Below are positions 1-64,000 of a stretch of DNA of 64,000 bases, piece after piece. Numbering within the stretch: position 1 is the first letter of the stretch; every line of letters starts with the position of its first letter. The notes beneath the pieces are model-generated. The model ran no database searches. It saw nothing but the letters and a program-made list of their open reading frames with translations, and was not told the origin of the DNA. Where the stretch lies: NCBI GenBank assembly GCA_051362555.1, contig CM120646.1, positions 5,518,001-5,582,000 on the forward strand. The letters are read 5' to 3'. This DNA comes from Lingula anatina (Eukaryota; Animalia; Brachiopoda). The position numbers and the translations under genes are program-made.

Positions 1-2926
1 AGAGCAAGTGCCCACTGAAAAACGCCAATTCTTTTAACCCTATCATTGGATTCTATTCATTATGTATATCGAGTCATTTTCTAGCCTGTTATAGTTTTCA
101 TACAGATATGAAAAAAAGTGTTTAAGATTGTCTCAAGTTAATCCTATAATATGTCAAGTAGATAACCTACCAACTAGTATTTTTTGTACAAGCACCAATT
201 TAAAATTTGTATAGAAATGAATAGAAGTAGACATGAGAATGGCGAACATTAAATGTTCCAATGATTATATCATAAAGTGAGTTTAGAGTCAAATTTGTGT
301 ATGTTTAATCTAGATCTATGTTGGATTTTATATTTCTTATTTTGTTATTATTTTTTGCCACACATTTGTAAACCCTGGAATGTTTCAGTTTGTTTTTGGA
401 CCATATGTTGCATTTTATACCCATACTGCATTTTACTTTTTGCACAATTTTTTGGGGGCATTTTAAGTCGATTTGTATGTTGAATTTTTTAAAGGACGTA
501 TAGTTCTTATTTCATGATTTTTTGTCTTTTATGAATTTCATAAAATGAAAATACTCACAATTGTACACATTACTTAAATTTATTTTGAATTTAGATTTTC
601 AATTTCATAATGACAGAGTGTTAAGTGTTTCTTGTCACAATTTCATGACTTTTATATCCTCGTCTTCCAGTCATTACAAATTATGTACACACAAATTAAA
701 TATATATTTGCAGAACTTGCAATTGCCAATGCAGAAAATTGTAATGTCATATCAAATATGCCTCTTTCGTATGTATACAGGTACTTATGCTTCTGATGTT
801 AAAGTTTCCATCAGCTTTGCAAAAAGAAGTTGATTATATGAATAGTCTGATGCGTATACACAGATGTGGTACCAGAGGTAATTTCCATTAGGTCTTGTTT
901 GAAATGTGGTTAGTGTTCATTATATAATCATAAAATGTAATCAAAGACTGTAGCATAGTGTACAAAAGAAACAAGTTTTGTTGAAAGGATTGTATGAAGT
1001 GAAAGACTTTTGTTTCATCTTGTCTGTATTTAGGATAAGGAAAAGCAGTGAAGTGAATGAGGATTTCAAAGTTCCAACGCAAAAAGTTGTTTTTAAATCA
1101 GGTAGAAGGCTATACTCTGTAGTGTATACCAAACATCCGATTGACAGTTTAACTTACAAGGATGGACACAATTTGCATTTTTGTTACATTTTACAAAGCA
1201 CATGAATACATATCATGTATTTAAATGTATAAGAGAGAAACCATGACATCAGCATGTATAGTGTAGTTAGTTACTCAAATATCATCAAGACTGTATCTTG
1301 CCAATCACCCATGACCATTTAAAAAGATCATAATCATATGTTTGATATATACAGCCCATTAACTGGCCTCAAAATATGTATTCACCAGTTTTATACAATT
1401 AAGTGTACATATATTTCAAGTAATATATAAGGCACATTTTGCTGTGACATGTTACAGATACCATGACGTGGTAAGATATTTTTAAGCACTTCCCATGATA
1501 AACAAATGTAGATGGAGCCACTTTAATGGGCTTGTTATTCATTGCCATGCTTGGTTTAAAAGTGTGAATGCCAATTGGTGCTTTAATTGTCACTTTTTTC
1601 TTGAAGATCTGACTTTTTTCTTCCGTATGTTTTTAATATGTTAATGATGAAAATAAGTTTTGTTTCAAGCTGATGCAGAATTCTCCTGAAGAAAACGGTG
1701 ACTGCTCATCATTTAAGAAGTTTTCTCATTTTGTGAGTTTATTGAATCGATCACAGCACTAGGCTTTTCAGTTTTGTGGGAAGAGGTTACCAATGTTAAG
1801 ATGACCTTGGACAATTTCAATGTGGCAAATGCCAAACATGAGTTAATTGGCTATTATATACTGTTTTTTTATAAAAAGCCAAATAATTTAGCCCACATAT
1901 TTCACAAAATAGTTTTTTGAAAGGAAAAGTATGTAAACAAAATTTGGAATTAACCTCTTTGTTCATCTGATTTAAAGAGTTGCGTAATCCAGGCAAAAAT
2001 TGGGATCAACTGTTTTTTATGTCTTATGTGCAAATCGAGTAAAATGATCATGGTTTGTTAATAACAGATTGAAATCATGCTTAATTGTTCCAAATTATTT
2101 TTAGAAAATTACATTGGATGAACTTGACTGACAAATTATAGAGCCAGTGGAAGTTTGTTATTGTTTGTAAGTTATTGTTACAGAGGTAACTTAAGATATT
2201 TAGTACTTAAGAAGAGGGATTTCTTTGTCATATTTCTGTCCGATTCAACTTTTTGAAAAGCAAGAAGAGCACTGATGCAATGCACTTATTTTATATTTTT
2301 GCACTATTTTACAGATCATTTACTTGTGAAAATTAGCAAGATAAAAATACAATACTCAGTACCTCAAAATACTCATTTTGTTTTAATTGTATGATATTAT
2401 ATTGCCACGTAATACATTATGTATTGTTGCATCACTTATGTTTGATACCCTTCGTTTGCAAGCACTTTAGTTCAAAGGTGGTATTGAAAGTGCTAGTAGA
2501 TGTAGATCAAAGTTTATTCTTAATATTATGATATAAATAAACATCATTTTTCTACAGAATGTCTTCTTAGTGCATTTTTATGAAAAGGGGTTGTCCTATT
2601 GTTTTTTCCATGACCACCAATAACATGGCTGCCTGTGAAATTAACTAAATCATGCCCAAAACTGGCAAAAATAATGTGAGCCATTTTCTCTTAATGTTTT
2701 AATAATTTTGGACTGGTACAAAATTTCCTCACCACAGTTAGGTGGTGTTAGTCTCGTACTAAACAGTATCTTCTTTACCAAATAGCATTGAACAAAAAAG
2801 AGGGACAATTAATTACCAAGTATTTCCCCAATTCCTCTGTTAACACATTCACTGTAACAAAAAAATGGCATGATTTTCTCTGTTAAGTACTCCTACAAGG
2901 AAAAACATGAAAAAAAAAAAGAGGCT

Positions 2927-4399
2927 TCAGTCAGAGTCCTCAAACTTAACAGAATTGCTTTTGGATTTGTCGATATAAAATATTTTATTTGCACCTGGAG
3001 CCTCCTGAAACCCCAAACCAATTCCTTTGGTTGTATTCAGCTTCATCTCCATGGCTTTCTGAAACTGAGACTCCAGGGCACTGTTAACTTTCTCTTCCTC
3101 CTCCTTGTTAAACGCCTTCCTACCTCCAAGTCCACCTGCACCACTGGCGCCATCTTTAGTCGGAGTGGTCCCTTTTTTGAAACCGCCCAGCAATCGCATG
3201 AATTTCTGCTGACGGTCTGAAGATCCCAAGTTTGCTGTACTCCATTGGCCAACTGACGCCACTCCAGAGTTGGTATTTTGCCCTTCTTCATTTGCCTGGA
3301 CTTTTCTAAAGCCACCCAACAAACGCATTAATTTTTCACTCCGGCTAGCATCTCCAGAATCTGCTTTTTCCTTGCCATTTAAGCTAGAATGACTTTCCTC
3401 TCTCTGATTCTGACTTTGACCATTATCTGTCAAATTCTCATTTTGTAGATGTTCTTTTGAGCTTTCTTTGTCTGCCTGAGAAGCATCTCTATTTTTCTTT
3501 TTCTTTTTGGTTTTACCCATACTATATTCAATTGGATCTGTCTGTTGCTCTAAAACTTTAAAATTATCTGATTCTTGTTCATATTTTCTTTTCTTAGGCT
3601 TTACGTGACAGTCTTCAGTAACTGCCACAACATCATTTTCAGTGCCACTATTTACTTTTTCAGAATCTTTCTTTTTCTTCTTTTTTTTCTTCTTCTTAGA
3701 AGAAAGTTCTTCAGCAATTTCAGATGCTGGGGGAGATCTTTCCACCTCCCTCTCACTTTTATCTTTCTTCTTTTTCTTTCGTTTAGAACTTGGGGTCACA
3801 CCTTGGTCATGTATATCTTCAATGGCATGAACTACATTGCCTTCATCATCAGACTTTTTAATCTTCTTACTTTTAACAACCTGATTCTCAATCATCTGGG
3901 TCTCAGTCTCAGGGGCTCCATCAACTTCTTTTGCTTTTTTATCTTTCTTATTTTTCTTCTTCTTCTTTGATATCTGGCACTCTTCAACGGTAACATCATC
4001 CCCAATGCAAGGTACATTGGACACTTCTTCCATATTTTTCCTCTTTTTCTTTTTCTTCGGTTTCTTTTCTACTTCTGCACTGTCTGTTACATGTACAGGA
4101 ACATGAGTATCATCACATTCCACACTGTTTTCTTTATTTTTCTTTTTCTTTTTCTTGGGAGTATCTGATTCCACCTCATTAACTGTCGATACACTTAATT
4201 CAAGATCAGTCTCTTTTCTTTCCTTTTTATGTTTCTTCTTCTTCTTTTTTGGCTCCTCTTTGAGGTCAACTGTTTCAGTAGAACTGACCAAAGATGTGTC
4301 AACCGTCCCTGGGTCTAGATCACCTTGATGCTTCAGTTTCAGCTTCTTAGATTTCTTTTTTGTTTTCGTGCAGGCTTCAGTTGGGTCTGTTTCAGTCAT
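2927..4399 (-). CDS. KNOP1: Lysine-rich nucleolar protein 1-like (C-terminal SMAP domain), 490 aa, single coding exon
   Basis: ORF 2927-4414 with first ATG at 4399 (MTETDP...). It has many poly-K/acidic blocks, and the C-terminus QWSTANLGSSDRQQKFMRLLGGFKKG...LESQFQKAM...GLGF...KIFYIDK...KFED matches the SMAP-domain end of KNOP1 as I recall it. A splice acceptor lies upstream near 4524-4525 (5'UTR intron). Confidence 0.85.
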   Translation of the reverse strand: MTETDPTEACTKTKKKSKKLKLKHQGDLDPGTVDTSLVSSTETVDLKEEPKKKKKKHKKERKETDLELSVSTVNEVESDTPKKKKKKNKENSVECDDTHVPVHVTDSAEVEKKPKKKKKRKNMEEVSNVPCIGDDVTVEECQISKKKKKNKKDKKAKEVDGAPETETQMIENQVVKSKKIKKSDDEGNVVHAIEDIHDQGVTPSSKRKKKKKDKSEREVERSPPASEIAEELSSKKKKKKKKKKDSEKVNSGTENDVVAVTEDCHVKPKKRKYEQESDNFKVLEQQTDPIEYSMGKTKKKKKNRDASQADKESSKEHLQNENLTDNGQSQNQREESHSSLNGKEKADSGDASRSEKLMRLLGGFRKVQANEEGQNTNSGVASVGQWSTANLGSSDRQQKFMRLLGGFKKGTTPTKDGASGAGGLGGRKAFNKEEEEKVNSALESQFQKAMEMKLNTTKGIGLGFQEAPGANKIFYIDKSKSNSVKFEDSD

Positions 4400-4958
4400 T
4401 CTGTAAGTGTTCAAGTTTTTTCAGTCTTTATTATTTAAGGTTGCCGACAGTGCTGGGTGTGTCCTGTCGTCTGTGTTGGCCTTCGAAATTTGACCTGCGA
4501 AATATCGATGGTTTGGTTGCTGTCTGAAATTTGGAAATGGTAAAAAATCAAATTAGCCAATAAATACAGTATATATATGCAGACCACGTCCTCAGACACA
4601 TAAATAACAGGCAACAGCTCCTGTGTCACGCCTATCACACATTCACGCACGCACACGCCACGTGAAAATATTACTTTCCTTCCGTCAAGATTATATCTTA
4701 CATTTTATTTTAACTTTTTTACAATTGACATATTGTAAATATAATTTGATTTCAAATTTGCGTAACCTACTCGCAGTTTAAACCTTTAAAAATTAAAGCT
4801 CTGAGAATAAACATCCAAGACCATTAAAACCCATACCAACTCTCTATTTCCTTCAAAATGCTTCTCGTTGTGTCGTTGCTGCCTTTACAGCTGATAAAAT
4901 TAAAACGCACACATGGATATGGGCGCAGACATATTGGAATAGAAACGAGGCGGTGAAG

Positions 4959-4970
4959 GCCACCTAGTGT
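4959..4970 (-). promoter_or_regulatory. CTCF-like motif near the KNOP1 5' end
   Basis: GCCACCTAGTGT (reverse complement ACACTAGGTGGC) is one mismatch from the CCACTAGGTGGC CTCF core. Motif match only. Confidence 0.3.
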
Positions 4971-5755
4971 CAAAAATGAATATTGCAAACAGCACTAGAT
5001 AGATCGGTTCTCCGATGACTGTATTACGATGACAGGGAGCCGCGTTACACTCTTTTTTTTTACAAAGATAAAGGGTTAAAACCTCATCATTAAAGAAAAA
5101 TGCTGAATATGATCTCAGGAAACTAGACTTATTGACAAACAGCTACAAATAGGCATATCAATTATCATTCACAAATGCCCCGCCCCCTCATGAAGACGTT
5201 ACATGTACCTTCAACGTCGCTAGGCCTACTAGTATTAATTGACTTATTGGTAAAAAAAAAAAAGGCATTTTGTTGCTTTTTAATATTTCTTGTGGAATTT
5301 CAGGTTTCGGACTGTTGAACCTATCTACGATATGAAAACTCAAACAAACAAGTGAAGAAAAACAATGAACTGGTTCATCAAAAACATTATAAAACTAGTA
5401 AAATTTTTTGAAAATATTTCTTAAAATTTTTTTATAAAAACATATATGTATAATTGAAGTGACACCGTAAAGGACCCACCGCTGGATGTTCAGCGGTGAA
5501 TCCTTTTTACTGCGTAGATGAAACTGATGTTGCTATGATCTGATAAAAATCCAAAATCCTTAGTAGGCCCTATACCCTATAGGTTCTAGATTCCGGTATT
5601 GCCAGCTCGATCTTGATTTCATATATAACCCATATCAGCAAAACCGGTAATACTAGTAAAAGCGACTCCATCACAAGGTAAGCCTATATTTAACAAGTCG
5701 CAGTCCCCTCATCTTCATTATTGCCCTCGAGACGAATCGAGTTACAGCAACAAGC

Positions 5756-6879
5756 ATGAGGCAAATAGCGATTCTGATGTGTTTTCTAATGCTGCTGGTA
5801 TTCATCAACGGTATGAACTTAATTCAAATAAGTTTTTTAAATGATACTATCAGTACTCTTTCAAAATATGTAATAACGGTTGCTTTACAATTCACGGCAA
5901 AAAGTCTAATATAAGTCTTTTTTAACGTTGGCCTAGTTAATTTATAAATATGATTTATTAAAATCTGTTGATTTTAGTCCATGTAGACCTACATGATTTC
6001 TCGTTAAAATGTGAAATAGGCTACAAAATTAAGTCTGTAACCATGGCACCAGAAGTATTTGAAAGGACAGAATGGCAGTTCGGAGGATCAGGGACATACG
6101 TCTACCACGTGACGCAGAACTTTCTCTTCAGTTCTCTTTGAAAACGCATTCTTATTTTTAAACATGTAGTTCCCATTAGCAGCTGGCGACTGTAAGCTTC
6201 TTTTTCCACATATTTTTTTCAGGCACTGTATGCCAAGTTGCCAAGAGAGATGAAAAGTTCGGAGGTAGGAAACTCCCCATTTGTAATGCCTTAAGTTGAA
6301 TGTCCCTGTTTTCAGTCAGATAGTTTCCGTATTTATGATTTGGTCGTGTATGCTATACGTGAGTGTGATCATCTTGTAGGCCTAACCTACAGGATATTTA
6401 CAGAAATTTAATCTTATCCAAATAAGTCAGTTGTGCTGTGAAAACGGTCATGACTAAAATATAATATATTGCAAATATGTGTTAGAATGGAAAGTTAAAG
6501 TTTTAACCTTTGTTAATGGCTGGTGCCAGCAGGCAGACTAGCTCAATCCGCAGAAGATATTTTTTTAATTACAAAGTTTGTCCCACCTAATCTGTCTTTT
6601 TCGTTTCATACATTTATTTACCTATTTATTCGTTTTCTATGACAGAGAGTCCATTTCATTACCATTAATTTTACTTTCACATTCATGCCAGGCAAGCGTG
6701 ACCTGAGCGCTTTCCTTTCCAAAGAGCGGGCCAAAGAATTCGCCATCGCACGTGACAGGCGTGCCAGTCAAGGGAACAGCCGCATGAAGCGGGGTCGCCC
6801 CTACTGGTACACGGAGTGCATAATCGAAAAGGGCGGAGATTACTGGGTTCCAGAATGTAGCATCGAGAAAGGGAGATAA
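5756..6879 (+). CDS. Secreted prepropeptide, 94 aa (signal peptide, dibasic/furin sites, Gla-propeptide-like segment, 2-Cys amidated C-terminal peptide); paralog 1
   Basis: Exons 5756-5810, 6223-6264, 6692-6879 with GT-AG phase-1 introns. Spliced product: MRQIAILMCFLMLLVFINGTVCQVAKRDEKFGGKRDLSAFLSKERAKEFAIARDRRASQGNSRMKRGRPYWYTECIIEKGGDYWVPECSIEKGR*. Exon 1 and 2 sizes (55, 42 nt) and splice sites are conserved in the paralog at 9118. TATA-like TATATTTAA at about 5685; AATAAA at about 7051 and 7145. Confidence 0.75.
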
Positions 6880-7523
6880 TTCTCTTGAATGAACGTCGAA
6901 ATCCCAATTTTTTAGTAAACTGGGAAGACTGTCTCTTTTTCTTTTCAAAAATTCTACAATAAGAGCGGATTGCAATGCAATCAGTAGTCTAAAGTTTTTC
7001 TTGACGAACCTTGGACCCGAACCTGGGAAGTACGATGAAGTTCGCTTGTTAATAAATGGTAAACTGCTATAATTGTGTCGTTTATTTCATTGCCAAGATT
7101 GTGGCTTGTTTTAGCTTTGATTACACATTAAATGATTACCACAGAATAAAAGTCAATTTTCATTTTGAGCAAAGCATTTACAAATTGGATAATTCGTGAT
7201 TAGATATTCGTTTGTACATTTATTTTATTACATTGGTAATCTTCATTTCAAGGGAAAGAGATAATGTTTATTTTACTTATCTTCTTTCATCATATGAGCC
7301 CATAACGACAATAATGTTAGGATGATGAAAAGGATTTGCCAATGTTATCATGATCAACAATTCATCAATGACCTATTACTATTATTGTGTCGACCTTCAA
7401 AACAGTGCAAACCATCATGGAGAAATGTATACGATTATGCCACCCAACCGCCCAATATTTTCTTCTGAATGGCGAATCCCCCATTAGTAGGCCTAATTTT
7501 GCATCCATCTGGTACGTTATGTG

Positions 7524-7697
7524 GGGGGCGTCTCGATAGTCCGAAGGTTCATTGGTCCGAAGGTTCATTGGTCCGAAAAGTGGTAACATTTTCATCGATT
7601 TTTTAATCAAGGGTTCATTGAACCGAAGGTTCAATAGTGAATATTCGGACCAATGAACCTTCGGACTATTGAACCTTCGGACTATTGCTACGGCCCC
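7524..7697. mobile_element. Non-autonomous TIR element with 15-bp subterminal repeats and 9-bp TSD (Mutator-like)
   Basis: Left end gggggcgtctcgatagtccgaaggttcattggtccgaagg; right end is its near reverse complement (...ccttcggactattgctacggcccc). Direct repeat cgttatgtg at 7515-7523 and 7698-7706. Confidence 0.8.
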
Positions 7698-7871
7698 CGT
7701 TATGTGTGCAGCATAATTTTACACCGTCTGCTGAGCATGTAGAGAAGTTAATGTAACACTCGAACGCGCATACAAATTTATTCCTGCAAAAATGACGAAG
7801 ATATCGACAAATGCTTCTTTAATAACGAGAGATTTGTTTTCAAGCTATTTCTGTATCATATCCTTTCCATC

Positions 7872-8308
7872 AAGCACCCCGCACACGGTAAGCGCGCGCC
7901 ACTTGCTCTTTGCTCAGCAGAGGTGCCTCCCGGGCTGCCCCTATCGGACGCACCGCGAACTGTGGGATCATGTGATTAAGGAAACATTACATATTAGTTT
8001 TTTTTCTGAAAGTAATGGCAAATGGTGACCACGTTAATCAATCAGACTAACTATAACTGTGTACATTTTTGTTTACTTCGCTGGGGGCTGCCATTTTTCT
8101 TTGTTTCCGGCTACCGGCACATGCGCATTGTTGGCATGGCGTGAGCAATCGGCGCGCACACGCTGAGACATTTGCCTCAATATCAAACACGTGAGATATT
8201 TTCAGCCGCGCGAGAGGCAAAAATCTCACCAAAATACCCCCGCAAACGATGAGAAAACGGCGCAGCGCAAGTGGCGCGCGCTAAATGCTCACCGTGTGCG
8301 GGCCCCTT
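7872..8308. mobile_element. Degenerate GC-rich inverted-repeat element (MITE-like)
   Basis: cccgcacacggtaagcgcgcgccacttgc (about 7878-7906) is inverted at gcaagtggcgcgcgctaaatgctcaccgtgtgcggg (about 8267-8302). CpG-rich interior in an AT-rich context. No clear TSD. Confidence 0.45.
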
Positions 8309-8517
8309 CACGCAAACATCTTCAGTAACGCAAGACGTGATACCAACATGGCAAACTGGGCCACTGTAAAGGAGGGACGGACGACAAAAAGAAATGTTCA
8401 ATCAAAGTAACTTCAGGACCTCGTATAAAGAATTCAAGATAGAAGTAAAAAATCACCAAAACATTCTTATATTAATTAAAAGTGTAAAAAAAAAAAAAAC
8501 TATTATAAAGGTAAGGC

Positions 8518-8551
<34 letters not shown>

Positions 8552-9117
8552 AAACATCCAACTTAAAGCATCTGTAATATCTAATAAAATGAACATATGG
8601 ACTCCTTTCCTCTCTTGCAGATTGTTTTTTAAATAAAATTACTTACTCGACTTACCGACATTGCATGAAAGTTCAGAAGTTCAATTTTTTGTCGAATTTT
8701 TAAAACCACACTGCATTTTTCAGATGAATTTTAAAATGGAAAACATCGACTGAACGTTTGCTTTCCTCCCGCGCTTCACTCTCATAAAACAGAGAAATTG
8801 CAGTCGTTGTCATTGTTCAAACGTACTTTTTTTCATAAAATCTGCTGGAAGTTGCTAAGGCTTTTTTTTACAGAACATTGCAGCATGATCTACAGTTAAA
8901 ATAATACAGCCAGAATCAATACAGCCGGGTTACAATAATTTGTAATTGCTTTAGATTTAGCCAACGTTGTGTAATGATGTAGTCTAATCTGGCATTTCAT
9001 CATTAGCAAATTATCCATTCTCTGCAAATTACTGACTACAGTATAAAAACCTTGAAGTAGTGTGGTTCTCTCATCTTCATTCTTGTCCTCGAGACGCATC
9101 GAGTAACCGCAACAAGC

Positions 9118-10346
9118 ATGAAGCGAACGGCTCTTCTTGTGTGTTTTCTTATGCTGCTGGTTGTGAGCAACGGTAAGGATATTTAAATACAAGATATAAA
9201 TTTAAAAATTCAAATACTGAATTGAATGATGTCACCAGCATTTCAATTCTTGAAAGGGGTTGCTTTATAATTTACGCCAAGCTGATCTGAATGCACGTGT
9301 TTTTCTAAACATATCTACAGTAGTTCTAATATGGTCTGTTGATAGAGTCGATTTACAGTACACGACTTCGCGTTTTGGAAATAAGATTTCGAAAACAAGC
9401 CCAAATTGAGTTTTTTTTTTTTTTTTTTTTTTTTGTTACCTTGGCAACAGATATTTTGAGTGGAAAAATGCTGATTAGGGTCGAGGGTGGGACTAAAGTT
9501 GCGCACAGGATAAAAAAGGAATGCATTTTTGAGCCCTGGCACATTATATGTGATACCTAATTAGCCACCCTGAAATCAGCATAGTTTTTGAAAACGCCCA
9601 TCTTTGCTGTGATGGAAACCCCTGTGCCTATAAGCAACTGTTGACCTAAAACTTCTGTAATCACGTATTTTTTTTTCAGCTACGGTGTGCCAGGTTGCCA
9701 AGAGAGATGAAAAGCTTAGAGGTAGGGAGACTCCACATTTGCAATGCCTCAACTTCAATGTGGCCATTCAGGCCCGTAGCCAGCAATTTCAAAAGGGGGG
9801 TTCTTTTTCTGAAAAAGTGGACCTTTTCCCATAAAACTTCATGTACCTAGATCAAATTTTACCCAGAGTGGACCTTTTCCCAGCAAAAGGGGCTGTTCTT
9901 TCGAACCCCCCGAACCCCCCCTGGCTACGGGCCTGCCATTTTCAGTCAGATATTTCTTTACTGTATAAATAATATGGGTTGTATGCGTGTATGTTTTACC
10001 AAGGAGGTTACGTTTTATGTTTGCTTGTTTTTTAATTAGCAACCTAACTCAAAAGTCATGCACGGGTTTTAATAAAACGGGTTCCAGGAAAAGTCAAAAA
10101 CGAATTAACTTAAAATTAATTAGATTTTTTTTTTCAGTGAACCAATTATTAATCAATTGATAAAGTGAATTGAGCTGCTTTTACTTTTTGATTTATTCTC
10201 AATAGAAGAATTACACTATATATTTTATTCTTCTTGTCCTGTCAGGTGCAGATGTGCACGACATGAACGCTTTCCCTTCCCAAAAGCGGGCCTATGACGA
10301 TGCCAGCGTACGCGAGAAGCGTGCAGTCACCTATAACAACCCCTAG
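9118..10346 (+). pseudogene. Secreted prepropeptide paralog 2, truncated or pseudogenized
   Basis: Exons 9118-9172, 9680-9721, 10246-10346: MKRTALLVCFLMLLVVSNATVCQVAKRDEKLRGADVHDMNAFPSQKRAYDDASVREKRAVTYNNP*. A second in-frame stop (TGA 10377) follows, then a Cys-spaced stretch DCLWYCISLC. TATAAAA at 9042; 5'UTR and 3' flank are homologous to paralog 1. Confidence 0.65.
9769..9935. mobile_element. MITE, TIR CAGGCCCGTAGCCAG, 5-bp TSD (family copy 1)
   Basis: Perfect 15-bp TIR and TSD ccatt on both sides. It is absent from the equivalent intron of paralog 1 (about 6300). Confidence 0.85.
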
Positions 10347-10549
10347 AACCAGATAATGTACGGCGAATCTCCAGGTTGAAAAGTAAATGGAAATGACTGC
10401 CTCTGGTATTGCATTTCTCTCTGTGTGCAACATAACTATGCAAACGACAAAAACATCCTATTTATAGATATTAATCGCAGTGCTGTTATCCAAACATTCC
10501 CCCCACTTTCTTCCGTCGAAGATTCGAGAAAATTTGGAGCAAGTTTCCA

Positions 10550-11345
10550 TGCAATCAATAGCCTATTTTTATCTTGACAAAGCCTGGATCTGAACCTGGA
10601 GGTTATGATGAATTTCGCCTGTTAATAAATGGTAAACTGCTATTATTGTGTCGTGTGTTTGGAGATGATGTCGTGTCTTGTTTTAGTTCTTATTTAAGCT
10701 TTAAATAATAACCGCGTGTAAAATACCGATTTTCATTTCGTGCAGAGCAAATTGGAACAATCCATTATTAGATATTGGTTTGTAAATTTATTTTACTGAT
10801 TGGCAATTCTCATTTAAATGTTATTTAAAAATACGACCCCAGAAAATTAATAAGTTGTAAATGATGAAAAATTATTAATAACCACTGAATTAACGATTTA
10901 TCAAATCTTTGGACTTCCTTAAGTGTAATGAATTATAAATAGCGTAAAATTATTTCAATAAGAGCAGAATTATTCGTACGCCGCATCTTGACCCTGTCTG
11001 CGGAAAAACTTGCCATTGAAACACTATTATATTGTCTTCGTTTCATTGCAAGATGCTGTTTTTTTAGCTCTGTTTAAAGCTTGAAATAATAAATGCAAAA
11101 AATGAGCGATTATCATTTCGTGCAGAGCATTTACAAATGAGAATAACTCGTGATAAAATATTCGTTTTTACATTTATTTAACTGATTGCCAATTTTCATT
11201 TAAATATTATTTACAAAACACGAGCACAGAAAAATAATTTAGAAATGATGAAAAAACATTTAATAAGCGTCGAATTAACGATTAATCAAATATGTGATTA
11301 TGCTGACTCTAAAAATAGTACAAACCATCTGGACGAATTATATTA
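10550..11345 (+). repeat. Duplicated 3' flank of the peptide genes (homologous to about 6970-7430; present twice here)
   Basis: Blocks such as aaactgctattattgtgtcg, ttttcatttcgtgcagagca and tttacaaa..gataa.tcgtgat recur at about 7060-7250, 10630-10900 and 11020-11340. Confidence 0.6.
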
Positions 11346-12335
11346 CAGAGATACAAATTCAGATATACATTTAATTATGTCCCGTGTCAATCTAAATTGA
11401 AATAATGCAATGTTCATGCAATATGATGCGTTCCTGACGCACTAGTCTCACGCACACCACAATGCCCATCTCAAAATACAGTATATCGTACTAAAGACAG
11501 TTGCACTTGCTTTTGCGTATTAAATTTTACATAGCGTGGAGAGGTTTCCATAAGAGCAAAAATAGTCCAGTTTTCCCCTTAAAGGCGTGTTTTGTGAGAA
11601 ACAACTTGAACCCCGTGCTGAAGAAGCATGTGGTTGTAACGTGTGTGTGTGTGCGTGTACAAAAGTACATATAAATACATGTATAAGTTCATTCTGACAA
11701 AAATGGTGAACATGTCTGCGAAATCTTCATTATTAACTGGAGACTTGTTTACAACTTATTTCCGTACCATTAGGCAGACGCCAAGGTAGACATGAATCAA
11801 ACTTTGCGAGCCGAAAACACGAATGAAAATAAGAATCGTATGATCACAGTCAAATAAAATAGATTTATAAATCGAGCGCGGTGCACTACCACGTTTCTTG
11901 CAACTTCTGCTGCAGGGAGATCACCGCTACAATATAAAGCCGTAATATTTATACAAAAGCAACCCACTTTGACTGTATATCACAGTCCTCTGACCAACTC
12001 TGGTTTTCTTTAATTTATAACAAGTGCTATCCTTCGCGTACTAAAACAAGAAATACCATAAAAGACTAATAATAAAACATCAAATTACAATAAAACACTA
12101 ATGAGTTGGTAGAATAATAATTTGTTGGCATACAAGTTTAAAACTTATTGAAATCACAAATGTAATATTCTGTTGGAACATTCCATCATTTTTAGTAAGA
12201 GTGTAAGTCACATTACTCCGCCATACTGGAGACGCCTACGTATTTGGCTGAAAGAATTCATAAGGCAATTTTTACTGGATATGCTTAATAATGTGAATAC
12301 GTTGTCATTGTGTGCGTACAGAAATCACTGGCTCG

Positions 12336-15300
12336 TCAGCTCGAGGTCTTCGCTGCGGGTTCCGCTACTGGAGGCGGTTTGGCCGGTTGTGTCGTTTCGG
12401 CCGGTTTTGTCGGTTCGGCCGGTCTTATCTTTTTCTCGTTGTTGAATGCCGAACAGAGGAAGCAAGACAACACGACCACGCCCAACTGAAAACAAAACGA
12501 ATGCGGTAAAGTGATTGTTGTCAGTGATCGTAAGTTTATTTGTCAGGTCTTGTTAGCTTTTAATGTGCAAGGGGCTAATTTTGATTTTTGCTCCTACAAA
12601 TATTTAAGGCTCTTTGTGTATTTTTGCCTTGTAATTTTTTTTTTTTACCTCCACTGCACCCACGGCTATGCCGACCCCCATAAGCAGTTCACTATTGGAC
12701 AGAAGGGCATCTTTCAGTGCCTGGTAACAACCCTGTAAGAAGAGAGCAATGAAATTTTTATTTCGTTTTTTATATTTACAAGTTATCATTGCAATGACAG
12801 AATGATTTGATTGCAATGAAAGAATTATTTAATAATCTACACAACTGTTATGAGATATTGAATGTTTAATCCACCCCAAGAATGTCTTTCTCAACTGTTG
12901 CGATTTTGTAATTTCCACTAATGATTTGGAGTGAACTGTACGTGATTACGAAGTTTACCTTTTCTATGTTGGCATTAGTTGTGTTCGGATTAACGAGACA
13001 CGAGATGTCGACGGGTGTGACGTCAGGGAATTGCCCGTTCATCTTGCAGCAAGAGGGCGCCAGCTCCAGGCGCTGCGTTGCGTTGGGGGTGTTCAGAAGA
13101 TAGTTCAGTTGTAGAGTGAAGTTATCTGAAACGTTGCGGTTCCATTGTGTTGCGTAATGTAGGTCTGTGTAATTGTTGATCCCGCAGCAATTAAACTGAA
13201 AAACAGAAAGATATCACAAAATTAAATAAAAGTTCACCATTCTTTAAGGCTTTACAACAATTGTACTAACATGACTGCCGATCGATCGATTTCAGCCCGA
13301 CTTATTTATAAAGGTAGTAAAATTAGATAGTTACAATATGCCTACCGAGATTTGTAAAAAGCTCCATCCGAGGGACAATGCGCCCATATTGTCGGTGCTA
13401 ATGGGGATGGGAAGACCTTGGAAATCATTCACCAGGGTTACATTGAGCCAGTCTTTTAACTGCTGATCGACCTGAAAAATATGTTGTTTTCAGTTTTTGT
13501 TTTATTTTTTGGTTTATATTTATACTCTCTCTCTCTTTGCTTCTTTTTTGCTGCTGACACTGTTATATCTAACTACCTACTACTATTACTACTAATACGA
13601 CAGCACATTATCATTAAAACAATAAAATATGTCGTAAAATATGTAGCATTTCTCTATACGTACACGAATCCAGTGCATGCCACAATTCAGTGAGACGTAC
13701 AGTACAGCTAGCACAATGCGATGATACTCTGGCTTACCTTGTCTTCTATGACGAAGAAAAGCACAACTAACACAATTTCCACAATCAGCAACAGCGCCAC
13801 GATGCCTGCATACTGAAAACATTGAAAACTATACGATTACAAAATATGGCGGTTACAAGAAATGATTTCAAAGAAAGAAATGCTTTCATTATTCAACGAA
13901 ACGACGATAATTTGATTGTCGCAGTGTCCACGGTATTCAGAACGATGAGCTTGTAGTTGCTAGGGGATAAGAGAAACAAAATGATAATTAAACTTAATTC
14001 TAAATACCTTCTTTTATCTTGTATATTGTGCATTTAGAGTTCTGAAACAATATAACACGGTTCTCCTAAAACATACAAGATAATTTCGCTTACAATCCCT
14101 TCAATTCACATTTGTAGTGGCACTTCACTGTATAAACTTTTTCTTACAAATATCTACGTATACTTACAAAGTCTATCATGCAGACGGACTTGCAGATGGC
14201 CCCGCAACAACCCAGAAAACCCAGGATAAGAACCAGCGCCCCCACGCCAATGAGGACGTACGCCCCCGACTTAAGAATCTCGCCTATAGGGAGCGAGTCT
14301 GCGCCTAAAATATGGATATTACAATTGTCTTTATGGAAAACTATTTTAATAATTAAAACTGAATGGATTTAATTGTGTGCACTTTATGTTTGTGTTCATT
14401 GGATGAATGGAGAAAAACTTTCGGATATATTGTAATATTAAACTACAGAACATGAAGTGACCATTTGGCTCACCTTATAACTACAATAATACATGGACTG
14501 CAGTCAGTTTTCACTTTCACATTAAAAGCGCTCTTTGTAAACAGTTTGAGCTTTTATCGTAAAAATCGGTTGTACATCATTTAGAATGATAAATTGAAAA
14601 ATGAAAATCCAAAATTCATTTGCTGCATTTTTATGCAAAACCAAAATGATAGGGGTAGACGAGACCGTTCAATTGGCTTGATGAACATAAAGAAAATGGT
14701 AGTCTTACATGTATTAAGTTCATTTTATTGAAATACGAAATGTCTCTATGTAAAATTGACAAGAATGGTTTGTATGAGTAAATGCTTGGGGGATGGGGGG
14801 GGGGGGGAGGGGGTTGGAACATCCATTAGTTGTAATTTGCTCCCCCTCCCCCCCCCCCCCCCCCCCCCCGGATCCAGGATACGCTCGCTTTTTAAAAGCA
14901 TATCTTTTCACGAATGATTACAATCTGTGACGTATACTTTTATGAGAGCGTTATTATATAATACATTATTATATAATACGATTTAAAATATGCATTAATT
15001 AGTGAATAATGTCAAAACATATCTTACAAAGTATGCACTAGTGACTGTTGCCGTCTTACCTATAGGGTTCAGTAAAGGTGCTAATGTAGAGCTTAACGTA
15101 TCACCACCAAACAACACGAACAGAGCGGCAGCAAGGAGTCCGGCCCCGAGAAGCTAAACAAAAATAAATAGAATATAGCTTCAAGTAAATTTTACGGACT
15201 TGGCTAAACTGGTCTAATATTCTTTTAATTTTTCGTCGTTTTTCCCAAACTTGTGTCAAACTGTTTCAAAAATTCAGTGATGTTCTTGATGAAAATCCAG

Positions 15301-15503
15301 ACAAAGACACAAGATTTTAATAACTCGCCCATTTTTTGACACATTTGTTCATTTTTCTGACATATTCGTTTATGTAAGCCCTTGCTGTCACAGCTCGTTG
15401 ATTTTGCTGCCTTAAAACACTTTCCCCGGTAACTTACAGCAAAAATGATATTGAGGATGACCAGGAAGACCCGGATGCAGTTCATTCCGCCGCTGAGCGC
15501 CAT
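12336..15503 (-). CDS. Tetraspanin family protein, 322 aa, 8 coding exons
   Basis: Exons 15503-15438, 15153-15060, 14304-14168, 13812-13738, 13471-13346, 13195-12959, 12732-12649, 12485-12336, all GT-AG and frame-consistent. Four TM helices, GFLGCCGA, and a large extracellular loop with CCG, PSCC, a further C and GCY. The C-terminal tail is Pro/Ala-rich. Confidence 0.93.
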
Positions 15504-16397
15504 GTTTGTTGGAGGCGTGCGCAGGCGGACGGTTTTGGTGCAGACGATTTGAGAGTTTCTTTATCCAACTGAAAGTCCACAATCAGCCTACATGGCAGTG
15601 ACAGTCTGGAAAGAAAATGAAAAAGAACTGAAATTTTTTCGAGCCAATATCAAATTCATATAATCAAAATAAATTGTAAATAAATAGCCTTTCCAGTGAC
15701 AGATGAAGTCTGTCATAGACTGAATTTAAGTTCTCGAACTGACATACGGATCGTGCCGAACAAAAAGGCAAGGGGACTTGTGGTTCGCAATATATGCTGC
15801 GGTGCTCGCAACAAGAATTTTAACGATCGCATCCATGAAATCGTAATTTGGCGTTCGCAACCACAAACCTGCGGCTTGAAATCACGAAAGACGGGCGTGA
15901 TCTACCTGTAGTTACTAGCTGATACGGTTAAACACGGATAGCCGACTACGCAATGTCGACTAAGCGATATTGGTCCAAAATCTTTTTGCTAACGATTGGT
16001 TCATAATAAATATAGTGCAGTTACATAAAGATGCTGTAGTCAACAATATAAAGACAACAACAAAGGTTTAGTTTTAATGAAAATAGAAAAAAAAGGGTAG
16101 GATCTTTGGGATCTTTGAAAAAAACGAAGTTGTCTCTAACAAGATTTTAAAAATATTTTCCCGTCGCTACTGTATGCGTGCATGAATATTTGACTATGGA
16201 TTAAGTAACACAAACCTTTATTATCTCACGTGAAACGCGGGAGGGCACACTGCGCCTCTTCAGCCAGTTAACACACCTGTTAACACGATTAATCTGTATA
16301 GTTACATGTCGCTATCTATATTTAATCACAATGTAAACACACGTTTTTTTTTTTTCGGGTAAATGCTGGTTTGATAGAGTCTCAAAGTTGATGAGTA

Positions 16398-16400
<3 letters not shown>

Positions 16401-16480
<80 letters not shown>
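16401..16480. repeat. (AT)n microsatellite
   Basis: About 40 perfect AT units. Confidence 0.95.
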
Positions 16481-16483
<3 letters not shown>

Positions 16484-18159
16484 TACGGAAGAGTGAATAG
16501 TACACGTTAAATGAGAGGCACTCCTATGGCTATTGCATTTTTATATAGAGCTGACCATAAGGCCCATTTATACCGTAAAAGGCACTAATAAAATTATTAA
16601 TATTATGGTGTGTAAAAATGTGATCAAGCATTTCATTTTTCACTCTGCGTCTCACTTATATCTAACTTAGATTATTTTATTTTACTATTTTACAAACAAC
16701 ACAATACTAACACCATCACCCCTCAAACACATACATTAGTGTTAGGAATGGTTCGTCCTTGATCCAACATTTTAGGAAGACGCTAGTTCTAAAAATACCT
16801 GTATCCGCAGTACCCTCTATACGCTATATTGAAGTCATATTTGAGTTATTTATTTTGACGTATAATCCTTAAAAGATTTTTGCCGTATGGGACGTATCTT
16901 ATTAAAAAAGGAAAAAAAGAAGTCGCTGCGGTGATACAACTATTATGAAATGAAAGGGCTATTTATAACAGCAGAGACTAATTTTAAGCAGTCTAGACAC
17001 ATGTAAACTTACCCTATGACTCTGATGATCAAAGTCAGAGCATTTGTTATATATCCCTGTTATAAGCCCAGTGAATACTAGTACACGTAGGTTTCAGTGC
17101 AGATAAGATTCAGGCGATGAAATTAACTCCACAGCACGCTAACAAACTAAGCAGTTCGAATTAATTGCAATCCGGTCGTGGGTCTACGCGAGTCTCCGTT
17201 TCTCTCTATCTTCCCCGGTTAATATGATACGAGAATTGTTTATATAATACGAAAACTTGCTGAAACTTGTATTATTTACACTTTGACTTCTGGTGGAGAT
17301 ACCGTATATAAATCCCCCTGTATATATCCAAATATCAATCAACGCCAGAGGTTCAATCAATATTCAAAAATCCCAATCGCCTTTTACTGTTCAATTCTTC
17401 TAGTTTTGTGTTGGCAGACTTTCCAACATAGGTATGGTATAAATCGACGTAAAATGCACCTTATATTGCCTGGAAACCCTGTTTTTTAGCGTGTTCTGAA
17501 AATGCTGATCTTCGTTGAGGACAGCGTGGGAAATAGGTAGAATTAGTCACCTTTCTTCAATTAATCCCGAAAATGTCTTCCTGAAATAACTTCGAGTTAC
17601 AATAACCTTTTAAGTCGCAGGTGCAAACGTCTGAGAGTTACTACTGCCAAATATTTGTAAATCCAAGACTTATTAATTGGAAAGATGTTCCTTTCGGTAT
17701 ACCAGTCAGTTCTCGGACTGAATCTGCAGTTGATCGCAAAATAGGACGCGATATCGGGGTTGTGGGGGTCTTGACCGTTTTTGTGCCCAGGTAAAGCTAC
17801 TTTCTATCACCTGCAGTTCGGGGTTTACTAGCAAATACAACCGGAGGGTCAATATTGAATTCTGCTCCGATTTGAGGAAGTTACATTTAAATTAACAAAG
17901 CCACCAATCTGTTTGGTGATAAATATAAATGTTTATCCTTTGAGCGAATAAGCAAGAGTCGCAAACAAGATAGACATTCATAAATTCTATACCGCAGCTA
18001 GTAAAAGTGTTTTCGATAATAGACACGAAATTAAGTAAATAAAATCGTCATTAGGTGCTATGTACTTTAAAGAAAAATATTTTCATTTGGACTCTTGGTG
18101 GGACACTGGTTGACCACGGCTACGACCGGGGTTGTTTTAATCATCGGCCCTCCAGTCCT

Positions 18160-18161
<2 letters not shown>

Positions 18162-18218
<57 letters not shown>
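18162..18218. repeat. (CT)n(CA)n compound microsatellite
   Basis: Direct reading; a similar compound repeat occurs at about 35765-35814. Confidence 0.9.
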
Positions 18219-18860
18219 GCCCGCGCTCTGGCAAGAAAAAAAGATACAAATGACCAATTTCGTCATCAGTGGTTCCCGAGTATTAACAGATCACAACTGT
18301 CACCCTGTACACAGAAATACTCCACTGGCGTTTAAAATATATTTCGTATACATGGCCAAGCCGATTAAAATGTTATTTATGGTTCAGGTACTCTGGCCTT
18401 ACAAAAAATCTTAAATGGGTGATAAGGCAGCTTCTCATCACTGGGTGGCTATGGTAATGTGTGCAAAATGCAGTTGCTATGAAAACTTTTTAAACACTGC
18501 ATATCTTCTATGCAGAGTGGAAATCAGCTCATAAGGGGCTAAAGCCAATGCTGTATATTGTTTAAGATGTTCGGTCTTAGAAAGAACAACACAAGGTAAT
18601 AAAGGAAGAATGTTAAAGCCCCTAGGAAATGAAGGTGTATCCAAGGTAGTTAGCAATGCACTGACTATGATAAATGGCGTCCACGATATAAAGGAATTTG
18701 AACAATATTGGTATTTACCCGCAGGAAAAATAAACATTGTTGAAACTTATATGATTTCATAAAGAGTCATTAGAGGGTGGATTGGATAAGCTGAATTAAT
18801 TAGATTCTCAAGAGGTTGGTATATTCCTAAGTGGAAAAAGGTATTTCTTTAATAAATTTT

Positions 18861-18899
<39 letters not shown>

Positions 18900-19601
18900 C
18901 GCGTATGTTTGCATGCGTGTGTTTGCATGCGCGCGAGGGGGGGGGAAAGAGGTCAGGGGCGAAAGAGAGAGGCACAGATTTTAAATTAACTACTGTAAAA
19001 TAAATGGACGGGGGTCTTCAAAGCCCATATATACAGAATTAATCAATCAATTAATAACAGCAACGCTCTTTTCTATCGTAGCTTGTTAGATATTGAAATC
19101 TCCTCAATTACCGCAACTTCGATATATTTGACTTGCATGTATTACTCCCCGGATACTATCTACAGCAAAATGTCATTTTAAGCATAAAGGGTGATATAAC
19201 AAGCGGGAGTCAAGAAACTTGATCAATAAAGGATATGGGTGTATTAAATAAATGCGTTTTTGAATATTTGCACGACTATATAAATGACGTAGGCTGCCGC
19301 TGGTGATTTCGTATTGCTTGAGTATGATTTTTACAAGATGTTCTTCGTTTCTTTATTATTCAGTAACAAAACCTGCTTAGTTTTTCACTAACTTATGAAT
19401 TAAGCCAAAGCTTAATGAATCATTTTTTCAAAGAGTCTCTCTCCCTCCTTCTCTCTCTCCCTCTCTTTCTTTTATTAACTCTTAATTTTCCATATTTCCC
19501 ATTTGGTATTAATGTAATTGAAAAAAAAAAAAGAAATATCACCATATCTTTCCGGCTTATCTTTTATTCAGGTCTCAGCATCACGCATCCAATGTCAGTA
19601 A

Positions 19602-20570
19602 GGCCACACTTTTTTAATTTTATGGATGACATCCTGCGCGCGCATGGATTTTCGCCCGTTCTCCAAAAAAAAAAAAAAAAAAAAAGCCCCCCCCCAGCCC
19701 CCAACGAAGTCGGTTGTCGCAAACGTTGTTATTGCAAGGAAATGAGCTTTCTGCGCATGCGTATTTTCGCCACGTGGAAATGCGGCCACTTTGCTGTCAA
19801 ATTCATCTCTAGGATTACTTTCAAATTACACAACAATAAAAGTCATAAAGAGAACGGGCGCCATCGTTTTGGATTGGTATGCCATTGATATTGGGCATGG
19901 AGATATCACCTTTTTACAATTGTGCGAAAGGCTGGCGGCGGCCGAAACATTTCTGTGACATTCTGTAAAAAGCAGCACATTAATACCAGGTTTTCTGTAG
20001 CGAAAAAAGGGTCGACAAGGGCGTCGAGGTATTTGGTGGGCTGAAGGTCGGACAGGCCACCTGACAGTTTAGCTGCTTCGTGTGAGTTGAAGTTGATAAA
20101 ATGGCATCGTCTGAAATGACCTTTAATAGATTTGGTAGTATTAAGCATATCTTTGCATCATTTTTTAAACATTTCTGTGAAGTGTTCAAAATGTTTTAAT
20201 ATTCTGAGAATACAAATAAAGACACACTGTTTGATTGATATTTGTCTTATTGATTGCTATACCAAATGAATGCATGAAATAACCTTAAATAGTTTTGGTA
20301 ATATGAAGTATATCAATTCATGATTTTTTTTTTTACATTTCTACGAAGTATTCACAATGCTTTAATATTTTGAGAGCATGGATAAAGACATATTGTTAGT
20401 TTGATACGTGTTTCTGTGGTTAAATTTGTGTTTCCAGCTGTGTACTGACAGCATTCCTTTACTTAAGCAGTTTTTTTTTTTTTTTGGACTGTTTTTTTTT
20501 TTTTTCGCCCTCTCGCACCAATTTTGGGGTACCCAGAGGATGTCATCCATAAAAATAAAAAAGTGTGGCC
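19602..20570. mobile_element. Non-autonomous PIF/Harbinger-type element
   Basis: About 34-bp TIR GGCCACACTTTTTTA(A/T)TTTTATGGATGACATCCT, with TAA TSD at 19599-19601 and 20571-20573. No transposase ORF. Confidence 0.85.
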
Positions 20571-23500
20571 TAAATAGAATAGGGGCCTTTCCGATATGAC
20601 AATCTCAACATCGCCAGGAAATCACAAGCCATATTTTTTTTAATTAAAAAAAATGGCGTCCGTCTGGATGCATGTGTTTTTTTATGTACAGACACATCTT
20701 TTTTAGATTTCCATAAGTTCCCTATAACTTTGCCTACATAACTATGTCTTGTCAATGCGATTTGTTACTTTTAATATAATACTGCAGTATTTTGTATATA
20801 TATCTTCGATTGTACTGTAATTTTGAATAGGAAAATATTCCATTTAATTTAGAACAGTTGATCTAGAATGTCACACCAGTAAAATTCAATGTTAACATGC
20901 CTACTAAAGTTTTGCCTATTAGATGCCTCAAAAACAAACACAGAAACCAATTTTTAAGGCGAGACTCTTATGACCAAAATTGACCAATCTCTATGCAGGC
21001 AATTTTTTAATATTCATAACGTTATTTAACTTGCTATCCAGATATTCATATAAAACAATTATTTTCATGATATTGCGAAGAAATGTGCGGAAGCCTATTG
21101 CTTTTAATATCTTTATCAAGTTTAAGATGAAATATATTTTCACCGAAAAATATTAAGTTAGAGAAAATTTAAGGCATACATACTCAAATAATCGACGGCT
21201 TTCACAGAATCAAAGATAGTCATAGACAGCTTAAACCGTAAAAATTCGACCGATCTAAAAGAGGTATTAGTGAAATTTTACTTCATGTCGGAGGCAAATA
21301 TGTGTACATAAATGTTGGTCCCAAATGTCTTACCAAATAAATAAATAAAATCTCACCGCAGCTGTCGTAGTGGGCATATGCCCTTTACTGATTTGGTTTT
21401 AAATCGACGAATATCAATTTATTAGTGAATTCATTATAATTAAGCGGCATGCATGACTGATATCAAGACGTGAATAGCAATTTCTTTTATAGTATACTCC
21501 AAGGAATCAGATTAAACATAAATGCATCACGTTCAACGTAAATAGTCGTAATCAGAAGCTGTCAGTTGTCAAAGTTCGCTCGTGCAGATTGGCGACTCCC
21601 TTATAAAACTCCTCTTTCGGATTTAAAAAAATCTCCCCTACCCGGAAACGGGATTTCTTTCACGCGCCACAAACATCTTTCAAGTGCCACTTACCCCCTT
21701 AGTTTTTGGTAATGCACCCTTATTCCGGCGACCTTGTTCTACCTTGTGGCTGCGTCACAACTGCAGTCTTTTCCACAAATTGTCATCTTTGCTCAGCATT
21801 CGCAACTCTCGTGTTAAAACGGTGGCCAATCACAACGTCAATGTTTGCTCTTCTTTGTGTGCCCGCGATAAGAGTTAATGAAGCTAGCATAGCGAGCGAA
21901 GTATGGGTGGTTTTCGCCGGAGATTAAAACTAAGTGCGAGCCGCGACCGGCCGCGTTCCTCCGCATTAATTATACACCTAGCCAGGGTCAATAATTTATA
22001 GGCTCGCTTTCCTGGGACTCAAATTTAATTTGCAAAGGCGGGGAAAAGAGCAATATAAAGAAAAAACACGGCGCCTTTCGTTCTTGACTGAAATTGGAGC
22101 ATCATCTAATTTCTATATTTAGTTTGAAATGGGGTAGTGATTTGATTTTGTAACTTGATGCGTATCAGTGAAATTTGCTCCACAAGATCTGATCAAGCCT
22201 TTCTTCTCATTTGGAGAGTTTAAAAGCATGCCTTTCACACCTATTCGCTACCCCTTTTGCCGTCCTCTGGTTATAAAGAAATATATTTTCTTTCAATCTC
22301 CGTAGAGCCACGCATCAGTAAGCAAATGCGACAGGTGAGGTTTTGATTTCATCGAAGCCCTGGCTGTTTAGGCCGAAAGAATATTTAGAACGAATGGCAA
22401 AAAAAGTAAAACCTTTTTTTAACTTTTTCATGACAGCCAGATAAAACTTCTGCAGGGCAACAATGATATCATGATATCCCGACAGTGGAGTGAACGTTTA
22501 TGTAGAGAGGACTCGTCTTGTATGACCCAACACTGTGTCTACCAATTACATTTATTATTGACATAAAATACCGTTTTGTTTGGCCTATAACTTGTAAGGA
22601 CACATGTTTCTCGGTGCCTATTTTTTTCTATAGGCACTTGGATCAGTACTCGGATTTATCTATTCCATTATTTTTTTAATAAAACAATAGGAATATGTGT
22701 ACGTCTATGGATGGAAAAAACATTATCAAGATACATTCTCTTTCCCCTAGAGTTGTGTTTTGTGGAAGTAATGTATCAGAGATAAATGAAACTGCATGAT
22801 GGAAAACACGTGTGCAATATTTCTGAAAGAGTGTGGTGTATTCAACATTTAACAACAAGTGGACCTCATTCAAATCAAGGACGTTCAGTATACGTCTTGG
22901 TCAAATCTACATGTATTGGACCGTGAACATTCGTGAACAGTGTCAGCCCCAGTCCCCCACCTAAAATGAACCATACCTGTTCGTGATTTGCATAACAATA
23001 AGTTGCTCAACGTAGCGCGAGCTGTCTTCCCGAATGCTCACTTTCCAGTGGGACACAGTTGAGAGAAGACGCAATGTTCAACGCGTGCTGCAGTCGCAAT
23101 GTAGAGCTTTTATAGGGCGTAGAAGCAAATGGATATTTCGTAAGTATCACCTTTTCTTCAGTAACCTCTGTCAGTATAGATATTAATGACGAATGCAAGA
23201 AAATTTACGACAAATATTTATTATATTATAAGATTAAGTTTTTCATTTCTATACTGACTTGAGCTGTACCTAACAAAGCCTTTGACTACTCTGTGGCCTT
23301 CCCAAGTCTGTGTTAGTATGAGGTTGAGCATGATGACATATGACAATTATTTGTTACGATTCTTTGTTACATTTTGCCTGCCGTGTCTTTTATCAGAACA
23401 TTAGCTAGCATATTAGTATATGGGAATATTATTTCAAAGATGGCCTAATTTAGATGATAATGCTTGTCCAAGTTCTGAGCTTTTGATTCAGTGATATGTG

Positions 23501-25152
23501 TTCCCCATCAACGTGTACATAAATTCTTTGGTTTAATTTTATGTCCAAATTCTACCAAAAATTCAAACGTCTCCCTTTACGACGATCACGGTAGTTTAAA
23601 AAGAAATAAAAATTCCTTTTCATTTGAATAATCTTATGGTTACTTTTATCTCTGTGGGGCTTCGTTTCTTTTTATCAATTTAAAGTCAGTTTTATACATG
23701 TACCTGTAAAATGTTTGTAAGCAGTGTTGAAATACGGGAAAATGGTTTATAATAAAGCGAAATATAGCCCCCAAACCCGTGATGCTTAGCGACTTTAGAT
23801 ATTACAACATTAAATAGTAAGTAAAATACATTTAAGCCCCTAGTACCTACACGAATTTAAGAAGTGTTTTCAATGTTACTGTTTTCAAAGCAAGATATCT
23901 CAAATATCTTTATCATTAACTTCAGATCTTAACTTTGGCATAATTCAACATCGATATCGATTGCCTTTACTGGGTGCTACGTGAATCTGAGCCTGAACAT
24001 CGGACAAGTCAATAAACACCCACGGCATTTCAAGTGCCATCTTGACGTAAAATGCATTACTCGTATATTTCGAGCCTGTCCGTTTAGTCAGATATTTTTA
24101 ACATTACCTTTTCATTTCAGAGGTCCACTGAGATACTGAGTACTGCTCGACACGCGCCTGCTAGCAACCAAGCCTTTCACGTTCTGGAACCCTACGCACA
24201 TTCATGCTTCTATTATATTAAAACTGAATAAATATGTTTGTTATTCCGTGTTTTTTTCTCTTTGATATGGAATAATAAGGGTAAAGATAGAAGTGAAGAT
24301 AAAGGGAGAGGGGTAAAATTATGAAGATATGATCACTGTCTGAGCACTTTCAATTTTAATCTGCTAAAACTGATCTGTAAATATTGCGTTTGGGATTAAT
24401 GACTTCTACAGTAACAGAAAATATCTTAAATCCAAAAGCTTAAAATGTTTTTAAATACGCCCAGTATTTTGTAAATAATAATAAAAAATTAAAAAATAAA
24501 AATAAAAAAGTTAGAGCATTTTCATCTTCAAGATTTTCTAACACACTTGTATAAATACAAGTTGTATGGATTTATGATTTTGGTTTTTGAAAATCTATAT
24601 ATTACATTTTATTCTATAGCTACATTGTTTTTATATCTCTTGGAATAAATAAGGTCGTCCTCATATCATTTTCTTAATTTAATATAGGTCCATTTTAAAA
24701 GGGCTTTGGTTTTTGCTACAGAAAATTGATCCAATTTCATTTTAAATTTGAACGAAATAATGAGAAAGTTGAGAGAATCTGACATAATTCTGAAATGGTA
24801 ACAGTTGAAATTACTCCTCCCCCTAAAGAATTGGTTCTGTATATTCCAATGTATTTAAAAAATCTTATTAAAATAATATTTGAAATAAATTCATATATAA
24901 TTTAATTTTGATAATTTAACTTTATTTCCACACAGTCCCAAATGTGCAGAAGAAAAGGTTACATTTTATTAAATTGTGCTGAAGCAAATTTCAGACTAAT
25001 AATTTAATGTCTATTTATGCACGATACAAGTTTATTTCCTCCAAAGTTTGCTTACACAATACTTTAAAAAAATGTGTTCTTTTATATGGCTCATTGCAAC
25101 TGCATTATAATGTATTTTTGTGATGATTTAACTTGCATGCACTCTTTATACT

Positions 25153-25925
25153 GAATGGACTCGGCCCACCTGTGACCCCTAAGATGGAATGGATTTGTCC
25201 CACCTGTCACCCCTCAAATTAAATGAAATTGTCCCATTTGTCACCCCTCAAATCAAATGGTCTCATCCCACCTGTCATCCCTCATATGGAATGGACTCTC
25301 CCCACCTGCTACACCTCAAATGGAATGGACTTGACCCACCCATCCCCCCTCAACTCAAACGGACTTGCCCCACCTGTCATCCCTCATATGGAATGGACTC
25401 TCCCCACCTGCTACAACTCAAATGGAATGGACTTGACCCACCCATCCCCCCTCAACTCAAAAGGACTTGCCCCACCTGTTACCCTTAAATGGAATGGACT
25501 TAACCCACCCATAACCCCTCAAATGGAATGGACTCGTCCCACCTGTCACCCCTCAAATGCAATAGACTCATCCCACCTGCTACTCCTCAAATGCAATGGA
25601 ATCGCCCCACCTGTCACCTCTCAAATCGGATGAACTCGACCCACCTCTCACCCCTCAACTCAAAAGGACTCGCCCAACCTGTTACCCCTCAAATGGAATG
25701 GACTCGTCCCAACTGTCACCCCTCAAATCAAATGGTTTCGACCCACCTCCAACCCCTCAAATGCAATGCACTCACCCCACCTGCTACCCCTCAAATGCAA
25801 TGAAATCGCCCCACCTGTCACCCCTCAAATCGGATGTATTCTACCCAGCTCTCACCCCTCAAATCAAAAGGACTCGCCCTACCTGTCACCATTCAGAAAG
25901 GATTAATCTCAACTGTCATCCACAT
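25153..25925. repeat. About 30-bp C-rich minisatellite (cccacctgtcacccctcaaatggaatggact-like), about 25 units
   Basis: Recurring cccacctg...cccctcaaat...ggact with about 30-bp period. A 3-unit (about 90 bp) block is repeated near-identically at about 25267-25445. Confidence 0.9.
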
Positions 25926-26502
25926 CAATGCAGTCACACAAAGCACACCAATATATAACTATAAAACAAAGACATTCTAATGTGTTATTTATTTATTTAT
26001 TTATGACATCTCACGACAGAAAATTATGATGAAGTATAATAAAGACATATTTATGCACACTTAAATTGGCATAGACTCTTGTCAAATAAAATAATAAAAT
26101 ATGAATTACTGACATTAAGAAAACGTGGGTCGGTTTGTATTGGAACTTGCTCCTATTACTTTCTCTTTTTGTACTGGGATTTCAACACCACCATTCATGC
26201 TTTTTACTCAAAAAATGGTGCCGAGCTTAATTAAATATTCGGGAAAAGGAAATATGTCGGTCTTTCCATGGACATTTGAAAGTATCATTAGTACTATATA
26301 TAGATTATACATATAGTGCGGTATATAGGGCAGGCCAAGGGGCGACATGCTTTTTTAATTTGAGCAGAAAAAACATCTCAAAATTGGCAGATCCAGAATA
26401 TATATATATTTTGTGACACATTTCAACGCATCTTGCTAACCTTGATCTCAAAACAAAATAATTTGAGTCAATTTCAACACATATTATTACAAATTTAAGT
26501 AT

Positions 26503-26719
26503 TAGGACGTTTTCCCATAGTTTTAGATCGATCTATCCCCGTGGGGAGTCTCACTAGATTACAGTCAGATAATCCGGCTTAAATGTCCGTCCCACCTACT
26601 ACAAGCTGTAAGGGGGTAATTAACTTTCGTGCCCGCTAGGGTGACAGCTATTTAGCGTGCACCCCCAGGGAGTTAGGTCGATCTAGTTTGGATAGATCTA
26701 ATCTCTGGGAATGAGGTCT
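26503..26719 (+). mobile_element. Dispersed MITE-like repeat (inverted copy at 44585-44783, fragment about 48766-48815)
   Basis: ttttagatcgatctatc...gagtctcactagattac...gggagttaggtcgatc matches the reverse complement of 44590-44765. Confidence 0.7.
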
Positions 26720-27366
26720 TAGTTTTTTCTTTACTCAGAAGCCGCAAAATATATTTCAGATGGGGGAAGTTATTAATATCACTTTGATGTCTGTGTCTTT
26801 TAGATCGAAAAGAATGCAATTATAAATATCTTGTCACGCAGAGGATCAGACAGATTTATAATAACACTTACAAATGTTGAAAATAAAAATGATTCCTATA
26901 ATGCAAATTAAATCAATGTAAACAAAATATTAATTAATTAATAACCCGAACTTTAACCTGCAACATTGTGAAAATTGTATCCGAGCTTGTCCCAATTAAG
27001 GTATAATGTGAAAATAAAAATGCTCAATTATCGAGTATAATTTGAAAAGGGAACATGATCGACCTTTGTATGCTACTTTTAAAATATTAAAACATGGGGT
27101 AGTCCTAAAATGTTTTGAAAATCAAAATAAAAGCATATTCCATTTACGCCATATTGCACACGCCACGTGTTCGTTTGAACGCGTCAGTGCGTGTGTGCCC
27201 GTGTAAGGTGCCAAAATACGACTAGAAGGCTATGGAAGGTTCTATTAGTCAGAAGTATGTGCATTTTGCAGGATCATCGCAGAGTTGGCACTCCTGAAAT
27301 ATCAAAATAACGTTTTAATTACGATTTTTAAATGACATCCAAATGCAGTACAATGTGATCTAAGAT

Positions 27367-30283
27367 AAAACTAGAGGATCAGAGAGGCGATACCGCCTCC
27401 GAATATTGTACCACCAGCTGGAGCAAGCGCATTCGTATAGACCCCCACATACACAAAATAAGGGACACAGCCACCAGTTTTGTGCTTGACAAGCTGTAAA
27501 AATGCAATCAACAAGAATTTTTAAACTATTGCAAAAAATATATATGGTACAATCAAATTTAAGTTCTTCGTAAGGTAGGTCAAGGGTCAATTTCAAGGTC
27601 ACAGTAAATTGCCAGTATATGACTTCCTATTCAAGTTCAAGAGTAACTATGGACCTATCTCTGTCAAGTTTGAAGTTAAAAGAGAAAGAAATTAGCAGAG
27701 TTCAGTTCATGATAAAAAGTAGGTCAAAGGTCAATTTCAAGGTCACATTTAGATTGCCAGTATATGATTTTCTATTCAAGTTCAATAGTAACTATGGACC
27801 TATCTCTGCCAGTTTTGGAGATAAAAGGGAAGCAAAATTTGCAAAGTTCAGTTTATGGTGAAAAGTAGGACAAAGGTCAATTTTAATGTCACATTTATAA
27901 TGCCAGTATATGACTTCCTATTCAAGTTCAATAGTAACTATGGACCTATCTCTGCCAGTTTTGGAGATAAAAGGAAAGCAAAATTTGCAAAATTCAGTTC
28001 ATGGTGTAAAGTAGGTCAAAGGTCAATTTTAAGGTCACATTTAGATTGCCAGTATATGACTTCCTATTCAAGTTCAATAGTAACTATGGACCTATCTCTG
28101 CCAGTTTTGGAGATAAAAGGAAAGCAAAATTTGCAAAGTTCAGTTCATGGTAAAAAGTAGGTCAAAGGTCAATTTCAAGATCACATTTAGATTGCCAGTA
28201 TATGACTTCCTATTCAAGTTCAATAGTAACTATGGACCTATCTCTGCCAGTTTTGGAGATAAAAGGAAAGCAAAATTTGCAAAGTTCAGTTCATGGTGAA
28301 AAGTAGGTCAAAGGTCAATTTCAAGGTCACATTTACATTGCCAGTATATGACTTCCTATTCAAGTTCAATAGTAACTATGGACCTATCTCTGCCAGTTTT
28401 GGAGATAAAAGGAAAGCAAAATTTGCAAAATTCAGTTCATGGTGTAAAGTAGGTCAAAGGTCAATTTTAAGGTCACATTTAGATTGCCAGTATATGACTT
28501 CCTATTCAAGTTCAATAGTAACTATGGACCTATCTCTGCCAGTTTTGGAGATAAAAGGGAAGCAAATTTTGCAAAGTTCAGTTTATGGTGAAAAGTAGGT
28601 CAAAGGTCAATTTTAAGGTCACATTTAGATTGCCAGTATATGACTTCCTTTTCAAGTTCAATAGTAACTATGGACCTATCTCTGCCAGTTTTGGAGATAA
28701 AAGGAAAGCAAAATTTGCAAAGTTCAGTTCATGGTGAAAAGTAGGTCAAAGGTCAATTTCAAGGTCACATTTACATTGCCAGTATATGACTTCCTATTCA
28801 AGTTCAATAGTAACTATGGACCTATCTCTGCCAGTTTTGGAGATAAAAGGAAAGCAAAATTTGCAAAATTCAGTTCATGGTGTAAAGTAGGTCAAAGGTC
28901 AATTTTAAGGTCACATTTAGATTGCCAGTATATGACTTCCTATTCAAGTTCAATAGTAACTATGGACCTATCTCTGCCAGTTTTGGAGATAAAAGGGAAG
29001 CAAATTTTGCAAAGTTCAGTTTATGGTGAAAAGTAGGTCAAAGGTCAATTTTAAGGTCACATTTAGATTGCCAGTATATGACTTCCTATTCAAGTTCAAT
29101 AGTAACTATGGACCTATCTCTGCCAGTTTTGGAGATAAAAGGGAAGAAAAATTTGCAAAGTTCAGTTCATGGTGAAAAGTAGGTCAAAGGTCACTTTCAA
29201 GGTCATAGTAAGATTGCCAGTATATGACTTCCTATTCAACTTCAATAGTAACTATGGACCTATCTCTGCCAGTTTTGGAGATATAAGGGACTAAATGTTA
29301 TAATTTTGGAGTTACCATAATGTGCCTTAAATTTCGTACAGAAAAAATTAATTAAAATAAAGAAAATGGCATTTTGGTCAAAATTCTTGAAATAGGAGGT
29401 GCTCTGAAGTTTCAGAAGTTCAAATTTGATGAAATAATGTCATTTTTGAACACAAGTTGTCTGCTTTGCCAAGCCTTATGTTTTATTTTTCCAGAGTTCA
29501 AAATTTATTATCCATTACCGTACTGCACATTTTGCTTTTACCACCAATATGTACTTTTTGATACAGCATAACTCGAAAACCGTATGGAATACAAAAAAAC
29601 CGAGACCACCTCCAGTGTTGGGCTTTACATGCTCTACAAAATGCAAAAAAGAATGGGTCTCTAGCATTAACGGTTCCCGAATTAAAGACAGTTTTCAGTT
29701 TCGGTATCTTATGGCCGCTACTCCCGTGAAAATGCACCGATTGACCCCAAATTCATGGAGATGAAAGATGACCTGATGGGTAACACTTTCCAATAATATT
29801 ATTGGTTAAATCTGTGTGGTGTCTGAATAACAGGGCAAAAAAAATTTTTTTCGTAAAAAATTTCATTTTTTTGAAAATTTTGGCCCATTTGACCTTGAAG
29901 TAAAGGTCAAAGGTCAAATCCAAGGGTATATTTGAAATCTACACATATGACTTTTGGAAAGCTGTCTATAGAAATTTTTCCCATAACTCCTTCCGTAGGG
30001 TAGATAATTAGCATTTAATTTTGCCATTTTTAGACAAGGGTGCATTGCAATGAGTGCCACACCCAGACCCCAATACCGACAAAGCCCAAATTTTACGTGG
30101 AACGAGTTGAGATTATAGGTGACCTAAATCCATGAGATGGGTACGGGGGCCCTTACCGTCTAGGAGGAGAAGCGGTAACGGTAGCCGTCCGGCGGAGCCA
30201 ACGGAGCCGGCGGAGCCGGCGGAACGATCCGGACGGGACCGAAACCATGTGTACCGCCAGCGCTAACGCTGGTGGTACAATAA
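27367..30283 (-). mobile_element. Non-autonomous Helentron-associated element (HINE/DINE-1-like) with central tandem array
   Basis: Minus strand begins ttattgtaccaccagc followed by its inverted copy (30250-30283) and a GTCC/GCCG-rich simple repeat (about 30185-30240). The other end has the subterminal IR gctggtggtacaata (27404-27418), a hairpin gaggcggtatcgcctc and CTAGTTTT. This is the known Helentron non-autonomous architecture. Confidence 0.8.
27572..29290. repeat. 146-bp satellite, about 12 monomers, with 438-bp (3-mer) higher-order periodicity
   Basis: aggtcaaaggtcaa recurs every 146 bp (27721, 27867, 28013 ... 29181). The diagnostic variant ggtgtaaag occurs at 28003, 28441 and 28879; near-identical spurious ORFs are 438 bp apart. 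Confidence 0.95.
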
Positions 30284-31036
30284 CTGAATGAACATTTATT
30301 ATAAACGACAGAGTCTATTCAACCCATTCCATAAACTTAACAATTAAACGAGTTTTGACTGACACACACAAGCAATATCAAACTAAAATCACAACAGGGG
30401 AGACTTATGTAAATTATCCTGACACTACCGTACATTTGCCTCGGTTTTTGGCTTTACTGCCATTTAGGTAACCTTACTGCACTAAAATGGGAACCATACG
30501 CTACAAGGTGCGACGGAGAAAACACAAAGTTTTGACGGGGTTTGGATGTTTATAACAAATACTGTTTGAGACACCAGGCGACTTGGTACATTGTAACATG
30601 TAAGGCTGAACACTTAGGCAAGCCGTACATTTACATATACAGGTACACGTACCACATTATCGAACCAAGTGCATTGCACGTCACTTCTTTCCACTTGTAA
30701 ACGCTTGTAGAAGATATTTGACTCACAAGACATGTTATCTTCTATCGTAGTTCCACCAAACATGTAGGCCTACACGCTGGGTCCGAGTTTCAACGCTGAA
30801 TAAATATTTCGGCTCTGTGACTTCACCAGACCTTTCCATACATGTCCTCTTCTCACAAGGCCCAGCTGTCAAGTGACCAGTTTGGAGCATAGTTCGCACT
30901 GTGATGTGTGACTTGTTGTTATGCAAATTTCAACTGGTACAGCGAATGACACGTTTTGATTGAGGTTTTGCTGTGGAAATCAGACTCAAAAGAAAGGCGA
31001 ATTTATAGATTAGTATTTTACTACATGCATTTTGAC

Positions 31037-31499
31037 TACCCTCTACCAGGGTGAGTGATAGATTTTTTACAGATATTCACAGATATGTCTCTAGCTAGAT
31101 GGTCATTTTCAGCTAAACCCGCCCTGTTGAGGAATCCCATGTGGGAGCAATTATCTCTGCCCGCGCGCCAAAGGCTTTGTACTTGCTCTGCATGAGCTTC
31201 GCTTCACAACCATGTGATAACTGCTCGTTACGCAACCAGTCTAAGGCTTTTTTATCTGTCACAGAAGAGCAAGTGATTGAAGTCAGAGTAATTATCTGTC
31301 GTGATTGCTGTCACGCAGACTTAGACTGGACCTGCTAAGTGGCAGTGCCTGAGCAGTTATGCAGACGATTATCAGCCATGTAATCAGCCTTGAGATTCCT
31401 CAACAGGGTGAGTTCAGCTGTAAATGACTATCTATCTAGCTAGAGACATATCTGTGAATAACTGTAAAAAAAATCTATCATTCGCCCTGGTAGAGGGTA
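31037..31499. mobile_element. Long-TIR (about 100 bp) MITE, ends TACCCTCTACCAGGG, 9-bp TSD
   Basis: 31037-31138 is inverted at about 31393-31499. Flanks are cattttgac / tattttgac. It is absent from the paralogous flank at about 35515. Confidence 0.85.
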
Positions 31500-32235
31500 T
31501 ATTTTGACTAGGCTATAATCCCGACCCGATAAAACATGTAACCATACATCATAATTTTCAAGGACAACAGTTTATATTAAATTAAAAATAACAATGAATG
31601 AAGGTAGATGTAACAAATCAAATATTAATAAAGTAAATGATAATGCTCATACATTACTGACTTCTGTTTTTGTTGCCAATATCCTTACAATAACTTCAGT
31701 GAAGATATGAATTCAAGAATGTTATCTCCCCACCCGTACACGATCAAAACTCAGGGATTGAAGCAAGGGTTTTTATTATTATTCTGTCAGTACTGATCAC
31801 TGGTCACTCCTACCCTATGCTCTCCGTTTATATAAGATTTCCTATTGAAATTTGAAATAATGCCGGATAGAAAATAAGACTTAATGCACATGTGTATGAT
31901 ATTTAAGGCATACCGTGCACAGTACATATCTATATAAAAGGCTTGAAAGTTTAAGCAATGTCCCATTTATCACCGAGTTAAATTCTGACGAAAATCGTTG
32001 GGAGAATGACGTAAACCTGTTTTCAAGTTTTAAATATTTAGTTCTGAACAGTCACGTGATACTAGAAAGTTTACTTTATGACATTTTTCCAGCATTATTT
32101 GTTTGTCCAACGAGGCAAGATAATTTTCGTTTTTATTTTGGCTGTCCACCCCCTTCAGAAAAATCCTGGGTTCAGCAGTGAAAGTAATGTCTAACTGTTT
32201 TCCTTGTAGAGGGCGTAGAACGTATAAGAAGGGAG

Positions 32236-33345
32236 TTAGTGCAAGGGGAAAACATCCGGAAAGAAATCGGGTTCATCCTTCTCACTCCCATACAGAATGT
32301 TCTTTACTTGTGGTAAACTTCTCCAGCGCAGAACCTTTTGAATACCTGGATGGAACTTGTTGAATGCAGTGGTTATGAACTTTGTAGAGACTCTGTATTC
32401 CATATTGTGTTTTCTGCTGGCATTCCCTGGAATGTCAAAAAACATGGCCTGTCTCTTAAAGGTCCGAAGCAAGTTAATATTTTTCCCGTTGGCAGTTTTA
32501 ACTAAGTTGTTCTTGTCAAACCACGTTCTGAAATAATCGCGCGGTATGCGGAAATCGACAGAATCGGTGTAGGCTCCCTTTAACTTATTAACCGAGTGAT
32601 GCCTTGAATTGTCTGCGTACAGTGCGTTGCAACGGACACGATTTGAATTATAAAACATCGCAGATATGTGAATGACAAAATACTGCGCAAAGAACCATGA
32701 AGTGTGATCTAAATCGGTTATGTATGGCAACATGAAGGAAATTGTGTGGCGATGGAAACCGTTGAAAATAGCATCGAAGTTGTATCTCACCCCCACTGGG
32801 ACTGGAGCATCAAGGAGGTGAAAAAAATAACCTGGAAACCCAACTGCCGGTTGGAAATCTAGTAAAAACAGTTCAAATCGATCAAAAGGGTTGCTTGGTA
32901 AATTCTTTCGCCACCAGCGTTTCTTATTCTCCTCATTACGTAGCAACAAATCATCGTCCAGAAACAGGTAGTACAAGTAGCCGCCGTCATTCCTTTTAGA
33001 TGCACGTTCAATTGCTTCCCAAAGCAGCCGGTTACGACCTGTGGCATGAGTGCTCTTCGGAAAGTAGATGTCGCCTGTTTTGTCTCTGTATGTGAGCCAT
33101 ATTATTTCTCTATTCGGCGTGGCCTTGAGACCGGGAATAGGGTGTCTTGATGCGCCTTGGACGAGATAGACAAACTGTGGCCGTTGTGTCCATACTGGAG
33201 AATCATTTTCACCTATGCTACTTGATATCAGAAACCTGGCAATCTCAGAGTCTGGGAAACCAAAGCGAGCCATATATGGCACCCACAGGAGTATCACAGA
33301 GACAATTGCAAACAAGGATACGCGCATGCATTTCTTCATTGCCAT
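32236..33345 (-). CDS. Type II membrane putative glycosyltransferase (DxD/GT-A-like), copy A, 369 aa
   Basis: Uninterrupted ORF; ATG lies 13 nt after a conserved tttgtttAG acceptor. Short basic N-tail, one TM helix, stem, then YLVQG...TGRNRLL...YYLFLDDD...FDAIFNGFH...SWFFAQ. The gene is well supported; the function is inferred. Confidence 0.8.
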   Translation of the reverse strand: MAMKKCMRVSLFAIVSVILLWVPYMARFGFPDSEIARFLISSSIGENDSPVWTQRPQFVYLVQGASRHPIPGLKATPNREIIWLTYRDKTGDIYFPKSTHATGRNRLLWEAIERASKRNDGGYLYYLFLDDDLLLRNEENKKRWWRKNLPSNPFDRFELFLLDFQPAVGFPGYFFHLLDAPVPVGVRYNFDAIFNGFHRHTISFMLPYITDLDHTSWFFAQYFVIHISAMFYNSNRVRCNALYADNSRHHSVNKLKGAYTDSVDFRIPRDYFRTWFDKNNLVKTANGKNINLLRTFKRQAMFFDIPGNASRKHNMEYRVSTKFITTAFNKFHPGIQKVLRWRSLPQVKNILYGSEKDEPDFFPDVFPLH

Positions 33346-34300
33346 CTGAGTTTTGATCCTAAACAAAAAGAAAAAGAACAAAATTAATTTAATAAACCTT
33401 GATGTTTCTCTTCAGGAATACGCGGGACGCTATGCTAGGCACCAGTATATTTTAAATAATAAGGAAGTATTTGTATAACGCGGGTGTCTTCTTTCATTTG
33501 AGACAAAATAGATCGATTGTACTGACAAAATCATATTGGTCAGATGCTTGTGTTATTGTGCCAAATTAGGTGGCGTAAAAGATTTAAGAAAATTTTCTTT
33601 AAGGATAAATGACCAAATTATGAATGAAAACACCACAAGCCTATCACATATGTCGCTATGTGTGATGCAAATAATTTCGAATCAGTACATACAAATGGTA
33701 CAGCGGATTGTTTTGAGTTTGTAAACTGGTTCATAAATATACTAAAAATGCCTCAATTCACGGCAAATAACATGTTACTCAGTCAGGGATGGATCCAGAG
33801 ATATGATATGAATAACTTTGCCCTTACTAACAGTTTAACATGGAGTTCCGGATTTAAAAGGTTCATTTATTCTTTGAAAAAAAATGCAGGTAGCCGTTAT
33901 TCATATTAAAATCTAGTCGTAAATTTCTAAAGTAGTCACTGTCACTGCCACCACTGTCAAACAGTGAGTCAAAGTTACTGACATCTTTATGTGATGGGCA
34001 CTTGGTTGATTATAGCATCTTTTTGTAGGGCGATCTGCAAGGCCGGCTTGCCATGACCTTGCCAACAAAAATGATCCCAAGCTAGCTGAAAGATTCGACT
34101 GAGAAAGGGTACGTTTTTCAAGATTTAAAAAAATCTTCCAAATTTCATAGCAAATTTCAATCAATTTTGTACACCGAAAGTTAGCGCACTATGAAGAAAA
34201 TGACAAGGAATGATTCATCCAGCAGACGGGATATTATAGTAACGACTAAGGCAAAGCTTTAGTCTAGAAAGCTAATATTCTGATGCATGTGTCAGATTCT

Positions 34301-34332
<32 letters not shown>

Positions 34333-35248
34333 CAAATTATTGATGAATGAAACAACAACCTGAGAAATCTGTAAAAATATTGAGTTACTTTATAACCTTG
34401 GATATCAAGAGTTTTTGTGTTATCGTGATTTCTTTTTACGCTTATAATTATATGCATCAGCTGGAACATGACAAACATGACAAGATCCTAACTTGAACAT
34501 CATATACAAACAGTAAAGAAGGGTTCTAATAATACGAATGTGTTCAGGTGGCCCACAAAAACATTAAAAATGACAAGAAACATCTTGGTACGGTGAACGT
34601 ATTAACTATTATAAATTACAGAGTCTATTCAACCCATTCCATAAAAAGACAAATGCTTCCACATTAGCTATATCAAATTAAAATCACAAGTTAAGAAGTA
34701 TGTATATTACCCTGACATTAGCCGTACATTTATCTCAGTTTTCGGCCTTACATGGTACATGCACAGGAACTTTTACCGTACGTACTATAAGGTGTGGTGG
34801 TGGACACATTGTAACTTTTGTCAGAATTTATATTTATTGCAAGTGCAATATACGCTATATAAACAGACACGAGGCGACGTGAGGCCTTACCTGCGGTATG
34901 GGTACCTACATTATAACATGTAAGGGTGAACACTTGGGCAAGCCGTACATTTTCATACAAGAACATCTACATCTACATTGTACATGTATCACATTATCGA
35001 ACCAAGTACATTACACGTAACTTCTTTCCACTCGTAAACGCTTGTAGAAAATGTTTGACTCACAAGACATTTTTTCAAGAATGGTGCCACCAAACGTGTG
35101 CAATGTCTCCAAGCTTCAACGCCGAATAAAATGTTCAGGTCAGTGACTCGACCACACCTATCCATGCATGTCCTCTTCTTATAGGGCCTTGCTGTCAAGT
35201 GACCAGTTAGGAGCATAGTTCGCACTGTGGTGCGTGACTTACCGGTAT

Positions 35249-35410
35249 CAGGCCCATAGCCAGCATTTTCAAAGGGGGTTCTTTTTCTGAAAAGTGGACT
35301 TTTTACCTTTTTCTTCATGTACCTAGAGCAAATTTTACCCTGAGTGGACTTTATCCCCAGCAAAACAGGCGGTTCTTTCGAATGCCCCGACCTCCCTGGC
35401 TACTGGCCTT
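35249..35410. mobile_element. Diverged copy of the CAGGCCCGTAGCCAG MITE
   Basis: Same internal sequence as 9769-9935; absent from the paralogous site at about 30913. Confidence 0.75.
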
Positions 35411-35764
35411 ATTGTTATGCACATTACAACTGGTACAGCAAATGGCACGTTTTGATTGAGGAGTTGATGTAGAAATCAGTCTCCAAAAATGGCGAATCTA
35501 TAGAAGATTATTTTTCTATTGTGACAAGGCTTTACACCTGGCCCCATAGACCTTTTTTTGACCCTATACATCATATTTCTCAAGGTCAACAGCTCATATT
35601 AAATAAAAGAAATTACAAATAACAATGAAGATAGATATTTCAAATCAAGTAATTGATAATGCTCATACATTTCTGCAGGGGTGGATCCAAAGATATTCTC
35701 TGGCAATCTTCCAAATTATCTTTGTTGACCCATCCTCCATTACCCCCACCCCCATCCCCGCACG

Positions 35765-35814
<50 letters not shown>

Positions 35815-36916
35815 TGTAGTCTCATGACTCACCGAGGTCAAAAAGAAAACCCTAGACTTCCACAGCGTACTTAGTCTAAAAGGGCGCAATACATTAAAAA
35901 CACAATGTCTCATAGGACGGAAATTAGTGAAAAACATTAGAAATGTAAGGAATTGAGCTGACAAACTCAGGTGATGGCAATATGTACTGTCTGTATTATA
36001 TAAAAATTGTCTCCACGCCTGCCAGTGACATATGAAGACCCACAGAGGGCTGTTAGACAGCAATTGTTTAGATGTGAAATATAATGATAACATATCAGTT
36101 TATTAAACTCCTACTTCATGTAGATAAGTATTATTCGATCTATATTCCTATTTTATGGAGCATACAATTATTAGATCTATTTTTTAATTGAGTGAAGTTT
36201 TGAACCTAGGAGTAGGAAACCCCGATGTTCTTCTATCCGTATCCGGAGGGTGGGGGCGTGTATCCGCTACCAGGGTCGCAGATAATTATGTGAGAAAAGT
36301 ACCATCATTTATCTAGAGACATACCTGTGAATGTTTAGTGATAAATCAATCTGTGGCCCTGGTACTTCCAGTGGAAGAGGGTAGGAGACCTGGAATTACT
36401 ATGTACCAACACTTCGTGAACGGTATTTACCGTCTCCCCGCCCGTATTCGATCAGAACTCAGGGGTTGAAGCAAGTTTTTTTTATTATTCTATCAATACT
36501 AATAACTTTTATCATCTGCTCTCCGTTTATATAATATTTCCCATTTCCCATGTCCAAAATTTACTGAAATTCGAAACACTGGAAGAGAGTGAAATACATA
36601 ATACTCCTCTGTGTAGCATTAAAGGCATGCCAAGCGCGGTACATACGCGGTAAAATCGATGGGAGAATAACATAAACCTGTTTTTGAGTTTTGAGTTTTA
36701 AAGTTTTAATTCTGCACAGCTGAATGTGCAATCACCGGTTTACTTCATGAAAGTGGTTAAATTATCACTTCTTTTTCTGCATATTTCATGTTTGTTCAAG
36801 AAAACAAGATGATTTTGGTTGTTTGGTTGTGCACCCCCTTCAGAAAAATCCTGGGCTCGGCAGTGAAAGTAATGCCTATTTTCCTTGTAGAGGGCGTAGA
36901 ACGTATAAGAAGGGAG

Positions 36917-37288
36917 TTAGTGCAAGGGGAAAACATCGGGAAAGAAATCGGGTTCATCCTTCTCACTCCCATACAGGATATTCTTTACTTTTTGTAAACT
37001 TCTCCAGCGCAGAATTTTTTTAATAACTGGATGGGTTTTATTGAATGCAGTGGTGATGAACTTTGTGGAAACTCTGTATTCCATACTGTGTTTTTTGCTG
37101 GCATTTCCCGGAATGTCCACATACATAGCCTCCCTCTTTAAGGTCTGACACAAGGTTATTTTTTCCCCATTGACGGTTTTAACTTTGATGTTCTTGTTAA
37201 TCGACGTTCGAAAATAATCACGCGGTATGCGAAAATCGACAGAATCGGTGTAGGCTCCCTTCAACTTGTTAACCGAGTGATGCCTTGA
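36917..37288 (-). pseudogene. Glycosyltransferase-like copy B, only the 3' third retained
   Basis: Encodes ...RHHSVNKLKGAYTDSVDF...FPDVFPLH*. Homology stops abruptly at about 37288, where the sequence switches to the family's downstream-flank sequence (aagaattttgaagaa, cf. 45030). Confidence 0.85.
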
Positions 37289-37649
37289 AGAATTTTGAAG
37301 AACGATCTAGATTTGTTTAATATGAATTGATTATAAAAGAAAAAGTAATGGAATATATATATATATATAATATTTACTGGATGTATCAAGTGTGCCTTTA
37401 TGATACGAAAGCTTTTATCTACTGGAAATAATAGGTATATATGTATATATAGTTATCGTTTTTATGTGACTTTGTGTTAGATATTAGTTGACTGAAAATT
37501 GTTTAATATAAAGACACACACACCGTATACACCTTTATTTATTCTTTATTCTTATTTATTCTTTATTCTTTCCATCAACGAATGAAATCTCCGGTATTGA
37601 CATTGTAACCAGCCTGTGTCCCTGTGTAGTGATAGTATTCGATGCAATA

Positions 37650-39313
37650 CACTGATGCTCATAAGTTAAGCAACACCCAGATTTTTTCAAAAGTTTCTTC
37701 TACCATGATCATTATTTCATTTGTTAGAGGAATTATGCATATTTCTTTCATATTTTATAAATAACCTATTCAAATTGAATATTTCTGTTAATGAAATACA
37801 CCACATAGCTTATTGTAATAATCAAAATAATTTTATTAACCAAACGGTACCAAAATAGGCCAAACCATGTGTCTAAAAAGTATGCTCACACAGCATAAAG
37901 TACGCGCTGATTAAAACAGCTTATCATGAAAAAATAAAGTTCAATCATCTAAGAATTAGTTTTAATAAAAGGAGACTGTCAATAATAAATGATTAATCGT
38001 CCATTATCCTATAAATATTGGGTGTGCCTTCCCTATTTTTGAACAACAGCTTCACAATGTCTCCTGCAATTTGCCACCAAATTCTGTCAATCTTGCACTG
38101 TAAGCCTGTTCCATTCCTAAATCACTGCCTGCTGGAGCTTTCTTATGTTTCCGACTGGAGGTTGTCTCTCATTAACTGCTCTGCCAATCATATCTTTAGC
38201 ATGTTCAATTACACTGAGAATTGGCGAATATTGCAGGGCCATCCAAATTTGGAATACCATGCTGTTGCAGCGCAATTTGCATGGACCTTGCTTTATGGAT
38301 GGGCAAATTGTCCTGCACCAAAATGATATTTCTTCCTGGATTTGCTTGAATGTGTGATTGCAAGCGCCCCAAAGGTATTTCTTCTCTGTATCATTGACCT
38401 GTGTATCTCCCTTGCATGACGTACAGTGGCAATTTTTCATCATATGAGAAAGCGCACCATACTATGACGGGTACTCCGCCATCCTGAATACGTGGGTGAT
38501 CACAATCATCCTGAAACGCTTGGTTTGGACCTCTCCAGACTCCCAGTCAACCATCTGCATACATCAAAGTGAATCTGCTCTCGTCAGTCCACAGGACTCT
38601 TCACCCAGTCCTTAGATTCTTTCTTTTTCGGCATCTGGCTTATGCCAAACTTATCTGCTTGTGTCTTTTGGTCGACGGTGGCTTTTTAGGAGGCTTTTTA
38701 GATGAAAGTCCAGCTTCTAAATGATGCCTGTTGACTGCCTGCCTACTGACTCGAGCTCTTCCTAATCCAGGCCAGATGTTTCTCAGTTGTTTGGTCGACA
38801 TGAACCGGTTCTGGTGGCGTAGTCGAACCTAACATCTTCTAACACTTGCGTCGGATAATCTCAGTCCACCAGAAAGAGGCTTGTCCAATACATGATGAGT
38901 TTGGCGCCATTTTGCTACCAGCTTGGACACTTGACTTGGTGCTGCTCTCTATTGCCTTACAATCTGTCTCTCTGGCACCCCAGCACGATGGCTTCCTATA
39001 ATTTGCCATCTGATTACCTCGTTGAGTCTTCTTCTAACCATTGGTTGGTACAATATAACAAATTGTGCCCATGAAACTAGCCAAATTGGAAGCTCCGCAT
39101 GGCATGCCCAAACTGTGTTTTTCGCAAGTGGCACCCCTATTGCATATTCTACCCTGCCCAACAGTAAATAGTACTCAAATGTCACGGTCCACTAGTTCGA
39201 AGTAAGAATGAGATACATGTTTAGCTACTGTACAAATTTTGCCTCAATAAAAAGCTTGGTTGCTGAGAAATTTGAGAAATTAGAAAGTGTTGCTTAACTT
39301 ATGAGCATCAGTG
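37650..39313 (-). mobile_element. Tc1/mariner (Tc1-like) transposon, full length with decayed transposase
   Basis: 27-bp TIR CACTGATGCTCATAAGTTAAGCAACAC with TA TSD. Transposase remnant about 39041-38009 (MVRRRLNEVIRWQIIG...; ...IEHAKDMIGRAV...HTQYL) carries stops and frameshifts. Empty site gcaaTAcatg is seen in the paralogous flank at about 45586. Confidence 0.92.
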
Positions 39314-39843
39314 TACATGAAAAGAACAATGTCTCAATAGATGGAAATTAGTGAAAACATACTAGAAATGTAAAGAACTACACTGAAACACTCAAATGAT
39401 AGCATGTAAAGTGTATTATATAAAAAAATGTCTCCATCGCTGCCAGTTACATATAAAGACCCACAGAGGGCTGTTAGACAGCAATTTTTAAGTACGCTTT
39501 GATATGCCATGTGACGATAACATATCAGTTTATTGTAGTCCTACTTCATGTGGATGAGTATAATTTGAACCATTTTTATGGAGCATATATTAAATGTAAT
39601 GTATGTTGGGAGAACAACATTAACCCGTTTTCGAGTTTCAAACTTTTAATTCTGCACAGCTACACGTAAAAATTCGCCAGTTTACTTTATGAAAGTGGTT
39701 AAATTACCCTTTATTTTCCTGCATAATTTATCTTTGTCCAACAAGGCAAGATAATTTTAGTTTTTCTTTTGGTTGTTTACCCCCTGAAAAAATACGGGGT
39801 TCAGCAGTGAAAGTAATGTCTAACTGTTTTCCTTGCAGAGGAG

Positions 39844-40952
39844 TTAGTTCAAGGGGAAAACATCCGGAAAAAAATCGGGCTCATCCTTCCCACTACCATA
39901 CAGGATTTTCTTAACTTTTGGTAAACTTCTCCAGTGCAAAATCCTTTGAATACCTGGATGGGACTTGTTGAATGCAGTGGTTATAAACTTTGTGGAAACT
40001 CTGTATTCCATATTGTGTTTTCTCTTTGCATTTCCTGGTATGTCAAAATACATGGCTTCTCTCTTAAAGGTTCGAAGCAAGTCAATATTCTCCCCGTTGG
40101 CGGTTTTAACTGTGTTGTTCTTGTTGATCCACGTGTGAAAATAATCACGCGATATACGGAAGTCTTCAGAATCGGTGTAGGCTCCCTTTAACTTATTAAC
40201 CGAGTGATGCCTTTTATTTTTTGCGTACACCGCGTTGCAAAGGACACGATTTGAATTATAAAACATCGCAGATATGTGAATGACAAACCACTGCGCAAAG
40301 AACCATGAGGTGTGATCTAAATCGCTTATGTATGGCAACATGAAGGAAATTGTGTGGCGGTGAAACCCGTCGAAAATAGCATCGAAATTGTATTTCACCC
40401 CGACTGGGGCTGGAGCATGATGGTGGTAAAAAAATATCCTGGAAACCCAACTGCCGGTTGGAAATCTAGTAAAAACAGTTCAAATCGATCAAAAGGGTTG
40501 CTTGGTAAATTTTTTCGCCACCAGCGTTTCTTATCCTTCTCATTAGTTAGCAACAAGTCATCGTCTAGAAATAGGTAGTACAAGTAGCCGCCGTCATTCC
40601 TTTTAGATGCACGTTCAATTGCTTCCCAAAGCAGCCGGTTACGACCTGTGGCGTGAGTGCTATTCGGGAAGTAGATGTCGCCTGTTTTGTCTCTGTACGT
40701 CAGCCATATTATTTCTCTATTCGGCGTGGCGTTGAGACCGGGAATAGGGTGTCTTGATGCGCCTTGGACGAGATAGACAAACTGCGGTTGTTCTGTCTTT
40801 TCTGGAGAATCATTTTCAACTGTGCTACTTGATATCGGAGAACGGGTAATCACATTGCCTGGGAAATCCAAGCGAGCCATATATGGCACCCACAGGAGTA
40901 TCAGAGAAACAACAGCAAACAAGGAAAGGCGAATGCATTTCTTCCTCGCCAT
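39844..40952 (-). pseudogene. Glycosyltransferase-like copy C, full length but with a 1-nt frameshift
   Basis: 1109 nt versus 1110 in copies A and E. One base is missing in the A7 run at 40428-40434; adding it restores GYFFYHHHAPAPVGVKYNFD with no other lesion. Confidence 0.8.
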
Positions 40953-43423
40953 CTGAGTTCTGATCCTAAACAAAAATAAAATGACGAAATTAATTAAATA
41001 AACCTTGATGTTTCTCTGAATAATCAGGACGCTTTGCTATCCAGCAGCACATCTGGAATAATAAGAAAGTATTTTGAGGATGTTCTCTTTCATTTGAGAC
41101 AAAATAGATCAACTACACTTACAAAATGATATTCATGTTTTTGAGCCAAATGTAGTGGTGTAAAAGATTTGAGAATATTTTATTAAAGTTAAATGACCAA
41201 ATAATTAATGAAAAAGCCACGAATCAATCCAATGTACCACTATGTGTGAATCAAACAGTTTCGAATTAATAAATGTAACAGAGGATTGTTCAAACAGTTT
41301 TGGATTAGTAAATGTTACAGAAGATTGTTCTGAGTTTGTAAATTGGTTTACAAAAATACGAAAGATGCCTTAATTTACGAGAAATAGCGTGTTACTCAGT
41401 CAGGAGTGGATCCAGTGATATTTTCTGACAGTCTTCCAAATTATTGTTGCTGGTCTATCCTCCACTGCCCCCACCCCACACCGGTACACTCGCGCGCGCG
41501 GTTTGGACTTACTAATGTGCCAATTTATTGAAAAAATAATCCCTGTTGTTAAAAGTCAAATGTATCCAGTTTTTGCCACTTAAGAAAATGAGTTGCTGGT
41601 TCTGATAGGGAGCTTGTCCTAGAAGATGTTGGACCAAACATCTGAACGGTGAGAGCAGGGCAGGAGGGGGGGGGGGGGGGGGGCGTCTCAACACTCTTTC
41701 GAGGGGAGGACTGCCCCAAGAAAATCTGAAGCAAATGGTGCATTTTGGTAGCATTTCACCTATAAATCAATTGATATTAATGTGAACACTACATTTTTAA
41801 TCTTATTTCAGAAATTATAAATACAAGAAAATATAAAAAGAAACAACTCTTTTATCATCACTGCTCATTGCTTAATACGTTTATTATAGGCCATATATCT
41901 ACCAGTCAGCCTCGAATAGTACCTCTCTCAATTGTCACAGTTATCGGAATGTTTTTTCATAGAATTTATGAACCTTTTAAATCCAAAACTTCATGTTAAA
42001 CTGTTAGAAAGAGCAACATTATTCATATCACCTCATCGTAAATTTCTAAAGTGGTCACTTGCACTGCCACCACCGTCAAACCGTGAGTCAATGTCACTGA
42101 CATCTTGATGTGACGGGTATGTGGCTGATTAAAGCATCTTTTTGTAGGATGATCTGCAAGGCCGGCTAGCCATGGCCTTGCCAACAAAAATGATCTACGC
42201 AAATTCTTTTTCCCCAGCTAGCTAAAAGGATCTTTGTCTGGAAAATTCATATCATTTGCTTCTTTTCTGTTTTTTAGGAAGCGATAGGTCTTTTTTGCCT
42301 CCATTCCCAGTGCTTGGAGCAGCGGTAGGTTCTAGGAAGCGAACGTGTCGTAAACAAATACGACCTATTTAAAAAGCCGGCGCAAAACATGTAAAGACGC
42401 AATGCTTGGTTTTCAAATTATAAATCTTTCGGTTGAAATGTCCTTAAGAAACAAATTAATATATTCCCAAAGCAAACAACATTTTATTTCGTGTAATGTA
42501 TTACGATTGCGAACCATTTTATGAGGGCTGTTCCTAATCTTTTATTTCCTTTCTTATATTACAGCGCTTTTTCGATTGTTTCCCCAAGCACTTTTTCTTC
42601 CGCGAAAGTAATACCTGGGCATGCACATGCTTCAAGATTTTGATATGATCTAAACCACTCGAGGCGATCACAATCTCAAGACATCTATTGTCACCGAGGT
42701 TAGTAAGAAAGTCACGGGATACCATTACAGTCAAAGTAAGGTCGTCCACGAAATCTTAAATAGAAAAATAGAAAAAAAAGATGCCTGTCTAAGTAAACTT
42801 GAAAAATTCTGACCGAATTCCAGAAGACCGAGATCTTCCCCTGTCGAGTCAGTTTCTTCGAAGGGTTAAGGCATATGCTATCACAAAAAAGTACTTGTAA
42901 CTTTTCTTTAGTTAACTTACCTATCACTAACACTAATGCTGATAATTATTCTGATAAATTGCACAATAATGGCCACGAGTGGGCGCAAACTAACTAATCA
43001 AACTTACATCTGTACTAACCTGTTTTTTACTAATACCAAGGTATTGTTCTTTCCTGCGTCCGTCCGGTGGTTTTCTTGTAGTATTGTACACTGTATATGA
43101 CAAGATATAGTACAGTGGAGCCAAGATAAGAATCTATGTCACGATCTTTAACTATACAATGTATGAAGGGGCGGTGTCAGTGAATTATTTGACATGGATT
43201 AATAGGGGAATGATAACTTTAAACCGTTTTCTCCAATCAAATAATTTTGAGTAAAATACGTTGTTAACATCGAACCTTAGGTGATCTGAGAGAATAGATT
43301 CACAGAAGTTCCTGTTCAATTCTAATTGCGACCATCGTTTAGATATTTAAGTATTCAGAGTAACATCGAGATTAATTTAATTAATTTTGTTCTTCTTATT
43401 TTCGTTTAGGATCAGAACTCACA

Positions 43424-44530
43424 TGGCGATGAAGAAATACATGCACGCATGTTAAGATACTTCGTAGTATATTACCTAGTACTACCAGTACTTCATGGGA
43501 TAAGAATTACTACTTCATGATAGAAGACGACTTTCTGTGTTAAAAATAAGGACCCTCAGGCGACTTTGCAATATTTACCACTTCATGGGACATTTGTATC
43601 CAAGCATGTTTCAGTTCTGGTTGGGTGACGAAATTAAACGAAAAGATCGATATGATGTTTCATTCTAGACTATATCATTTTCTATTTGCTATATCATTTT
43701 CAATATTCTTTAAAATTAGACAAAAGTTTTGGTGCGTGCCTTTACTCCTGAATTCTTGATACTGCAATATCAATAAAAGGCTCTCAATCTCAAATAAAGA
43801 CTCTTTTGAAAATGCGTGCTAGTGATTATGACTTGGAAATTGAACGGGTCGCTGTACATATCCAAACACCCCTACTAATCGTAAGTGCCCCCACTGTAAT
43901 GACATTGAAACAGAAACTCATTTTTTTTTACTGAAATGTAAAGAGCATAGTGATAGAAAAAGTACGCTCATGATACCACCTGAGTAGAATACAGACCATG
44001 AAAAACTTGACTGGCTGCTCCAATATTGGCATTTTTAAATGATAGTTTAAAATGAAAAATCTCAAAACTAAATGGTAAAACAAAGAAGTAGCTAGGCCTT
44101 TTATTCACAGGGAGCTCTTGAAATAGAGTACATTATTTATAGAAGTTAAACTCACGGTTATATACGAAAACATATGAAAACAGCAGCTTATTAAAGCTTT
44201 TTTTAATCAAAATAAACTTGACCTAGATAAAATACGAACTATCATTTTACGAACTAATATTTTATCGAGCACTAAAATGTGTACAGGTAACATTTCACAG
44301 GCTCTTTACTATTAGTTCTATAACATGTATGTAAATACAAAATCTTAACACACGTATCCATTTTCGCTGTTGTCTCTGTGATATTCCTGTGAGTGCCATA
44401 TATGGCTCGCTTGGATTTCCCAGACACTGTGATTACCCGTTCTCCGATATCTAATAGCGCAGGTGAAAATTATTCACCAGAAAGGACAGAACAACCGCAG
44501 TTTGTCTATCTTGTCCTAGGTGCATCAAGA
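43424..44530 (+). pseudogene. Glycosyltransferase-like copy D, 5' fragment interrupted by a 901-bp insertion
   Basis: Acceptor tttag/gatcagaactcac, then ATGGCGATGAAGAAA at about 43424-43449. Homology resumes at 44351-44530 (with in-frame TGA and TAG replacing W and Q codons) and then truncates. Confidence 0.85.
43450..44350. mobile_element. TG...CA element with 9-bp terminal inverted repeat and 6-bp TSD (solo LTR or non-autonomous DNA element)
   Basis: Ends TGTTAAGAT...ATCTTAACA with flanks cacgca / cacgta. It precisely interrupts copy D. Confidence 0.7.
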
Positions 44531-44584
44531 AGAATGGGAGAGAGATTTGTCCTTTTATGATAAACTCAGGTCGTACATGTATCA

Positions 44585-44783
44585 CCCCATTCTCATAGAT
44601 TAGATCGACCTACATTGGATCGACCTAACTCCCTGGGGGTTCACGCTAAATAGCTGTCAGCCGGGCGGACCCGAAAGTTAATTACCCCTTATAGCTTGTA
44701 GCTTAAGGCGGATTATCTGACAGTAATCTAGTGAGACTCCCCGCGGTGATAGATCGATCTAAAAGTTGTGAGAACAGAGCCCT
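44585..44783 (-). mobile_element. MITE-like repeat, inverted relative to 26503-26719
   Basis: Reverse-complement match to 26503-26719; absent from the paralogous flank at about 53660. Confidence 0.7.
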
Positions 44784-46126
44784 AGTATGTACAGACTATT
44801 TGAAAAGGAATATAAGGTCGAAAAATACGTCACATTTGAGTTTGACAAAATGACAAAATTACTGGTGGTAGGCCTACTGTTAAGGCAAGGTAGACCACCT
44901 ATAAGAATAGAGATGGTGTGTGTGTGATGTTTGTTTTAGGGTCCCATTGAGTGTGGAAAAATACAGGACGAGAGACATTTTATATATGAATGTTCGGCTT
45001 ACGTATAACCTCAAAGAAGATATTATGTCAAGAATTTTGAAGAATGACTTATATTTTTTAAAATTTGGATTGAACACTCACACACACACACAAACACAGA
45101 GAGAGAGAATGATTTATGGAAAAAATTTGGAAAATATTTAATAGATATATTAAGTGCATCTTTATGATACAAATATCTTTTATTTATTAGAAATAATAGG
45201 TACATATTTATATTTAGTTATTATGTAAATTTGTATTTAATATAAACTGATTGAAAACTGTTTAATATTAAGAAAAAACAGTGACTTATAAGCCCACCGG
45301 GGCTGGGTGCAAAAAATAAATTAATTAATTGACAAATTAAAAAAATTAAAAAGAAGGAAACACCTTGTGCACTTTTTCCTTAAACGACGTTCTACATTCT
45401 TTCCATCAATAATTGAACCATCTACGGTATGACATGGTAGCCAGCCCGTGTCCCCATGAAGTGCTAGGATAGGTAGAAATCGATGAAATCAGGAAAAGTA
45501 AGGAATTGGTTTATTTTGAGTGTTTTCACTATGAGAATACATCTAGAATCCCCAGACTTTAAAAGCATACTAAGTCTAAAAGGGTGCAATACATGAAAAA
45601 TGCAATATCTTATAGGACTGAAATTAGTTAAAAAACATACCAGAAATGTAAAGAACTACATACTCAAGTGATAGGAATATGTACTGTCTGTATTATAAAC
45701 ATCTCCATGCCTGCCAGTGACATATGAAGACCCCCAGAGGGCTGCAATTATTTAAGTACGCTTTGGTGTGCAATGTGACCCATCAGTTTATTATAGTCCT
45801 ACTTCATGTGAATGAGTATAATTTGATCCTTATCTCTTTTTTTTTGGAGCATTTATTAAATGTGTATGTTGGGAGAACAACATTAACCCGTTTCCGAGTT
45901 TCAAACTTTTAATTCTGCACAACTACACGTGAAATTCGCCAGTTTACTTTATGAAAGTGGTTAAATTACCTTTATTTTCCTGCATAATTTATGTTTGTCC
46001 AACGAGGCAAGATAATTTTCGTTTTTCTTTTGGTTGTCCACCCCCTGCAAAAAATCCTGGGTTCAGCACTGAAAGTAATGTCTTACTGTTTTCCTTATAG
46101 AGGGGGTAGAACGTATAAGAAGGGAG

Positions 46127-47236
46127 TTAGTGCAAGGGAAAAACATCAGGAAAGAAATCGGGTTCATCCTTCTCATTCCCATACAGGATTTTCTTTACTT
46201 TTGGTAAACTTCTCCAGTGCAGAATCCTTTGAATACCTGGATGGGACTTATTGAATGCAGTGGTTATAAACTTTGTGGAAACTCTGTATTCAACACTTTG
46301 TTTTCTCCTGGCTTTCCCTGGAATGTCAGTATACATGGCCTGTCCCTTAAAAGTCTGAAGCAAGTTAATTTTCCCCCCTTTAGCGGTTTCAACTGTGTTG
46401 TTCTTGTTAATCCACGTACGAAAATAGTCACGCGATATACGGAAGTCTTCAGAATCGGTGTAGGCTCCCTTTAACATATTGATCGAGTGATGCCTTGCAT
46501 TATTTGCGTACACCGCATTGCAAAGGACACGATTTGAATTATAAAACATCGCAGATATGTGAATGACAAACCACTGAGCAAAGAACCATGAGGTGTGATC
46601 TAAATCGCTTATGTATGGCAACAAAAAGGAAATTGTGTGGCGGTGAAACCCGTTGAAAATAGCATCGAAGTTGTATTTCACCCCAACTGGGGCTGGAGCA
46701 TCGTGCTTGTTAAAACTATATCTTGGAAACCCAACTGCCGGTTGGAAATCGAGTAAAAACATTTCAAATCGATCATAAGGGTTTCTTGGTAATTTTCTTC
46801 GCCACCAGCGTTTTTTATTCTCCTCATTAGTTAGCAACAGATCATCGTCCAGAAATAGGTAGTACAAGTAGCCGCCGTCATTCCTTTTAGCTGCACGTTC
46901 AATTGCTTCCCAAAGCAGCCGGTTACGACCTGTGGCATGAGTGCTATTCGGAAAGTAAATGTCGCCTGTTTTGTCTCTGTAAGTCAGCCATATTATTTCT
47001 CTATTCGGCGTGGCCTTGAGACCGGGAATAGGGCGTCTTGATGCACCTTGGACGAGATAGACAAACTGCGATTTTCTTGTCCTTTTGGGTGAATCATTTT
47101 CACCTGTGCTATTAGATATTGGAGAACGGGTAATCACAGTGTCTGGGACATCCAAGCGAGCCGTATATTGCACCCACAGGAGTATCACAGAGCCAACAGC
47201 AAACAAGAATACGTGAAAGCATTTCTTCATCGCCAT
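46127..47236 (-). CDS. Type II membrane putative glycosyltransferase, copy E, 369 aa
   Basis: Intact ORF colinear with copy A, with the same acceptor 13 nt before the ATG and the LFLDDD motif. Confidence 0.8.
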   Translation of the reverse strand: MAMKKCFHVFLFAVGSVILLWVQYTARLDVPDTVITRSPISNSTGENDSPKRTRKSQFVYLVQGASRRPIPGLKATPNREIIWLTYRDKTGDIYFPNSTHATGRNRLLWEAIERAAKRNDGGYLYYLFLDDDLLLTNEENKKRWWRRKLPRNPYDRFEMFLLDFQPAVGFPRYSFNKHDAPAPVGVKYNFDAIFNGFHRHTISFLLPYISDLDHTSWFFAQWFVIHISAMFYNSNRVLCNAVYANNARHHSINMLKGAYTDSEDFRISRDYFRTWINKNNTVETAKGGKINLLQTFKGQAMYTDIPGKARRKQSVEYRVSTKFITTAFNKSHPGIQRILHWRSLPKVKKILYGNEKDEPDFFPDVFPLH

Positions 47237-48839
47237 CTGAGACCCGATCCTAAACAAAAATAAAAAGAACAAAATTAATTAAAATAACCTTGATGTTCCT
47301 CTGAATTCTGAGGACGCTATGCTAACCAGCAGCGCATTTTAAATAATATGCTGTTTTGAGGATGTTCTCTTTCATTTGAGACAAAATAGATCGATTGTAT
47401 TAACAAAATCAGAAGCATATCGATATAGGCTACTATTGTTATTGAGGCTGATAATGTGGTTTAAAAGATTTGAGATTTTTTTATTCAAGATAAATCACCA
47501 AAGCAAGAATCAAAAGGCCACGAATGCATTCCACTCAGTTGCTCGGTTGCTTCAAAGGGTAAAGGTATATATGCTATCACAATAAGTACCTGTAACTATT
47601 CTTTTGTCACCTCACGTATCACTAACACTGCTGCTGCTAGTTATTCTGATAAATTCACATCTACTGCATAAAACAACTGGCCACGAGTGGGCGCAAACTA
47701 ACTCCCTTGTACATTTATACTAACCTGGGTTTTACCAGTACATTTGTCCTGCGTCCGTTCGCAGGCTCTATTCTAGTATTGTACACCGTTGAAGACAGGA
47801 TACAGTACAGTGCGGTCAAGATATGAATCTGTGTATCGCACGATCATCGACCCTACGATATATGTGTGTAAGTATGCAAATTATCATGATGGTCTGACCA
47901 ACAATTTTGGTAATTTCGGTTTAATTTGCATTTAATGATAAACTTCTCAGCTGCCCTGCATTATACATGTACTTGCACACGTATATACTGGGGAGGGGGA
48001 GGGGGCGGTGTCACCGTACAGTATTATTTGCCATGCATTCATAGGGAAATAATGAACTTCCATAAAAAACAATACTTTTGAAAAGAAAATTGATAACATC
48101 GCACTTAAGGTGATCTGGAGAATGGATTCATAAAATTTTAATTGTGGTCATCGTTTGAACATTTACCTTTGTGTGATTTGTCTTCGTTGGCACTTGAAGG
48201 CACTGTGCGTACAGCTCCCCCCCCTTCGAAAAAAAGTTAATTCCTAATTGATAAAATATTTAATTGTTTCACCCAAGTCCTCTTTTTAAAATTCCATGTC
48301 TTATGAACAAAATTTCCATGAGAATCGACCTTAAATCATTATTCGTAGATGCACACAGGGCGATAAAATAATAATAATAATAATAATAATAAATAGTACA
48401 TATTTCACGTAATTTCCATATCTAAATCTTATAAAGAACCTTAATAAAAAGAGATATTCCAACTAATTTCTAGATTCAATTCTAATCATAGCAACATAAA
48501 TAATTGCTTATAAAACCTTAATTCATACATGTAAAACGCCAGTACGATACAATACAAAGCTCCAAGAATGTCGAACAGGTTTTATTTGTCATTCTGTTGT
48601 GGTGTCCAATTCACACAGCCCCTACCATGCCAACCTGACAAGGTAACAGGAGAAGCCGCCCTACTACTAGACTCTTCTTTCCTGCCATGTTCTTCTTGTA
48701 GCTCGTACTGTGTATGTAGCTCCAAAAGTTCGTAATCAGGAGATGTCATTTTCAGAGCCATAGGGTGCATTCCCAGATCGATCCAGACGTTTAGATTTAG
48801 ATTGGCCTAACTCCTAACTATAACTAATTAGCTTTTTTG

Positions 48840-49295
48840 GAGGAGGGGAAAAGTTGTACGACCATTAGGTGCGATGTTATCAACGTATTCTTCTCAAAAT
48901 TATTTTTGATTAAAGAAAACGTTTACGATGCCCCTATGAATGCATGTCAGTTAATGTCAGCTGACACCGCCCCCCATAAATATACATGTTAATGAAAATT
49001 TGCATATATATGTATCCATTGGTCAAAGATCGTGCGGTAAATTGATGCATATCTTGCCTGCATTTTATTGGAGGGGGGAAATAATTGTACGACCATTAGG
49101 TGCGATGTTATCATCGTATTCTTGTCAAAATTATTTTTGATCAAAGAAAACGTTTATGATTCCCCTATGAATGCATGTCAGTTAAAGCACTGACACCGCC
49201 CCCATAAATATACATGTAAATGAAAATTTGCATATATATGTATCCATTGGTCAAAGATCGTGCGGTAAATTGATGCATATCTTGACTGCATTTTA
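48840..49295. repeat. Tandem duplication of about 230 bp upstream of copy F
   Basis: ttgtacgaccattaggtgcgatgttatc...gatcgtgcggtaaattgatgcatatcttg occurs twice (about 48854-49056 and 49085-49285). Confidence 0.85.
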
Positions 49296-49947
49296 CTGTA
49301 ACTTGTCAGTGTACAGTATTAGAAGAAAGCCACCGAACGGTAAGTACAAACATGTATGTAATAAAGAGTAAGTTTGCGCCCACTCGTAGCCAGTTGTGTT
49401 CTGCAGTATATGTGAATTTAGCAGAATAATTAGTAGCAGCAGTATTATTGATACGTAGTTGACTAAAGAATAGTTACAGGCACTTTTTGTGATAGCATAT
49501 ACCTTTACTCTTTGAAGCAACTGAGTCTGAGTAACATGTCATTTCTCGCGAATTAAGGCATTCTTACGTACATTGTATTTTTGTTAACAAGTTTACAAAC
49601 CCCAAAAAATCCACTGTAACATTTATTAATCCGAAACTGTATACATCAGTCACACATAGCGGCACATGGGATTGATTCAGGGTCTTTTGATTCATAATTT
49701 GGACATTTATCTTTAAAGCAAAATCTTTTAAACCACTTCATTCATCTCAATAACATTAGCATCTAACGAATATAATTTTTAAATGACTTTTTGAGTACAA
49801 TCGATCTACATGTTGTACTTCGTCCTAAATGAAAGATACTTTTATTCTTTGAAAATGTGCTGCTGGTTTACATAAAAGGGCACGTATACAGAGGAACACC
49901 AAGATTAATTAATTTTCTTTTAATTTTTGTTTAGGATCAGAACTCAG

Positions 49948-51048
49948 ATGGCGAAGAAGAAATGCTTTCGCCTATCCTTGTTTGCCGTTGTCTCTGTGAT
50001 ACTCCTGTACGTGCCATATATGGCTCGCTTGGATTTCCCAGACACTGTGATTACCCGTTCTCCGATATCAAGTAGCAGAGTAGAAAATGATTCTCCAGAA
50101 ACGACAGGACAACCGCAGTTTGTCTATCTCGTCCAAGGCGCATCGAGACACCCTATTCCCGGTCTCAAGGCCACGCCGAATAGAGAAATAATATGGCTGA
50201 CGTACAGAGACAAAACAGGCGACATCTACTTTCCGAATAGCACTCATGCCACAGGTCGTAACCGGCTGCTTTGGGAAGCAACTGAACGTGCATCTAAAAG
50301 GAATGACGGCGGCTACTTGTACTACCTATTTCTGGACGATGACTTGTTGCTAACTAATGAGAAGGATAAGAAACGCTGGTGGCGAAAAAATTTACCAAGC
50401 AACCCTTTTGAACGATTTGAACTGTTTTTACTGGATTTCCAACCGGCAGTTGGGTTTCCAGGTTATTTTTTTCACCTCCCTGATGTTCCATCCCCAGTTG
50501 GGGTGACATACAACTTCGATGCTATTTTCAACGGGTTTCACCGCCACACAATTTCCTTCATGTTGCCATACATAAGCGATTTAGATCACACCTCATGGTT
50601 CTTTGCGCAGTGGTTTGTCATTCACATATCTGCAATGTTTTATAATTCAAATCGTGTCCTTTGCAAAGCGGTGTACGCAAAAAATAAAAGGCATCACTCG
50701 AGCAATGGAGCCTACACCGATTCTAACGATTTCCGTATATCGCGTGACTATTTTCGAACGTGGTTTAACAAGAACAACACAGTTAAAACCGCCAACGGGG
50801 AGATTATTTACTTGCTTCAGACTTTTAAGACACAAGCCATGTATTTGGACATTCCGGGAAATGCCAGCAGAAAACACAATATGGAATACAGAGTTTCCAC
50901 AAAGTTTATAACCACTGCATTCAATAAGTCCCATCCAGGTGTTCAAAGGATTCTGCACTGGAGAAGTTTACCAAAAGTAAGGAATATTCTCTATGGAAGT
51001 GAGAAGGATGAACCCGATTTCTTTCCGGATGTTTTCCCCTTGCACTAA
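49948..51048 (+). CDS. Type II membrane putative glycosyltransferase, copy F, 366 aa
   Basis: Intact ORF, inverted relative to E, with a 9-nt in-frame deletion (HHSSNGAY versus HHSVNKLKGAY). Confidence 0.8.
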   Translation: MAKKKCFRLSLFAVVSVILLYVPYMARLDFPDTVITRSPISSSRVENDSPETTGQPQFVYLVQGASRHPIPGLKATPNREIIWLTYRDKTGDIYFPNSTHATGRNRLLWEATERASKRNDGGYLYYLFLDDDLLLTNEKDKKRWWRKNLPSNPFERFELFLLDFQPAVGFPGYFFHLPDVPSPVGVTYNFDAIFNGFHRHTISFMLPYISDLDHTSWFFAQWFVIHISAMFYNSNRVLCKAVYAKNKRHHSSNGAYTDSNDFRISRDYFRTWFNKNNTVKTANGEIIYLLQTFKTQAMYLDIPGNASRKHNMEYRVSTKFITTAFNKSHPGVQRILHWRSLPKVRNILYGSEKDEPDFFPDVFPLH

Positions 51049-51749
51049 CCCCCTCTTTATACATTCTACGCCCGCCACAAAGAAACCAGTTAGACATTTT
51101 CACTGCTGGACCCAGAATTTTTCTGAAAGGGGGTGGACAACAAAAAAGAAACGACAAAATATCTTGCTTTCCTGGACAAACATTAAATATGCAGGGAAAG
51201 AAGTGGTAATTTAGACACTTTCATAAAGTAGACTGGTGGACTCACATGACGCTGTGCAGTATTAGAAAAAAATTAAAACTCGAAAACAGTTTTATGTTTT
51301 TCTTTCAGCGATTTTCGACAGGGTTTAAATTGGTTCTTATGGGGACATTGCTTAAATCAACAGGTCTTTTATATAGATATGAAACACACATGGTGTATGC
51401 CTTAAATATTATGCACATATATATATCATGTATCTTTCTATCCGGCATAATTTCGAATTTAAATAGGGAATCTTATGTAAATGGAGAGCATAGAGTAGGA
51501 GTGACCACTGACCAGTACCGATAGAATAATAAAAACCCCTTGCTTCAACCCCTGAGTTCTGATCGAGTACGGGCGGGGAGACGGCAGTTGCCGTCTATAA
51601 AGGGCTGTAACAATGTATGTTCCACGTGTCCTACCCTTTACCACTGGTAGCACCAGGACCACAGATTGATTTATCACTAAACATTCACAGTTATGTCTCA
51701 AAATAAATGATAGCACTTTTCTCACATACTTACCAGGGTATCTGCGACC

Positions 51750-51895
51750 TACCCTCTACCAGGTTCACGGTTATTATTGTGGTCATTTTTTTTTTTTTTT
51801 GCTGAATGACATCAGACCAAAATGACTGTCTATTTATCTAGAGACTTATCTGTGAATATCTGTGAAAAATCAATCTGTCGCCCTGGTAGAGGGTA
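51750..51895. mobile_element. TACCCTCTACCAGG-ended MITE with 9-bp TSD, nested in an older relative (about 51632-51917)
   Basis: TSD tctgcgacc at 51741-51749 and 51896-51904; same termini as 31037-31499. The host element without the insert is seen inverted at about 36262-36383. Confidence 0.75.
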
Positions 51896-53324
51896 TCTGC
51901 GACCCTGGTAAAGGGTATATATACACACACACCCCACATCCTTCTCGGGTGCGGACACAAAGACATCGTGATGTCCTACTCCCAGGTTCAAAATTTCACT
52001 CAATTAAACATAAACTAATATGCTCTTCAAAAAAGAGATATGGATCAAATTATACTCTTCTACCGGTACACGAAATAGAAGTTAAATAAACTGCTATGTT
52101 ATCATTATATTTCACATCTAAATAATTGCTGTCTAACAGCCCTCTGTGCGTCTTCATATGTCACAGGCATGCATGGAGACAGTTTTTATATAATAAAGAC
52201 AGTACATATTGCTATCACTTGTGTCTGTCAGCGTAGTTCCTTACATTTCTAGTGTTTTTCACTAATTTCCATCCTATGAGACATTGTATTTTTCATGTAC
52301 TGCACCCTTTTAGATTAAGTTGTGTTGTGAACCGTTCAAAATGACTTTCACTTTAGTTTATAACTGTACTGAACTTCAGTGCATGTATCAATTTCCATTA
52401 AAGAATTAACTAATCTATGGGCTCCGACATGACTCCGGATTCGACTCAGTCTTTCACTTTACGTGCACAGAGAAGCATAACAGAATAACCTTACATCTTC
52501 AGTCTCAAGTCTAAAAGTGTCTTTATTATGTACAACATTCACATTTTATACACACTATCTACAGGGAATCTATGCGTACAAGTGGCTGCTACTTATTTAC
52601 ATACTACTAATTGTTGTGCAATATTAACAGGTGATATGTATCTGTCTCAGGCATAGGCCTACCTATGGGCCTCTACAGAAAATAATATTTATGTATACAG
52701 GACAGACGCAAATAAGATAATAATAATGTGGAATTGGTGCAGGAGTGCAGAGTATGCTTTGGAGTTCGGATTCAGGATATACTCTCAGTGAAAGCGATTC
52801 GTTTTTTTTTTCAGAGTTCATCGAATTCTACTTACATGTATTCTAGCTCTAAACGAGGACACAGGACGGGTACCCTGTAAGTGCCGTAGGTGCTTCAATT
52901 ATTGATGGAAAGAATGAAGAACATCGTTTAAAGGAAGAGTGTATACAATATTTTCTTTTTTTTTTGCACCCAGCTCCAGTGGGCTTATAAGTCACTTTTT
53001 TTCTTTATGTTAAAAAATTTCAATCAACTAATACTAAAAACATATAAATACGTTAACTAAATATAAACGTGTACCTAATATTTCTTACAGATTAAAGTTT
53101 TCAGATCGTAAAGGCGCACTCGGTACATGTAGGCCCTACCTCTGGTAAATATTATATATATATATTTTCCATTACTTTTTAAAGTTTTTCTAACCAATCC
53201 AAATTTAAAAAATCTGAATCGTTCTCCAAAATTCTTGACATCATATCTTCTATGAGGTTATATGTACAGTAAGCCGAACATCCACATATAAAATGCCTCT
53301 CGTCTTGTATTTTTCCACACTCAC

Positions 53325-53493
53325 CAGGCCCGTAGCCAGCTATTTCAAGGGGAGGGGGGTCTTTTTCTGAAAAAGTGGACCTTTTACCATATAATCCCCA
53401 TGTACCTAGGTCAAATTTTACCCAGAGTGGACCTTTTTCCAGCAAAAAGGGGGGCTCTTTCGAACCCCCCGAACCCCCCTGGCTACGGGCCTG
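53325..53493. mobile_element. CAGGCCCGTAGCCAG MITE, 5-bp TSD
   Basis: Perfect TIR with TSD ctcac; highly similar to 9769-9935. Confidence 0.85.
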
Positions 53494-53990
53494 CTCACAC
53501 ATCTATATCACACACACTCGTTCCTCTACACTTTCCCTAACAAACATGCCCGTCTCTTTGGGGTGGTAAACCTATCCTTAACTGTGTCGCCAATAATCTT
53601 GTCATTTTGTCAACTGTGACATATTTTTCTACCTTACATTCCCTTTCAAATAGTCTGTACATGTACGTCCCGAGTTTATCATAAAAGGGAGAATCTCTCC
53701 ATTCTCTCGACACCAAATCTCTCAAGCTTATATAGGCCTATATTACCGCACAACTATCCACATCTACCTGTACAGGTACACTAGCTCAAATTTACTTGTG
53801 ATGCTAAATTCTTGTAGTACAGTATATAACTCCCTTGATAAGTTATTTTTGCGCTTATTATGATATATGATAAAAAACTTTTTCGCTGATCTTGATGAAT
53901 TCATTAAAATCAGTTTGGTCCAATATCTCAGCATATTTAACCACCTTATGGGAATGGGAATGCAATCCGTCTCTTCGCGGAGCCCCAATA

Positions 53991-54129
53991 CAGTGGCGGA
54001 TTTTGAGGGGGGATCAGGGGGGTCCTGACCCCCCCTTCGATTTCTGGTCCCCTCTTGAAATGAAAAAAAAATTGACTAACTGAATCATAGTTCTAAACTG
54101 TTCCAGGCCCCCAATCCCACACCATGTCT

Positions 54130-54170
<41 letters not shown>

Positions 54171-54233
54171 GGGGGGGGGGGGTCGGCTTCGCATCTACGG
54201 ATCCCCCTTCAAATAATCCTAGATATGCCCCTG
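53991..54233. mobile_element. CAG-ended MITE with internal (GT)n/G-run
   Basis: cagtggcggattt...agatatgcccctg imperfect TIR; flanks caata / taata. Confidence 0.55.
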
Positions 54234-54684
54234 TAATATAATATGGGTGCAAATTTATTAATACCTGCTTTTAAATGACTAAAGCCCCAAACAGTAGACG
54301 AATATTTCAACTATGATTTAAACTTGATGTTTCAGAGACTTTTTGCTTCATTAATAACTGACACAAGAGTTCCACCTTCAGACTCAGACAATAGTTTACA
54401 CATGGTTTAACACCAGGCTCATAACGTACGTGACGATTAATGATATGAACGGCAAACTTTTAAAATTTATTATAACTGTGAACACATGGAAACTGGCCAA
54501 TTTCTTAATTGGTGCATGCTTTTGAAAAAAGATAAGTATTAGTAACACTATAAAACACACATAAGACCCCATCATTACAGGCATTTACTGGCGCATTAAT
54601 TTACATAGCAGGAAACTTGATTGCTTATTTTTAGCCATATTATAGTTTAGATTATCAGTATAAGATATTCTTAATCACACATCT

Positions 54685-55461
54685 CATGGGCGTAACTAGG
54701 CATACGCACGGATGCACTGTGCGTACAATTTTTTTGGCCAACCATGATATTATTTTATATAAATTCACGGAATATAAAAGAAATTCCTCTGCTTATTAAA
54801 GTCACCTGCATGTACAAATCCTCTGTATCAATTGTATAGGCACAGTTGTTCTTGCAAACTGAGGTAAACAATGCCTGTAACCTTAACAAGTCCTATCTTA
54901 ATCGTCCATCTAACTGATACTTTCTTTACCTCTTAATTGGAGGGTTCAGTGGCCCTCAACTCTTCTGTACCCTCTTTCTTGAGAATATCTAGCGATATTT
55001 ATTTAAGAAGGAGCTAGAGAAACAAAGGAAGAATTTTTCCTGCAAAGCTTCAAAGAATTTTGACACGGACTTGACCCAGCTTACCCCTCCAAACTAACAG
55101 GGTGACATGGGCAATTTTTACAAACAAATAATTTAACTAAGATGTATCAGAGCTCTGTCGTGTCGTACAATTGGTTGTTTTTGGGAGCCTTGCATCCACA
55201 TGTATGGTGAATGAAACATATATGCGAAGCTAGCCTCCTTTTAAATAAATATACCGTTCTGGGTAATAAGAATATTGAAACTTTTTTAATTGCGAGAATA
55301 TTTATGACTAATTAATGATTTTATTATTAATGGAAATTAAGCTGCGATGTGTGGTACATATGCTGTAATTACGCTGTCCTTCATTCCTGCATTAGTCTAC
55401 ATTTTGCTGGGAATTATAAAAATCTGTGCGTACAATTTTTAAAGGTCTGGTTACGCCCCTG
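54685..55461. mobile_element. Non-autonomous TIR element, 5-bp TSD
   Basis: catgggcgtaactag...ctggttacgcccctg TIR and TSD catct. The direct repeat ctgtgcgtacaattttt lies near both ends. Confidence 0.75.
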
Positions 55462-55495
55462 CATCTGAATCACAATGGCATTATACAGTCCCGTT

Positions 55496-55600
55496 GAAAA
55501 GAAATTGTTCATTATCACTAAATCTATCGTCTTCATAATGATTATTGTAGAAAAGAAATTGTTCATTATCACTAAATCTATTGTCTTCATAATGATTATT
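55496..55600. repeat. 54-bp-period tandem duplication
   Basis: gaaaagaaattgttcattatcactaaatctat(c/t)gtcttcataatgattatt occurs twice. Confidence 0.9.
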
Positions 55601-55779
55601 TGATATGGAAGGGGATCATTTGATGGGTACTAGTATCAAATTGCAGGATTTGGATTTATATCACAAAACCCACATATAAAGACAGTGTCTGCATATACAG
55701 GTAAAAACTTGAAAAAAAAATACAATTATTTTATCAAATACATTAGCTGAACAGGTCTGGTGATAATTCAAAGTGACAG

Positions 55780-55842
<63 letters not shown>

Positions 55843-56913
55843 GATATCTAGATTTTGAAATAAACTTTTCTTCTAAAAAATTCATTTGGAGTATATTATT
55901 AAGGCCAGTCACATGATCATATCAATGGGGGTGAGAATATGTGTACGCGCATGTGCACGCACGTGTGCAGGGAATAGAAGCCTCTGGTGCCCCCAAGCAT
56001 TCCAGAAAAAGAGCTGACCAACATCTATTTTCAATAGTATTGCAACTATCCCCAGCACTAGTGCATAGTCCATTCCAATAATCTTCAATGAATATCAAAA
56101 AAGTGGAAAGCTACTTTTATTCAGATTTAAGCATCATGACTGGAGTGTTACAAAAACTGCGGTGTGAAATTCTGATACAAGAAGAAAGAATGATGAATTG
56201 CACATATGTATTTGTAAAAGAAAAATATTTATAATTTTGGAAACTGAATGTATATTGTAATGCTAAGAAAACAATTTCTTAATTTTTAAAACTGTTATAA
56301 TGTGGTGAAATATAAAACTAAACAGGCAACACAGAAAGTACTTAGTGTACTTTAACTATTGCAACGTATGACTGGAAACCAACATGGTAAAACTAATTTT
56401 CTGAATTCCAGTCATTAGACTACAGACTCTAGCACACTCTCACTAAGGCACTGCTTGGCTTAGCTGTATAACAGTTAATGTCGTCATGAAATAAAACAAT
56501 TTAATATAAAATGATTATTGTAAAAGTATTCTAAAAGTTTCCTTCACAAGTGTGTAATACAAATAAACAGACCTGATAAACTAAATTTTTTCCAACCACT
56601 ATGACAGTATAATTTTATGCAAATTCTTCCCAACTTTGTGTTGTAATATTTATACTACTGCTCATATCTATAAATATAAATAAAATTCACAATAATATGC
56701 TATTTTTTAGACTTCCAATGTGTTAGGCTTAATAGAAAACTTTTTACTGTGGAATGTTTCATTCACATCGTTTTTTTAGAGAGTATGAGAGATAGTATGT
56801 TATCAAAAGTTCAGCAGTCAAGTACAGAATATTTTGTGTCTTCATGTCCAGTTTCATTCCATTATAATCATCATTCTTATTATGCTTGTATACAAGTCGG
56901 TGTGGCTGGCTGA

Positions 56914-56982
56914 TCATTCTGTTAACAACTTCAGAGCTCTCACTGCTGGGATGACCTGGTCTATACGGCTGACACCTGTTAA

Positions 56983-57017
<35 letters not shown>

Positions 57018-57975
57018 GTTAAAAAAAAATAAAATGTCAGTGATTAAGGCCATGTGCAATTTTGCTCAAAAGCTGTGGAAAAATTGAACATTCATTTTTT
57101 ATTAATAATATGTCGAATAATACATAAAGTCTTTTACTCACTAATAAAGTAATGAAACAAAAAATACTGAAGTTACTATAAATTAATTTATTAAACTAAT
57201 GAAATTATTGAAGAATATCATAAACCTTCACTATAATCTTGTTTTACAAAAGTAAGAGGGTTAAGCTCCAAAACTAAATTTAAGTTAAAAAAAGGGCCTT
57301 CAAAAACAAATGATTTTTTTTGCTTTACAAACACTAAATAGACCATTTCATTCTAGTTTCAAAAGTTCAGCAGTCAAGTACAGAATGCCATGCCAACATA
57401 CAATATTCACAAATATATTTAAAATATATATTATACCTAGAATATCCATGAGTTTATCCATCATTTCCTGGAAAACTGGGAAGAATTCATCATGCTGCTC
57501 AAGGCGTTTACGGACACTGGAATGAATAAATATAAGGTATGTGAAAGCTTGAAAAAGGCAGGCAATGGAAATTCTTCTTAAAGAAAAGATGGTTTCATTC
57601 TTCTTATAAATAGTATGGTTTCAAAGGAACAAATCATTCAATTAACATAAATATCCAAGCTGCCTTTCTGCTTAATTATGATACTCATAAATCTTCTCAT
57701 TAACTTTTAATGTCTGTCAAACTATGGATGGACTAAAAACATCAAAATTTTATTGAAAACAAAATGTGTAGAAAACTAAAAAATGCACTTTTTTCACACC
57801 TCTAATATCACCTTTTTTTTCAGAAAAAGTAGTACACTGTACACACTGTACCTATCTAGGTCTTCCTCCTCCAGTAGTTGTTTCAGCTGCCTCCAGGTGG
57901 TGCTGGTGTGCTGTTGACACAGTTGACCCACAGCATCTACTATGGCAGTGGACTTGGCATCTTCAGCTGATTTAA

Positions 57976-58006
<31 letters not shown>

Positions 58007-59748
58007 ATTGATATGCTAATCTATACATTAATCTATAGAAAAATTATGTAAAAACTAATTGGGTGCAGGACACAAAACCTCCGCCCAGGTTCTTCTTGAG
58101 GACACTTGTTTGAGAGAACACAACTGAGCAATTGCTCTTCTCATGGGCCACAGGGTCTGGAAATCTATTTCTGCTAATCTCTGATTGATGATGCTGATGG
58201 TGGACTGTAGTCATTATGATGATGACAAAGATCAAACTCAAAGAGTACTTACGCAGTCCTAAGAGATCTCTGAGAGACCTAAGCACATTGTGGACCTCCC
58301 CAAGCTTGCTGTAGATCTCGTTCATTCTGGGATACACTCCATTCACAGATTCCACATCAAAAAGGTTCTGGAAGTGCTCCACTATGTTCTTCAGCACTGT
58401 ACCAGAAGGAAGCTCTGTGCCGTCCTGAAATACACCAAATCTCATCAATATTTTAAAATGGCAATGCAGCTTAACCCCCCTGTGTCTGTGAATTAATCTT
58501 GTCCGTTGGCTTGTCTGTCCATCCTCCCCTCCCCCGAACAAAAAGTTGGTAACTCTTATGGAAGTTGAAGTGTAACTATATATAGGATAAACAATTTAAT
58601 AAAGGTGGTTTTCTGTGTCCAATCAACATCTGTATCATCTTGCAATGCACATACATTTATAAAGTAAAATGAACAGTCGGGTAAATATAAAAATCTCAGA
58701 ACTGCACAAAAAGTTCAACAAAAGAAGCCTACATGGTTCCCCAACCTCATACTTTGCCCCTCTACTTACTGGCTCCTCTGACACGCCACCCTCAAAGGTC
58801 AAGGCATCAATGGCTGAAATGATCTGAGAGACTTTGGCGTCCCCCACCAGCTTACGGTACGTGAAGGGTGCGAGCCTGGTTGACAGCTTGTTCACAGATT
58901 GCTGCAACTCCTACGAGGTACAAAATCAAAAATTAAATTTATATTGCTATATAGCATTTGTGGTGCTTTGACGGCACACAATAGACTTAAAGAGTAGCTT
59001 TCTTATAAAATTTGTAGCTACATCTCAACCGGAATGTTCTAGATAAATTTTAAAGGAACAATGACTTAACAATACAGTATCTGTAAAATACACAAATTGT
59101 TCACACTCTGCTGCAACTCTTACAGGGTAAATTAATTTTTTTAATGACAAATAATTTTATACAATAAAATAAAATTTATATATATAATATATATATTTTC
59201 CCCTTTTTTCTACACTCTGATTCTTTTACAAGCATCTACAGTTTTTGTCTAAAGATGCCTTTTCATGTTCTGAAAACTGAAAACACTGATAATAAAATTC
59301 ATTTTTTAATCATTGTAATCAAAAGAAGTGAAAATAAAACTTAACTAAAAAGTTTTTGATAACTCATTTATAAAAGTTTTAAAAAAATCATAAATGGGAT
59401 CTTACTCTAAGAGAGGCAAGCTCCTGCACCCAGAATTCTAGAGTGGGTAGAACATGACTCCATGTCCTTTCACACCAGACTGCATGCTCTCGTTTGTGAG
59501 ATGTGCGCTGAGCAAAGTCTTTAAGTTTCGGGGCTCTTTCAGAATTAACAATCTTCAGTACATCTTTTGCAAACTGAGGAAATAAAAAATTCATTCATCA
59601 ATACAACTGAAAATTGATAAAAGTGCACAAAAAATTGCTGCATTATTGCTGTAAAGAGTTTCAACACTAATGAATTCTTAATCAATTATTACTGTCAATG
59701 GGTATTATTTCTTTTTTTATTCACAGCGTTACATATTTTTGTTGAAAA

Positions 59749-59792
<44 letters not shown>

Positions 59793-59930
59793 AAGAGAGA
59801 GAGAGAGAGAGAGACTGTCATCTTAACAAACCTGTTCAAGTCTTGGAAAAGCCTCAACTGCATTCTGCTGCTTTTCAATCTTTGGAGTTATATGCCTGAG
59901 GTCAAATACACCAAGACATTCACAGGTACC
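56914..59930 (-). CDS. CEP70: Centrosomal protein of 70 kDa, 3' seven exons (5' part outside the window)
   Basis: Exons 59930-59832, 59573-59406, 58910-58746, 58424-58253, 57966-57852, 57516-57437, 56975-56914, GT-AG and frame-consistent. [27 protein letters not shown]...HDEFFPVFQ...IDQVIPAVRALKLLTE* matches the CEP70 C-terminus as I recall it ([27 protein letters not shown]...HEEFFPAFQ). Confidence 0.9.
59751..59814. repeat. (GT)n(GA)n microsatellite in a CEP70 intron
   Basis: Direct reading. Confidence 0.9.
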
Positions 59931-60673
59931 CTAAAGATAACAAAAAAATTTAAACTTAATGATATTTTTAAAGTCAAACCGTCATCCTGATATTCTACTG
60001 TCTTAACCTAGAATGACAGCATGCATATACACACATGTAAAAAAACATCATGATTCAATTGAATATGTGAATATAATCTTATCAGATAATGTTTTCTGTG
60101 ACTGAACAAATAATAACAACCAAACTAAAACACATTACTGAATTGTTTTGCCAGTCTTGTTGCAATAACCAACTTGCTAAATAAATATGAGACAAATAAA
60201 AAAGAAGACTGAAATGGTAATACTGGGTATATGGCACCAAACCTTATCATACAAGTGATAGCTAGAAGATTGTAATTTAAAAAATGACACGCAGGTAAAC
60301 TACTGATAATTTATGTATATATTGCAACAAAATTAATTAAACTAAATGGGGGTTGGCTGATGTTTAAAAAAATAAACTGTTAGGTATGTTGATTGCAGCA
60401 GTATCAACAAATAAAAATGACAGAAAAATATCAAGTGTAGAAGAGAGAAGAATGGTATACTGGTATATAGACGAGTTTTTATCAGATAAAAAAGGAAACA
60501 AAGCTGTCAAATGTACAGACAAAAAAAAAAAAAAAAAAAAACTCATGCACAACAGGTAACATGATTAATCAGATTACAGTTTCAGGACCAGGTAGAGACA
60601 GTGAAAATACAAGTGAAGACAAATCGAATGATGTTAAGAAACTGACACACATTGGAAAAAATTATTTTTAGAA

Positions 60674-63600
60674 CATGATGTAGATTTGGCAAAAGATTGT
60701 GGCTGTGAATGTGATCAGTTGCAATTTTATGTCAACACCACACCAAAGTCCAGTCAACAGCTTTGTTTGTTTTGTTGTAGGATTAAACACTGTAAGATGA
60801 TTAGTTTACAGGTAGACAAGATAAAATCTTGATTGCAATCATAGCTCAGAAGTCACCTGTGGAAAGTCTACTACTTGGGCTGTGACAACTGTACACATGA
60901 CACATGAATAGAACAATGGTGACACTAAATACAACTGGTAAGAAGGGACAGACAGAGATAAGACAGCTTGACAGAAGTAAACTTGAATATCTTGACATAT
61001 TTGACATGTGGGATAAGGTATAAAAGCAACTACACAGTAGAAACCAGACAGAAAGCTCTTGGACAAGAGCATAAGAACAGTCATGATGTAAGGTGTACAT
61101 AAATTTTGGGCCATGATATAGAATTGGCAGAAGATTGTGGCTGTGAATGTGACCAGTCACAATTTTAAGTCAACATTACACCATGGTACAGACAGCGTGA
61201 AAACACAAGTGAAGATTTATTCGAAGATTCAACCCACTGTATATTTTTGGCAATAAAGGAGTGGCTGGGGAATATAACACCAGTGCTTCTTTTTGTCAAA
61301 CCTGTTCAGTGGGAAAAACCTCAAATAATGTGAAGAAATAGATGCAGATGGGATAAAAATTGGCCATGATGTAGAATTGGCAGAAGATTGTGGCTGTGAA
61401 TGTGATCAGTCGCAATTTTAAGTCAACATTACAACATGGTACAGACAGCGTGAAAACAGAAGTGAAGAAATGTACGAAGAAGATTTAACCCACTGTATAT
61501 TTTTGGCAATAAAGGAGTGGCTGTGGAATATAACACCAGTGCTTCTTTTTGTCAAACCTGTTCAGTGGGAAAAACCTCAAATAATGTGAAGAAATTGATG
61601 CAGATGGAAAACAAATTTGGTCATGATGTAAAATTGGCAGAAGATTGTGGCTGTGAAACTGACCAGTCACAATTTTATGTCAACATTACAACATGGTCAA
61701 GACAGCGTGAAAATACGAGTGAAGACGAATCGAATGATGTTAAGAATTTGACACACGTTGGGAAAGATTATTTTAGGCCATAATGTAGAATTGGCAGAAG
61801 ATTGTGGCTGTAAAACTGATCAGTTGCAATTTCATGTCAATACTACACCAAAGTCCAGTCAACAGCTTTGTTTGGTTTGTTGTAGGATTAAACATTGTAA
61901 GATGATTAGTTTACAGGTAGACAAGATAAAATCTTGATTGCAATCATAGCTGAGAAGTCACCTGTGGAAAGTCTACTACTTGGGCTGTGACAACTGTACA
62001 CATGACACATGAATAGAACAATGGTGACACTAAATACAACTGGTAAGAAGGGACAGACAGAGATAAGACAGCTTGACAGAAGTAAGCTTGAATATCTTGA
62101 CATATTTGACATGGGGGATAAGGTATAAAAGCAACTACACAGTAGAAACCAGACAGAAAGCTCTTGGATAAGAGCATAAGAACAGTCATGATGTAAGGTG
62201 TGCATACATTTTGGGCCATGATGTAGAATTGGCAGAAGATTGTGGCTGTGAATGTGACCAGTCATAATTTTATGTCAACATTACACCATGGTACAGACAG
62301 CGTGAAAACACAAGTGAAGAAATAATCGAAGATTCAACCCACTGTATATTTTTGGCAATAAAGGAGTGGCTGGGGAATATAACACCAGTGCTTCTTTTTG
62401 TCAAACCTGTTCAGTGGGAAAAACCTCAAATAATGTAAAGAAATAGATGCAGATGGGATAAAAATTGGCCATGATGTAGAATTGGCAGAAGATTGTGGCT
62501 GTGAATGTGATCAGTCGCAATTTTAAGTCAACATTACACCATGGTACAGACGGCGTTAAAAACAGTAGTGAAGAAATGTAAGAAGAAGATTCAACCCACT
62601 GTATATTTTTGGCAATAAAGGAGTGGCTGGGGAATATAACACCAGTGCTTCTTTTTGTCAAACCTGTTCAGTGGGAAAAACCTCAAATAATATGAAGAAA
62701 TTGATGCAGATGGAAAATAAATTTGGTCATGATGTAAAATTGGCAGAAGATTGTGGCTGTGAATGTGATCAGTCGCAATTTAAGTCAACATTACAACATG
62801 GTATAGACGGCGTGAAAACAGAAGTGAAGAAATGTACGAAGAAGATTTAACCCCACTGTATATTTTTGGCAATAAAGGAGTGGCTGGGGAATATAACACC
62901 AGTGCTTCTTTTTGTCAAACCTGTTCAGTGGGTAAAACCTCAAATAATGTGAAGAAATAGATGCAGATGGGATTAAAATTGGCCATGATGTAGAATTGGC
63001 AGAAGATTGTGGCTGTGAAACTGACCAGTCACAATTTTATGTCAACATTACACCATGGTACAGACAGCGTGAAAACAGAAGTGAAGATTTATTCGAAGAT
63101 TCAACCCACTGTATATTTTTGGCAATAAAGGAGTGGCTGGGGAATATAACACCAGTGCTTCTTTTTGTCAAACCTGTTCAGTGGGAAAAACCTCAAATAA
63201 TGTGAAGAAATAGATGCAGGTGGAAAACAAATTTGGTCATGATGTAAAATTGGCAGAAGATTGTGGCTGTGAAACTGACCAGTCACAATTTGATGTCAAC
63301 ATTACAACATGGTCAAGACAGCGTGAAAATACAATTGAAGACGAATCGAATGATGTTAAGAATTTGACACACGTTGGGAAAGATTATTTTAGGCCATGAT
63401 GTAGAATTGGCAGAAGATTGTGGCTGTTAAACTGATCAGTTGCAATTTCATGTCAATACTACACCAAAGTCCAGTCAACAGCTTTGTTTGGTTTGTTGTA
63501 GGATTAAACATTGTAAGATGATTAGTTTACAGGTAGACAAGATAAAATCTTGATTGCAATCATAGCTGAGAAGTCACCTGTGGAAAGTCTACTACTTGGG

Positions 63601-63907
63601 CTGTGACAACTGTACACATGACACATGAATAGAACAATGGTGACACTAAATACAACTGGTAAGAAGGGACAGACAGAGAAAAGACAGCTTGACAGAAGTA
63701 AACTTGAATATCTTGACATATTTGACATGGGGGATGAGGTATAAAAGCAACTACACAGTAGAAACCAGACAGAAAGCTCTTGGATAAGAGCATAAGAACA
63801 GTCATGATGTAAGGTGTGCATAAATTTTGGGCCATGATGTAGAATTGGCAGAAGATTGTGGCTGTGAATGTGACCAGTCACAATTTTATGTCAACATTAC
63901 ACCATGG
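60674..63907 (+). ncRNA. Candidate pre-miRNA hairpin family A, 12 copies; predicted 5p AUUGGCAGAAGAUUGUGGCUGU
   Basis: Copies start at about 60674, 61111, 61364, 61621, 61778, 62216, 62469, 62727, 62983, 63237, 63394, 63832. ttggcagaagattgtggctg pairs with cagtcacaattttatgtcaa (19/20 pairs, 3 G-U), with a 10-nt loop and lower stem ccatgatgta/tacaccatgg. Confidence 0.7.
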
Positions 63908-64000
63908 TACAGACAGCATGAAAACACAAGTGAAGAAATATTCAAAGATTCAACCCACTGTATATTTTTGGCAATAAAGGAGTGGCTGGGGAATATAACA
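61233..64000 (+). ncRNA. Candidate pre-miRNA hairpin family B, 7 copies (last truncated by the window); predicted 5p UUUGGCAAUAAAGGAGUGGCUG
   Basis: Copies start at about 61233, 61489, 62338, 62595, 62852, 63105, 63954. tttggcaataaaggagtggctgg pairs with ccagtgcttctttttgtcaaa (2 bulges, G-U pairs), with an 11-nt loop, basal stem cccactg/cagtggg, and CCTC (CNNC) 17 nt past the predicted 3' cut. Confidence 0.7.

Follow-up and report, generated by a model that had tools for sequence, protein, structure and literature searches.

Is the tandem repeat that closes a 64,000-nucleotide stretch of Lingula anatina DNA (the window) a satellite, or a cluster of microRNA genes with the look of one? The array (60595..64000 on the + strand, open at the window end) is likely a real, functional and apparently unannotated tandem microRNA cluster, unusual in its seed, arm and position. 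The reading that explains it best, and which we consider very probable, is a + strand chain of at least 19 hairpins, amplified for dose, from which cropping and dicing would release two microRNAs of the 5p arm. We infer this processing from hairpin geometry, a positioned CNNC motif, the pattern of conservation and + strand reads.

Organization of the array

The array has a period of 256-257 bp, with larger blocks superimposed. An earlier note, made from the sequence alone, had described a satellite-like array of two hairpins at 60674..64000; the array exists, but its start lies near 60595. Its content is as described: an anchor count on the + strand gives 12 type-A and seven type-B hairpins (at least 19), 18 of them complete; only the last, B7, is truncated, where the window ends. 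Exact occurrences of the 23-nt block that was reported as identical in 11 of 12 A copies number 11 in the array. Including the lower stem, the A hairpin spans 78 nt and the B hairpin 81 nt.

The hairpins are arranged in a higher-order unit composed of an A copy with D-type flanks, spacer C, a run of n A-B pairs, a further A copy and spacer D, where n is 2, 4 and at least 1 in successive blocks; the block starts are 1105 and 1616 bases apart. The following coordinates are those of predicted precursors and of the spacers between predicted cuts, all on the + strand. After a partial copy of spacer D (60595-60684), the first block holds A1 (60685..60738), spacer C copy 1 (60739..61122, 384 nt), A2 (61123..61176), B1 (61246..61302), A3 (61376..61429), B2 (61502..61558), A4 (61633..61686) and spacer D (61687..61789, 103 nt). 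The second block includes A5 (61790..61843, D-type flanks), spacer C copy 2 (61844..62227, 384 nt), A6 (62228..62281), B3 (62351..62407), A7 (62481..62534), B4 (62608..62664), A8 (62739..62791, with a 1-base deletion in the 3p arm), B5 (62865..62921), A9 (62995..63048), B6 (63118..63174), A10 (63249..63302) and a further copy of spacer D (63303-63405). The third is composed of A11 (63406..63459, D-type flanks), spacer C copy 3 (63460..63843, 384 nt), A12 (63844..63897) and the truncated B7 (63967..64000). The predicted guides are the 5p arms, exemplified by 62995-63016 in A9 (start uncertain by one base upstream) and 63118-63140 in B6. A1 is degenerate with a weak lower stem, and two changes in its 5p arm make the first 8 bases equal to those of B. 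A coding role for the array was rejected, as its open reading frames are translations of the repeat without starts of note.

Folding and predicted precursors

Compared to 60 dinucleotide shuffles each, 17 of the 18 complete hairpins fold with z-scores of -3.8 to -6.0. A1 folds weakly (z -1.4); when the folds of four hairpins were repeated with 200 shuffles, its z-score was -1.2 and 26/200 shuffles folded equally well. Folding every unit on both strands, a check suggested in the earlier note, favours the + strand in 18/18 complete hairpins, by 2.7-16.9 kcal/mol. A strong-hairpin filter applied to 90-nt segments of the + strand passes 17/221 segments in the array versus 8/4028 elsewhere in the window, and 0/108 in a 146-bp satellite that the window also contains. 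No third hairpin type is detected in spacer C by a sliding fold.

The predicted cuts, derived from the basal junction with an overhang of 2 nt, give precursors 53-57 nt long, whose loop is 10-11 nt and whose first 22 nt include 17-20 pairs (18/18); 12 of the 18 are distinct. All 18 agree in pairing, loop and length with the MirGeneDB 3.0 reference, for which a mean precursor of 60 nt is given, together with 19 +/- 1.6 pairs and a loop of at least 8 (PMC11701709). In 15 of the 18 hairpins, 9-11 pairs form the lower stem, which reaches from -13 to about +11. A CNNC motif, the usual window for which is 16-18 downstream of the 3p cut, occurs at +17 in 18/18 hairpins (background 2.8% per position in the array), in a register that for A was chosen with the CNNC already seen and has an alternative that puts the motif at +16. 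Its position is kept although the flanks are of three dissimilar kinds, those of ordinary A, D-type A and B. Other motifs are less uniform: UGUG is noted at the apical junction of 10/12 A but 1/6 B hairpins, with apical UGU/GUG missing from 5/6 B; a basal UG at -15 is present in 6/12 A and none of the six B. At -6/+4, B carries a U.U mismatch and A, if read in the upstream register, also a mismatch; the C and the purine of CmR are absent in both. A start of A one base further upstream agrees better with the places of the basal UG and of the mismatch, and would shift the seed of A.

Variation among copies

The earlier note had described a conserved arm with a drifting loop and star arm. This pattern holds for A, whereas the B hairpin is near-invariant throughout. 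Among 11 A copies (A1 excluded), variable columns number 0/22 in the 5p arm, 8/22 in the 3p arm, 4/10 in the loop and 13/20 in the flanks; inclusion of A1 raises the 5p count to 2/22. The Fisher values for 5p versus 3p (0.002 without A1, 0.034 with A1) are descriptive, as the copies are kin that arose by recent duplication and their differences are thus not independent events. Across the six A-B units, 1/81 columns of the B hairpin are variable, compared to 30/100 in the spacers.

In the A alignment, 95% of cells pair, and each of the three substitutions that fall in the 12-pair core makes a G-U wobble. Counted over the entire A hairpin, G-U sites number 9 and A-C sites 7; within the upper stem, the counts are 6 and 2. 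Two-sided changes are absent among the A copies, and covariation among them is not above that of column shuffles (186/500), as expected because one arm is fixed. Homology between the A and B hairpins is modest (19/2000 shuffles equally good), and none is detected between their spacers (850/2000). Over 20 stem positions, A and B are the same at 13, differ on one side at 2 and on both sides at 3, and are unpaired in one of the two at 2; the three two-sided changes are consecutive and retain pairing, in a register set by hand.

The CEP70 setting

A - strand exon at 58245-58463 shares 100% identity over 78% of its length with an L. anatina centrosomal protein of 70 kDa-like (CEP70), the best of 6 matches among 66 candidates. 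Seven - strand exons within 56917-59930 match the Lingula CEP70 protein at 92-100%: the exon nearest the array (59832..59930), which has spliced reads, and six others that encode the C-terminal part (59582-59406, 58910-58770, 58424-58254, 57967-57854, 57518-57432 and 56976-56917). The named Lingula protein is 293 aa, compared to 632 aa for a nemertean relative, residues 1-382 of which have no match anywhere in the window. From the exon end at 59930, RNA reads splice into an apparent preceding CEP70 exon (55 reads in run X1 and 5 in X7), the peptide of which is absent from all six frames of the window. Since this upstream exon is spliced in the reads but absent from the window, the array is probably intronic; it likely sits antisense in a CEP70 intron, assuming that the missing exon is located beyond 64000 on the same chromosome. 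The antisense position had not been remarked on in the first reading. In mammals, CEP70 is tied to spermiogenesis and flagella, according to the accessible part of one report (PMC8116340).

Transcription

Four of nine RNA runs (X1, X4, X5 and X7) were compared with 59816-61360. In X1, + strand reads are detected on spacer C copy 1 at 60752-61063, with a depth of 4-29 (mean 18). The expression signal comes from about 40 reads in 1/4 runs (6% of that run). Over the array region, X4, X5 and X7 reach at most 1.9x, and X1 and X4 include an opposite-strand signal of 1-2x over A2. CEP70 coverage is likewise highest in X1, which peaks at 151 versus 0.7, 3.5 and 3.8 in the other runs (1.1-1.8 billion letters read). 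The first mates of X1 are + only on the CEP70 exons and - only on spacer C, and it is this opposite orientation that assigns the array RNA to the + strand. A microRNA from the minus strand, which would be CEP70-sense and intronic, was rejected on these reads and on the weaker fold of that strand in 18/18 hairpins.

The depth of X1 falls to 0 over A1 and to 0-2 over A2-B1 (a mean of about 1 on the A-B stretch that follows), a contrast that arises even though A-B units outnumber spacer C. Cropping of all hairpins would give pieces of 69-74, 103 and 384 nt, and reads on C alone fit such cropping because only the 384-nt C is long enough for a library of this kind. Of 11 molecules, 6 end at 60758, which is 20 bases past the predicted cut and the last base of the CNNC. 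The C reads carry, at 15 of 21 listed differing places, letters found in none of the three C copies of the window; thus, judged by these letters, the X1 reads on spacer C may derive from other copies, alleles or another locus.

Three further caveats apply to the read pattern. Hairpins resist library preparation, and technical dropout could also deplete their coverage. A1 is too diverged to gather reads from the D-type A copies. An internal RNA piece such as C is also not what poly(A) selection would be expected to enrich.

The predicted seed and its possible relation to MIR-96

Both predicted 5p arms have UUGGCA at positions 2-7, as in MIR-96. Position 8 is G in A and A in B, by contrast with C in all six protostome MIR-96 members compared, and in the favoured registers neither A nor B matches a curated MIR-96 2-8 seed (UUGGCAC, UUUGGCA, AUGGCAC). 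Rfam models give 0 matches at gathering score and, at E up to 10, 14 chance-level matches, none to MIR-96. As position 8 differs and no Rfam family matches, the hairpins are not filed under MIR-96. The earlier note had assigned the mature arms to no named family, which agrees with Rfam but overlooks the MIR-96-like seed. The MIR-96 family (miR-96/182/183 and miR-263; Lan-Mir-96-P1 to P3 in Lingula) has in common with the array a 5p guide, which is here predicted, and the B 2-8 seed is one that we take to be identical to that of vertebrate miR-182.

Aligned by eye with the available rows of a published comparison (PMC12257675), the B 5p arm agrees with Pdu-Mir-96-P1b at 15/21 positions with a 1-base offset and with Lan-Mir-96-P1 at 12/23. 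The binomial chance of 15/21 is 2e-5 to 1e-4 per comparison, a value that leaves about 113 genes, the offsets and the arms uncounted; as a likeness between sequences that was looked at because of the seed, it is only suggestive. Lan-Mir-96-P2 and P3 are located together on LFEI01000342 (PMC12257675, accessible part). Derivation of the UUGGCA seed from a MIR-96 paralogue is possible and is proposed tentatively. Platynereis Mir-2 star arms have 10 bases in common with the A 5p arm, but the 3p arms are without the Mir-2 seed; the MIR-34 and MIR-31 seeds differ.

The Lingula name list of MirGeneDB 2.1 (about 105 genes) includes no family above 11 copies; it has three single-copy Mir-96 and two single Novel genes, and the MirGeneDB 3.0 supplements name one Lan-NOVEL-1. 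One hairpin of the array may already be named as Lan-Novel-1 or -2, entries known by name only. A metagenome scan with a degenerate B-arm pattern finds 4 loci, none of which is a comparable hairpin, and these are taken as chance. A search for the arm motifs in the full text of articles, exclusive of supplements, returns 1 unrelated plant paper; no paper on this locus is among the literature matches listed, and in the main text of the Lingula genome paper of 2026, miRNA or microRNA occurs 0 times (PMC13121700). If real, the cluster would be the largest by copy number when set against the curated Lingula complement (MirGeneDB 2.1 names).

Proposed mechanism and alternatives

In the proposed mechanism, a polycistronic primary transcript would be made from the + strand by a promoter of its own, on the strand opposite to CEP70. 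Drosha/DGCR8 would crop the hairpins into two kinds of precursor for dicing, and the 5p arms would act as guides with the common 2-7 seed UUGGCA. Unequal crossing-over would have led from one ancestral hairpin to A and B, then to A-B dimers and to blocks of 1.1-1.6 kb, raising the dose, and a stage- or tissue-restricted burst would repress mRNAs with a matching 6-mer site. The polycistronic, amplified microRNA locus put forward in the earlier note gains support from the geometry, the CNNC, the A/B stem changes and the hairpin-depleted + strand transcription, with maturation as a prediction.

The burst could be restricted to CEP70-rich cells that build centrioles or cilia (e.g., male germ cells or the ciliating embryo), an assignment for which the chances are close to balanced and which is favoured over maternal clearance, although the two can overlap. 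A more specific history is rather unlikely: a hairpin derived from MIR-96, an ancient family of ciliated sensory cells, would have been seed-shifted and amplified to 19 or more copies antisense in CEP70 to give a high-dose brachiopod germline or embryonic burst co-regulated with centrioles. Its seed would then differ from those of all known clearance clusters, and curated annotation would have overlooked it.

The alternative that survives best, suggested in the earlier note, retains the cluster and changes its function: like miR-430, it would clear maternal mRNA when the zygotic genome is activated. The architecture matches, an early-embryo tandem cluster likened to miR-430 is described from an annelid (PMC8915122, accessible part), and the array signal is missing from 3/4 runs and therefore restricted. 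The Lingula seed is, however, unlike that of miR-430, the signal is found in the CEP70-richest sample, and the annelid mature forms, as far as places 1-32 of 91 present them, are mostly 3p with UAAGCA starts and unrelated to the Lingula arms. Maternal clearance is doubtful.

That the array is a satellite grown from an old microRNA-like hairpin, in neutral turnover and with the hairpins as unprocessed relics, is improbable. The 256-257-bp period and higher-order blocks are satellite-like, A1 has decayed, the A copies are without a covariation signal and, as the copies are recent, homogenisation could mimic conservation. Yet the variation spares the A 5p arm and the whole B hairpin while 30% of spacer columns vary, the CNNC keeps its position in three unlike flanks, the + strand reads avoid the hairpins, and other satellites of the window do not fold in this way.

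More improbable still is a precursor of piRNA or endo-siRNA, or a long non-coding RNA of spacer C, in which the hairpins are incidental. Transcription of a repeat from one strand in a CEP70-rich sample would suit this class, and a separate short RNA could account for the reads that are confined to C and have a common 5' end at 60758. However, arm-specific conservation indicates one defined product, and hairpins of 54-57 nt with Microprocessor geometry and motif are unexpected for piRNA, endo-siRNA or long non-coding classes. Least credible is tandem capture of a small MITE, with the hairpins as its terminal inverted repeats: short inverted repeats of 30+ pairs speak for it, but the array has no long inverted repeat at the DNA level, the stems rely on G-U pairs with a one-strand fold bias in 18/18, 0/25 blastn matches of the first unit within the window fall outside the array, no target-site duplication pattern is noted within the window, and A and B share their geometry despite different lower stems.

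Comparison with known tandem clusters

A tandem microRNA cluster is the preferred reading of the array, and by analogy it resembles known clusters in its working, whether miR-430-like or testis-type, with a published analogue in an annelid. If it is real, stage-restricted clusters may be overlooked when they are satellite-like, and the array would add, in a brachiopod, a convergent amplification of dose under a new seed. The array bears on the question of lineage-specific microRNA bursts and their use by spiralians, be it in the germline or at the maternal-to-zygotic transition.

The tandem cluster of the Capitella teleta early embryo (CAPTEscaffold_488) is likened in the accessible part of its description to miR-430, and miR-430/miR-427 and Drosophila testis clusters are named there as analogues (PMC8915122). 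It is similar to the Lingula array in being lophotrochozoan, lineage-restricted and composed of tandem precursors with a shared seed start, in its case 130-350 bases apart (PMC8915122). The two differ in arm and seed, as the Capitella mature forms are mostly 3p with UAAGCA starts (places 1-32 of 91) and the Lingula 5p arms have UUGGCA. No sequence likeness is apparent between the two in the accessible part, and the Lingula copies are far more uniform. The expression of the Capitella cluster rests on small-RNA reads, while the Lingula mature forms are predicted from hairpins.

Fish miR-430, Xenopus miR-427 and the Drosophila testis clusters likewise have high-copy tandem precursors in higher-order units that amplify the dose of one seed, although their seed and arm differ from those of the Lingula array. 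The miR-430 family carries its seed on the 3p arm; the Lingula array has the tandem, high-copy organization of this family but differs in its seed and in its conserved arm, which is 5p. The miR-449 cluster, in an intron of CDC20B, sense to its host and with three copies, provides a likeness of setting, a microRNA cluster inside a centriole-related gene. By contrast with miR-449, the Lingula array is antisense, has 19 or more copies and carries a seed unlike that of MIR-34 (Pdu-Mir-34).

Hairpin arms and spacer reads

All seven type-B hairpins, the second precursor type of the array, carry AATAAA within the 5p arm (the predicted guide) on the transcribed strand, at positions 61252, 61508, 62357, 62614, 62871, 63124 and 63973; this motif could possibly act as a polyadenylation signal in competition with cropping. 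A1, the first and decayed type-A copy (60685-60738), has two 5p changes that render its first eight bases identical to those of B. Within copy 1 (60739..61122) of spacer C, the 384-nt stretch between predicted cuts, 11 differences are carried by four of the five reads that cover 61015-61038 in X1, the RNA run with + strand reads on this spacer. Because of these differences, the reads suggest a diverged spacer C copy beyond the window, which is perhaps the end of the array.

Folding controls

Two ordinary satellites served as controls for folding: one has 22 copies of a 34-bp unit (25153-25890), the other 12 copies of a 146-bp unit (27575-29288). The strongest fold of the window (14776-14880) is merely a poly-G run paired with a poly-C run.

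Coding regions of the window

The named Lingula CEP70-like protein of 293 aa (56917-59930, - strand), from the centrosome gene adjoining the array, is a truncated model, since RNA reads from CEP70 are spliced to a true upstream exon and coding sequence for the first 15 residues of the model is absent from the 64-kb window. A single-ORF protein family (370-390 aa, with a hydrophobic stretch at the N-terminus) is represented by five paralogues, at 32236-33411 (-), 36917-37306 (-), 39844-41036 (-), 46127-47278 (-) and 49924-51048 (+); one is partial, another is divided between two frames, and the one paralogue searched had no Pfam match. The window also includes a lysine-rich ORF of 497 aa with a SMAP (small acidic protein) domain (2927-4420, -) and tetraspanin-like exons at 12866-13213 and 15225-15560 (both -), the former with a weak Pfam match under the cut-off.

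Comparison with Platynereis

A miRDeep2 prediction on Platynereis scaffold_9, listed with 6 reads and a low score (PMC12257675 supplement 2, row 99), resembles the 5p arm of type A: compared by eye and allowing a single gap, the two agree at roughly 17 of 21 positions. This likeness is probably due to chance.

Follow-up and report, generated by a model that had tools for sequence, protein, structure and literature searches.

In the available text of bioRxiv 10.1101/2021.08.09.455629, the repeat unit of the zebrafish miR-430 locus consists of a 650-bp TATA promoter followed by 2 or 3 precursor triplets. Lineage-specific, tandem-duplicated miRNA clusters are described in protostomes as well, namely, the multicopy mir-3851/mir-3836 clusters of Tribolium (PMC4691753) and the scaffold_488 cluster of the annelid Capitella (PMC8915122), which, according to the excerpted sections of these papers, were overlooked until embryos were sampled. 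Both have been likened to miR-430 or to maternal mRNA clearance, and the Capitella cluster has been called reminiscent of miR-430.

Here we describe a tandem array of at least 19 hairpins in the brachiopod Lingula anatina. The array occupies the plus strand at the end of a 64 000-nucleotide stretch of DNA (hereafter, the window), where it begins at about position 60596 and runs past 64000. The hairpins fall into two types, with 12 A-type and 7 B copies. They fold on this strand, have diverged between A and B by compensatory change, keep near-invariant 5p arms and carry CNNC at +17 from the predicted cut. The array is probably a lineage-specific, amplified miRNA locus that is transcribed on its own from the plus strand. 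Cropping by the Microprocessor and dicing would yield 5p guides with the core UUGGCA, and A and B would be near-redundant members of one seed family that jointly provide a high dose.

The array resembles miR-430 in consisting of repeated units in which a TATA-type region (here, a candidate promoter) precedes a variable number of paralogous precursors, and in being a tandem array of the kind that is prone to assembly collapse. It differs in the length of the spacer (371 bp in Lingula compared with 650 bp in zebrafish) and in its position, antisense inside an intron. Furthermore, the guide of miR-430 comes from the 3p arm and has a different seed; because both the seed and the arm differ, the two are not considered homologous. 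With the Tribolium and Capitella clusters, the array has in common that it is a tandem-duplicated protostome locus; the Tribolium paralogues, however, are divergent and their quoted seeds are unlike those of the Lingula array, and the excerpted descriptions of the two clusters give no per-unit promoter.

Organization of the array and its host gene

The array is composed of higher-order units of ~1104 and ~1618 bp (~1.1 and 1.6 kb), with a mutual identity of 88–96% (Table 1). Each unit follows the same plan, i.e. TATAAAAG, 104 nt, (A-B)n-A-A' with n equal to 2 or 4, and then the spacer; both TATAAAAG and ATTAAA occur once per unit. In BLAST, the rest of the window contains no further copy of the array and gives matches to poly(A) runs only. 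Other satellites, with units of 146 and 34 bp, are present in the same window. A protein-coding reading of the array was rejected given that the ORFs are at most 122 aa long and repeat-derived, and a third hairpin within the spacer (61850–61950) was rejected on its folding score (z −1.12).

Table 1. Features of the hairpin array and of its surroundings in the window.
Feature	Position	Strand	Details
Tandem pre-miRNA-like hairpin array	60596..64000	+	12 A-type, 7 B; continues beyond the window edge
Unit 1	61019..62123	+	TATAAAAG, A-B-A-B-A-A', spacer; predicted 5p starts 61123, 61246, 61376, 61502, 61633, 61790
Unit 2	62124..63739	+	TATAAAAG, (A-B)x4-A-A', spacer
Unit 2, predicted 5p starts	62228, 62351, 62481, 62608, 62739, 62865, 62995, 63118, 63249, 63406	+	
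Unit 3, start only	63740..64000	+	TATAAAAG, A (63844), B (63967, truncated by the window end)
371-bp spacer without hairpins	60739..61109; further copies 61844–62214, 63460–63830	+	ATTAAA at 60782
TATAAAAG in spacer	61019–61026	+	104 nt upstream of the next predicted 5p start
Hairpin A (first-noted copy)	61110..61187	+	Lower stem 61110–61122; predicted 5p arm 61123–61144; predicted 3' cut after 61176
Hairpin B	61233..61313	+	Lower stem 61233–61245; predicted 5p start 61246; predicted 3' cut after 61302
A' hairpin closing the unit	61777..61854, also 63393–63470	+	Lower stem short; CNNC retained as CAAC at +17
Edge A' hairpin, degenerate	60672..60749	+	z −0.83; seed of B on the body of A
UGUG, hairpin A	61142..61145	+	+20; present in 10/12 A-type copies
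CNNC (CAGC), hairpin A	61193..61196	+	+17 from the predicted cut
CNNC (CCTC), hairpin B	61319..61322	+	+17 from the predicted cut
Plus-strand RNA stretch	60758..61040 at 12–29x; 4–29x over 60756–61067	+	Run X1, ~38 first-mate minus reads; right end approximate
CEP70, seven 3' coding exons	56917..59939	−	Near-identical protein match, spliced reads

The host gene is CEP70, of which the minus-strand exon 58254–58424 (57 residues) is 100% identical to the L. anatina ‘centrosomal protein of 70 kDa-like’. Near-identical matches to seven exons of this protein lie at 56917–59930, which points to L. anatina or a very close relative as the source. Spliced RNA reads exit the exon at 59939 toward an exon outside the analysed stretch and, of a longer relative (P0002), residues 1–45 are unmatched in the window; taken together, these observations place everything between 59940 and the window end in a CEP70 intron, with the hairpins on the opposite strand. 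The database model of CEP70 comprises 293 aa, compared with 632 aa in a nemertean, and the match stops at the exon that adjoins the array, which suggests that the earlier assembly or annotation broke at this exon.

Folding and conservation of the hairpins

On the plus strand, four A and B copies folded with their flanks have z-scores between −3.35 and −4.81, and the A (z −3.35) and B (z −4.81) hairpins each beat 200/200 shuffles as a single hairpin. On the minus strand, the z-scores are −2.25 for A and −2.58 for B, and are equalled by 6/200 and 2/200 shuffles, respectively. A minus-strand miRNA, i.e. a host-sense intronic one, is less likely, judging both by folding and by the strand of the RNA (see below). 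The A, B and interior A' hairpins have 29–35 pairs, precursors of 53–57 nt and z-scores below −3.3, in keeping with the stem of ~35 bp, the 54–60-nt precursor and the apical loop of a canonical animal miRNA hairpin. The A' hairpin is a variant of A with a short lower stem, its own 3' flank and a competing small hairpin; the edge copy 60685 lacks the stability of a single hairpin (z −0.83). The basal junction is clear in B (6/6), the stem of A can extend by 3–5 nt in 4 copies, and that of A' is short. In the A copy with the predicted start at 61123, a G-to-A change at −5 opens the MFE lower stem into an 8x8 loop. Due to this A, the lower-stem string that the original prediction quoted for A is mismatched in that copy and is not found at 61110; it occurs in other copies, e.g. 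at 61363.

An alignment of 14 copies has 35/90 invariant columns and identifies A and B as paralogues. The two hairpins had been said to fit the Microprocessor geometry independently, an argument that fails because, with common ancestry, the agreement in register is inherited.

The covariation between the types, for which there are 2–3 independent lineages, was assessed in one A and one B copy, aligned by hand over 33 stem columns. In 27/33 of the stem columns, pairing is present in both types (15 same, 5 with one-sided and 7 with two-sided changes), with 5 columns paired in one type only and 1 in neither. Among the changed A pairs, 12/14 stay paired, compared with the expectation of 5.3–7.7 (P 0.0003–0.007, depending on the transition share). 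When 14 copies out of 19 are considered, pairing is found in 86.9% of the cells, compared with 36–46% with slid partners, where the structure is derived from the same sequences.

The variation among the copies is unevenly distributed over the hairpin. In the 8 main A copies, the fraction of variable sites is 0/22 in the 5p arm, 3/9 in the loop and 4/23 in the 3p arm (P 0.019); when the main A and three A' copies are considered together, the 5p arm is variable at 2/22 sites (P 0.032), and the edge copy accounts for both. A 1-nt deletion in copy 62739 led to its exclusion from these arm counts. All 3p changes at +36 to +38 preserve wobble pairing. The 6 B copies show 0/22 variable 5p sites and an equally invariant 3p arm, so that B provides no pointer to the guide arm. 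The spacer diversity among the copies is 0.02, which implies that the copies were recently homogenised and that the invariance of the 5p arm partly reflects recency. Among the few independent lineages available, the predicted mature arm is more conserved than the star and the loop, with changes that preserve the structure.

Processing motifs and the predicted cut register

The CNNC motif is present at +17 in 18/18 complete copies (12/12 A-type and 6/6 B, with AG, GG, AA or CT as the NN), where the cut positions were anchored by hand in the register of the original prediction. The coordinates given in that prediction, namely, the 5p starts at 61123 (A) and 61246 (B) and the CNNC at +17 (CAGC at 61193 and CCTC at 61319), are correct. 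Outside the array, 21/158 hairpins have CNNC at +16 to +18 (manual count), so one such match is weak evidence. Between +12 and +30, the flanks of A, A' and B have 3/19 columns in common and two of these hold the C's of the CNNC (+17 and +20); the chance that both CNNC C's fall among the common flank columns is about 0.02–0.05.

The 13-nt rule and the 16–18-nt rule for CNNC follow the available text of PMC7174388, and the excerpted PMC10954719 holds that one processing motif suffices for a canonical miRNA gene. When the 13/11 rule is mechanically applied to the MFE stem, the CNNC is recovered in 6/6 B copies and in 3/9 of the A-type copies called (manual count), so that the claimed 13/11 geometry has a clear junction in B and an ambiguous one in A; in the six A-type misses, the stem is 3–5 nt longer (4 copies) or shorter (2 copies). 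Similarly, the apical UGUG that had been implied for both types is a feature of A, whereas it is found in only 1/6 complete B copies. The exact 2-nt overhang, offered as further support, carries no weight since counting 13 against 11 nt on any symmetric stem yields 2 nt. Registers −1, 0 and +1 all leave the CNNC within 16–18, and the predicted 5' ends are therefore given as +/−1. The basal UG at −14/−13 is absent from the 5 copies tested in register 0; in register −1, it is found in 2/4 A-type copies tested.

The conclusion that the hairpins are pri-miRNA-like, rather than random palindromes, is upheld by better evidence than that on which it was first based, the initial argument being overstated. 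This evidence includes the compensatory A/B change, the invariance of the 5p arm, the C's of the CNNC that are kept in diverged flanks, and a plus-strand RNA that is poor in hairpins. The earlier observation is thus partly confirmed and its interpretation partly supported, with Drosha processing itself predicted from sequence.

Predicted seed and relationship to the MIR-96 family

Over its first 9 nt, the predicted 5p arm of B is identical to human miR-182-5p (sequence from the excerpted PMC8558643), with 2/13 matches at nt 10–22. In the predicted register, A matches human miR-182-5p at nt 2–7 only. The predicted 5p guides of A and B thus have a common core, UUGGCA, at nt 2–7, and A begins with A, not U. 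UUGGCA is the seed core of the MIR-96 family (miR-96/182/183/263), which is 5p-dominant. At position 8, the protostome members of MIR-96 do not carry the nucleotide of vertebrate miR-182, so the match between B and miR-182 may be convergent.

Apart from the nine-nucleotide identity and the predicted seed core, the array is unlike MIR-96 in the remainder of the mature arm and in the precursor, and the Lingula genes Lan-Mir-96-P1, P2 and P3 are single genes (MirGeneDB 2.1, names only). Since the similarity covers the seed and does not extend beyond it, the array is left outside MIR-96. In the whole window, there are 0 Rfam matches at the gathering score, and a search of 60590–62250 with E up to 10 yields no mir-96/182/183/263 model. 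The 9 weak Rfam matches in the latter region (mir-599, mir-60 and mir-132 among them) are far below gathering and were dismissed as shape-only.

The array might be processed with the 3p arm as the guide, or with a 5p isoform whose start is displaced by 1 nt, in which case the miR-182-like seed would be coincidental. The freedom that the CNNC leaves among registers −1, 0 and +1, the basal UG that register −1 brings to 2/4 A-type copies, the B 3p arm that is as invariant as the B 5p arm, and the first nucleotide of A (A, not U) are all compatible with such a guide. We nevertheless regard it as highly unlikely because the 3p arm of A is variable at 7/23 sites and it is precisely in register 0 that B matches miR-182 over 9 nt.

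In the available part of its supplement, MirGeneDB 2.1 lists 98 Lingula genes, including single Mir-96-P1, P2 and P3 and single Novel-1 and Novel-2 (PMC8728216), and no multicopy family of unknown type appears in this part of the Lingula name list. Because names only are given there, one copy of the array may be catalogued as Novel-1 or Novel-2. The excerpted supplement of MirGeneDB 3.0 has one Lingula row, Lan-NOVEL-1 (PMC11701709). The array locus is not mentioned in the available portions of PMC6943042 and PMC12257675, and the word ‘microRNA’ has 0 occurrences in the available main text of the 2026 Lingula genome paper (PMC13121700); the main text of PMC4503353 and PMC7785829 does not give the miR-182 sequence. 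No description of a Lingula miRNA array was found in the open-licence literature and, apparently, the array is uncatalogued.

Plus-strand RNA on the spacer

The RNA evidence comes from 4 of 9 same-species long RNA-seq runs (X1, X4, X5 and X7), compared with the region 59820–61350 at 90% likeness. X1 is a stranded, polyA library, of which about 6% of the reads were used. In this run, the minus-strand CEP70 exon is covered at 121–148x by first-mate plus pairs, and the spacer is covered by RNA of the opposite strand (Table 1). The bins of the hairpins have a coverage of at most 2x, made up of 2 reads of the plus-strand RNA over B and 2 opposite-strand reads over A. At 60758 (adjacent depth 11), six molecules terminate without loose ends, 20 nt beyond the predicted 3' cut of A'. 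The hairpin located just upstream of this RNA end is A', the poorest substrate. A transcription start at 60758 may be the alternative. Spacer RNA is absent from X4, X5 and X7, three runs in which CEP70 is also low. Of the 21 variants in the X1 spacer reads, 6 match differences among the spacer copies of the window and 15 are absent there, and 4/5 X1 reads diverge strongly at 61016–61038; hence, the RNA probably derives in part from other copies or alleles. On the thin basis of ~38 reads from 1 of 4 runs, the pattern is the one expected for a leftover flank after hairpin excision.

The coverage of the spacer RNA is centred at ~60900 and fades near TATAAAAG rather than at the next hairpin, so that this motif could be a variant of a poly(A) signal instead of a promoter. 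Outside the array, the exact TATAAAAG octamer occurs 9 times and the loose TATAWAWR consensus 198 times in 121190 positions; with the consensus this common, the promoter reading is weak by itself. The use of the once-per-unit ATTAAA as a poly(A) signal is unsupported, given that the X1 reads pass through it.

The array might instead be a satellite that grew from an ancestral miRNA gene or a fold-back element and is now unprocessed, its features being relics of unequal crossing-over and the spacer RNA stray. The presence of other satellites (146-bp and 34-bp) in the window, the 88–96% identity of the units, the decay of the edge copy and the lack of spacer RNA in 3/4 runs would all be accommodated. 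Such a relic appears improbable, however, because the variation among the copies avoids the 5p arm (P 0.02–0.03) and is mostly pair-preserving, the CNNC is retained in 18/18 copies, and the strand-specific RNA ends sharply and leaves a gap where the hairpins lie.

We see very little chance that the Microprocessor is not the main reader and that the locus belongs to another small-RNA class (a piRNA-like cluster or a hairpin endo-siRNA) or tunes CEP70 through a long antisense RNA. The stem of each hairpin is of pre-miRNA size (54–57-nt precursor), the lower stem makes approximately one turn and the CNNC is fixed, features that argue against another class, even if repeating piRNA loci are described in Capitella (PMC8915122, in excerpt). 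As for an antisense regulator, the locus is indeed antisense to CEP70, and the sole run with plus-strand RNA is the CEP70-rich one; the array is intronic, however, so its products would be unable to pair with the mature CEP70 mRNA.

Proposed mechanism and implications

Under the preferred reading, an amplified and processed miRNA locus, the array would be transcribed from its own promoter or promoters, for which the once-per-unit TATAAAAG is the candidate; a separate promoter is proposed because the host gene runs on the other strand. The plus-strand transcript would be cropped by Drosha/DGCR8 (Pasha) at 61123 and 61246, +/−1, with the help of an SRSF3-type CNNC reader. Dicing would then produce ~22-nt 5p guides with the common seed core UUGGCA, the 5p arm being the presumed guide because it is the conserved one. 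The spacer RNA would be the 3' piece that is left over after the excision of the last hairpin of a unit. By analogy, the copy number might translate into a burst of a single seed family that represses many mRNAs in the early embryo or the gonad, a suggestion that we put forward tentatively, at somewhat below an even chance.

To our knowledge, there is almost no small-RNA work in the brachiopods. If the array is processed, it would represent a high-copy miRNA family that is missing from the curated Lingula name list (98 genes in MirGeneDB 2.1). The guide sequences and cut sites that the array predicts are exact and can be tested. The geometry of the Microprocessor is textbook knowledge, and the array provides a lophotrochozoan example in which the CNNC was retained in nature.

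A more far-reaching and, on balance, unlikely possibility is that the array is a spiralian counterpart of miR-430, with promoter-bearing units of 6–10 precursors and a MIR-96-type seed, that was built independently and clears maternal mRNAs at zygotic genome activation. Promoter activity of the spacers, combined with firing of the locus at genome activation, would mean that the architecture of miR-430 evolved independently in a non-vertebrate, and would make it possible to test the clearance of maternal mRNAs in Spiralia with one seed.

CEP70 expression and gene model beside the array

Four long RNA-seq runs from the same species (X1, X4, X5 and X7) were compared over positions 59820–61350. 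The CEP70 exon at 59820–59939 is covered in X1 at a depth ~30-fold or more above that in the other three runs, and RNA from the array spacer, the hairpin-free stretch between units, appears among the four in X1 only. The database CEP70-like model (P0001) looks truncated or mis-joined beside the array: its N-terminal residues 1–15 do not match the upstream exon seen in spliced reads and find a weak match at 53766–53828, in unrelated DNA.

Other ORFs, satellites and a fold-back

The window also holds two further kinds of ORF, two satellites and a fold-back.

Additional features of the window
Feature	Position	Strand	Details
Lysine-rich ORF, 497 aa	2927–4420	-	C-terminal SMAP domain (PF15477, E 5.7e-18)
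Fold-back	14788–14869		35 pairs, 4-nt loop, -69.4 kcal/mol per 100 nt
Satellite, 34-bp unit	25153–25890		21.7 copies, 74% matches
Satellite, 146-bp unit	27575–29288		11.8 copies, 94% matches
Tandem ORF family	32236–51048	five -, one +	~6 near-identical intronless members, ~375–390 aa, some in pieces

The lysine-rich ORF is presumably KNOP1-like. Members of the tandem family carry a hydrophobic N-terminal stretch and a DDD motif, and are glycosyltransferase-like by appearance only; a Pfam search with two of them gave no match at E 0.1. The highly stable fold-back, the strongest hairpin of the window, lacks the CNNC motif and may be a small inverted-repeat element.

Array hairpins

All seven copies of the type B hairpin contain a canonical AATAAA within the predicted 5p arm (at 61252 in the first copy), which base pairing would mask. 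The edge hairpin at 60685 combines a type A body with the first 8 nt of B, a mixture that represents either the ancestral state or conversion between the two types.
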